This document shows positions 1 to 24,000 of a stretch of 24,000 nucleotides of DNA, in pieces (position 1 is the first letter of the stretch; the number at the start of each line of letters is the position of its first letter). The DNA lies in the NCBI RefSeq assembly GCF_003259225.1, contig NZ_QHJF01000015.1, forward strand, positions 69,826 to 93,825. The letters are read 5' to 3'. A program made the translations under genes and the position numbers. A model generated the notes under the pieces. It searched no databases. It saw nothing but the letters and a program-made list of their open reading frames with translations, and had not been told where the DNA came from. This stretch comes from Marinomonas arctica. GTDB lineage: Bacteria; Pseudomonadota; Gammaproteobacteria; Pseudomonadales; Marinomonadaceae.

Positions 1-1062
1 GTAGTCGGCTTCGTCGCCATGATTACGCCATAAGCCTTGATGTTTGGCATAGGCTTCCACAAGGTTAAGTTGTTCTTCATCGCGATTGGTTAGGCGTAGA
101 TAATTGATGGTTTCGTCATCAATGGGGAAAAGGCCGCAGGTCGCACCATATTCTGGCGCCATGTTGGCAATGGTGGCTCTGTCGGCCAGTGGTAAATCAG
201 CAAGGCCATCGCCATAAAATTCGACAAACTTCCCAACGACACCGTGTTTTCGCAGCATTTCAGTCACGGTAAGCACCAAATCGGTTGCTGTTGTACCTTC
301 TGGTAACCGGCCACTTAATTTTACCCCAACCACCTGCGGGATAAGCAAACTAATCGGTTGGCCTAACATAACGGCTTCGGCTTCAATACCACCGACGCCC
401 CAACCAAGAACCCCTAAACCGTTAATCATGGTGGTATGAGAGTCGGTCCCCACTAGTGTGTCAGGATAGGCGAATTTTTTGCCATGACTGTCTTTATGAA
501 AAACAACACGCGCCAAATACTCTAAATTTACTTGGTGCACAATACCCGTTGCCGGCGGCACGACTTTCAAATTATCAAATGCGGTCTGTCCCCAGCGCAA
601 AAACTCGTAACGCTCTTTGTTACGGTCGTACTCCAGCTTAGCGTTTAAATCAAATGCCCCATCATTACCGTAACCATCCACTTGTACTGAATGGTCGATA
701 ACAAGCTCAACGGGGGAAAGTGGGTTTATTTTCGCTGGGTCGCCACCCAGTCTTTCCATGGCATCGCGCATGGCGGCTAAATCTACAATGGCTGGTACGC
801 CCGTAAAATCTTGCATGACAACACGGGCCGGGGTGAAGGCGACTTCTATGGTGGGTTTGGCTTGAGGATGCCAATCGAGTAAAGCCTGAATGTCTTCTGT
901 CTTAACATTGACACCGTCTTCATGACGAAGCAAATTTTCAAGTAAAATTTTCAAAGAAAAGGGCAGTCGTCTTGCCTTGCTACCAAGCTCTTTTAAGGAA
1001 TGAATATGAAACGCTTCGCCATTCACAGTGAGTTGTTGATGGGTGTTGAAACTGTTGTTCAT
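1..1062 (-). CDS. acnA: Aconitate hydratase A, N-terminal 354 codons (partial; continues past the left window edge)
   Basis: The ORF is absent from the ORF track because it is open at the edge. The reverse-strand ATG is at 1062-1060, 5 nt downstream of AGGAGG (rc of cctcct, 1068-1073). The translation [27 protein letters not shown]...[24 protein letters not shown]...[11 protein letters not shown]...[26 protein letters not shown] is typical of the aconitase A/IRP N-terminal domains. Confidence 0.9.
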
Positions 1063-1242
1063 TATGTCCTCCTGCCGTATTGATAAGGATGATTAAGGCC
1101 CCTTCAAAAAACTAAGTATAGATTATCTTAACCTGTTCAGACGGTCGTGAAGCATGGGAAGTGGTCAAATCTAATTGGCTGGACTTTATTTCCTTATTCT
1201 ATAAGGGGTTTTCATAATACAGTTGATTCAAATTACTTAAGT

Positions 1243-1280
1243 GACCATTAAGAGAAACTCAAGGTTTTCTCTTAATGGTC
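1243..1280 (-). terminator. Perfect 15-bp stem / 8-nt loop hairpin just downstream of the dehydrogenase stop; possible terminator or RNA-stability element
   Basis: GACCATTAAGAGAAA (1243-1257) pairs perfectly with TTTCTCTTAATGGTC (1266-1280). It lies 10 nt past the stop at 1290. No clean U-tract follows on either strand, so the intrinsic-terminator call is tentative. Confidence 0.4.
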
Positions 1281-1289
1281 TTGTAGAAA

Positions 1290-2150
1290 TTACTTTATCA
1301 CTTTATAAACGGCGGCCATGTCTTCCTCTCCGAAGCCTGCTTTGATCGCTTGTTTAAAGGCTTCGTTAGCAATAGCGGCGGTTGGAAGAGGCTGGTCAAG
1401 CTGATCACCCAGTGCGACGGCCAAACGCATATCTTTTTGCATATGTTTGAGCGGGAAGCTGGTGGTGTAGTTTTCATTTAATAGCATCGCGCCTTTGCCT
1501 TTAAACATCGGATTCGACATGGCGCCAGCGTCAATAATATCTAAAATCTGCTGACCGTCTAAACCGGCTTTTTGCCCCAGAGACAGGCCTTCGCTGAAAA
1601 TGCTCAACATGCCGCCCATCATCATATTCACGACCAGTTTCATATTGGCGCCTTGACCTACATCGCCAAGGTAAGGTGACATCTTACCCATTACCTCAAA
1701 CGCTGGTTTTGCATCTTCGTAAAGGGATGGATCGCCCGCAGCGAGAATGATTAAAGTGCCGTCTTCAGCGGGCTTCTTAGTACCAGAGACCGGTGCTTCT
1801 AAAAAGCGTCCGCCAGTGTGAGTAATTAAACTGGCAATGGTTTTAGAGGTTATGTCGTCCACGGTGGACATATCCACATAACCACGGCCAGCACCAATGC
1901 CTGCTGCAACACCATCTGGGCCTTGGCAAAGGGCGAGAGCGGCTTCGGGATCGGACACCATGGCAAAAGTAATATCGCAATGTGCCGCCACGTCTTTGGG
2001 TGTCGCTCCTTGGCGAGCGCCCAGCGCGACTAACTCAGCGCATTTTGCTGCATTACGATTCCAGACCGTCACATCAAATCCCGCTTTTATTAAATTCGCA
2101 GCCATGGCTTTGCCCATGATGCCTAACCCTAAAAATCCAATACTTTTCAT
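1290..2150 (-). CDS. NAD(P)-dependent beta-hydroxyacid dehydrogenase (3-hydroxyisobutyrate dehydrogenase / glyoxylate-succinic semialdehyde reductase family)
   Basis: 286 aa. It has an N-terminal Rossmann motif GFLGLGIMGKAMAANL and family blocks DAPVSG-like FLEAPVSGTKKPAEDGTL and KDMRLA. Length and layout are typical of the family. Confidence 0.85.
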   Translation of the reverse strand: MKSIGFLGLGIMGKAMAANLIKAGFDVTVWNRNAAKCAELVALGARQGATPKDVAAHCDITFAMVSDPEAALALCQGPDGVAAGIGAGRGYVDMSTVDDITSKTIASLITHTGGRFLEAPVSGTKKPAEDGTLIILAAGDPSLYEDAKPAFEVMGKMSPYLGDVGQGANMKLVVNMMMGGMLSIFSEGLSLGQKAGLDGQQILDIIDAGAMSNPMFKGKGAMLLNENYTTSFPLKHMQKDMRLAVALGDQLDQPLPTAAIANEAFKQAIKAGFGEEDMAAVYKVIK

Positions 2151-2256
2151 AAATTACTCTCTTAATCGGTGTTATTTTCTATATGTGAATGAATGGCAGC
2201 AGTTATAGCAGATAAAAATGGCAATATCGTAGCGCTCGTTTTAACCATAGAGATGG

Positions 2257-3030
2257 TTATGGCAGCAGCTTCACCACAATAAAACCAGTGAATAAAGCGA
2301 TGCTTACTGAAAATAGTGAGCCCAGCATGACGTATTCGGTGAATTTTCTATCGTGGGCTTCCCGTAGATCCCCCATGCGGAAAATGGATTTCGCGGCGAG
2401 TACAAAGCCGACTGCGGTGTATTGGCCGTTTAGTATAAAGGTCAGCACTAAGACGCGTTCAAGGTAGCCCAAATACTGGCCGGCATTCGGTAAGGATTGC
2501 GCTTTCTTGTTTTGTGAGTCGCACACATCGGCTTCCAAGTCCGCCGACCATTTAGATAAAATTTCACCGATGATAATAGACGCCGGTTTGAGCATCATCA
2601 GATACGCCAGAGTGACGAGGAGAGACGCGCTGTAATCTATGTCATTGATGAGCGTTTTGATTTGTTCTATCGCGGTATCAAAGAGATAAAACCATAAAAA
2701 TAGGATGCTTAGGACATGAAGTAACTGGTCGATAATAAACCACAAAAAGCCTTGTCCAACTTTTACTTTTGCATAATCGATTAGGCTATGAATAACGGCG
2801 AATAGTAAGCTGATAAAGAGCGAGCCTAACAAGCTGGTGGCGGTTGCGAAACTCACAATCACTAAGACAATGGCGCCATGAACCAGCCCATGATAATACA
2901 AAGCGCTCGAACGGCCTTGGTGCGTATTTTTGTCTTTCACCCATGAGTTTGGCTGTAAAAAGAAATCGCCAATCACATGTCCGAGTAACAACATAAGCAA
3001 CACAGGCAAACCATCGAGCTGAAACATCAC
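2257..3030 (-). CDS. DUF3307-family polytopic membrane protein (His/Asp-rich TM helices), second gene of the satD operon
   Basis: 257 aa with about 7 hydrophobic segments. The N-terminal LLGHVIGDFFLQP block and repeated H/D positions (HGLVHG, VIHSLIDY, IIDQLLH) match my memory of DUF3307. The start overlaps the satD stop (GTGATG: GTG 3030 or ATG 3027; TGA 3029-3027), and AAGGAG lies 6-9 nt upstream. Confidence 0.75.
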   Translation of the reverse strand: MMFQLDGLPVLLMLLLGHVIGDFFLQPNSWVKDKNTHQGRSSALYYHGLVHGAIVLVIVSFATATSLLGSLFISLLFAVIHSLIDYAKVKVGQGFLWFIIDQLLHVLSILFLWFYLFDTAIEQIKTLINDIDYSASLLVTLAYLMMLKPASIIIGEILSKWSADLEADVCDSQNKKAQSLPNAGQYLGYLERVLVLTFILNGQYTAVGFVLAAKSIFRMGDLREAHDRKFTEYVMLGSLFSVSIALFTGFIVVKLLP

Positions 3031-3692
3031 GACATACTCCTTATTAACGTGGTTGCTAATGCATCCAAGGTGTCTAGTATCAAACTGGCATTTGCCCGTT
3101 GCAAGCGTGAGGCTAACGAACGTCGATGAATCCCGGTCTTGGCCGACAGCGCGTCTTGCGTTAATTCAGGGTAGAGTAGGCGAGGAAATAAGACTTCAGC
3201 CTGTTTCTCACTGAGGCCCGTCATTATAAAATCTAGGTGACGAATCAATAAATCACGGCTGGGGTTGGCTTCAACGGTGTCTGGCAAAGACAGCTTAAGG
3301 CGTTCTTCATCCATGTCTTTCAAGGCTCGGCCAGACAGCTGAAAGGCTTCGCCTTTGGCGGTTTTTCTCAGCTCAGCCTCGATCTGTTTATACGAACCAA
3401 TGCCAACAGACACCCGAGCATCGGCGCCTTTTACACACTTCATCAGTGTGAGTCTTAATAAGATAGCGCAGCGCAGCGCGTGTTTTGGATTGGGTACAAA
3501 TACCTGAAACTCATCACCGCGGAACACATCGCCCTGGGCATGGAATTCATCTTGGAAAATGGCAATGGCTTGCTCAACCTGCTGTAAACAGGCTTGATGC
3601 TCAGCATCCGACAAAGCACTGGAATTGACAATGTCTCCAGTGACAACTCCGCCTGTATTCATATCATTAGCAACATCATTAAGAGACGCCAT
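3027..3692 (-). CDS. SatD-family protein: N-terminal nucleotidyl-cyclase/GGDEF-like palm motifs plus C-terminal HTH
   Basis: The ORF track starts at GTG 3713, but a perfect AAGGAGG (3707-3701) sits 8 nt upstream of ATG 3692, so I place the start there (221 aa). Motifs seen are VVTGDIVNSS, VFRGDEFQVFV and RVSVGIGS, followed by a sigma70-region-4/LuxR-like tail (LSEKQAEVLFPRL...TQDALSAKTGIHRRSLASRLQRA). The SatD name is from memory (PF16264), and SatD classically pairs with DUF3307. Confidence 0.7.
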   Translation of the reverse strand: MASLNDVANDMNTGGVVTGDIVNSSALSDAEHQACLQQVEQAIAIFQDEFHAQGDVFRGDEFQVFVPNPKHALRCAILLRLTLMKCVKGADARVSVGIGSYKQIEAELRKTAKGEAFQLSGRALKDMDEERLKLSLPDTVEANPSRDLLIRHLDFIMTGLSEKQAEVLFPRLLYPELTQDALSAKTGIHRRSLASRLQRANASLILDTLDALATTLIRSMS

Positions 3693-3754
3693 CGAATTAT
3701 CCTCCTTCACCACAAGCCCAACTTAACGGCTTTCATATGAGCTATCAAAGCATA

Positions 3755-3787
3755 ATTCATTGACCAAAGCCAGTTTGGTCAATGAAT
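3755..3787. promoter_or_regulatory. Perfect 14-bp-arm palindrome (candidate operator) in the satD / hsdR divergent intergenic region
   Basis: ATTCATTGACCAAA-GCCAG-TTTGGTCAATGAAT. The arms (3755-3768 and 3774-3787) are perfect reverse complements. Confidence 0.55.
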
Positions 3788-3812
3788 AGTGACCAATTAT
3801 GGTTTGGTCAGT
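3788..3812. promoter_or_regulatory. Second palindrome with the same TGACCAA half-site, immediately abutting the first
   Basis: AGTGACCAA-TTATGGT-TTGGTCAGT, with 8 of 9 arm positions matching. Together with 3755-3787 it gives four TGACCAA(A/T) half-sites within 58 bp. Confidence 0.45.
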
Positions 3813-3900
3813 ATTTTAGTGTTTATTAGCGATCCGTTTGCTGGTTAGTTTGCTAATACGCTCGGCTTTGCACAAAACTTTCGTTATATTAGGAAGTTAA

Positions 3901-6363
3901 ATGGAGTTGCAGCGGATAGGTGGCATGACCTCAGGTATTAATAAAGCAAAATTATCAGAAACCGACATCATCACGAAATTTATTCTGCCCGCTGTTAAAA
4001 ACGCTGGTTGGGATGATCGTACACAGATACGACAAGAGTTCCCAGTTACAGATGGTAAAGTGGTGGTGCGAGGTCAAGTGGCAGCACGGCAGAAGGCGAG
4101 AAGAGCCGATATTGCGCTCTTTTACAAAGACGGTATGCCGCTGGCGGTGATTGAAGCCAAGTCCAATCAATATTCTGTTGGTCATGGTATTCAACAATCC
4201 TTGGATTATGCCGAACGATTGGGTGTGCCTTTTGCTTTTGCTAGTAACGGTAATGGCTTTTTATTCCATGACAAAACCAATCTAAACCAAGTTGAAAGTG
4301 AGATAACGCTGGACGACTTCCCTAGTTGCGATCAGCTTTGGGTAAAATTCTGTGAATGGAAAGGCTATCGTAACGACCAGCTTCCCTTGTTGACGCAAAG
4401 TTACCACAGCGATGGTGAGGGCAAAGCGCCTCGTTATTACCAGATGCAGGCGATTAACCGCTCCATAGAAGCTGTAGCCAAAGGCCAAAATCGCTTGTTA
4501 TTAGTCATGGCAACAGGCACAGGTAAAACCTATACCGCCTTCCAAATTATTTGGCGTTTATGGAAAGCCAAGCAGAAAAAGCGCATCTTATTTTTAGCTG
4601 ACCGCAATGCCTTAATCGATCAAACTTTTATCAACGACTTTCAGCCGTTTGGTACGGCCATGACCAAAATCAAAGGCCATAAAATTGACCCAGCTTATGA
4701 AATTCACCTTGGTTTGTATCAGGGTATGACAGGCACGGAAGAGATACAAAAAGTCTATAAAAAAGTATCTCCTGATTTTTTTGATTTGATTGTGATTGAT
4801 GAATGCCACCGAGGCAGCGCGGCAGAAGATAGTAACTGGCGTGACATTCTCGACCACTTTAGTGGCGCGACACAAATTGGTTTAACAGCCACTCCGAAAG
4901 AAACCGAAGACGTATCGAATATCGAATACTTTGGCGAGCCGATTTATACCTATTCCCTTAAACAAGGTATTGAAGATGGCTTCCTTGCACCCTATAAAGT
5001 GATGCGTGTTGACATTGATGTGGATGTACAAGGCTGGCGACCAGAAAAAGGTAAGTTAGATAAAGATGGCAATTTGGTAGATGACCGCATCTACAACCAA
5101 AAAGACTTTGACCGTAACCTAATAATCGACGAGCGCACCCAGTTGGTGGCACAAACCGTGACCAACTACTTAAAACGCACCGACCCCATGGCGAAGACCA
5201 TCGTGTTTTGTAACAACATCGATCATGCCGAACGCATGCGCCGGGCTTTGATTAACCTTAATCCTGAACAGGTGGCGAAAAGCGACAAGTATGTGATGCG
5301 CATTACGGGCGATGAAAAAGAGGGCAAAGATCAGCTGAGTTATTTCACTAACAGAAAAGAATCTTATCCAGTGATTGCCACCACCTCGGAGCTGATGACC
5401 ACAGGTGTCGATGCCAAAACCTGTAAGTTGATCGTGCTCGATCAAGGCATACAATCTATGACCAAGTTCAAACAAATTATTGGTCGTGGTACACGTATTG
5501 ATCAGGAATACAATAAGCTTTGGTTCACCATATTGGACTTTAAAAAAGCCACGGAGCTGTTTGCTGATCCGCGCTTTGATGGTGATCCAGAGCAAGTTAA
5601 AGTCAGCACGCCAGCGGCCTTTGCTGATGATGCTCTTCTTGATGAAATGATTCACGAAGGGGAAGAGATCGACCTAAGCCAAGATGACAGCATAGACCCT
5701 GACAGCATTCAAGAGCCCCAAGGTGTCTACCAAAACGGTCATCGTGAAGATTACCAACTGGGTGATGCAGACTGGAATGATGATAAACCACGCAAATTTC
5801 ACGTGAACGGTGTGCAAGTAAAAGCCCTCGCCGAGCGGGTACAATATTATGATACCGACGGCAAACTGGTGACCGAATCTTTTAAAGACTACACCCGCAA
5901 AACCTTAGCGAAGCGTTTTGCTTCCCTGGATGAGTTTGTCAAAACGTGGCAAGCGGCAGAACGCAAACAAGCCATTATTGATGAGCTGGAAGAGTGCGGA
6001 GTGATTTGGGAATTACTCGAACAGGAAGTAGGAAAAGAATTAGATCCATTCGATATGATTTGCCATATCGTATATGATCAGCCGCCGCTGACTCGAAAAG
6101 AGCGCGCTAACCAAGTGAAAAAGCGTAACTACTTCACCCGCTATGATGGTGTGGCACAAGAAGTGCTCAGTCGTTTGCTCGATAAATACGCCGATGCCGG
6201 TGTGGCGGAAATAGAAAACATACAAGTACTTAAAGTCGCGCCGTTCGACCAGTTCGGGCGTATGCAGGAAATTATTAAAAAAGGCTTCGATGGCAAAAAA
6301 GAAACCTATTATGACGCGGTGAAAGCATTAGAAGACGAGCTTTATCAAGATCAAAGCGCATAA
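3901..6363 (+). CDS. hsdR: Type I restriction enzyme R subunit (EcoEI/EcoAI-like, with EcoEI_R_C-type C-terminal domain)
   Basis: 820 aa. The N-terminal nuclease region has [15 protein letters not shown] and D...EAK (ADIALF...AVIEAKS). SF2 helicase motifs are present: MATGTGKT (I), VIDECHRGS (II, DEAH-like), GLTATP (III) and QIIGRGTR (VI). AGGAAG lies 6 nt upstream of ATG 3901. Confidence 0.95.
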
Positions 6364-6381
6364 CACCACCCCCAATTCATA

Positions 6382-6420
6382 TTTCACTCAGGCCAAAGCC
6401 AGTATTTGGCTTGAGTGAAA
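6382..6420 (+). promoter_or_regulatory. Stem-loop between hsdR and hsdM that shares an 11-nt core with the satD/hsdR operator
   Basis: TTTCACTCAGGCCAAA GCCAGTA TTTGGCTTGAGTGAAA forms a 16-bp stem with one G.U position. It contains CCAAAGCCAGT, which is identical to 3764-3774. No U-tract follows, so it is more likely an operator or processing/attenuation element than a terminator. Confidence 0.45.
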
Positions 6421-6450
6421 TCATTTCGAACAAATGCAATAGAGAACATT

Positions 6451-7914
6451 ATGTCCATCACGACTGTCATCAAATCCATCCAAGACATTATGCGCAAAGA
6501 CGCTGGCGTAGACGGCGACGCCCAACGCCTTGGTCAAATGTCATGGTTGCTGTTTCTAAAGATTTTTGACGCCCAAGAAGAAGAGCTAGCCTTTGAACAG
6601 GATGATGCTTATCAAGCACCCATTCCAGAAAATTACCTATGGCGTAACTGGGCAACCAATCCCGAAGGCATTACTGGTGACGATCTGCTCGATTTCATCA
6701 ATGATGATCTGTTCCCCGACATGAAAAACCTTGATGCCACTCGTGATCGTAATCCTCGTGGTTTTGTGGTGAAAGAAGCCTTTAGTGATGCTTACAATTA
6801 CATGAAAAACGGCACCTTGCTGCGTCAGGTGATCAATAAACTCAACGAAATCGATTTTACCGATTCTCAAGAGCGTCATCTGTTTGGTGATATTTACGAG
6901 CAAATTCTGCGCGACTTGCAAAGTGCAGGCAATGCAGGGGAATTTTACACGCCTCGTGCCGTGACTCAGTTTATTGTCAACCGTCTCGATCCCAAACTAG
7001 GGGAAAGTATCATGGATCCTGCCGCAGGCACGGGCGGCTTTCTTGCTTGCAGTTTTGATCATGTAAAAGACCGTTATGTGCAGACCACGGAAGATCATCA
7101 AACCCTACAAAAGCAGATCCACGGCGTGGAAAAAAAGCAGCTGCCGCATTTATTGTGCATCACCAATATGATGTTGCATGGTATTGAAGTGCCCGTGCAA
7201 ATTCGTCATGGCAATACCCTGAACCAGCCGTTGGCAAATTGGGACAGTAATATTGATGTGATCGCCACCAATCCTCCGTTTGGCGGCACAGAAGAAGACG
7301 GCATTGAAAAGAACTTTCCCGCCGATATGCAAACCCGAGAAACCGCCGACTTGTTCTTGCAATTGATCATAGAAGTACTGACCAACCAAGGCCGAGCAGG
7401 GGTGGTATTGCCTGATGGCACCTTGTTTGGCGAAGGTGTGAAAACCAAGATCAAAAAAATGCTCACGGAAAAGTGCAACCTGCACACCATCGTGCGTTTA
7501 CCGAACGGCGTGTTTAACCCTTACACCGGCATTAAAACCAATATCCTGTTTTTCACCAAAGGCCAGCCGACAAAAGACGTGTGGTTCTATGAGCATCCGT
7601 ATCCAGAAGGTGTGAAAAACTACAACAAAACCAAGCCAATGAAGTTTGAAGAATTTCAAACCGAAATCGATTGGTGGGGCGACGAAGCGGATGGTTTTGC
7701 CAGCCGTGTGGAAACCAACCACGCGTGGAAAGTCTCTATCGACGAGATCATCGCGCGGAACTTTAACTTAGACATTAAAAACCCTTATCAAGAAGCGGTA
7801 GAAAGCCACGATCCAGAAGAGTTGCTGGCCACTTACCAAGCGCAGCAAGACGACATTGCTGCGTTGCGCAACCAGCTAAAAGACATACTCGGCGCGGCGC
7901 TGGCAGAAAAATAA
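6451..7914 (+). CDS. hsdM: Type I R-M N6-adenine DNA methyltransferase M subunit
   Basis: AdoMet motif I is DPAAGTGGFL and catalytic motif IV is NPPFGG. The N-terminal HsdM_N block is IQDIMRKDAGVDGDAQRLGQMSWLLFLKIFD. The track start (GTG 6415) lies inside the 6382-6420 hairpin. ATG 6451 (MSITTVIKS...) is the more plausible start and gives 487 aa. Confidence 0.93.
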   Translation: MSITTVIKSIQDIMRKDAGVDGDAQRLGQMSWLLFLKIFDAQEEELAFEQDDAYQAPIPENYLWRNWATNPEGITGDDLLDFINDDLFPDMKNLDATRDRNPRGFVVKEAFSDAYNYMKNGTLLRQVINKLNEIDFTDSQERHLFGDIYEQILRDLQSAGNAGEFYTPRAVTQFIVNRLDPKLGESIMDPAAGTGGFLACSFDHVKDRYVQTTEDHQTLQKQIHGVEKKQLPHLLCITNMMLHGIEVPVQIRHGNTLNQPLANWDSNIDVIATNPPFGGTEEDGIEKNFPADMQTRETADLFLQLIIEVLTNQGRAGVVLPDGTLFGEGVKTKIKKMLTEKCNLHTIVRLPNGVFNPYTGIKTNILFFTKGQPTKDVWFYEHPYPEGVKNYNKTKPMKFEEFQTEIDWWGDEADGFASRVETNHAWKVSIDEIIARNFNLDIKNPYQEAVESHDPEELLATYQAQQDDIAALRNQLKDILGAALAEK

Positions 7915-7938
7915 ACCAAGGATGGGAAGAAAAGCAGT

Positions 7939-9015
7939 ATGACAAATAGCATGCAAAAATCGCCCGAAAAGCAAATAACTCAAACGTCTGATTACCTGTT
8001 TAAGACATTACAAAGTGTGATTAAAGACGTTAAAAAGCAAGTCTCGACGCAAGTCAATTCAGCATTAACAATGATGTATTGGCATATCGGTAAGCAAATT
8101 TATAATGAGTTATTGCAGCAGCAACGGGCAGAATACGGGCAAGCTATTGTTAAGGCATTAAGTCGTAAACTGACCAATGAATTTGGTAAAGGGTTTAACT
8201 ACAGTGCGCTCACACGTATGCAAAAGTTTTATAGTGCTTTTCCAGAAGAGCCAATTGTTGCGACACTGTCGCAACAATTGAACTGGTCACACATTGTTTT
8301 ATTGTTGCCCATTAAAGACCCACTTGCACAACGATTTTACGCTCAAATGGCGGTCAACGACCATTGGAGTGTTCGCACCTTGCGTAACCGCATCGACTCT
8401 ATGTTATTTGAGCGCACTGCCTTGTCGAAGAAACCAGACGAACTCATTCAGCAAGAATTAGCACAATTGAAAAAACAGCAAATTACGCCTAACTTGTTAT
8501 TAAAAGATCCATATCTATTGGATTTTTTAGATCTGAAAGACCACTATCTTGAGAAAGACTTAGAAGACGGCATTTTAAGAGAATTAGAATGCTTTTTGTT
8601 AGAACTAGGCAGCGGTTTTAGTTTTATTGCCCGCCAGCATCGTGTGCAAATAGGCCAAGAAGACTTTTACATTGACCTGTTATTTTACAACCGTAAGCTC
8701 AAACGACTGGTTGCCCTTGATTTAAAACTGGGAAAATTCAAAGCCGCTTACAAAGGGCAAATGGAATTGTATTTGCGTTATCTGGCGAAATACGAACAAC
8801 AGCCCGACGAGCTAGCGCCACTGGGTATTATCTTATGCGCCAGTAAAGATCAAGAACAAGTAGAACTGCTCGAACTAGACCGTACCGATATTCATGTGGG
8901 TGAATACCTCACGGCGTTACCTTCCAAAGAACAGCTGCAAAATAAGTTACATCAGGTTATGGCGAGCCGACTTGATGCCGTCAGCGACGCAACAGATCTA
9001 GCCAAAGGCGAATGA
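7939..9015 (+). CDS. DUF1016 / YhcG-like PD-(D/E)xK nuclease-fold protein inserted between hsdM and hsdS
   Basis: 358 aa. The N-terminal YhcG-type helical domain has MYWHIGKQI, YGQAIVKALSRKL, LSWSHI-like QQLNWSHIVLLL and YAQMAVNDHWSVRTLRNRIDSMLFERT. The C-terminal nuclease core has EKDLEDGIL, FSFIARQHRV and DFYIDLLFYNRKLKRLVALDLKLGKF. Its stop overlaps the hsdS start (ATGA at 9012-9015). Confidence 0.9.
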   Translation: MTNSMQKSPEKQITQTSDYLFKTLQSVIKDVKKQVSTQVNSALTMMYWHIGKQIYNELLQQQRAEYGQAIVKALSRKLTNEFGKGFNYSALTRMQKFYSAFPEEPIVATLSQQLNWSHIVLLLPIKDPLAQRFYAQMAVNDHWSVRTLRNRIDSMLFERTALSKKPDELIQQELAQLKKQQITPNLLLKDPYLLDFLDLKDHYLEKDLEDGILRELECFLLELGSGFSFIARQHRVQIGQEDFYIDLLFYNRKLKRLVALDLKLGKFKAAYKGQMELYLRYLAKYEQQPDELAPLGIILCASKDQEQVELLELDRTDIHVGEYLTALPSKEQLQNKLHQVMASRLDAVSDATDLAKGE

Positions 9016-10793
9016 CCATGACTCAGCACAACCACATTAACCACCTGATAACCGACAACATGGACGTTTGGACCAGCGCTATCAAACGCAAATCCAGCTC
9101 GGGCCGAGGCTCAAGCAAAAAAATAGAACTGTACGGCATCAAGAAACTGCGCGAGCTGATTCTGGAGCTTGCCGTGCGTGGCAAGCTGGTTCCACAAGAC
9201 CCAAATGACGAACCTGCGTCTGCTTTGCTAGAACGCATCGCCGCCGAGAAAGCCGAACTGGTCAAACAAGGCAAAATCAAAAAGCCGAAAAAGCTGCCAG
9301 AGATTACCGAAGACGAAAAACCGTTTGAACTGCCGAAAGAGTGGGAGTGGGTGAAATTAGGAGATTTATCTAGTGATATTCATTATGGCTATACAGCGTC
9401 AGCGATGCCAAATTCTGAGGGTATTAGGCTTCTCAGGATTACAGATATTCAAGATGACAAGGTTAATTGGTCAACTGTTCCTGCATGTGAAGTAACGCCA
9501 GAAAAAGCAAAGGGCTACTTGCTTGAAAATAACGATATTTTGTTGGCGCGTACTGGAGGAACTATTGGTAAATCCTATCTTGTCGAGAATATTGATGTAA
9601 AGGCAGTCTTTGCGTCTTATTTAATTCGTGTTCGTAAGATTGAGTCGATGTATGCATCGTTTATAAAAGTTTATTTAGGGAGTCAGCTGTACTGGACGCA
9701 GCTTTATGCCAATTCTGCTGGGACGGGACAGCCTAATGTTAATGCTACAGCACTGAAGTCGTTACTTTTTCCAGTGCCACCTATTGAAGAACAACACTGC
9801 ATTGTCGCCAAAGTCGATGAGTTGATGGTGCTTTGCGATCAGCTAGAGGCGCAAACCGAATCCAGTCTTGATGCTCACCAAACCTTGGTGACAGCCTTGC
9901 TAGACACCTTAGTGAATAGCCAGAATCCTGAAGAGTTGACGGAAAACTGGATGCGCATCAGCGGCCACTTCGACACCTTATTCACCACAGAACAAAGCAT
10001 CGACCAGCTCAAACAAACCATCCTACAACTGGCTGTGATGGGCAAGCTTGTCGAGCAAAACCCCAACGATGAACCTGCCTCGGTTCTACTTGAACGCATC
10101 GCCGCTGAGAAAGATGACCTAATTAAACAAGGCAAAATCAAAAAACAAAAACCACTGCCACCGATTACCGAAGAAGAAAAACCGTTTGAGTTACCAGAAG
10201 GGTGGGAGTGGTGTCGATTTGGGGTTTTGTTTAAGTCATTTTCAAATGGTCTGTACAAACCTGCGAAATTTTATACAGATGCTGGTGTGATCTCTTTGAG
10301 AATGTATAACATCCAAAATGGATGTATTGATTTTAATGCAGCGAAAAGAGTCGAGGTTGAATCTAAAGAATTAGAGCAGTTTATATTAGAAGCTGGTGAT
10401 CTTTTGATTAATCGAGTTAATAGTAAAGAGCTTGTAGGTAAAACTGGAATAATTCCTAAAATGGAAGAGCCATTAGTGTATGAAAGTATGAATATGCGAG
10501 CTAAACCCTTTACAAATTATTTATCTTCTGAGTATTTGAATTTATTTATGATGACAAGGATGGCACAGAATTCTATTTCATTGTTTGCTAAAGAGGCAAT
10601 TGGGCAGGCATCAATAAACCAAGGGCAAGTGAGTTTAATTAAAACGCCTTTGCCGCCATTCGAAGAACAACACCGAATCGTCGCCAAGGTCGATGAGTTA
10701 ATGGCTATCTGCGACCAGCTGAAAACCCGACTCAGTGAAGTGCAAACCACGCAACTGAACCTTGCGGATGCGTTAGTCGAGCAAGCTTTGTAA
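9012..10793 (+). CDS. hsdS: Type I R-M specificity subunit (two TRDs, long duplicated conserved regions; size matches the EcoAI/EcoEI family IB)
   Basis: 593 aa. There are two variable, A+T-rich target-recognition domains (about 9360-9770 and 10215-10645). Each is preceded by an (E/Q)LAV.GKLV.Q.PNDEPAS.LLERIAAEK...KPFELP..WEW block and followed by P.PP.EEQH.IVAKVDELM..CDQL. Confidence 0.95.
   Translation: MTMTQHNHINHLITDNMDVWTSAIKRKSSSGRGSSKKIELYGIKKLRELILELAVRGKLVPQDPNDEPASALLERIAAEKAELVKQGKIKKPKKLPEITEDEKPFELPKEWEWVKLGDLSSDIHYGYTASAMPNSEGIRLLRITDIQDDKVNWSTVPACEVTPEKAKGYLLENNDILLARTGGTIGKSYLVENIDVKAVFASYLIRVRKIESMYASFIKVYLGSQLYWTQLYANSAGTGQPNVNATALKSLLFPVPPIEEQHCIVAKVDELMVLCDQLEAQTESSLDAHQTLVTALLDTLVNSQNPEELTENWMRISGHFDTLFTTEQSIDQLKQTILQLAVMGKLVEQNPNDEPASVLLERIAAEKDDLIKQGKIKKQKPLPPITEEEKPFELPEGWEWCRFGVLFKSFSNGLYKPAKFYTDAGVISLRMYNIQNGCIDFNAAKRVEVESKELEQFILEAGDLLINRVNSKELVGKTGIIPKMEEPLVYESMNMRAKPFTNYLSSEYLNLFMMTRMAQNSISLFAKEAIGQASINQGQVSLIKTPLPPFEEQHRIVAKVDELMAICDQLKTRLSEVQTTQLNLADALVEQAL
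9168..9350 (+). repeat. hsdS conserved-region direct repeat, copy A1
   Basis: Clearly similar at the DNA level to 10029-10212, sharing exact runs gaacgcatcgccgc, aaacaaggcaaaatcaaaaa, gattaccgaaga, gaaaaaccgtttga and gtgggagtgg. Confidence 0.85.
9771..9854 (+). repeat. hsdS distal conserved-region direct repeat, copy B1
   Basis: Encodes PVPPIEEQHCIVAKVDELMVLCDQLEAQ. Its DNA is similar to 10647-10730 (gaagaacaacac, atcgtcgcca / attgtcgcca, gtcgatgagtt). Confidence 0.8.
10029..10212 (+). repeat. hsdS conserved-region direct repeat, copy A2
   Basis: Partner of 9168-9350, about 860 bp downstream in the same frame. Confidence 0.85.
10647..10730 (+). repeat. hsdS distal conserved-region direct repeat, copy B2
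   Basis: Encodes PLPPFEEQHRIVAKVDELMAICDQLKTR. Partner of 9771-9854. Confidence 0.8.
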
Positions 10794-10808
10794 CCAAGGA
10801 GGGTGTCT

Positions 10809-11516
10809 ATGAGCGAACTTTATAATGTGTATTGTGATGAATCTTGCCACTTAGAAAACGATGGTATTAACGTGATGACGTTGGGGGCGCTTTGGTGTCC
10901 TGTGGCTAAGCGGGCTGACATTTCCAAACGGCTTCGAGAAATCAAGGTAAAACATGGGCTGTCAGCAGATTTTGAAATCAAATGGACTAAAGTAAGTAAA
11001 GGGCGGTTGGACTTTTATCTCGATGTCATTGATTACTTTTTTGATGACGATGATTGTCATTTTAGAGGTTTGGTCGTACCTGATAAAACAGTTCTTAATC
11101 ATCATAACTTTGGTCAAACTCATGATGATTGGTACTACAAAATGTACTTTGTTATGTTGAAAAGTATCTTTGACCCAGAATCAAAATATCGTGTCTACAT
11201 TGATATTAAAGACACATTGGGTCATGAAAAAATTACCAAGTTGCACGATGTCGTTTGCAATAGTCATTATGATTTTTCGCAACATATGATAGAAAAAATG
11301 CAGCGCATTCATTCTCATGAAGCGGAACAGCTTCAAGTGGCCGATCTGTTGATAGGTGCATTAGCCTATTTACATCGAGGGCTCACAACGAATCAAGCAA
11401 AGCTTGATTTAATATCAAGAATTAAAGAGCGTAGTGGTTATCAATTAACGCGCAATACTTTGATTAGAGAAAGTAAGTTTAATCTTTTAATTTGGAATGG
11501 ACAGGGAGATTCCTAG
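10809..11516 (+). CDS. DUF3800-family protein (uncharacterised; predicted nuclease-like fold)
   Basis: AGGAGG (10797-10802) lies 6 nt upstream of ATG 10809; the track start GTG 10803 is too close to the SD. The N-terminal VYCDES block and C-terminal QLQVADLLIGALAY block match the Y.DESG ... LQ.AD.L.G signature I associate with DUF3800 (PF12686). The gene starts only 15 nt after the hsdS stop. Confidence 0.75.
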   Translation: MSELYNVYCDESCHLENDGINVMTLGALWCPVAKRADISKRLREIKVKHGLSADFEIKWTKVSKGRLDFYLDVIDYFFDDDDCHFRGLVVPDKTVLNHHNFGQTHDDWYYKMYFVMLKSIFDPESKYRVYIDIKDTLGHEKITKLHDVVCNSHYDFSQHMIEKMQRIHSHEAEQLQVADLLIGALAYLHRGLTTNQAKLDLISRIKERSGYQLTRNTLIRESKFNLLIWNGQGDS

Positions 11517-11998
11517 TGACATCGGCATGGCTGCCAGATTTGGTGTTATTTAATGATTACGACGGAGATTGGAATCGTTATTTAAATGCTATCTATGCTT
11601 ATTTCGAAGCAGATTTTGTCTTATCAAAGCCGACCTTTCGTGGCGTTAGACTAGGGTTAAAGCGTTATCCTGAATACGATGGAAAGTCTGCGACTTTTTG
11701 GCATATGACCAGTACAGGGGATGATGAAAACGAGCGAACACCAGATTTTCGTCGTTGTGAGCGTATTCGTTGGCCAAAGCCAATTATTGAAAACGATCAA
11801 CATTTATCTTTAAAAATGTGGGCTGAACCTAAAGGTAAAAATAAGCGCATTCATATTTGGTATGAGCAAAAAGGATATTTAGTTGTGCTAGATGATAGAG
11901 GCGACTATATCTTGCCTTGGACTGCATTTTACGTTGAGCGTGAACATGAAAGACGAAAATACAATAAACGTTGGGAACGAAATAGAGATAATGTATAG
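11516..11998 (+). CDS. Hypothetical 160-aa protein with no recognised family; translationally coupled partner of the DUF3800 gene
   Basis: GTG 11516 overlaps the DUF3800 stop (TAGTG) and has GGGAGA 7 nt upstream. The alternative ATG 11492 (track, 168 aa) has no SD. The ORF has coding-like composition. The protein has a W/Y/R-rich core (FWHMTS, RRCERIRWPKPIIEN, YLVVLDDRGDYILPWTAFYV) and a basic tail (REHERRKYNKRWERNRDN). Confidence 0.6.
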   Translation: MTSAWLPDLVLFNDYDGDWNRYLNAIYAYFEADFVLSKPTFRGVRLGLKRYPEYDGKSATFWHMTSTGDDENERTPDFRRCERIRWPKPIIENDQHLSLKMWAEPKGKNKRIHIWYEQKGYLVVLDDRGDYILPWTAFYVEREHERRKYNKRWERNRDNV

Positions 11999-12017
11999 GA
12001 AGTAACTAAGAAAAGCT

Positions 12018-12039
12018 GACCTCGCCCTCTTGCGAGGAC
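12018..12039 (+). terminator. Weak GC hairpin after the hsd/DUF3800 operon (possible operon end)
   Basis: CCTCGC (12020-12025) pairs with GCGAGG (12032-12037) across a 6-nt loop, about 20 nt after the stop at 11998. There is no U-tract, so the call is weak. Confidence 0.25.
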
Positions 12040-12248
12040 GGTGTCGTAACTCCTTCTACACATGGTAGATGAGATGCATGAATATTAGCTACATGAGTCA
12101 ATATTTGCAAGTAATTCGTTTTAAGCATAGGGGAGCTGTATTTCTTCATGATTAATTTTATGCTTTATTAGCGAGATTTTACGCAGAAAGTACAATCGTG
12201 AGCAATTAGAGACTATTGTAGGTTTTACGGTAGTTAAGGAGATGCGAA

Positions 12249-12410
12249 ATGCTAATTCCTAAAAAAGAAAAAGTGAAATCGACGCCTTTTTCTGTTTTTT
12301 TTCGACATGCTAAGTCGGCAGAAAAACGCCAGTTTTTTGATCGGATCGCAAAAAAAGCGATTGAAGAGCAGCAACAGATGCTTGAAAAAGCTAAGAACAT
12401 GCCACAATAA
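12249..12410 (+). CDS. Small 53-aa basic/helical protein (below the ORF-track cutoff), stand-alone transcription unit
   Basis: AAGGAG (12236-12241) lies 7 nt upstream of ATG 12249. The translation is MLIPKKEKVKSTPFSVFFRHAKSAEKRQFFDRIAKKAIEEQQQMLEKAKNMPQ*, with TAA at 12408-12410. A clean intrinsic terminator follows 22 nt later. This ORF is a better explanation of the region than the antisense Cys-rich 64-aa track ORF at 12206-12400. Confidence 0.55.
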   Translation: MLIPKKEKVKSTPFSVFFRHAKSAEKRQFFDRIAKKAIEEQQQMLEKAKNMPQ

Positions 12411-12432
12411 ATGACTTTATTGTTTATACCAG

Positions 12433-12455
12433 AGCCGCTTGATAGCGGCTTTTTA
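12433..12455 (+). terminator. Rho-independent terminator of the 53-aa ORF
   Basis: AGCCGCT (12433-12439), loop TGAT, AGCGGCT (12444-12450), followed by TTTT. Confidence 0.65.
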
Positions 12456-12643
12456 GTCTGTAAAACCTGTAGTGCTAAAACTATTTGGTTCCACTTGGGC
12501 GCAGTGCTAATGGCTTAAAGGAATGGAAAGACAGTACTGGACGAGAGTTAGTAGCGGTAGAAGAGGTTGAGATAAAAGAGGCGTAAAGCAAAATCTAACT
12601 GTTAGCTTATCCGATAATATTGTTAAACGATGATTTTATGCTT

Positions 12644-12678
12644 AAAACGCCGTGAGCTATGAAGACGTGATCACGGCG
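12644..12678 (-). terminator. Probable intrinsic terminator of the darT-darT-darG operon
   Basis: On the minus strand, CGCCGTGA (rc of 12671-12678) pairs with TCACGGCG (rc of 12648-12655) across a 15-nt loop, followed by TTTT (12644-12647). It begins 14 nt after the darG stop. Confidence 0.5.
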
Positions 12679-12691
12679 CTTTAACTGTTGT

Positions 12692-13792
12692 TTACGCGTT
12701 TTGGATAAGTGGCTGATAGGTGTTTTTTAAACGATTTAAGGCAATGTTAATCGAGCGTTCATCAAATAAGTTTGTTTTGCGTTTTGCGCTTGCTTCTCCG
12801 GCGGGCCAGTGCTGAATGCCTTGAATGATTTTTTGTAGATCAGGTTCGATGTTTTCTTTGCTAACGAGCCAATCAATCGTAGACAGCAACTCCATACCAA
12901 AAGGCGTCTCAAAACCGTCTATCAGCTCTATTGTGTCTTGTAGAGACGTCAGATAGGGAGCCATTTCTGCACTTTTTAAGTAAGTATTTAGCTGATCCTG
13001 TTTTGAGTCCTCAAACCAAATTACGTCGAGTGGTTCCGCATCATTAATGCGTTTATTACAGTACAGATAAATTCCATCCAGATGGTCTATTAAGTGTCTG
13101 AGCCTGTCTGCGTATGGGCCATATAGGTTCGCTTCGAACCTAAGGTCTAGTGGGTTGTCGGTTTTATTCGATCCGTTGTGTTTTTCAATTGAGCGCTCTA
13201 AAAACCAAGCCAGCTTCTGAACTTCCAGCAAAGTACACTCCATCCCCATCACCCAGTATTGGCGAATTAATTCTGCAATCATGGCTCTAGCAGGGGTGAG
13301 TTTTGTGTGGCCTTTTTGTTTGGCAACATTTTGATAGCGCTGTGTTGGTTCGAAAACCAAAATATCGACAGATTCTAGGTCACCGAGAATGCGCTCAATT
13401 TCAGGTTTTACGCTTTCCCAGTTAAGCTTGCCATTACCCGCACCCAAAGCAGGAATCGCAATGGAGTTTAGATGATTATCAAGAATGACTTGTTTTAGAT
13501 CTACTAAGCCTTCCGTAATCCACTCTAATTTAGACGGATTGCGCCAATGGCGCTTAGTCGGGAAGTTAACAATCCATCTTGGTCCAACGAGTTCGCCCGT
13601 TTGGGTAACGAACATGCGACCTGTTTCTACTTGTTTTGCTTTACAAGCATTTGCATAATCTTGTGTATTTTTGGGAAAGCGTTCTTTAAACATGAGCGCG
13701 ATGCCTTTTCCCATTACACCAACGGTATTCACCGTATTAACGAGGGCATCGACATCCGCTTCGAGTAAGTTGCCTTGTGTGTAATGAATCAT
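12692..13792 (-). CDS. darG: DarG-like antitoxin: N-terminal macrodomain (DNA ADP-ribosyl glycohydrolase type) plus about 200-aa C-terminal domain
   Basis: Macrodomain blocks are [50 protein letters not shown] (TARG1/DarG-type Lys) and [16 protein letters not shown] 13792 overlaps the darT stop (CAATGA). The track start GTG 13804 is less likely. Confidence 0.88.
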
Positions 13793-14442
13793 TGAAAATA
13801 CCACTGTGTCATTTTTCGAACATCGATAGCTAGAGATTTTTCCTTCACTATTTGTTCAAGCTGTTGTTTCATTTCGTCTGAATAACAAACAATGCCCAGT
13901 AAACTGGTGATGGGGCAATGTTTATAAACCAAGGCTTCTGCTTGGTAGCGTTCGATTTGGGCCGGGTCGTCTTGGTTTCGTTGAAAGTTTCGTTGTTGAA
14001 TAATAGTCCAATCTAGTTTTATTAGCTCGTCTGAATTATCGAAAAATTCTGCAAACGCTGTGTAAGCATGACGGTCTGTGAAAACAAAAGGTACCTTTGA
14101 GTCTATTAGTTTTGGTATTGAAGAGACTAAGATGACAATTTCTTCATTGGCTCTTTGTTTAACGCCACCGCGACCTGTGTGTATGTTGTACATCATAGGA
14201 GAGAAAGGCGTGAAGTAGAAGGGAATATAATCACTCAGTGTGCCGTATGGCTTGATGGGAACATTGCGCTGAGTACGTTTGTGAATTAAGTCTGTATTGC
14301 CTATTGGTTCATAGTGCTCTGCGACCTTTTGTGAGCTGGCACAATGAAGGCCATTATCCAAAATCCAAGCAAGGTTATCTCTATGGACAATTCTCCATAT
14401 GAGTGCTTTTTCTGGGTTTAGGTTTGGATAATGATTAGTCAT
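13789..14442 (-). CDS. darT: DarT (DUF4433) DNA ADP-ribosyltransferase toxin, canonical thymidine-type (DarT2-like)
   Basis: 217 aa. Block-by-block resemblance to Thermus/Mycobacterium DarT as I recall it: [57 protein letters not shown] and [12 protein letters not shown] (ARTT Glu). It sits directly upstream of, and overlapping, a macrodomain gene. Confidence 0.88.
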
Positions 14443-15013
14443 GATGTTTTACAAACATATTCTCGTTTATTTGCGTGTTGACCGTGATGTTAACAGATTT
14501 CATTATTTGTTGAACTTGCTGATCTACCGTTTGGCTTTGGGTGAAAATTTTAAAAAATTGACTCGCTGGAATCGATTCTGGTGAAAGGCATTCTGCCATA
14601 CAAACGCTTTTACAATTTTTATCGCTGTAGTTTCTTTGATCCATTAGATCCCAGTTGATGTGCTCCATTCCTTGGTTGTAATTGAGTCTGGTCGTCTCTT
14701 CGTTTGCAAGTGGATGACGTGGAATAATTTGCCAATTATTAGCGCTGGCGTGATCTCGTCTTACTGCGATTAATATGAACGTTTTGTTCTTATAGGAGTG
14801 CTGAGCTGCTAAGTCAAAAGGGTTTTTGCTGAAAAAGTGAAAGGGTACATAGTCTTGAAGTTTTTGAGCTTGGCGTTTTGTAACAATATCGCTGTCTGCG
14901 ACGTCGGTAAAATCGGTCAGTTGGCTGCGTGGTAATAAGCCATGTTTAAGAATAGATTCAAGGTTTTCTAAGCTTGTTAGATGGTACAGCAGTCTTTGGT
15001 CTTTAATTGACAT
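14435..15013 (-). CDS. Second, divergent DarT-like (DUF4433-like) ADP-ribosyltransferase paralogue; first gene of the operon
   Basis: 192 aa. Blocks seen are LLYHLTSLENLESILKHGLL, QDYVPFHFFSKNPF, INWDLM and CMAECLSPESIP (a candidate catalytic Glu in the same relative position). AAGGA lies 7 nt upstream of ATG 15013. Its last codons overlap the darT start by 8 nt (ATGACTAA). Confidence 0.7.
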   Translation of the reverse strand: MSIKDQRLLYHLTSLENLESILKHGLLPRSQLTDFTDVADSDIVTKRQAQKLQDYVPFHFFSKNPFDLAAQHSYKNKTFILIAVRRDHASANNWQIIPRHPLANEETTRLNYNQGMEHINWDLMDQRNYSDKNCKSVCMAECLSPESIPASQFFKIFTQSQTVDQQVQQIMKSVNITVNTQINENMFVKHHD

Positions 15014-15046
15014 CGTGAAATCCTTTTTACTGAAGTTGTTTTGGTT

Positions 15047-15061
15047 GTACAGTGCGTGTAC
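15047..15061. promoter_or_regulatory. Small palindrome between a TACAAT -10-like box and the SD of the darT operon (candidate operator)
   Basis: GTACA-GTGCG-TGTAC. GTTGTAC plus AGTGC recurs at 15115-15138. On the minus strand a TACAAT box (rc of 15077-15082) lies just upstream of the palindrome. Confidence 0.25.
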
Positions 15062-15196
15062 TTATATATCTAAGACATTGTAATGAATAAAATGAGTCAG
15101 AACCCTCAAAAATAGTTGTACTTGTTAGTTAGTGCACCCTTTGCGTTTAAGGTGGGTAATCTCTTTTGTTGCTGGGGCTTTTTTAGACTCTTTTGG

Positions 15197-15802
15197 CTAG
15201 AGCTCTTCTGTCTTAAATTCGCTGTAGCCTTCGTAGTAGTAACTCACGTCAATGCCTTTCATAAAGACCGAGCGGTCGTGAATTTTATCGGTTAAGGCTT
15301 GTTTGAGTAGTACTTTAATTTCAACGTCTTTGACGACGCTGCGCTGCATCGAAGAAAGGTATTCGTCTTTATCGACGGCGTTCCAGTCTATTACCTGTTT
15401 GATTTCTTTTTTGAATATAAGGTCAAGCCAGATGCGAGTGGCGCGACCATTGCCTTCGCGAAATGGGTGGGCGATGTTCATCTCTACATATTTTTCGACG
15501 ATCTCGTCGAAATTGCTCTGGGGCATGGCATCGATGTGTTTCAGCGATGGCTCTAAATACATGAGGGGAGCAAAGCGGAAGCCTCCTTTGGCAATGTTGA
15601 CCTCACGAATCTTGCCTGCAAAGTGGTAGATATCGTCAAACAAATAGGCGTGAATAAAGGCGAGACCTCTAAAGGTGCCAATCTCAACTTTTTCGATGTC
15701 ACTGGAGTCAAACAGCTGTTTCGCTTTTTGCTTACTGATTTTTTCCTCTGCTTTCGCGAGTTCTATTTGGTCAGTGATATTGAGTTTGTTTTCCAATAGC
15801 AT
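15197..15802 (-). CDS. fic: Fic-domain AMP-transferase, class III (C-terminal autoinhibitory helix), NmFic-like
   Basis: 201 aa. The Fic active-site motif is HPFREGNGRATR (HxFx(D/E)GNGRxxR). The C-terminal SYYYEG matches the (S/T)xxxE(G/N) inhibitory motif. No small antitoxin ORF lies upstream. Confidence 0.9.
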   Translation of the reverse strand: MLLENKLNITDQIELAKAEEKISKQKAKQLFDSSDIEKVEIGTFRGLAFIHAYLFDDIYHFAGKIREVNIAKGGFRFAPLMYLEPSLKHIDAMPQSNFDEIVEKYVEMNIAHPFREGNGRATRIWLDLIFKKEIKQVIDWNAVDKDEYLSSMQRSVVKDVEIKVLLKQALTDKIHDRSVFMKGIDVSYYYEGYSEFKTEEL

Positions 15803-16067
15803 GTTACATGCCCTCTGTTTTTACTATGTCTGCTTTTGAACAACGGCTTTTAGTGTTTTACATCGAATAGCTGAGAATGATCCTTTATTCTACCGTAAAG
15901 TGCTCTTAGGCTTCATTGCTATTTTGGGAAAAATTACTGTTTGGGTCCGGTAGCTTGTTGTTGGCTTTAGATGTGTTGAAATACGTTCTGGGTTACTGAT
16001 GTGCCCAATAAAAAAGAGAAGCCATTCGACTTTTCTTTTTTATTTCTGAAGTGTGATTTACGCAAGG

Positions 16068-17081
16068 TTAGAATTTAATCAGTACTTTACCTATGTGTTT
16101 GGCTTGTGCGAAGTATTGGTAGGCTTGGGGCGCTTGGTCAAAGTCAAAAGTTTTAGCGATCAAGGCTTTGCGGTCGTTGGTGGCTAGGGCGTTGATGTAA
16201 TCAACAAACATGGCGCGACTGCCGTTGGCGATGCCTTTGATGACAATGTTTTTCAGGATAAACATGGTGTAGTTGGGTATAGGGGAGTTGCTCCCAGGTG
16301 CAACGCCGATGACCACGATTTGTCCATTGGCCGCTGCGGCATTAATGGAGTGGCCAAGTGTGTCCTGTCCGCCTGTTTCTAGAATGATGTCTGCCCCGTG
16401 ATTGTTGGTTTGCTTCATCAGTTCCGCGGCCCAGTCTGGGTGCGTTTTGTAGTCAATGGTGATGTCTGCGCCAAGTTTACGTGCCACGGCTAATTTTTCA
16501 TCGCTGGAAGAAGTGATGGCCACGCGTGCGCCATGCATTTTCGCGACGTTGAGTGCGGCTAAAGACACACCGCCAGTCCCTAAGCAAAGTACTGTGTCGC
16601 CTGCTTTTACTTTGGTTTTGCCTGTGAGGGCGTGCCACGCGGTGAGTCCGGCAGACGCCATGACGGCAGCGTCTTCATCGCTAATGTTATCCGGTAGGCG
16701 GATTAAGGCGGCCGCTGGCAATAAAACCTGTTCTGCAAGCCAACCATCGTGGGTGATGCCGATATCGTGATTAAAAATGTTGGTACTAAATGGGCCATCT
16801 AGCCAGTTGGCAAAATGCCCGCAAACCACACGATCGCCCACGCTGACTTCTGTTACGCCTTCGCCGATGGCAATCACATCACCAACGCCTTCTGTGCCAG
16901 GCACGCGCTTAGGATCTTGAAGTGGGCCATAAGTCCCTGTTAGTACTTGGATATCTCGGCTTATAAGGCTGACAAGACGTGGCGCAATGATGGCTTCACC
17001 AGGGCCTGCGACTGGCTCTGGGCGTGTGGTGGCGCTTAGGGTGTTGTTGCTGTGTTGTTTGCCAATTTGAAATGCTTTCAT
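16068..17081 (-). CDS. Zinc-type alcohol dehydrogenase / quinone oxidoreductase family protein (MDR superfamily)
   Basis: 337 aa. It has a GroES-like N-terminal domain (PGTEGVGDVIAIGEGVTEVSVGDRVV) and a Rossmann block (GDTVLCLGTGGVSLAALNVAKMHGARV). Confidence 0.85.
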   Translation of the reverse strand: MKAFQIGKQHSNNTLSATTRPEPVAGPGEAIIAPRLVSLISRDIQVLTGTYGPLQDPKRVPGTEGVGDVIAIGEGVTEVSVGDRVVCGHFANWLDGPFSTNIFNHDIGITHDGWLAEQVLLPAAALIRLPDNISDEDAAVMASAGLTAWHALTGKTKVKAGDTVLCLGTGGVSLAALNVAKMHGARVAITSSSDEKLAVARKLGADITIDYKTHPDWAAELMKQTNNHGADIILETGGQDTLGHSINAAAANGQIVVIGVAPGSNSPIPNYTMFILKNIVIKGIANGSRAMFVDYINALATNDRKALIAKTFDFDQAPQAYQYFAQAKHIGKVLIKF

Positions 17082-17283
17082 GAATGGGTAACCCTTATTG
17101 GTATATCGTCTTAGAATGGGCGCAAGTGTAACCTAGCGGAGTTTGGCGACTGTGTGGTAAATGAGTAAATACGCGGTAATTTATAAATAAAATTAATGTG
17201 AATGGCGGTATTAGTTTAGCGGTTGCTAAATAATAACGACGTTGTAAAGGGTATGAATAGTGTGTTTAACCAATCTCTAAAAC

Positions 17284-17320
17284 AAAAAAAACCAGCCGCT
17301 TTTTAGAGGGGCTGGTTTTG
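17284..17320 (-). terminator. Rho-independent terminator downstream of the OmpA-family gene (bidirectional shape)
   Basis: AAAACCAGCC (17288-17297) pairs with GGCTGGTTTT (17310-17319). On the minus strand the hairpin is followed by a run of 7 T (A-run 17284-17290 on plus). Confidence 0.7.
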
Positions 17321-17343
17321 GTTTAGCACAAATACTGAAGGGA

Positions 17344-17973
17344 TCAGTTTTTATTCAGTGCTGTATTGTTGAAGCTTTGATCTACGCTGTAAATAGTCCA
17401 GCGTTCATTAGCAAATTGTTGCTTGGCGAACACTTCAGCAACAACTCGGCGGTTTTCTCTTCTACCTTCTTCTGTGTCGTTACTGGCGACTGGGCGAGTT
17501 GCGCCATAGCCAATACCTTTTACTCGATCGGAAGCAATTCTGAAACTGTCTACCAGAACATTAGCAATAGCGGTAGCGCGTTGCTGTGAGAGTTCTTGGT
17601 TTAATTCCGCTGAACCTTGACTGTCAGTATGCCCTTCGATAACCACATTGCTGGTTGGATTATCTTGTAAAAATTTGGCCAGATCTTTGAGTTCCGTATA
17701 GAAACGGGGGTTGATATCCGCTTTGCCCGTATCAAACAAGACATTGAGTTCGACGGAAAGCAATTTTGTCGTTTGGTCAGGACAGCCGTAGTTATCTACT
17801 GCTGCATCTTTAGGTGTGTCAGGGCAAAGGTCGCGGGCATCAATAACGCCGTCTCTATCTGCATCAGCAAGACGTGACTGTACATTGGATGCGTACAGAC
17901 TTTCTGCAGCAACAGAATGACTAAAGGCGAAGAGCACTCCGATCAAGCTGATGCTTTTGATTAAAATAGTCAT
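17344..17973 (-). CDS. OmpA-family peptidoglycan-binding protein with thrombospondin type-3 Ca-binding repeats
   Basis: 209 aa. It has a signal peptide (MTILIKSISLIGVLFAFSHSVAA/E), TSP3-like DADRDGVIDARDLCPDTP and an OmpA_C block NVVIEGHTDSQGSAELNQELSQQRATAIANVL...GYGATRPVASNDTEEGRRENRRV. Confidence 0.9.
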   Translation of the reverse strand: MTILIKSISLIGVLFAFSHSVAAESLYASNVQSRLADADRDGVIDARDLCPDTPKDAAVDNYGCPDQTTKLLSVELNVLFDTGKADINPRFYTELKDLAKFLQDNPTSNVVIEGHTDSQGSAELNQELSQQRATAIANVLVDSFRIASDRVKGIGYGATRPVASNDTEEGRRENRRVVAEVFAKQQFANERWTIYSVDQSFNNTALNKN

Positions 17974-18093
17974 TGCGTTATTGCTACCCTCGTTATTACT
18001 TGTATTGTCTCAGCTTAAGAAAAAACAGTTTCAATAACCATGAGATTTTTGTAGCTTTCTTTAAGCAAACGGTTGCTTTGTAATGAAATGTAA

Positions 18094-18516
18094 CTACCAG
18101 CTGCCAATATTCTCCATTGATGCCCATGGTTCTGCTATTTCAAGAGAGCCATCTTTCTGGAGCAGTTCAATTGAAATGCCATTAGGGTCTTTAATAAACG
18201 CCATGTGTCCATCACGTGGTGGTCTTAGTATGGTAACGCCTAAAGATTGCAGCTTTTCACACACTTGATAAATGTTTTCGACTTCAAACGCCAAGTGACC
18301 AAACTGATCGCCACCTGTGTAGGTACGATCGCTCCAGTTATGAGTTAGCTCGACTTCTGGTGCGCCTTTTTCAGTCGCGTAGTAAATAAGAGAAAACTGG
18401 CCTTTTTCACTGTCCATGCGTCTGGTTTGGATAAGGCCTAAGCCTTCTGTGTAAAAAGTGTGACTTTCCTCTGGTTTATCTGTTCTGATCATGGCGTGTA
18501 GGTATCGAATAGACAT
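18094..18516 (-). CDS. gloA: Lactoylglutathione lyase (glyoxalase I)-like VOC family protein
   Basis: 140 aa. The GloA metal-ligand pattern is conserved in order: HAMIRT, ELTHNW, GHLAFEV and FIKDPNGISIELL. Confidence 0.7.
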   Translation of the reverse strand: MSIRYLHAMIRTDKPEESHTFYTEGLGLIQTRRMDSEKGQFSLIYYATEKGAPEVELTHNWSDRTYTGGDQFGHLAFEVENIYQVCEKLQSLGVTILRPPRDGHMAFIKDPNGISIELLQKDGSLEIAEPWASMENIGSW

Positions 18517-18609
18517 GATAACTCCCTAATATGATGAATAAATGTTGTGGCATTATTGCAGGATCAGAGAGGTAATTCAAAGCGAACCCAAAAGACTCAC
18601 TTTAGATTC

Positions 18610-18930
18610 TTATTCTTCCCAGACCCAGCGAATAGGGTCGCCAAAGTCATCATAGAGGATTTTTTTCTTAGGGCGCTTTTTTGGTGAAGAGGTGGTTGGT
18701 GGTGATTTGCTGTGTTTTCGTTGTTGAATAGCCGCAACAACATGATTTAATGGTGTGCGATCTTGTTTTGGTTCGTTAAAGCCTATGTGGCTCGTGTTAT
18801 ACTTACCATCTACTAAACCAGATTCACCCATGTCGACTTGTTGGATGGTTCCGTTCTTCTTGATAAATTGATCTACCAGAGATTCCAGTTCTTTTCGCGT
18901 GTCTCTCTTTGTGGTTTTTGGTTTTATCAT
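18610..18930 (-). CDS. Hypothetical basic protein with an SPKK-like Ser/Pro/Lys tract
   Basis: The track ORF starts at TTG 18960 with no SD. ATG 18930 (MIKPKTTKRD...) is more plausible and gives 106 aa. It contains KHSKSPPTTSSPKKRPKKK. I recognise no family. It is read divergently from ndpA. Confidence 0.5.
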   Translation of the reverse strand: MIKPKTTKRDTRKELESLVDQFIKKNGTIQQVDMGESGLVDGKYNTSHIGFNEPKQDRTPLNHVVAAIQQRKHSKSPPTTSSPKKRPKKKILYDDFGDPIRWVWEE

Positions 18931-19015
18931 AGTATTTTGGTTTGGGAAGATCCTATACAAGTGTATGGGTTAAAAAATGATCGTAATCATCCATATTAAA
19001 CGTAAGAGGTAGCTG

Positions 19016-20044
19016 GTGTCTATTAGCAACTTAATTGTGCATGAGATTCAAAAGCATGAAGGTGAGCGTAAAGCGATACTGATTGCACGTCCAAATGAAA
19101 ACCCAGTTGACGGGCAAGCTGAGGCATTGTCTGCTCAGGTGACGAATCTCTTTAATCGATCTGGAATGAACACCGGGCGTTTTGTGAATCCTCAAGGAAG
19201 CGAAGAGGGGGCTCAATTACCAGCCTTGCTGTTTAAGCATTTTAAAAACGATACTTTTGTGGATTTTGCCAGTTTTACAAAAGAGTGTGCGGCGGATTAC
19301 CTTAAGTATCTAGAACCTGTGGAAGAGGCGGAAGGCGGTCTGTTGTGGTTCAATCATTATGAGCTGCATGATACGCATTTTTTGTACATAGTGATGTTAA
19401 AGCGTAAAAAAGGCATTGGTCTCGGTGCGGATCTTAGTTTGTCGCAAATTGAGCAAATTGAGATGGAAAAGTTACACATGTCGTTGCGCATTAATTTGAC
19501 CGCGTGGCAAGCTGGCGATGAAGGGCGTTATATTTCGTTTCGCTTTGGGCGTGCACCCAAATCTGAAAGTGAGTATTTCACGCAGTTTATTGGTTGTGAC
19601 GAACCGAAAGTGGCGGCCAAAGAAACTCGCAAGCTGGTGGATTTGACCGCGGCCTTTTGTCAGTCTGAAGGCTTACCTTCTAAGCAGGCAAATGAATTTA
19701 AAAAAGTGGTTTCCGAGCATTGCCAAGCAAAAGCGCAAGATCGTGAACCTTTAGCCATTAAGGATATTGCCTCTCAGGTGGAATCTCGGTTTTCCATTGA
19801 GCAAGCGAATAAGTTTTTAGAAATCGCTGACTCTGATAGTTTTAAAATGGAAAAGGAGATTTTCGTCGAGAAAGCGGCACTGAAAAAACTGACTCGCTTG
19901 TCTGGTAGTTCACGTGCGTTGACGATGAGTTTTGACAGTGACTTACTTGGTGAGTCCATCGTGTTTGATGCAGACTCTGGCACACTGACCATAAAGGAAT
20001 TGCCGAAGAGTCTGCTGAAACAGCTGCAGTCCATGTCTAATTAG
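19016..20044 (+). CDS. ndpA: Nucleoid-associated protein NdpA/YejK family
   Basis: 342 aa. The start is GTG 19016 with AAGAGG upstream. The N-terminal LIVHEIQK, central YLYIVMLK-like FLYIVMLKRKKG, and C-terminal SGSSRALTMSFDSDLLGESIVFDADSGTLTIKELPKSLLKQLQ parallel E. coli YejK. Confidence 0.85.
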   Translation: MSISNLIVHEIQKHEGERKAILIARPNENPVDGQAEALSAQVTNLFNRSGMNTGRFVNPQGSEEGAQLPALLFKHFKNDTFVDFASFTKECAADYLKYLEPVEEAEGGLLWFNHYELHDTHFLYIVMLKRKKGIGLGADLSLSQIEQIEMEKLHMSLRINLTAWQAGDEGRYISFRFGRAPKSESEYFTQFIGCDEPKVAAKETRKLVDLTAAFCQSEGLPSKQANEFKKVVSEHCQAKAQDREPLAIKDIASQVESRFSIEQANKFLEIADSDSFKMEKEIFVEKAALKKLTRLSGSSRALTMSFDSDLLGESIVFDADSGTLTIKELPKSLLKQLQSMSN

Positions 20045-20081
20045 AGCGTTGTGTGCTCTCTATTGATAAGTAGAGGGCTGG

Positions 20082-20726
20082 TTAAATTCCTAAAAGACGC
20101 TCTAGGTCTTTCATAGTATTAAAGCATTCGGTCGCGCCGGCGGCCGTTTGCATTTTGGCGTCAAGCGTTTCACTGAAGGCGAGTACTCGCATTCCCGCGG
20201 CTTTGCCCGCTGTAATGCCTGCCACAGAATCCTCGATGACCAAACAGTCTTTAGGTTCAACATTTAGTGCTTTGGCAGCGGTTAAATACAGGTCTGGTGC
20301 GGGTTTGCCATTTTCCACGTCTTCAACGCAAAAGCGAGTAGAGAAGCGATCTGCTAATTGAATTTTATTCAGTTTAAAATTCATTTCTTGACGTCGTGCG
20401 TTCGTCGCCATGGCAATAGGAACAGAGATTTTGCTGAGTAATTCACGAACGCCAGCAATGGGTTCTAGGTCCGCTTCGATAATCGCGTGAAAACGCTGTC
20501 TGTAATCTTTATCAAATGTCGCGGGTAACGGCTTACCAAGCAGTTTTTCGGCGTTGATGAGGTTTTCTTTGTTCGTGAACCCAGTGAATTTCGCGTGTAA
20601 TGTCTCATCGTCGAGTTCAAGGCCGCATTCACTTAACATGGATTTTAGAATGGAATTAGAGATGTTTTCTGTATCGACAATAACGCCGTCGCAATCAAAG
20701 ATGATGGCTTTGTAAGAATAAGTCAT
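20082..20726 (-). CDS. HAD-superfamily hydrolase, subfamily IA (beta-phosphoglucomutase/phosphatase-like)
   Basis: 214 aa. Motif I is IFDCDGVIVDTE, motif II is MATNA, and motifs III/IV are GKPAPDLY ... VIEDSVAGITAGKAAGM. Confidence 0.85.
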   Translation of the reverse strand: MTYSYKAIIFDCDGVIVDTENISNSILKSMLSECGLELDDETLHAKFTGFTNKENLINAEKLLGKPLPATFDKDYRQRFHAIIEADLEPIAGVRELLSKISVPIAMATNARRQEMNFKLNKIQLADRFSTRFCVEDVENGKPAPDLYLTAAKALNVEPKDCLVIEDSVAGITAGKAAGMRVLAFSETLDAKMQTAAGATECFNTMKDLERLLGI

Positions 20727-20883
20727 AAATAAAACAGTTTCGTTGTGAATGAGGGCTGATCATAACGAATTTTGAGGAGGTTAAGGAAGGGAGGGAGGTT
20801 TTATTATTTTTCTCCCCTTAAAAAAAACTAACGCTTTACGCTATACTAGCACCCCATTGTTGTGGGGTTTATTCTTTTTGCAC

Positions 20884-21075
20884 TTAGTTACTTGCTTGAC
20901 CAAGTTGCTGTGGGCGAGCGTTTTGTTTTTTGATCGCTTTGAATGCGTTTTTGAAGAAAGTAACAACCGCTTTGATACGACGAGCACGTCTTTGACGGCG
21001 AGCGTGATCTTCAACAGTGGTGTCGGCATAGCCCCATTTTGCTAGTAATGCTTCGTATTGTTGTTGAGAGTCCAT
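20884..21075 (-). CDS. Small hypothetical Arg/Lys-rich protein (63 aa)
   Basis: GGAGA lies 6 nt upstream of ATG 21075 (MDSQQQYEALLAKWGY...RRQRRARRIK...). The earlier ATG 21087 of the track has no SD. I recognise no family. Confidence 0.45.
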   Translation of the reverse strand: MDSQQQYEALLAKWGYADTTVEDHARRQRRARRIKAVVTFFKNAFKAIKKQNARPQQLGQASN

Positions 21076-21236
21076 AGTATTCTCCAAGTTGGTTATTTAA
21101 GAAATGTTGTTTTATTACAACAATGCTAATATTAGAGAAGCTTGACCGATTGAACAAACGATCCTTTTTCACTTGTTAGGTTAGTTTTTTTCATCATTTT
21201 ATTTGTTGGCATTTTCATTCACCAAAGGACATTTCC

Positions 21237-21719
21237 TTGTACCAATCGTTAGAACATTTTTCAAAAAACTGGATTTTTAAACGTAATGATCCAAAAGTAG
21301 AGCCAGAAGATTTACAGGCTATTCGCTTGCTAAGTGAGCAGCGTGCAGGGCAGATTTGGCGAGATTACATTAGTGATGAACAAGTGCATCCAGATCATTT
21401 TACAGAGCGCGATTGGTTGAAAAAAACCACGTCACAGCTCCCTGTGACTAAGCTTCAATGGGAAAAAGCGTGGGACAGTGATCGGGCTGAATTACCTGAT
21501 GAGCTTTTAGTGCATTTTTCTGCTTGGGGCGACGATACCACGGTGTTTTTTTGCTGTCATAATGAGTTGGTGTTTGAACTTTCCTGGGGCGTATTTAAGC
21601 GCACTTGGAAGGCGTTTTTGTTTTTGGATAATGGGCCGATTTTAGTCGGTAAAAAGAAAAAGCAAGCCGCACAGTTTTATTCAAACGGTTGGGCGAATCT
21701 ACTTTTCAGAGAGTCTTGA
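21237..21719 (+). CDS. Hypothetical 160-aa cytoplasmic protein (Trp-rich; family not recognised)
   Basis: The start is TTG 21237 with AAAGGA 7 nt upstream. The ORF has coding-like composition. No competing ORF exists. Confidence 0.55.
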   Translation: MYQSLEHFSKNWIFKRNDPKVEPEDLQAIRLLSEQRAGQIWRDYISDEQVHPDHFTERDWLKKTTSQLPVTKLQWEKAWDSDRAELPDELLVHFSAWGDDTTVFFCCHNELVFELSWGVFKRTWKAFLFLDNGPILVGKKKKQAAQFYSNGWANLLFRES

Positions 21720-21753
21720 TTTCGATTGAAACAAAAAATCTCGTCATTGAGTT

Positions 21754-22464
21754 TCAGATTTGGGCGCTGCCACCACGTTGTCGACTGATCAGGCAGTGCT
21801 CGTTAAATGCTTTATAGTAGTTGAGCAGTTGTTGGCCGTGATCTTTGTGTCCCAATGTGTCCAAGAGCATGGCTGTGACTTCCGCGGTGGCAAATTGCAT
21901 TTCATGACTGGAGTGTCGAACAAGAAAAGAGCGTTGTGCTTCACTGTTAATTTCAAAGTGTGGGATATCTTTTAACCAATGACTCTGGTGAAACATTTTA
22001 CTGGCTTGTTTCCAGGTTCCATCCAAGATAATGAAGGTGTGTTTTGTCTCCCCGTTGGTGTTTGATGGGATCACGCTTCTAAACGGTCTGTGTTGCTCTC
22101 TGGCTGTTTCCGTATTGGGGAACAATATAGTGCAGTTGCCTTGTTTGCTTGTTATGTGGTCAAGCAATGCTTGTTGTGGCTCAGTTCTACTCCACAGATA
22201 AGCTTGAGTGTCATCTGGGAATAAATCGGCAATGAGTCGACCGCTGTTGGTCGGTTTGTGAATTTCGTCACGATGGAAAAGCAAAATAAATTCCACAGGT
22301 GAAGAGTGGTTTTCCCTTAAATGGCAAAAACAAGCAAACTCCGTCATTAGGCAATGGGTGCAGCGAATAGCTCTGGAACCTCTTGCTATGAAGGGGCGAA
22401 TCGATTCTGTTTTACACAACTCGCGTAGTAGATCGACACAATGCTTGTTTGGTGCTGTTCTCAT
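21754..22464 (-). CDS. tapT: DTW-domain tRNA-uridine aminocarboxypropyltransferase (YfiP/TapT-like)
   Basis: 236 aa. It has an N-terminal Cys cluster (RCTHCLMTEFACFCH), KPTNSGRLIADLFPD, WSRTEP, the DTW motif ILDGTWKQASKMF, and TAEVTAMLLD. It is collinear with E. coli YfiP as I recall it. Confidence 0.8.
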   Translation of the reverse strand: MRTAPNKHCVDLLRELCKTESIRPFIARGSRAIRCTHCLMTEFACFCHLRENHSSPVEFILLFHRDEIHKPTNSGRLIADLFPDDTQAYLWSRTEPQQALLDHITSKQGNCTILFPNTETAREQHRPFRSVIPSNTNGETKHTFIILDGTWKQASKMFHQSHWLKDIPHFEINSEAQRSFLVRHSSHEMQFATAEVTAMLLDTLGHKDHGQQLLNYYKAFNEHCLISRQRGGSAQI

Positions 22465-22764
22465 GGATAAAATCTTCTGTTTTGACGGCGCGCTATTATC
22501 GGTTTTTTGTTTTGGATGTCTAGGTAAACTTTTCGCGTTTTGCGCAAGGATATGCGGAAGGAGAAAGGGGGAATTAATGACGAACAGTGGCTTAATTGTT
22601 TAAATTTGTTAATAAATATTGCTTATCTTTAGTCTTTGTTGTCGAAAAGTTTACGGAAAATATGCAAATACAAAGGAATGCGTTGAAACGGGCTTGTTGC
22701 TTCTGTTCGTTGTCATCAAGTCACGATATGGTGTGAGATATTATTTTTTCGTTATGAGTTGTCT

Positions 22765-23529
22765 ATGAGTCGTTATATCTCTCCGGTTTTATACATTCTT
22801 CTCATGTTAGTAGGGTGTGTTGCATTTGTATCTATTGCCGGTGTTCGAGTTGGAATGTTTGAGCCAATAACTGGCTTCTCTATGCTACGAAAAAGTGTGT
22901 TTGCTTCGTTATTTTTGTCTCTATTAGCTGCTTTATCATTAGGCGCTTGTCGTAAAGAATGTAATCTCGCTAGTCGACGTTTTTTTATTCTCGTACTCCT
23001 CATTTCGCTGGTTTACAGTCTTATGTGGATTGGCTTTTATTTACAGCGTGCCAGCCTACCCGATATCAATGACATCACAACTGACACCGAAGTCCCTCCC
23101 ACTTTTCTTAACGTGAATTTTATCCGCAGCTCCCAAGAGAATGAATTAAGCTACAACAGTGAATGGGCACCGATTCAAGCTAAACATTATCCTGATGTTC
23201 AGCCCTTGTTTTCCTCCGAGGAAAAATCAGTGGTTTACAGCGCAGCGGTAACCCTAGTTGAAGAGCGCGGTTGGGACGTTGTTGCACTGTACGCTGGCGC
23301 AGGCATTATCGAAGCGACGGCTCGTACGCCGATTTTTGGTTTCCGCGACGATGTCGTCATTCGTATTACTCAGATAGACAAGAGCCAAGTTCGAGTGGAT
23401 ATGCGTTCTTGCTCAAGGGTGGGAAGTGGCGATTTTGGGGTGAATGCTGAGCGTATTGAATCCTTCATGAAAGACCTGTCCGATTCTTTGAATAAACCCA
23501 GCATGCCTAGTGTGAATTCCTTACGCTAA
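22765..23529 (+). CDS. DUF1499-family membrane-anchored protein
   Basis: There are three N-terminal TM segments, then a C-terminal block ARTPIFGFRDDVVIRI ... VDMRSCSRVGSGDFGVNAERI typical of DUF1499. ATG 22765 is preferred over the track start TTG 22759. Confidence 0.7.
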   Translation: MSRYISPVLYILLMLVGCVAFVSIAGVRVGMFEPITGFSMLRKSVFASLFLSLLAALSLGACRKECNLASRRFFILVLLISLVYSLMWIGFYLQRASLPDINDITTDTEVPPTFLNVNFIRSSQENELSYNSEWAPIQAKHYPDVQPLFSSEEKSVVYSAAVTLVEERGWDVVALYAGAGIIEATARTPIFGFRDDVVIRITQIDKSQVRVDMRSCSRVGSGDFGVNAERIESFMKDLSDSLNKPSMPSVNSLR

Positions 23530-23611
23530 CGTTCCATATAGTAAATTGCACTCGTCATTGAAAATCAGACAGGCTAGACTCTCGTAACTTCTTACTTAGG
23601 GGAACGTGAAA

Positions 23612-24000
23612 GTGAGTCTTCGTCAACAACAAAAAGCCAATACTCGATCCAAAATCAAAACCATCGCTAAGCACGCCTTTCTAACCCAAGGTATTGAAGC
23701 CACCAGCACGCGCTACTTGAGTGATCAGGCCGGTATTGCTGTAGGCACCTTGTTTGTTCATTTCCCAGATAAATTAGCCTTGGTAAAAGATATTTTTTTT
23801 GATGAGATGGATACAGCCTTGCGTGCCGCAGTGGTGGCTCAAAAAGCCAGTGCTTCCCCAATTGATTACCTCCTGCAAATGGCACAAGTTCTGTTTGATT
23901 TTTACGATCAGTATGCGGAATTCACACGTTTGGTGTTGTTAGACAGCTTGGCAAAAGGTGGATTTCACACTAAACAAATGACGGTGATTACAGACGGTAT
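23612..24000 (+). CDS. TetR/AcrR-family transcriptional regulator (partial; runs off the right edge)
   Basis: The ORF is not in the track because it is open-ended. The start is GTG 23612 (or in-frame GTG 23606) after AGGGGA. The translation VSLRQQQKANTRSKIKTIAKHAFLTQGIEATSTRYLSDQAGIAVGTLFVHFPDKLALV is a canonical TetR N-terminal HTH. Confidence 0.85.
   Translation, partial: MSLRQQQKANTRSKIKTIAKHAFLTQGIEATSTRYLSDQAGIAVGTLFVHFPDKLALVKDIFFDEMDTALRAAVVAQKASASPIDYLLQMAQVLFDFYDQYAEFTRLVLLDSLAKGGFHTKQMTVITDG

Follow-up and report, generated by a model that had tools for sequence, protein, structure and literature searches.

When a gene pair of no assigned function lies back-to-back with hsdR, the question is whether it belongs to the defence system or merely stands beside it. 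The window, by which we mean the whole stretch of 24,000 nucleotides of Marinomonas arctica DNA that was analysed, holds such a pair: satD and the gene of a DUF3307 membrane protein, next to a type I restriction-modification (R-M) system. The first-pass annotation saw cyclase-like motifs in SatD and proposed a signal-generating or DNA-binding sensor with a membrane effector, possibly serving immunity, with a regulator and membrane protein outside defence as the fallback. Its anatomy (palm domain, helix-turn-helix, gene coupling and operators) has stood up, and its inference of defence from the R-M adjacency has not. The reading that we favour, with a probability of roughly 0.5, is that satD and DUF3307 form a self-contained, autoregulated operon, in which a nucleotide-binding transcription factor would be paired with a membrane metalloprotein.

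The gene pair and the neighbouring island

The features discussed below are collected in Table 1. The satD frame is open from 3027 to 3713 on the minus strand, where a GTG sets its upstream limit. An AAGGAGG at 3707-3701, 8 nt 5' of ATG 3692, is kept in five Marinomonas genomes, and a start at this ATG gives the product length found in databases. The junction of the two genes reads GTGATG and contains the satD stop codon (3029-3027), with an overlap of 4 nt if DUF3307 starts at GTG 3030 and of 1 nt if it starts at ATG 3027; this overlap, and the DUF3307 Shine-Dalgarno sequence inside the 3' end of satD, had been read correctly at first pass. Coupling of the two genes is also borne out beyond the window: DUF3307 adjoins satD on its downstream side in 77 of 80 loci, and the reading frames overlap in 51 of these 77 adjacent pairs (by 4 bp in 42). 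One exception is M. spartinae USM8, where a peptidase gene has been inserted between satD and DUF3307 and both frames are still open. Rfam and tRNA scans of the region returned no matches.

Table 1. Positions in the window of the genes, domains and sites of the satD-DUF3307 locus
Feature	Position	Strand	Details
satD coding sequence	3027..3692	minus	221 aa; ATG 3692 is the likely start
DUF3307 (SatE-like) membrane protein gene	2257..3030	minus	256-257 aa; overlaps the satD stop codon
Shine-Dalgarno AAGGAG for the DUF3307 gene	3037..3042	minus	within the satD 3' end
SatD N-terminal minimal class III cyclase-homology (palm) domain	3288..3659	minus	residues about 12-135
Codons of the putative metal-binding Asp residues of SatD	D20 = 3635-3633; D60 = 3515-3513	minus	
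SatD C-terminal helix-turn-helix, sigma-70 region 4/LuxR-GerE type	3033..3263	minus	residues about 144-220
DUF3307 N-domain, four predicted TM helices	2671..3003	minus	H17/D21, H46/H50, H80/D84, D100/H104; PF11750 match
DUF3307 C-terminal half, further predicted TM helices and conserved cytoplasmic charged segment	2266..2634	minus	
Proximal operator-like palindrome	3755..3787		ATTCATTGACCAAA-N5-TTTGGTCAATGAAT; core TGACCAA-N7-TTGGTCA at 3761-3781; invariant in 5 Marinomonas genomes
Distal operator-like palindrome	3790..3810		TGACCAA-N7-TTGGTCA; centre 29 bp from proximal centre
Strain-specific defence island, outside the satD module	3819..17279		13.5 kb

Beyond satD lies the island, which carries type I R-M, DUF1016, PDC-M04, DarTG and Fic genes. 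The whole interval is missing from M. rhodophyticola, in which the flanks are 90-96% identical to those of the window. The pair thus came to stand beside an R-M system because a defence island was inserted there: in Marinomonas, satD and DUF3307 are part of the chromosomal backbone, and the R-M system is part of the island. A search for flanking direct repeats, an integrase or a tRNA target of the island found none beyond a 10-mer.

The wider context of the pair gives a similar picture. Among 86 flanking proteins from 22 divergent lineages, a small sample surveyed by simple counts, the commonest Pfam families are housekeeping ones, each PADLOC family matches a single protein, and no defence family recurs around the pair. 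Neither SatD nor DUF3307 matched PADLOC-DB v2.0.0 (2023; later systems lie outside it) at E<=0.1, in the same scan that matched the island genes strongly. In Marinomonas, as in Chitinophagaceae, the pair is inherited at a stable position. It is apparently present in one copy and passed on vertically inside genera and families; between loci, its neighbourhoods are variable. Given the absence of the island from M. rhodophyticola, the housekeeping neighbours and the lack of a PADLOC match, a defence role cannot be drawn from the R-M adjacency, and the fallback of a regulator and a membrane protein outside defence is closer to the evidence.

At the same time, the pair is widespread and not confined to chromosomes. 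The SatD profile matches 3,952 clusters at 50% identity, and SatD/DUF3307 pairs occur in Bacteroidota, Gammaproteobacteria and Chloroflexia and also on plasmids. As the sole cargo of mobilisable ColE1-type plasmids of about 3.8 kb (3.77 kb), satD and DUF3307 must constitute an autonomous module, and on pPFL they adjoin integrases and toxin-antitoxin (TA) genes; in either setting, a defence or addiction module would be more usual than a simple pairing of regulator and enzyme. None of 5,426 complete E. coli genomes contains the plasmid pair, a tblastn search of 50,697 phage genomes with SatD and DUF3307 came back empty, and the literature on pEC34A, a plasmid of the kind that carries the pair, names no function. 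Our literature searches returned annotation work only for the SatD family, phage genome work only for DUF3307, and nothing on the SatD protein when SatD was combined with cyclase.

SatD: cyclase homology and helix-turn-helix

Three blocks in the N-terminal half of SatD (VVTGDIVNSS, VFRGDEFQVFV and RVSVGIGS) had been likened to the motifs of class III and GGDEF nucleotide cyclases. In 100 homologues, each drawn from a different 50%-identity cluster, these blocks hold the most conserved positions of the family. The two Asp residues expected to bind metal, D20 and D60, are both retained in 100 of 100, followed by R58 and R93 (99 each), D91 (98) and Q63 (96). Only D20, D60 and G121 are invariant columns, and conservation is at least 96% at T18, S24, R58, Q63, D91, R93 and S120.

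Such motifs could resemble those of cyclases by chance, in which case SatD would be a helix-turn-helix (HTH) regulator with an unrelated N-terminal domain. Consistent with this, single-sequence searches of SatD against PDB and Pfam found no cyclase family and nothing useful, and neither Guanylate_cyc nor GGDEF is among the 25 Pfam families listed for the 100 homologues scanned singly; profiles were needed. On the other hand, the SatD profile retrieves from PDB Ma1120 (E=0.004, then 5e-5), 3mr7 (E=1.7e-3) and, weakly, the GGDEF domain of DosC (E=0.018), and hhalign of SatD with six annotated cyclase domains gives a probability of 93% (E=3.2e-7). The AF2 model of SatD (pLDDT 92), with an N-domain topology of beta-alpha-beta-beta-alpha-beta, finds cyclase domains as all of its 50 best Foldseek matches in PDB (best E=3.6e-5), including Rv1900c, soluble guanylate cyclase and the Pycsar cUMP synthase 7r65. 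Since profile search, profile-profile comparison and structure search independently lead to one set of residue equivalences, which in the Ma1120 alignment are D20/D15, D60/D59 and R93/R97, the chance reading is effectively refuted and we give it almost no credence. Judged by profiles and the predicted model, the SatD N-domain is a true homologue of class III cyclases, as the resemblance seen at first pass had suggested.

The comparison with class III cyclases (Ma1120 of M. avium, Rv1900c of M. tuberculosis; PF00211) shows what has been kept and what has been lost. The palm fold and the order of its elements match: xTGDIxxS(T/S) on beta1 of SatD corresponds to FTDIEEST, RGDxFQ on beta2-3 to QGDGFM, and DxRxSIGIG on beta4 to RVRIGIH. 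However, the SatD domain spans about 125 residues as against about 165-180, places its own R58, Q63 and D91 beside the Asp pair and, unlike class III cyclases, is fused to an HTH. For the beta5-beta6 dimerisation arm, hhalign gave no confident counterpart after beta4, and no hairpin separates beta4 (92-101) from helix 115-125 in the model. The purine-specifying Lys, sought four residues before the second Asp, is absent as well: position 56, aligned to Ma1120 K55 (the residue altered in the KDA-to-EGY mutant chain), is I, F, L, V or M in 93 of 100 homologues. For the transition-state Asn and Arg of helix alpha4, a tentative alignment offers R122 (74% conserved) as the possible Arg and position 118, which is variable, as the possible Asn. 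GGDEF diguanylate cyclases (PF00990) share the palm superfamily with SatD, and FRGDEFQVFV recalls their RxGGDEFxV, but class III domains are the closer match; in 77% of homologues Ser replaces the Glu of 'GDEF', and no I-site is evident. As far as conservation can tell, both catalytic Asp residues and the dense set of conserved polar residues are as compatible with an active enzyme as with a sensor.

The C-terminal third had been described as an HTH of sigma-70 region 4 or LuxR type, and Pfam agrees, with Sigma70_r4 found in 47 and GerE in 29 of the 100 homologues. LuxR/GerE-type and sigma-70 region 4 regulators use a four-helix HTH and roughly 20-bp palindromes bound as a dimer, much as we would expect of SatD. 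Cyclase domain and HTH also meet in one polypeptide in mycobacterial cyclase-ATPase-LuxR fusions such as Rv0386; SatD differs in being minimal, without their ATPase/TPR modules, and in its operator arrays of fixed 29-bp spacing. The assignment of the window protein to its own family is less direct, with 25.9 bits (E=8.8e-6, profile positions 4-203 of 211) to Pfam SatD (PF16264) against a gathering score of 29; this family matches 64 of the 100 homologues at E<=1, and a 95%-identical orthologue carries the NCBI name 'SatD family protein'. The Pfam name comes from satD/satE of the Streptococcus mutans sat operon, which by Pfam is of the same family (the window protein scoring below its threshold), and the S. 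mutans satD also has a partner membrane gene. For the sat operon, PMC4408037 cites Kremer et al. (2001, J Bacteriol 183:2543).

Palindrome arrays upstream of satD

The upstream region had been credited with TGACCAA half-sites arranged in two palindromes. TGACCAA-N7-TTGGTCA indeed has two copies in the window and no more, both upstream of satD, where 0.01 would be expected in the window. The heptamer alone is over-represented window-wide (19 occurrences against 3.6 expected), and only the full palindromes are specific to the satD upstream site. They are identical base for base in the five Marinomonas genomes while their flanks diverge, and in four relatives the similarity to the window stops at 3816-3818, just past them. 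We also considered the proximal palindrome as a terminator of an upstream gene and rejected this, as it has only four G-C pairs and is conserved despite differing upstream genes.

Arrays of this kind also occur at other satD loci. Over the 80 loci, the best perfect inverted-repeat arm upstream of satD has a mean length of 9.3 nt, compared with 5.9 nt in shuffles, and the region upstream of satD holds lineage-specific half-sites at 34-70 times the density of the remainder of the loci. In 35 of 50 cases, from lineages whose half-sites are unrelated, the spacing from one palindrome centre to the next is 28-30 bp; its modal value across phyla is 29 bp, and plasmid copies likewise show 28-30 bp. 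That satD is preceded across phyla by lineage-specific palindromes 29 bp apart argues for autoregulation, and SatD is the only conserved DNA-binding protein at these loci. On this comparative evidence, the palindromes probably behave as operators, with SatD dimers binding through their HTH to the two 21-bp palindromes. A scan for sigma-70 promoters found sites no more commonly than in shuffles; since the satD promoter could not be placed with confidence, repression and activation are indistinguishable.

An HTH gene placed upstream, a 4-bp overlap with the downstream gene and palindromic operators in front of both also make up the layout of a TA system. Here, SatD would be antitoxin and autorepressor and DUF3307 a membrane toxin of an addiction or stabilisation module, a role to which the 3.77-kb plasmids with no other cargo, the TA genes beside the pair on pPFL and the variable neighbourhoods would all be suited. 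Nevertheless, known membrane toxins do not resemble DUF3307, a protein of 256 aa with roughly eight helices and about 30 residues that stay invariant from phylum to phylum, and an antitoxin role leaves the invariant two-Asp nucleotide/metal site of SatD unexplained. The apparently single-copy, vertical inheritance of the pair speaks against addiction too, as do the open frames of the split pair in M. spartinae USM8, and we consider such a module quite improbable.

The membrane partner and the working of the pair

The N-domain of the window DUF3307 protein matches PF11750 over residues about 9-120 with 82.3 bits (gathering score 23), and the family was found in 30 of 30 homologues. Across 30 homologues, the five His and three Asp residues set in pairs on its four helices (Table 1) are invariant or nearly so, as had been suspected from the single sequence. 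Because the loop charges follow a positive-inside pattern, the predicted topology puts this cluster close to the cytoplasmic side of the membrane; from this topology and the sequence pattern, it is a probable metal centre. The C-terminal half has no Pfam match; its conserved residues are E190, R191, K213, S214, R217, T230, E231 and Y232. The DUF3307 profile found no match among PDB sequences, and the model found only noise among PDB structures (best E 1.1; GPCRs, channels). Against BFVD, the model matched short phage DUF3307 proteins only, and the stand-alone N-domain of phages corresponds to phrog_2470 (E=2.8e-17).

An [HD]xxx[HD] motif on each of four helices, invariant across phyla, could instead be a transport site, comparable to the HxxxD sites of cation-diffusion facilitators. 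The pair would then serve metal homeostasis, with the Asp pair of SatD sensing a divalent cation directly and DUF3307 moving it, and autoregulated regulator-plus-transporter operons are common. Yet DUF3307 resembles no known transporter in sequence or fold, and its cluster is predicted near one membrane face rather than mid-membrane. Furthermore, the conserved Ser/Thr of the phosphate loop and the conserved Arg of SatD point to a nucleotide, not a bare cation, which makes this a very doubtful alternative.

For the autoregulated operon that we favour, the parts could work together as follows. The SatD N-domain, a trimmed cyclase-homology domain in which the two-Asp metal site, the beta4 Arg and, behind beta1, the phosphate loop with its Ser/Thr are all retained, would act as a module for dimerisation and signal input. 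It would bind a Mg/Mn-nucleotide, possibly turn it over, and thereby set the occupancy of the operators. DUF3307, as a translationally coupled, polytopic inner-membrane protein, would be the regulated output of SatD and probably also feed back on it; its metal centre would lie just inside the cytoplasmic face, accompanied by the conserved cytoplasmic C-terminal motif.

One departure from this scheme concerns catalysis. SatD may be an active, minimal class III-type nucleotide synthase as well as a DNA binder, so that its nucleotide product, or its occupancy by substrate, controls both operator binding and DUF3307; we hold this to be unlikely. A nucleotide-signalling effector module, similar to Pycsar or Panoptes, goes further: the product of an active SatD, or its loss, would gate DUF3307 to cause membrane damage or abortive infection, and the HTH would merely hold expression low. 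The palm fold with both metal-binding Asp residues, the Pycsar cUMP synthase among its structural matches, the strict and translationally coupled pairing with a membrane protein, the sole-cargo plasmids, the integrases and TA genes on pPFL and the stand-alone DUF3307 N-domains of phages can all be counted in its favour. So can the Pycsar pyrimidine cyclases, which likewise deviate from canonical purine-specifying residues.

Closer comparison with these systems nonetheless weakens the case. Pycsar, too, is a two-gene unit of a cyclase-fold protein (PycC, structure 7r65) and a membrane protein, a TM/TIR effector with a cNMP-binding domain. Unlike that effector, the 30 DUF3307 homologues contain no cNMP-binding, CARF, SAVED or similar sensor domain (Pfam, E<=1), and PycC lacks the HTH and operator arrays of SatD. 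The satD pair also matches no PADLOC model, has housekeeping flanks in 22 lineages and a stable locus in Marinomonas and Chitinophagaceae, and owes its one defence context, that of the window strain, to an inserted island. Panoptes is a documented guard system that joins a minimal palm-domain synthase, mCpol, to a TM effector, resembling SatD and its membrane partner; however, the nearest structures to SatD are class III cyclases, with no Cas10 or mCpol among the best 50, Pfam mCpol matches neither SatD nor its 100 homologues, and the Panoptes effector is unrelated to DUF3307. In addition, SatD is without the specificity Lys and a dimerisation-arm counterpart and, in the tentative alignment, has a variable transition-state Asn position, and the many invariant polar residues of DUF3307 are what one would expect in an enzyme or transporter, not in a toxin that forms pores. 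Taken together, a signalling effector of this kind appears doubtful.

The implications depend on which of these readings is correct. If SatD is an active synthase, the pair would be a new kind of second-messenger module, one that is widespread, moves horizontally and differs from CBASS, Pycsar, type III CRISPR and Panoptes; it might serve in phage or plasmid conflict or in the control of envelope stress, and the stand-alone DUF3307 domains of phages might serve as mimics or antagonists. If the palm domain is instead a sensor, a one-component regulator would have taken over the cyclase fold as its ligand domain. The locus is also a reminder for guilt-by-association prediction of defence genes, which can be misled by an R-M neighbour that arrived through the insertion of an island. 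SatD/DUF3307 pairs are abundant, catalogued and functionally uncharacterised, and our analysis supplies them with a concrete, testable anatomy.

Gene coupling and the cyclase-type domain of SatD

The satD and DUF3307 genes form a coupled two-gene operon, and the first-pass annotation had described their GTGATG overlap, with a Shine-Dalgarno sequence in the satD 3' end, correctly, as reading of the ORFs and their junction confirms. A GTG start would place the DUF3307 gene in a 4-nt overlap with the satD stop codon (TGA, 3029-3027) and an ATG start in a 1-nt overlap. The window derives from a Marinomonas chromosome; the probable satD start yields the product found in databases, which is identical to one encoded on CP061081.1 (4.54 Mb) and 95% identical to NCBI 'MULTISPECIES: SatD family protein [Marinomonas]'. 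Pfam places SatD in its family at 25.9 bits, below the gathering score of 29, and the partner in DUF3307 at 82 bits, over residues 10-120 only. The two genes are adjacent in 77 of 80 comparison loci, 51 of these pairs overlap (42 by 4 bp), and SatD and DUF3307 are the only conserved neighbours. In Marinomonas spartinae USM8 (L003 8669-10160) a peptidase S41 gene, encoded on the other strand (8700-9956), separates satD from the DUF3307 gene and breaks this near-universal coupling, with both frames still open.

Features of the satD-DUF3307 region and the adjacent island (window positions)
Feature	Position	Strand	Detail
satD ORF	3713..3027	minus	probable start ATG 3692; 221-aa product
AAGGAGG	3707-3701	minus	eight bases ahead of ATG 3692
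DUF3307 ORF	3030/3027..2257	minus	begins within junction GTGATG
AAGGAG	3042-3037	minus	inside satD 3' end
Palindrome TGACCAA-N7-TTGGTCA, proximal	3761-3781		upstream of satD; 14-nt perfect arms
Palindrome TGACCAA-N7-TTGGTCA, distal	3790-3810		upstream of satD
hsdR	3901-6363		type I R-M, island
hsdM	6415-7914		type I R-M, island
DUF1016/YhcG PD-(D/E)XK nuclease gene (PDC-S02)	7939-9015		between hsdM and hsdS
hsdS	9012-10793		type I R-M, island
PDC-M04A/B pair	10803-11998		island
DarG	12692-13804		island
Two tandem DarT paralogues	13789-14442 and 14435-15013		beside DarG
Fic/PDC-S04	15197-15802		island
Zn-dependent dehydrogenase	16068-17081		island

Single-sequence searches of Pfam and the PDB with SatD detected no cyclase resemblance. 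Against the PDB, a 24-sequence profile matched Ma1120, a class III adenylyl cyclase (E=0.004). With a 100-sequence profile, its members taken from different 50%-identity clusters, this match reached E=5e-5, a second cyclase appeared (3mr7, E=1.7e-3), and the DosC GGDEF domain gave a weak match (E=0.018). The Ma1120 alignment pairs D20/D15, D60/D59 and R93/R97, that is, both Asp of the metal site and, on the 'R-I-G-I-H' strand, the Arg. By hhalign, the SatD profile aligned with six annotated adenylate/guanylate cyclase domains, fetched from plasmids, over 124 columns (93% probability, E=3.2e-7). The AlphaFold2 model (pLDDT 92, pTM 0.89) has a beta-alpha-beta-beta-alpha-beta topology, and its best 50 Foldseek matches in the PDB are all cyclase-homology domains, including Ma1120, Rv1900c, soluble guanylate cyclase, CyaB, Cya2 and the Pycsar cUMP synthase 7r65. 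The cyclase fold proposed from motifs in the first-pass annotation is thus borne out by three independent approaches that agree, and its metal-binding Asp residues proved conserved: D20 and D60, with G121, are invariant across 100 diverse homologues. Chance resemblance of the motifs, for which the empty single-sequence searches might speak, is highly improbable.

Conservation is concentrated sharply at the predicted active site, with T18, S24, R58, G59, Q63, D91, R93, G99 and S120 at least 96% conserved in the same homologues, and the metal/phosphate site is under strong selection. The domain is also trimmed and atypical, at ~125 residues: the position of the specificity Lys (Ma1120 K55, identified from the deposited 'KDA to EGY' mutant, which differs there) is hydrophobic, the beta-hairpin arm after beta4 is not seen in the AlphaFold2 model, and hhalign gave no confident counterpart of the helix with the transition-state Asn/Arg. 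Judged from profiles and model, the SatD N-domain does belong to the class III-type palm domains, in a minimal form, and class III cyclases are its structurally nearest relatives.

Operator arrays upstream of satD

SatD residues ~144-220 match sigma-70 region 4 in 47 of 100 homologues, Sigma70_r4_2 in 46 and GerE/LuxR in 29. In the PDB they also match the deoxyribonucleoside regulator of B. subtilis, in its N-terminal HTH. The palindromes reported earlier upstream of satD are indeed present and are the sole two full copies in the 24-kb window, against 0.01 expected. Both are invariant in five Marinomonas genomes, where the surrounding sequence is only 74-96% identical, and the similarity of all four relatives to the window stops at 3816-3818, just past the distal copy. 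Across 80 loci (Bacteroidota, Gammaproteobacteria, Chloroflexia and others), the longest-armed perfect inverted repeat in the 150 bp ahead of satD has a mean arm of 9.3 nt, versus 5.9 nt in shuffles. The half-sites are lineage-specific (TTCGTATA-N3-TATACGAA in Chitinophagaceae, TGCAACCAA-N5-TTGGTTGCA in Bacteroidales, GCAACCAA-type in Colwelliaceae, ATACAAGT-type in Chloroflexia) and 34-70-fold denser ahead of satD than in the rest of these loci. They form arrays of 2-4 palindromes, spaced centre to centre by 29 bp in 29 of 50 cases and by 28-30 bp in 35, with a second mode at 57-58 bp. A Vibrio lentus plasmid copy has the same arrangement, and the E. coli plasmid pEC34A, by our own reading of its sequence, a like one with a spacing of roughly 30 bp.

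Constant geometry combined with varying half-sites is the signature left by a cognate DNA-binding protein that co-evolves with its sites, and SatD is the sole regulator conserved at these loci. Anecdotally, recognition-helix sequences seem to track half-site classes: SKST accompanies TTCGTATA, and [ST]RQ is seen with GCAACC-type sites in each of two phyla. We infer that SatD dimers bind this region cooperatively. A scan of the upstream region placed no sigma-70 promoter for satD, and the regulation could be repression or activation.

Two further observations concern these sites. The 29-bp spacing, shared by lineages with unrelated half-sites (80 loci and window 3755-3810), equals ~2.75 helical turns. 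Neighbouring sites would then lie on different faces of the helix, a hint of higher-order binding in a wrapped or helical form. The heptamer TGACCAA alone occurs at 19 sites in the window (e.g., 4178, 4661, 5159, 5459, 6530) versus 3.6 expected from shuffles; only four are operator half-sites, and the others lie in coding sequence, dispersed to either side of the island boundary.

An inserted defence island and plasmid-borne pairs

Adjacency to the type I R-M system had been taken as a sign of a possible role in defence, and this basis does not hold. Window positions 1-3818 are 96% and 17280-24000 90% identical to M. rhodophyticola, where the intervening 13.5 kb (3819-17279) are replaced by 368 bp; the back-to-back arrangement was therefore made by insertion of a strain-specific defence island right beside the satD operators. 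A search of the island found no integrase, tRNA or flanking direct repeat >10 nt. In 22 divergent lineages the flanking genes are housekeeping (e.g., cytochrome bd, purine/pyrimidine biosynthesis, PGI, DNA polymerase I) with no recurrent PADLOC family, and PADLOC models match neither SatD nor DUF3307. The pair is not part of the R-M/defence context.

The insertion leaves the hsdR start only ~90 bp from the operators (window 3819-3900), and in this strain SatD, once bound there, could affect R-M expression as a side effect. The 368-bp filler (7514-7881 of the M. rhodophyticola locus) seems, on our reading of its translation, to hold an IS5-like transposase gene fragment; in that case, the site that separates the satD operators from the terminator of the OmpA-family gene may be a hot spot of recombination. 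Elsewhere, the gene directly downstream of the pair belongs to the inositol-monophosphatase/CysQ family in four lineages, two of Gammaproteobacteria and two of Chloroflexia (L018 9604-10338, L025, L036, L080), and 4 of the 86 flanking genes encode GGDEF-domain proteins; both findings may point faintly to a link with nucleotides or be due to chance.

Searching plasmids by tblastn found the pair on several replicons. On the 3,770-bp ColE1-like E. coli plasmid pEC34A (NC_019077.1, 1792-3481) and near-identical Klebsiella plasmids, the SatD homologue (hhalign 99.8%, E=1e-28) and DUF3307 protein (99.9%) are the sole annotated genes besides rop, mobA and a 51-aa ORF; this cargo DNA occurs in 0 of 5,426 complete E. 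coli genomes. On the Pseudomonas fragi plasmid pPFL (10.3 kb, 5491-7315) the pair lies between integrase and TA genes, and it is also found on larger Vibrio and Salinivibrio plasmids. Evidently it works as a unit without other partners and is at times favoured by selection as plasmid cargo. This leaves room for a reading as a conflict system or addiction module, which the chromosomal context does not favour; a TA-like addiction module is improbable.

The membrane partner and a proposed mode of action

The predicted DUF3307 structure is all-helical, with about eight hydrophobic helices (pLDDT 90, pTM 0.70), and has neither a sequence nor a fold match in the PDB. Across 30 homologues, H17, D21, F22, Q25, P26, W29, H46, H80, D84, K87, D100, Q101 and H104 are invariant and H50 is at least 90% conserved; helices 1 to 4 thus each bear an [HD]xxx[HD] motif. 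A second invariant block (P148, G183, G187, E190, R191, K213, S214, R217, T230, E231, Y232) follows, and no second Pfam family was found in these homologues. Loop charges (K+R of 4.0 in loop 24-40 and 2.7 in loop 87-95, versus ~0 in alternate loops) would put both the His/Asp cluster and segment 213-231 on the cytoplasmic face. The pattern of five His and three Asp, spaced by one turn along four helices, hints at a metal centre, either of an enzyme or of an ion site. A metal-sensor and transporter pair is an improbable reading.

The N-terminal four-helix domain matches phrog_2470 'membrane protein' (E=2.8e-17). Phage DUF3307 proteins in BFVD span 94-130 aa (A0A7R7IAL7, A0A8S5PQC1, A0A1S6UAT4), and a phage genome table lists one as ORF187 of a jumbo Ralstonia phage. 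These stand-alone N-domains (~90-130 aa) come without the C-terminal half and without SatD. The pEC34A and pPFL variants of DUF3307 are longer (332-356 aa), with an extra ~75-aa insert in a cytoplasmic loop.

We propose, with a probability of about one half, that SatD would bind its operators as cooperating dimers, its palm domain giving dimerisation and binding an Mg/Mn-nucleotide whose occupancy or turnover would tune DNA binding. In the same composite reading DUF3307 would be the regulated output, a cytoplasm-facing membrane metalloprotein that may act back on SatD by way of its conserved cytoplasmic segment. In its way of working the pair comes closest to one-component regulators whose input domain has a cyclase fold. 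A membrane effector gated by an active cyclase, with Pycsar- or Panoptes-like logic, would accord with the intact metal site but is rather unlikely. The pair does not belong to Pycsar, having no cNMP-binding effector and no model match, nor to Panoptes, since it has no mCpol signature and its fold matches class III domains, not Cas10. CBASS requires a CD-NTase, and the pair is not a member.

The locus belongs to the already catalogued SatD and DUF3307 families of unassigned function; the literature found on them is limited to a citation of the 2001 S. mutans sat operon paper, a phage genome table and an annotation survey. That the pair is a new nucleotide-signalling module is doubtful but conceivable. 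The SatD family is large, and its now well-defined anatomy can be tested at little cost.

Follow-up and report, generated by a model that had tools for sequence, protein, structure and literature searches.

The window analysed here, a stretch of 24,000 nucleotides from Marinomonas arctica, carries a defence island in which a mobile module of ~1.3-1.7 kb is inserted at the 3' end of a type IB restriction-modification (R-M) operon (Table 1). The module has three parts, ORF-A (A), ORF-B (B) and an RNA gene of ~70 nt, and spans roughly 10797-12110, in Marinomonas up to 12478; an earlier note on this DNA had ended the feature at 11998, and the unit continues to about 12110. DarTG, Fic and PDC-S02 are also found in the island of the window. 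The operon opens with hsdR, and the cassette stands at its other, 3' end. The DUF1016/YhcG gene (Pfam DUF1016_N 8e-48, YhcG_C 8e-47; PADLOC PDC-S02 1.7e-129) is, judged by these profile matches, a separate embedded candidate. It is lacking from the operon of M. lutimaris, the HsdM of which is 91% identical to that of the window.

Table 1. Genes and features of the R-M operon and the three-part module, in positions of the window
Feature	Position	Strand	Evidence
hsdR, type IB (EcoAI/FtnUII family) restriction subunit	3901..6363	+	NCBIfam NF046051, 1153 bits vs 550-bit cutoff
hsdM, type I methyltransferase subunit	6415..7914	+	NCBIfam hsdM/MAD2 matches
DUF1016/YhcG PD-(D/E)XK gene, between hsdM and hsdS	7939..9015	+	Pfam, PADLOC
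hsdS, specificity subunit	9012..10793	+	NCBIfam PRK09737 3.7e-55
Shine-Dalgarno AGGAGG of ORF-A, 6 nt before ATG 10809	10797..10802	+	sequence
ORF-A, 235 aa, DUF3800, RlfA homologue, PDC-M04A match	10809..11516	+	Pfam, PADLOC, tblastn, AF2/Foldseek
Shine-Dalgarno-like GGGAGA of ORF-B, within the 3' end of ORF-A, 6 nt before GTG 11516	11504..11509	+	sequence
ORF-B, 160 aa, pI 8.6, RlfB homologue, PDC-M04B match	11516..11998	+	PADLOC, P1 homology
Small structured RNA gene, convergent with ORF-B	12005..12076	-	covariance model, covariation, promoter, terminator
Sigma-70-type promoter of the small RNA	12082..12110	-	promoter register kept across genome loci
Non-coding tail of the Marinomonas cassette	12111..12478		blastn block ends at 12468-12495

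By sequence reading, hsdS ends with a TAA at 10791-10793 and the ATG of A follows 15 nt downstream, which agrees with the earlier description of a DUF3800 ORF at this distance from hsdS with an AGGAGG in front. The start at 10803 given there is an in-frame GTG that abuts the Shine-Dalgarno sequence, and the ATG at 10809 is likelier. The stop codon of A (TAG, 11514-11516) and the start codon of B (GTG, 11516-11518) overlap by 1 nt in TAGTG, so that the proposed translational coupling through this junction and the GGGAGA was borne out. B is taken to start at this GTG because the PDC-M04B profile aligns from residue 1 and 160-aa homologues cover 100% of the query. A scan from hsdS to the end of B revealed no terminator-like site, in line with the claim that none stands before 12018. 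The only ORF of the tail (12206-12400, minus strand) has a low-complexity translation and is probably no gene.

The A+T-richness from which a separate acquisition of the pair had been deduced holds in comparison with hsdR and hsdM (GC 0.35-0.39 over 11001-12000 vs 0.42-0.48), but it is not unique to the pair, as GC is low, too, towards the end of hsdS (0.39 in its 3' half) and downstream (0.38). Separate acquisition is nevertheless supported by blastn comparisons, in which positions 10656-12468 are 96% identical to M. lutimaris, whereas hsdR and hsdM reach 73-83%. Marinomonas sp. TW1 has only 10759-12478 in common with the window (the cassette being 90% identical) and no upstream R-M gene. The tail is common to M. 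lutimaris and Marinomonas sp. TW1 and was absent from other genera in the blastn search.

A belongs to the DUF3800 family (Pfam PF12686, 43 bits at a cutoff of 21 bits) and matches the PADLOC model PDC-M04A (PDLC04353) with an E of 3.8e-97, residues 1-232 aligning with profile positions 1-229 of 232. It is 52% identical to RlfA of phage P1 (tblastn, E 5e-68). All 54 sequences compared have D10, E11, Q176 and D179, with the DE motif at the N-terminal and the QxxD motif at the C-terminal side, and D132 and D135 are invariant in the family as well. The AF2 model of A (pLDDT 88) was compared with the PDB by Foldseek, and matches to RNase HII/H2/HIII structures were obtained (3p83, 4py5, 3puf and 1eke; E 8e-6 to 1e-4, TM 0.45-0.57, Foldseek probability 1.0, identity 9-16%). 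A has no match to Pfam RNase_HII, and a profile search found no sequence relative in the PDB. The modelled protein resembles type 2 RNase H in its overall fold, and its four invariant carboxylates follow in an order that may be equivalent, with no sign of membership of that family in these sequence searches. The predicted RNase HII/H2 fold together with the invariant acidic residues points to a nuclease-like protein, as had been supposed before. For RNase H-like DUF3800 proteins a 'catalytic rearrangement' is reported in the FLSHclust paper, and DUF3800 proteins of retron type VII and those linked to Cas12 have likewise been noted as type 2 RNase H-like; the DUF3800 papers found report no biochemical function.

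The 160-aa partner, which could not be placed in any family from the DNA letters, belongs to the P1 RlfB/PDC-M04B family: it matches PDC-M04B (PDLC04357) with an E of 2.3e-75, profile positions 1-157 on residues 1-157, and is 42% identical to P1 RlfB (tblastn, E 2e-27). The family comprises 1,597 representative clusters, and the relatives in the best 150 of these 1,597 clusters measure 100-255 aa and were nearly all matched as one stretch. A relaxed Pfam scan (E<=10) of 47 members gave no consistent family, and on sequence grounds B appears to be a stand-alone family without a Pfam entry. In the AF2 model (pLDDT 91.7) B has an alpha+beta fold in which four strands form a meander and the C-terminal helix is basic. 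Foldseek gave no fold match in the PDB for B (best E 0.18); NTF2-like designs, HigB and colicin D were discarded as weak and inconsistent matches (E >= 0.18, TM <= 0.3). A family member was the sole match in BFVD, and a profile search against solved structures found no relative. No weight was given to the label 'replication protein' of phrog_16230; the RefSeq record of P1 has the same unverified product name for RlfB. What B does in the module is a guess.

The surveys support A-B as a conserved, translationally coupled cassette. Starting from B, we found A directly upstream in 79/79 evaluable genome loci, and starting from A the two were paired in 78/79. The stop of A overlaps the start of B by 4 nt in 43 and by 1 nt in 17 of the 79 loci (60/79). 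The proposed docking onto type I R-M loci proved to be frequent: HsdS (Methylase_S) directly precedes the cassette in 38 of 73 related loci, the upstream ORF overlaps the A start by 4 nt or 1 nt in 32/73, HsdR follows downstream in 10 of 69, where Mrr or GmrSD are also found, and 48 of 70 loci contain a type I gene. The remaining 22 loci are without any, the HsdR proteins linked to the cassette come from at least two families (54-72% and 22-30% identity to the window HsdR), and loci devoid of R-M as well as the phages P1, P7 and Bbif-1 harbour the cassette, too. Linkage to R-M is thus frequent and not obligate.

Convergent with B, a small RNA of ~70 nt is read from 12076 to ~12005 on the minus strand. 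It consists of a hairpin H1 (12075-12050: CUC-A-UCUAC / loop / GUAGA-AG-GAG), a linker UUAC and a hairpin H2 with its core stem at 12037-12020. H2 is followed by UCAGCUUUUCUU and hence reads as an intrinsic terminator of the hairpin and U-run type. The hairpin at 12018 mentioned in the earlier note is this same structure. RNAalifold returned two helices for the RNA loci, in which 98.5% of the cells are paired, compared with 89% in shuffles and 44-55% with slid partner columns; compensatory cells numbered 146 vs 49, 0/500 shuffles reached the observed values, and 17 of 18 pairs show compensatory change. The RNA is assigned to the minus strand because ~151 G-U cells would be A-C on the plus strand. 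Against the covariance model, the RNA of the window scores 80 bits (E 2.5e-21), and its minimum free energy of -24.4 kcal/mol (z -2.9) goes along with a structure that reproduces H1 and H2. Between Bacillus phages and Marinomonas H1 hardly varies, and the GAAGGAGU in it not at all; the unpaired positions are nearly invariant across phyla, with no hypervariable single-stranded segment.

The promoter of the RNA has a -35 box TTGCAA (12110-12105), a 17-nt spacer and a -10 box TAATAT (12087-12082) that lies ~6 nt upstream of the RNA 5' end; it scores 8/12 in the window, where the generic promoter scan used a cut-off of 9/12. At least 8 of the 12 positions are kept in 72/78 genome loci, the 17-nt spacer in 59, and the -10 box ends 6-7 nt before AGCUC in 70/78, while 61/78 loci have no promoter candidate in a control region within ORF-B. 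The core motif starts 11-67 nt after the B stop, and the convergent arrangement is almost universal. No family of Rfam 15 was matched by the window at gathering score, by 10500-12800 at E<=10 or by 10 related loci at E<=1, and no occurrence of the RNA sequence strings was found in the literature.

Three other readings of the RNA gene were discarded. Its 5' GCUCAUC is complementary to the GAUGAGC at many A-stop/B-start junctions, and this pairing was rejected as a conserved mechanism because the window (UAGUGAC) and roughly half of the loci lack it. A peptide-coding function fails for lack of a start codon after the invariant GAAGGAG, and a tRNA-like nature for lack of T-loop or anticodon-loop features and of any ARAGORN tRNA in the window.

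The cassette had been described as a two-gene system, and the RNA turned out to be its invariable third part. The core motif was found by pattern in 77 genome loci and in L005 by the covariance model, that is, in 78/78 evaluable loci. Among viral loci, contig-end-cut ones excluded, the RNA stands beside A-B in 60/61, plus one weak match. In P1 it follows rlfB (~NC_005856 52896-52978, minus strand, 47 bits, E 2e-11), and it accompanies A-B in Bifidobacterium phage Bbif-1 (49 bits); the covariance search of 655 kb gave no further match below E 0.9. In L099, an insertion parts A from B and the RNA remains with B, and L092/L093 have an inverted RNA gene, which shares the strand of A and B.

The RNA also occurs without A-B, namely in 44/47 pattern-matched viral contigs and in 37/101 metagenome loci among the matches listed; these fractions rest on exact matching to a pattern derived from the proteobacterial sequence type and on IMG/VR 'viral' contigs that may include prophage-adjacent host DNA. 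Phage phi3T, SPbeta-like phages and Vibrio phages carry the RNA only, with no A or B in their records. Six RNA-only loci lie within phage tRNA arrays, on the tRNA strand, and in large phages the RNA accompanies tRNAs and a tmRNA. One RNA-only locus, L176, has two tandem copies. Neighbour clustering of 44 and then 93 RNA-only loci among the matches listed detected no recurrent protein partner, and a chromosomal RNA-only example in E. coli has three unannotated neighbours, none with a Pfam match. The asymmetry between RNA-only copies and A-B-RNA loci is typical of toxin and antidote.

The protein pair by itself is one further instance of the catalogued candidate PDC-M04. Both proteins of the window match its two models over their full length, in the same gene order and R-M-embedded context. 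PDC-M04 was predicted from type I R-M embedding by Payne, Hughes, Fineran and Jackson (bioRxiv 10.1101/2024.01.29.577857) and is cassette CAS_00034, FAM_00014>>FAM_00043, with a count of 679 in their supplementary table 8, so that the R-M-embedded two-gene candidate proposed in the earlier note had already been published as a prediction. PDC-M04 was found by name only in that supplementary table, and no report of toxicity, phage protection or RNA binding was found for any member of the family. As a protein-only two-gene candidate, PDC-M04 does not include the conserved RNA gene and the RNA-only phage copies. The pair is also known as rlfA-rlfB of P1 ('replication-linked function'; rapA-rapB in P7), homologous proteins in the same order with a 1-nt overlap, the end of rlfA and the start of rlfB meeting at 52444; the literature on these genes reports no function. 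The small RNA gene as third part, its promoter, its fold and the RNA-only phage copies add to both descriptions.

A structured RNA in compelling association with a DUF3800 gene, in either orientation and with a Rho-independent terminator, likewise characterizes the DUF3800-I to -XI motifs of Weinberg et al. 2017 (PMC5737381). DUF3800-I (RF02969) and DUF3800-IX (RF02968) are both in Rfam 15 and are not matched by the RNA of the window, which may however be identical to one of the motifs DUF3800-II to -VIII, -X and -XI. In the accessible part of its text, the paper proposes no function and mentions no RlfB-type partner, R-M link or RNA-only phage copies (PMC5737381).

The invariable linkage of the RNA to A-B and the RNA-only phages suggest an RNA-controlled nuclease module. 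Since the RNA is the invariable third part, any toxin-antitoxin (TA) reading must place the RNA, and not B, as the likeliest antidote. We hypothesize here, tentatively, that the RNA restrains the nuclease in the manner of a type III TA or abortive-infection system and that the phage copies are antidotes. A and B would form a nuclease complex, which the RNA would bind, probably through B, and keep inactive. Infection would cut off or deplete the RNA, and the nuclease thus freed would cleave RNA or RNA-DNA hybrid intermediates, with the result that phage replication is blocked or the cell is killed. Phages with the RNA gene alone, some of them with the gene in tRNA arrays, would supply the antidote and escape. 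The module is in this respect a candidate for a role in defence. It is possible, if somewhat doubtful, that RlfA-RlfB/PDC-M04 as a whole represents an undescribed kind of immune or addiction module, widespread, RNase H-like and gated by RNA. The ~70-nt RNA, hardly variable between Firmicute phages and Proteobacteria, would then be its dedicated antidote or ligand, and the copies in phages, among them the classical phi3T and large phages with tRNA arrays, would be a counter-defence.

The proposed logic, a nuclease neutralised by an adjacent structured RNA that some phages carry by itself, is that of the type III TA systems ToxIN, CptIN and TenpIN. Their toxins are endoRNases of the ToxN/CptN/TenpN type and their antitoxins tandem-repeat RNAs encoded upstream; in work on type III TA and abortive infection by Fineran in 2009 and Blower in 2012, phages reportedly escaped by means of a pseudo-ToxI RNA. 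A, in contrast, is RNase H2-like by prediction and has a second protein at its side, neither A nor B has a PADLOC or Pfam match beyond PDC-M04 and DUF3800, and the RNA is a single copy, downstream and convergent, instead of an upstream tandem repeat processed by the toxin. These differences in toxin fold and RNA arrangement speak against the antidote reading. So does the location of the P1 pair behind a C1-repressed operator by the lytic replicon: given this operator, expression of rlfA-rlfB is to be expected during lytic growth, an unusual time for a defence that protects the lysogen. The near-invariance of H1 could moreover reflect a universal cellular target, which would favour a different role of the RNA.

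It is unlikely, in our view, that A-B is a ribonucleoprotein nuclease which requires the RNA as a subunit, be it for structure or for targeting, with phage copies as decoys or for some other purpose. In a comparable way, Argonaute/PIWI proteins combine an RNase H fold with a nucleic-acid guide. The RNA is linked to A-B in 100% of the evaluable loci and stays by B when A and B are parted in L099. DUF3800 genes are associated with 11 different structured RNAs (PMC5737381), are fused to or paired with retron reverse transcriptases, makers of RNA-DNA hybrids (PMC7736814), and have been found at Cas12a2/a3 and Cas13 loci. However, the RNA cannot be a programmable guide, because its unpaired positions are nearly invariant and a hypervariable segment is absent, and phages, in which copies are common, also within tRNA arrays, would gain nothing from supplying the activator of a host nuclease.

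A role outside defence, in which the module processes nucleic acids of mobile elements (R-loops, primers or a specific small RNA) while the element replicates, in the sense of the original P1 label, and sits at hsdS because this site is recombination-prone, appears still more improbable than a cofactor function. It draws on P1, where the genes stand after kilA-repL/oriL and the C1-controlled operator, in contrast to the R-M operon of the window, and are induced with the early lytic replication genes (bioRxiv 10.64898/2025.12.28.696737), as well as on the predicted fold of A, which is that of RNase H2, a replication/repair enzyme, and on the company of tRNAs and a tmRNA that the RNA keeps in large phages. 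Nevertheless, rlfA and rlfB are non-essential, P1 forming plaques without them (PMC10695390), and in P1-like plasmids other cargo replaces the locus (PMC6906374). The bacterial modules have no nearby replicon, their neighbours are overwhelmingly R-M and other defence genes, and overlap with or coupling to hsdS is seen in many loci (upstream-ORF overlap in 32/73).

In type I R-M loci, PrrC, RloC and Abi genes are known from the same type of location, within an hsd operon or at its end, and PrrC with EcoprrI is an example of a guard of R-M. It is very unlikely that the module is likewise held latent by the Hsd complex and fires when an anti-restriction protein of a phage disables restriction. 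Such a guard would fit the placement of the module, which follows hsdS immediately or stands between it and hsdR, in many cases with codon overlap, and the type I gene in 48/70 loci; R-M embedding was the basis of the PADLOC listing (bioRxiv 10.1101/2024.01.29.577857). PrrC-type proteins depend on Hsd, whereas the module also occurs without R-M: in the 22/70 genome loci without a type I gene, in the 90% identical cassette of Marinomonas sp. TW1, and in the P1 rlfAB locus and the Bbif-1 module, whose neighbours include no type I genes. At least two HsdR families accompany the module, and the ABC-ATPase and anticodon-nuclease domains of PrrC/RloC are absent from A and B.

The txpA/RatA pair is a type I TA system with an antisense RNA. 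That the RNA acts in cis only, terminating or silencing A-B transcription with A-B as the whole system, is just as improbable as a guard function, for although convergence is near-universal, the RNA 3' hairpin lies close to the B stop with no other terminator after B, and a read-through A-B mRNA would fully complement the RNA, the conservation of the RNA far exceeds what pairing needs, covariation keeps an intramolecular fold, L092/L093 have the opposite orientation, 93 loci among the matches listed and several phages keep the RNA without A-B, and A and B are soluble proteins of 235 and 160 aa instead of small hydrophobic type I toxins.

The anatomy of the family is now defined as a nuclease with named predicted catalytic residues, an obligate partner and an RNA with promoter, ends and fold. 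This offers an entry point to the roles of DUF3800 proteins and their many associated RNAs, to the purpose of rlfA and rlfB in P1, and to the question why phage tRNA arrays contain non-tRNA small RNAs. Should the RNA prove to be an antidote, abortive infection would gain a new protein-RNA architecture, and RNA mimicry by phages a new example, and if the reading as an RNA-gated module is true, a function would be assigned to P1 rlfA and rlfB. Natural RNA-only versions are at hand in the cultivable phages phi3T and Vibrio phages 1.084.O and 1.121.O. P1 carries the full module and thereby an unannotated small RNA gene in a classical phage: the P1 record has no annotation for the RNA, and the 30 E. 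coli replicons listed, with 174 matching genomes in all, leave it unannotated or have only hypothetical-protein or oxidoreductase calls across it.

The DUF3800 gene at the 3' end of the type I restriction-modification (R-M) operon (ORF-A) and the 160-aa gene behind it (ORF-B) are a real pair, and the reading frames, the Shine-Dalgarno sequences, the overlap of the ORF-A stop with the ORF-B start and the co-directional hsd operon described in the earlier note were all recovered in the sequence (see the table). ORF-A matches Pfam DUF3800 with 43 bits against a cutoff of 21, as had been proposed, and a scan from hsdS to the end of ORF-B revealed no terminator-like site, in agreement with the earlier reading that no convincing terminator lies before 12018. 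The two genes are, however, not an unrecognised defence candidate, as the pair is known already under the names PDC-M04 and, in phage P1, rlfAB, and as stated it belongs to a known, uncharacterised family. ORF-A shares 100% identity with a protein of Marinomonas, in keeping with the genus of the window. The PDC-M04 models of PADLOC-DB match A (3.8e-97) and B (2.3e-75) over their full length. From genes found inside BREX, DISARM and type I R-M loci, Payne et al. (bioRxiv 10.1101/2024.01.29.577857) predicted 145 'phage defence candidates'; PDC-M04 is among them as cassette CAS_00034 (count 679), and the text of the preprint treats it as a candidate. A literature search on the name PDC-M04 retrieved no paper naming it in its text. 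A and B are also homologous to rapA/rapB of phage P7 and to P1 RlfA (52% identity, E 5e-68) and RlfB (42% identity, E 2e-27), the P1 genes having the same order as those of the window and a 1-nt overlap as well. A third phage with the pair is Bifidobacterium phage Bbif-1, where it lies near the integrase.

Coordinates of features in the window and of small-RNA copies in phages (window positions unless a retrieved locus, L, is named)
Feature	Position	Strand	Remark
DUF3307 gene	2257-3030	-	left edge of the defence island
SatD-family gene, weak	3027-3713	-	25.9 bits, under the 29-bit cutoff
hsdR	3901-6363	+	EcoAI/type IB family, NCBIfam 1153 bits
hsdM	6415-7914	+	same-strand operon with hsdR and hsdS
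DUF1016_N + YhcG PD-(D/E)XK gene	7939-9015	+	between hsdM and hsdS; PADLOC PDC-S02, 1.7e-129
hsdS	9012-10793	+	stop codon at 10791-10793
AGGAGG, Shine-Dalgarno of ORF-A	10797-10802	+	from the sequence; ATG at 10809
GGGAGA, Shine-Dalgarno of ORF-B	11504-11509	+	from the sequence
ORF-A stop TAG / ORF-B start GTG	11514-11516 / 11516	+	overlapping codons
-35 TTGCAA	12110-12105	-	small-RNA promoter
-10 TAATAT	12087-12082	-	small-RNA promoter
Small RNA	12076 to ~12005	-	window copy
H2 core stem	12037-12020	-	the hairpin placed at 12018 in the earlier note
DarG	12692-13804	-	island block downstream of the cassette
DarT	13789-14442	-	island block downstream of the cassette
Second, shorter DarT-like gene	14435-15013	-	Pfam DarT 1e-29
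Small RNA in tRNA array	L173 9847-9922	tRNA strand	
Small RNA in tRNA array	L194 5228-5287	tRNA strand	
Small RNA in tRNA array	L204 5097-5172	tRNA strand	
Small RNA in tRNA array	L197	tRNA strand	
Small RNA in tRNA array	L199	tRNA strand	
Small RNA in tRNA array	L207	tRNA strand	
Small RNA of phage phi3T	L210 4000-4073 = KY030782 ~49012-49085		between phi3T_55 and yonK, long unannotated gap
Small RNA of Vibrio phage 1.084.O	L211 4000-4071		long unannotated gap

Whether the 160-aa family always lies next to DUF3800, as the earlier note asked, was examined in a survey started from B, which covered one genome per species in 333 species of many phyla and from which 80 loci were retrieved. B was directly preceded by A in 79 of 79 evaluable loci, with an overlap of stop and start of 4 nt in 43 and of 1 nt in 17 of them, and B is an obligate, translationally coupled partner of A. 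In the reverse survey of viral contigs, started from A, B came next in 78 of 79 evaluable loci. One viral locus has A and the small RNA described below (L127 6723-7370, 40.6 bits), and a B profile finds no B in the intervening 650 nt, which may hold a B that has diverged strongly or another protein in its place.

The cassette is often inserted in type I R-M operons and likewise in defence islands. The gene upstream of A lies on the same strand in 70 of 73 loci, overlapping the A start by 4 nt or 1 nt in 32. As to the proximity to defence genes asked about earlier, HsdS is the upstream neighbour in 38/73 loci and HsdR the downstream neighbour in 10/69 (with Mrr and GmrSD seen there too), and a type I gene, from at least two HsdR families, was detected in 48 of 70 loci. 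The notion of a docked cassette also found support: in the comparison with M. lutimaris, identity is 96% over window 10656-12468 and only 73-83% in hsdR/hsdM, and Marinomonas sp. TW1 shares only 10759-12478 (90% identical), without R-M genes upstream. The A+T-richness invoked for the pair holds for 11001-12000 (GC 0.35-0.39 versus 0.42-0.48 in hsdR/hsdM), but the adjoining DNA is low in GC too. About 370 nt past the RNA promoter (12111-12478) are 90-96% conserved in three Marinomonas species and not in other genera; this stretch holds no convincing ORF.

For A, AlphaFold2 predicted an RNase H2-like fold (pLDDT 88), for which Foldseek found archaeal RNase HII, human RNase H2A and bacterial RNase HIII as matches (E 8e-6 to 1e-4, TM 0.45-0.57), which agrees with earlier remarks in the literature on other DUF3800 proteins. 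Given this fold and the invariance of the carboxylates D10, E11, D132, D135 and D179 and of Q176 among 54 homologues, it is plausible that A is an active nuclease. B was modelled with confidence (pLDDT 91.7), and its model found no match in the PDB (Foldseek, best E 0.18) and a single family member in BFVD. ORF-B matched no Pfam family, and profile searches against PDB sequences gave no relative of A or of B. The B family is large and stand-alone (1,597 representative clusters), with relatives of 100-255 aa that are nearly all single-stretch matches among the best 150 of the 1,597 clusters; numerous basic and aromatic residues are invariant, and the pI is 8.6.

The two-gene module proposed earlier is incomplete, as its third part is a small RNA gene, and the locus is a mobile three-part unit of A, B and RNA. 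In the nucleotide comparison, homology blocks extended 60-480 nt beyond the B stop, and the aligned loci revealed a non-coding element conserved across phyla. Its core motif was found by pattern in 77 genome loci and by covariance model in one more (L005), that is in 78 of 78 evaluable loci; the model also detects it in L057, where A lies beyond the contig end. The structured RNA is obligate and has its own promoter and terminator. A sigma-70-type promoter in fixed register matches at least 8 of 12 positions in 72 of the 78 loci, with a spacer of 17 nt in 59 and a -10 ending 6-7 nt before a conserved AGCUC in 70, while a control region inside ORF-B yielded no promoter candidate in 61 of 78. 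The first hairpin, H1, has the form CUC-A-UCUAC / loop / GUAGA-AG-GAG, the loop of which may contain an additional stem in Gammaproteobacteria, and a short UWAC linker leads to the G+C-rich hairpin H2, which with the following CAGCCUUUUU reads as an intrinsic terminator.

Standard pairs occupy 98.5% of cells in 76 distinct sequences, compared with 89.3% after shuffling and 44-55% with shifted partner columns, and compensatory cells number 146 versus 49, the observed values being reached by none of 500 shuffles. G-U pairs account for about 151 of the cells, as with the U-G at 63:82 that 62 of the 76 sequences have; on the plus strand each of them would turn into an A-C mismatch, and this points to the minus strand as the transcribed one. 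When the set was enlarged to 91 sequences, with phage copies among them, 17 of 18 pairs show compensatory change, a figure biased towards the structure because this alignment was fitted to the model. Folded by itself, the window RNA forms H1 and H2 (-24.4 kcal/mol, z -2.9), and for the P1 copy, which has a z of -5.8, the minimum-free-energy fold retains H2 and only the apical stem of H1. The consensus of H1 and linker, CUCAUCUnCCAnGnGUAGAAGGAGUnAC, is common to A-B-linked and RNA-only copies, and the U-run is conserved in the A-B-linked copies only. The 3' arm of H1 (alignment A5, columns 44-51) carries a Shine-Dalgarno-like GAAGGAGU, almost invariant among copies as distant as those of Bacillus phages and Marinomonas. 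It is not followed by a start codon, and it may be contacted by 16S rRNA or by a protein.

For the distribution search, a covariance model was built from the A-B-linked RNA sequences; it scores the window RNA at 80 bits (E 2.5e-21), and over 655 kb there was no further match below E 0.9. P1 has the RNA directly after rlfB (47 bits, E 2e-11, ~NC_005856 52896-52978, minus strand, = L001 5444-5526), where its record has no annotated feature, and the Bbif-1 copy scores 49 bits. Among A-B viral loci uncut by a contig end, 60 of 61 have the RNA and the remaining one a weak match. The P1 gene sits, apparently unannotated, between rlfB and pmgF, with a promoter TTGAAA-17 nt-TAGATT and a terminator overlapping the rlfB stop. 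No family of Rfam 15 matches the RNA, and since Rfam includes DUF3800-I and DUF3800-IX, it is neither of these. Eleven RNA motifs adjoining DUF3800 genes were reported, with no function offered, by Weinberg et al. (PMC5737381), and our RNA, compared with DUF3800-I and -IX only, may be one of the other nine. For the PDC-M04/rlfAB family, our literature search found no description of the RNA or of its phage-borne copies.

Stand-alone copies of the RNA exist in phages. When viral contigs were scanned for the exact H1 pattern, 47 had a match, and only 3 of these have A-B; in each of the remaining 44, the covariance model recognised a complete RNA (36-75 bits). Comparison of neighbours across the RNA-only loci gave no protein in common. 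In six of them the RNA lies inside a phage tRNA array, on the tRNA strand, which suggests co-transcription and processing with the tRNAs; these arrays include one of 31 tRNAs plus tmRNA and one of 37 tRNAs. Annotated carriers are Bacillus phage phi3T, SPbeta-like relatives, Vibrio phages 1.084.O and 1.121.O and a Geobacillus phage, always in unannotated intergenic DNA, and none of these encodes A or B. Both phi3T and 1.084.O are cultivable; in the latter, the RNA is flanked by an HNH nuclease gene and by a block including a COG0617 (CCA-adding enzyme-like) gene. Another RNA-only viral contig has two head-to-tail tandem copies (L176 5051-5189, 38.8 and 35.3 bits). Among the metagenome matches listed, 101 copies were evaluable, of which 64 have A and/or B next to them and 37 have neither. 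Of 5426 complete E. coli genomes, 174 contain the P1-type RNA (118 places on plasmids, 61 on chromosomes); in the 30 records listed of these 174 genomes, it is unannotated or overlapped by nothing but hypothetical-protein or oxidoreductase calls. At one inspected chromosomal site, there was no A or B within 6 kb. In the E. coli SCU-105 chromosome (L212, 992397-1004467), an RNA-only copy (36 bits) lies downstream of three unannotated, co-directional genes, of which the first is truncated at the edge of the stretch and the next two encode 918 and 104 aa, neither with a Pfam match, and is overlapped on the opposite strand by a 139-aa 'hypothetical protein' call that may be spurious.

The co-occurrence is therefore asymmetric: A-B is never found without the RNA, and the RNA is often found without A-B, especially in phages. 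Such an asymmetry is what a toxin with its antidote, together with counter-defence of phages by mimicry, would lead one to expect, ToxIN and pseudo-ToxI being an established case. From this pattern we tentatively favour a model in which the RNA would restrain the A-B nuclease, infection would deplete the RNA and thereby release the nuclease, and the phage-borne copies would serve counter-defence by mimicry. In toxin fold, RNA architecture and gene order, the module departs from the type III toxin-antitoxin families and does not belong to them. Against the favoured model speak both the expression of P1 rlfAB, which is C1-repressed and thus lytic-phase, and the near-invariance of H1 including GAAGGAGU across phyla, which might reflect a universal cellular target instead. 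That the RNA is an essential cofactor of a ribonucleoprotein nuclease would agree with its constant presence beside A-B and is unlikely, the many stand-alone phage copies speaking against it. Rather less probable is an accessory function of mobile elements in replication or RNA processing, as in the P1 record, which says of rlfA/rlfB only 'possibly associated with lytic replication'; the genes lie there downstream of kilA-repL and a C1 operator, were non-essential for P1 in a genome-wide CRISPRi screen (PMC10695390) and are replaced by other cargo in P1-like plasmids (PMC6906374). Control by cis-antisense only, for which the usual convergent arrangement would speak, is improbable. In L099, about 2.8 kb are inserted between A and B (6684-9500) and the RNA remains beside B, and in L092/L093 (7299-7378) it lies on the same strand as A-B, so that it behaves as an independent, predicted trans-acting gene. 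A PrrC-like guard of the Hsd complex is equally doubtful; HsdS is a frequent neighbour, and 22 of 70 loci show no type I gene. Somewhat more cautiously than the RNA-restrained nuclease itself, we consider that this may be an RNase H-like immune module gated by RNA, of a kind not described so far, to which phages carry RNA antidotes; this, if true, would also give P1 rlfAB a function. The third component and its phage-borne copies are what is added to the catalogued pair, and they make the mechanism directly testable.

The defence island of the window spans ~2257-15802 with housekeeping genes on both sides and also has a SatD/DUF3307 pair, DarG-DarT, a second DarT-like gene and a Fic gene. The DUF3307 and SatD-family genes overlap by 4 nt and lie directly upstream of hsdR, divergent from it. 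The PDC-S02 gene, a second embedded candidate within one operon, is missing from the otherwise similar operons of M. lutimaris and M. profundimaris. The DarG-DarT-DarT-like block (12469-15195) is missing in M. lutimaris, where the DNA downstream of the cassette joins the Fic gene directly (window 15196-15834 = L002 11018-11671); it is either an insertion in the window or a deletion in M. lutimaris, and the tandem second DarT paralogue is unusual.

Follow-up and report, generated by a model that had tools for sequence, protein, structure and literature searches.

Organization of the locus

The window, that is, the whole stretch of 24,000 nucleotides of Marinomonas arctica DNA analysed here, contains on its minus strand (15013-12692) three overlapping genes, two for DarT ADP-ribosyltransferases of ancient divergence followed by one for a DarG antitoxin (Table 1). 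We denote the product of the first gene ART-A and that of the middle gene DarT2. Both gene junctions reported in the earlier note are real: the start codon of DarT2 lies over the stop codon of ART-A in an overlap of 8 nt, ATGACTAA, at positions 14442-14435, and the ATG of DarG lies over the DarT2 stop codon in a 4-nt ATGA overlap at positions 13792-13789. The ORF listing also contains an alternative GTG start 5' of the DarG ATG, at position 13804; the length given in Table 1 is counted from the ATG.

The Shine-Dalgarno-preceded start at 15013 that the earlier note had pointed out is present as well, and a consensus promoter scan found no sigma-70-like promoter upstream of this position. At the other end, the hairpin claimed in the earlier note was recovered by RNA folding (dG -19.3 kcal/mol, z = -3.55, with none of 200 shuffled sequences equally stable), but the T-run claimed along with it amounts to four U only, and a scan with the terminator consensus did not call this structure, which is probably a weak intrinsic terminator. 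Rfam and tRNA scans yielded no matches.

The cassette adjoins a type I restriction-modification (hsd) operon, in a defence island. According to blastn, it is the sole long block of homology shared by the window and Marinomonas spartinae, in which other genes flank it, and this conserved block starts merely 33 nt 5' of the ART-A start codon. A Fic gene was rejected as a member of the operon given that it is missing from the equivalent place in M. spartinae, and a conserved fourth gene was rejected on account of the variable upstream neighbours among the loci. Among the ORFs of at least 100 aa in the whole window, no NADAR domain was found, as the earlier note had stated.

Table 1. Genes, signals and conserved block of the three-gene locus (positions in the window)
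Feature	Position	Strand	Description
ART-A	14435..15013	-	First gene of the operon; 192-aa DarT-family ADP-ribosyltransferase, 'P2-prophage / WP_016239482' clade
DarT2	13789..14442	-	217 aa; classical EPEC/Thermus-type ssDNA thymidine ADP-ribosyltransferase
DarG antitoxin	12692..13792	-	366 aa; N-terminal macrodomain and C-terminal DarT-binding-type domain
Shine-Dalgarno AAGGA	15021..15025	-	7 nt 5' of the ART-A ATG at 15013; read off the sequence
Stem-loop 3' of the DarG stop	12642..12684	-	14-bp stem, short U tract
Conserved three-gene cassette	12670..15046	.	88% nucleotide homology with Marinomonas spartinae (blastn against the window)

ART-A represents a distinct clade of DarT-family enzymes

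The assignment of the 192-aa ORF to the DUF4433-type ADP-ribosyltransferases, which had been proposed from short peptide motifs (all of which are found in the translations), is supported by profile searches. ART-A matches the Pfam DarT profile PF14487 practically end to end (profile positions 1-200 of 201; E 9.9e-30; 104.2 bits, cut-off 22.5) and the PADLOC DarT profile at 7e-42, and it scores 76.1 bits, below the cut-off of 150, with the NCBIfam DarT equivalog NF048013. The AF2 model of the protein (pLDDT 89.5, pTM 0.87) retrieves DarT structures as all of its top Foldseek matches, with TM values of 0.83 for Thermus DarT2 (7omv) and 0.75 for Mtb DarT; the fold is DarT2-like (TM 0.80-0.83) and nearest to that of ssDNA-bound DarT2.

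In a profile-profile alignment (98.5%), R47, R99-H100 and E141 of ART-A fall onto R51, H119 and E160 of Thermus DarT2, and H11 aligns to the NAD-ribose residue His13; the roles of the Thermus residues (His13, Arg51, His119 and Glu160) are taken from PMC9967889. H11, N17, R47, H59, F66 and H100 are invariant in 76 members of the ART-A family, and E141, the catalytic Glu that had been suggested to be kept, is present in 75 of the 76. The nicotinamide-stacking Tyr71 and the oxocarbenium-stabilising Met78 of DarT2 are replaced in ART-A by the invariant His59 and Phe66. ART-A further lacks the eight-residue loop that follows the catalytic Arg in Thermus DarT2 and, together with the two replacements, this suggests that its activity or target could differ. 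At the base-contacting position, ART-A has His (H100) and not the Asn (Asn104) with which DarT1 reads guanine (base-contacting roles from PMC11543638). Judging from these alignments, the catalytic centre of ART-A appears to be of the DarT2 (thymine) type at the His, Arg, His and Glu positions, with the nicotinamide Tyr and Met replaced, and on the strength of sequence and model the protein looks catalytically competent.

The Ka/Ks ratio of ART-A is 0.107 in the comparison with M. spartinae, and the overall median of 0.083 equals that of DarT2, which points to strong purifying selection; the mean pairwise identity is 54% for ART-A versus 67-69% for the partner genes. In view of the Ka/Ks values and the invariant residues, we rejected the possibility that ART-A is a decayed pseudo-enzyme. 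The two toxins of the locus are only about 20% identical. ART-A is not an odd or degenerate paralogue but a member of a DarT clade of its own, which is conserved.

The same low identity and the placement of the two proteins in separate deep clades by the phylogenetic analysis rule against a tandem duplication, and a recent origin of ART-A by duplication of the middle gene was rejected. Each of the two clades holds independent two-gene systems, so the toxins are not each other's closest relatives. By sequence, ART-A groups in one clade with the two-gene system of E. coli P2 prophages, and the middle gene falls into the EPEC/Thermus clade.

The middle toxin and DarG

The middle ORF is a DarT, as had been claimed from the sequence, with a full-length match to PF14487 (E 1.2e-56), a score of 254.2 bits with the NCBIfam toxin_DarT equivalog (cut-off 150), a PADLOC DarT match at 7e-71 and a match to Thermus DarT 7omv at 2.3e-30. 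The last ORF, likewise identified correctly as DarG, covers positions 1-338 of 338 of the NCBIfam antitoxin_DarG profile (440.7 bits, cut-off 250) and matches PADLOC DarG at 8.5e-125. Both are homologues of the EPEC proteins: over the full length, the middle gene product is 58% identical to an hsd-embedded DarT of E. coli, the partner DarG of which has the EPEC accession, and the DarG of the window is 61% identical to EPEC DarG WP_000634203.1. The third ORF comprises a TARG1-like macrodomain, with the catalytic K80 inside an FPTK motif that is invariant in 71 homologues, and a C-terminal domain of the DarT-binding type. By these sequence criteria, the middle toxin is the one to which DarG is cognate.

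Between a three-gene system (Enterobacter) and a two-gene system (E. coli/EPEC), the DarG proteins share 92% identity, so no special adaptation to ART-A is needed, and DarG is not remodelled where ART-A is present. ART-A adjoins other DarG lineages, too. No direct similarity connects the C-terminal domain of the window DarG with the D-type partners that ART-A proteins have elsewhere (HHalign 0.7%); the C-type and D-type DarG C-terminal domains are linked only via the E-type (96-97%). The macrodomain alone has been reported to be a sufficient antitoxin (PMC5179494). Given this sufficiency, the invariance of the catalytic Lys, the 92% identity between the two kinds of system and the occurrence of ART-A beside other DarG lineages, control of two toxins by one DarG is plausible.

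Distribution and co-inheritance

The count of tandem architectures proposed in the earlier note shows that the arrangement is not peculiar to the window but is a widespread minority variant. ART-A, DarT2 and DarG are co-directional in 69 of the 80 species genomes that carry ART-A, two more loci being cut by contig ends, which makes at least 69 species with this arrangement. In a DarT2-centred survey of metagenomic EPEC-type DarTG loci, the three-gene order accounts for about 21% (15/71), and about 79% of the close EPEC-type loci are without ART-A. Together with the profile matches, this recurrence in other genomes, which goes beyond chance, substantiates the claim of a single three-gene unit that consists of two DarT-family ADP-ribosyltransferases and one macrodomain DarG. 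The ART-A gene is broken in 3 of the 80 genome loci and in 3-4 of the 15 metagenome loci.

In 66 of 70 loci, the spacing between ART-A and DarT2 lies within -8 to +2 nt, which is as tight as the junction between DarT2 and DarG, and across Gamma- and Betaproteobacteria junctions and gene order are kept in these 66 loci. The distances of ART-A correlate with those of DarT2 and of DarG (Mantel r = 0.79 for both pairs, p = 0.001).

The ART-A clade comprises 69 clusters at 50% identity (E <= 1e-30). Two-gene pairs of an ART-A-clade protein and a macrodomain protein are found in P2-like prophages of E. coli, in Morganella, Serratia, Klebsiella and Nostocales, and on Cytobacillus plasmids; ART-A also occurs in convergent orientation to DarTG systems of other types. 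Wherever a partner could be identified in the fully sequenced loci that were examined, ART-A is linked to a macrodomain protein. The two-gene pairs indicate that proteins of this clade are toxins in their own right that elsewhere have their own macrodomain antitoxin. The ORF table published for the V. cholerae element contains a single DUF4433 gene only.

Relationship to known DarTG systems

The closest two-gene relatives of the middle gene and DarG include the DarTG systems of Thermus and M. tuberculosis and DarTG2 of EPEC E2348/69 (RRDM island; DarT WP_000312835.1, DarG WP_000634203.1). The EPEC system and the window share the toxin-antitoxin order with an ATGA overlap, a macrodomain with the catalytic Lys80 and a type I restriction-modification neighbour. 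However, the EPEC genes are embedded in the restriction-modification operon, whereas the cassette described here lies beside the hsd operon and not inside it, and neither RptR nor M48 genes were seen in the window. Furthermore, the EPEC system, like any canonical DarTG2, consists of one DarT and one DarG, whereas the window has three genes and two DarTs, a toxin of the second clade being added at the front of the operon.

Close to ART-A is the system of an E. coli P2-like prophage, the DarT of which (WP_016239482.1) is 45% identical to ART-A over the full length (E 3e-60) and shares with it the clade motifs YHLT, VPFHFF, (R/K)HPL and CMAECLS. Side by side with the C7 DarT1, WP_016239482.1 opens the DarT dataset of mBio 2024, to which, according to the methods of that paper, the published DarTs of LeRoux 2022 were added; this system probably corresponds to what LeRoux 2022 described as the anti-phage 'DarT2'. 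It is a two-gene system with its own short D-type macrodomain antitoxin of 323 aa, the C-terminal domain of which has no direct similarity to the window DarG, whereas ART-A of the window is without an antitoxin of its own and shares the DarG of the other toxin.

Among solved structures, the best sequence match of ART-A is the DarT-macrodomain fusion of Thermosipho africanus, 7OMU (E 0.001; Foldseek TM 0.73, about 21% identity), which is one fused polypeptide, resembles ART-A only distantly and carries Tyr and Met at the positions that correspond to His59 and Phe66 of ART-A. The guanine-specific DarTG1 (E. coli C7 DarT1 and the NADAR-type DarG1) has in common with the window the DarT-family fold, the catalytic Arg and Glu, and the toxin-antitoxin logic of phage defence. 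It differs in that the window is without a NADAR gene, ART-A matches DarT1 in the N-terminal part only (E 0.39; TM 0.61) and has His at the guanine-reading position; on these grounds, ART-A was rejected as a DarT1-like guanine enzyme. That DarTG can acquire accessory genes is illustrated by DarHTG (NAR 2026, PMC13069673), a three-gene variant in which the extra gene encodes a UvrD-like helicase and the antitoxin is an ARH-type DarG3, as opposed to a second DarT and a standard macrodomain DarG in the window.

A probable DarTG2 variant with two toxins

Taken together, these observations are best compatible with a three-gene variant of DarTG2 in which both toxins are active and one DarG restrains both, mainly by macrodomain reversal, an interpretation to which we assign a probability of about 60%. 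Of the two alternatives offered in the earlier note, that of a dual warhead fares better. A difference in base specificity of the DarT1 (guanine) type is not supported, given the His in place of Asn, the closer structural match to DarT2 than to DarT1 and the linkage to macrodomain proteins. Under this interpretation, ART-A and DarT2 would both be thymine-type ADP-ribosyltransferases acting on ssDNA, and DarG would remove the ADP-ribose enzymatically, which needs no toxin-specific binding, so that one DarG could cover two toxins. The C-terminal domain of DarG would additionally sequester its cognate DarT2 and is a candidate for sequestering ART-A. Upon phage infection, both toxins would escape control and modify the replicating DNA. 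Since the toxins are only distantly related, a wider range of DNA motifs would be hit and, more speculatively, the pair may confer robustness to phage anti-DarT proteins that bind one particular DarT.

A bolder version of this scheme, which we put forward only tentatively, is that the 'DarT2' of the literature comprises two enzyme families with different targets or motifs. ART-A could then recognise, for example, a second ssDNA motif, or else deoxyuridine or uracil in RNA, and the cassette would be a two-specificity weapon, with one promiscuous macrodomain keeping both modifications reversible and the pairing selected because anti-DarT proteins of the AdfA/AdfB type block one toxin at a time.

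It is rather unlikely, although conceivable, that ART-A is active on a substrate other than that of DarT2, be it ssDNA with a different motif, deoxyuridine, uracil in RNA, another base or a protein, in which case the cassette would combine two distinct activities and not two redundant ones. The two clades are only about 20% identical, and their co-occurrence in at least 69 species argues against simple redundancy; the replaced Tyr and Met and the shortened loop also fit this possibility, as does the report that DarG-type macrodomains reverse uracil-ADPr on RNA (PMC13036486), and the DarT2 biochemistry in the papers checked used only enzymes of the classical clade. However, ART-A shares with thymine-specific DarT2 the His at the base contact as well as the catalytic Arg and Glu, the nearest fold is that of DarT2 with bound ssDNA, and the partner is always a macrodomain protein, with no NADAR present. 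A different motif on thymine, for that matter, is a sub-case of the dual-toxin DarTG2 interpretation and not a true rival to it.

Even less probable is a non-toxic, accessory role of ART-A as an infection sensor, as a regulator or as a decoy for phage inhibitors of DarT, the other alternative of the earlier note. The invariably upstream, translationally coupled position of ART-A, its faster evolution, its dispensability in many lineages, the lack in the operon of a DarG C-terminal domain of the type cognate to ART-A and the precedent of DarHTG as a third-gene system are all compatible with such a role. A decoy or sensor, however, would not need the catalytic and NAD-binding residues that are invariant in the 76 homologues, the Ka/Ks of ART-A (about 0.08) equals that of the bona fide toxin, and close relatives of ART-A form stand-alone systems, each toxin having an antitoxin of its own. 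Finally, a functionless arrangement, namely, an orphan toxin from a decayed neighbouring DarTG or a chance hitch-hiking insertion, might be suspected because defence islands accumulate fragments and ART-A is broken in a few loci and convergent to other DarTG types elsewhere, but this is largely refuted by the conservation of order and overlapping junctions, the co-diversification with both partner genes, the strong purifying selection and the movement of the cassette as a unit in M. spartinae, and is most improbable.

Implications

The literature surveyed treats DarTG as a two-gene system with two subfamilies that are defined by the antitoxin, and among the papers that could be read we found no description of a two-DarT operon. 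The macrodomain-linked subfamily holds two toxin lineages that are about 20% identical to each other, and many bacteria keep both under one antitoxin. The single DarT profile of PADLOC matched both toxin genes in the window, and software built around one DarT for each DarTG system presumably would miss that the second gene represents another toxin lineage.

The cassette offers a natural experiment on the respective shares of enzymatic reversal and toxin binding in the antitoxin function of DarG, on whether the two toxin lineages differ in DNA motif or substrate and on whether a doubled toxin defeats phage-encoded inhibitors of DarT. As DarT2 is under development as an effector for genome editing, a further lineage that is shorter and differs in the make-up of its active site may be of practical interest as well.

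Assignment and layout of the three-gene cassette

The cassette, which encodes ART-A (the 192-aa DarT-family protein of the first gene), a classical DarT2 in the middle and the macrodomain antitoxin DarG, is a variant of the DarTG system with two DarTs and one DarG that is new with respect to the literature searched. Two-gene DarTG1 and DarTG2 and the structure of a DarT-macro fusion are known, as is the helicase-containing DarHTG, which has an ARH-type DarG3; we found no description of two DarTs with a single DarG in that literature, although an earlier depiction in a figure or supplement is possible. A DUF4433-macro operon of Pseudomonas mendocina was validated as a toxin-antitoxin system by Sberro 2013, as cited by Jankevicius 2016 (PMC5179494), and, because many three-gene loci are found in Pseudomonas, this system might be a three-gene one.

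The earlier note assigned both upstream ORFs to the DUF4433/DarT family, and the profile searches agree: the Pfam profile PF14487 (DarT) matches ART-A (9.9e-30) and the middle ORF (1.2e-56) over the full length, and the PADLOC DarT profile detects them at 7e-42 and 7e-71, respectively. The NCBI DarT equivalog (cut-off 150 bits) is passed by the middle ORF only (254 bits vs 76 bits for ART-A). The middle ORF also matches Thermus DarT2 (2.3e-30) and is 58% identical to an E. coli DarT located between hsdS and hsdR, in a locus that carries DarG WP_000634203.1; this is the accession given for the DarG of the characterised DarTG2 of EPEC E2348/69 (PMC12255303), and it is 61% identical to the window DarG over the full length. 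The third ORF, previously read as a DarG-type macrodomain protein, is DarG at the equivalog level (440 bits, cut-off 250), with the catalytic lysine, K80, within FPTK; as had also been claimed, no NADAR gene or domain was found within the window.

The description of three overlapping minus-strand ORFs with a Shine-Dalgarno sequence at the 15013 start is borne out by the sequence, and every motif quoted in the note was found. The 8-nt overlap ATGACTAA holds both the TAA stop of ART-A and the ATG of the middle DarT, and the middle DarT/DarG junction is an ATGA overlap. Of the proposed hairpin and T-run after 12692, the stem-loop stands, but only a short U tract follows it, and no terminator was called there by the consensus scan. 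A promoter scan found no sigma-70-like promoter upstream of ART-A.

Features of the cassette and the surrounding defence island
Feature	Position	Strand	Remarks
DUF3307 protein	2257-3030	minus	overlaps SatD-like gene
SatD-like protein	3027-3713	minus	25.9 bits, below Pfam cut-off 29
Type I R-M with embedded DUF1016/YhcG nuclease	3901-10793	plus	
hsdR	3901-6363	plus	
hsdM	6415-7914	plus	
DUF1016/YhcG PD-(D/E)XK nuclease gene	7939-9015	plus	between hsdM and hsdS
hsdS	9012-10793	plus	
PDC-M04A + PDC-M04B	10803-11998	plus	PADLOC candidate defence pair; directly after hsdS, convergent to cassette
Stem-loop	12642-12684		14-bp stem, 3' of DarG stop; dG -19.3 kcal/mol, z = -3.55
DarG	13792-12692	minus	366-aa ORF
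Middle DarT	14442-13789	minus	217-aa ORF
ART-A	15013-14435	minus	192-aa ORF
Shine-Dalgarno AAGGA	7 nt before ATG of ART-A	minus	
Fic protein adenylyltransferase	15197-15802	minus	NmFic equivalog 309 bits; PADLOC PDC-S04; just upstream of cassette

The window is a defence island that consists of the type I R-M system, the PDC-M04 pair (PADLOC: PDC-M04A, DUF3800, 3.5e-97; PDC-M04B, 1.2e-74), the cassette and Fic/PDC-S04, with a slightly reduced GC content over 10.5-15 kb. In EPEC, DarTG itself fills a slot inside a type I R-M operon; in the window, the DUF1016/YhcG gene is inserted between hsdM and hsdS. The ~700 nt between the convergent ends of PDC-M04B and DarG (11999-12691) contain no convincing gene, only small ORFs of 51-64 aa, with no Pfam match for the one examined and no Rfam match. 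The overlapping SatD-like/DUF3307 pair (2257-3713) lies at the island edge.

ART-A is a conserved DarT with an altered pocket

With only 20% identity between them, ART-A and the middle DarT are not recent duplicates. The ART-A clade is conserved and consists of proteins of ~190 aa with the motifs YHLT, VPFHFF, (R/K)HPL and CMAECLS (436 proteins in a 90%-clustered database; an exhaustive search with E <= 1e-30 gave 69 clusters at 50% identity). The AlphaFold model of ART-A, based on 24 homologues, has high confidence (pLDDT 89.5, pTM 0.87), and the closest structures are Thermus DarT2 (TM 0.80-0.83), M. tuberculosis DarT and the T. africanus DarT-macro fusion. Residues were mapped by phmmer and profile-profile alignment (98.5% probability), with roles taken from studies of Thermus DarT2 (PMC9967889) and DarT1 (PMC11543638). 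Thermus H13, T15, N19, R51, H119 (the thymine contact) and E160 correspond to H11, T13, N17, R47, H100 and E141 of ART-A; Y71 and M78 are replaced by H59 and F66, and eight residues after the catalytic arginine are missing. All 76 family members compared have H11, N17, R47, H59, F66 and H100; E141, the catalytic ARTT glutamate that ART-A had been said to keep, is retained in 75 of them. The suggestion that ART-A might be a DarT1-like enzyme acting on a different base fared worse: guanine-specific DarT1 has Asn104 (PMC11543638) in place of the histidine H100, its structure fits the ART-A model clearly worse (TM 0.61), and NADAR is absent from the window.

For ART-A and its Marinomonas spartinae orthologue, Ka/Ks is 0.107, and the ART-A median over 58 pairs, 0.083, equals that of the middle DarT; along with the invariant catalytic residues, this shows that ART-A is not a decayed copy. 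Given these conserved residues and the low Ka/Ks, ART-A looks like a working enzyme, judging from its sequence a thymine-type one with a modified nicotinamide pocket, and it is not a DarT1. A substrate or motif different from that of the middle DarT2 is possible but rather unlikely; the two pocket replacements are in its favor, and DarG-type macrodomains reverse uracil-ADPr too. A non-catalytic sensor, regulator or decoy, for which one could invoke the missing cognate antitoxin domain, is more doubtful still, as the catalytic residues are invariant.

Possible control of two toxins by one DarG

The window DarG resembles the macro proteins cognate to ART-A across the macrodomain only (42-47% over ~150 aa). 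By HHalign, the C-terminal domains of DarG form one very divergent superfamily, in which the C-type (the window type) and the D-type (short macro antitoxins that partner the ART-A clade in two-gene systems) are linked to the E-type at 96.4% and 97.4% probability, respectively, with no direct similarity between C-type and D-type. Jankevicius et al. (PMC5179494) showed that the macrodomain of DarG suffices by itself as an antitoxin and that rescue is lost in the K80A mutant; the catalytic lysine is invariant among the homologues aligned, and DarG is not remodelled where ART-A is present. Under the simplest mechanism, DarG would enzymatically reverse the lesions of both toxins and would also sequester the cognate DarT2.

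Conservation of the arrangement

With one genome per species, 134 genomes had an ART-A relative, and among the best 80 of these, 69 carry co-directional ART-A, DarT2 and DarG, and 2 more are interrupted by contig ends. The hosts range over Pseudomonas, Enterobacterales, Vibrionales, Alteromonadales, Burkholderiales and Neisseriales. The remainder comprises ART-A with its own macro protein (3/80, Nostocales), ART-A convergent to a V. cholerae-type DarTG (3/80: Vibrio, Shewanella, Psychromonas) and other variants (3/80). The ART-A/DarT2 junction is as tight as that of DarT2 and DarG: in 66 of 70 loci it lies between -8 and +2 nt, with a 4-nt overlap in 36 of these. The divergence of ART-A tracks that of its partners (Mantel r = 0.79, p = 0.001), albeit less tightly than is seen between DarT2 and DarG (r = 0.93), and ART-A evolves faster (mean pairwise identity 54% vs 67-69%). 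Chance adjacency of ART-A and DarTG, contradicted by this conservation, is barely credible.

The only long DNA shared by the window and M. spartinae is the cassette itself (12670-15046, 88% identity); the flanks differ, and Fic, considered as a possible part of the cassette, lies outside this block. Fic is missing at the equivalent place in M. spartinae, where window 15884-15968 aligns to 4781-4867 of the M. spartinae locus (L001), which indicates an insertion or deletion difference beside the cassette. Upstream neighbours vary among loci and include Mrr, HsdM, S24 peptidases, integrases and housekeeping genes; a fourth gene is thus not conserved.

In Vibrio tapetis, Shewanella and Psychromonas (L013, L015, L036), the V. 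cholerae-type DarT convergent to ART-A has 201 aa and is accompanied by DarG, and in IMG/VR prophage contigs (L086/L087), ART-A runs in the same direction as a divergent DarT of 209 aa and a DarG of 342 aa; thus, the association is with 'a DarG' rather than with one DarG type. Some very long proteins, P0339 (952 aa), P0351 (1274 aa) and P0368 (644 aa), also carry an ART-A-like domain at the C-terminus (for example, residues 765-923 of 952 and 1084-1257 of 1274), an arrangement that resembles polymorphic-toxin architecture.

Presence and absence of ART-A beside classical DarTG

Relative to the classical DarT2-DarG pair, ART-A is accessory. Two-gene EPEC-type DarTG without ART-A is present in 249 of 5,426 complete E. 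coli genomes; its DarT-DarG DNA is 86% identical, and its DarG 92% identical, to the Enterobacter three-gene locus, and its DarT branches from within the three-gene sequences in the tree. Among plasmid records, 72 have a classical-type DarT, 4 have ART-A and none has both. A DarT2-centred metagenome scan yielded >561 relatives; among the best 71 loci with enough upstream DNA, ART-A is upstream in 15 (21%), with a truncated or broken copy in 3-4 of these, and the other 56 are ordinary two-gene loci. ART-A is split in 3/80 genome loci that have intact DarT2 and DarG. The split or truncated cases are L048, L054, L058, L153, L170, L180 and L173, all with DarT2 and DarG intact. Breakage in a minority of loci would fit a toxin gene whose loss does no harm, and some of the metagenome breaks may be assembly errors.

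ART-A-clade toxins and the name DarT2

Genomic context indicates that ART-A-clade proteins are probably toxins in their own right. Two-gene pairs of an ART-A-clade DarT and a dedicated macrodomain protein occupy E. coli P2-like prophage hotspots (a DarT of 193 aa with a macro protein of 323 aa, flanked by gpA/DinI on one side and by portal and terminase genes on the other) and are found in Morganella, Serratia, Klebsiella aerogenes, Nostocales, Cytobacillus plasmids and 16 of 19 viral or prophage contigs. The P2-like prophage DarT, WP_016239482.1, is 45% identical to ART-A (E 3e-60). It comes first in the DarT dataset of a V. cholerae DarTG study, to which, according to its methods, the published LeRoux 2022 DarTs were added, and beside it stands WP_032219799.1, the C7 DarT1 (matching 8BAQ; catalytic glutamate E152). 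From this placement, WP_016239482.1 is very probably the anti-phage "DarT2" of LeRoux et al.; the accession was not found elsewhere in the literature searched. If so, the name "DarT2" spans two lineages that are ~20% identical, and the DarT2 biochemistry in the literature checked is all on the classical one. Both EPEC-type and LeRoux-type DarTG are reported in the literature to function in phage defence, and the phage counter-DarT proteins AdfA and AdfB each bind a specific toxin. Conceivably, two divergent toxins in one cassette would broaden motif coverage or resist AdfA/AdfB-type inhibitors.
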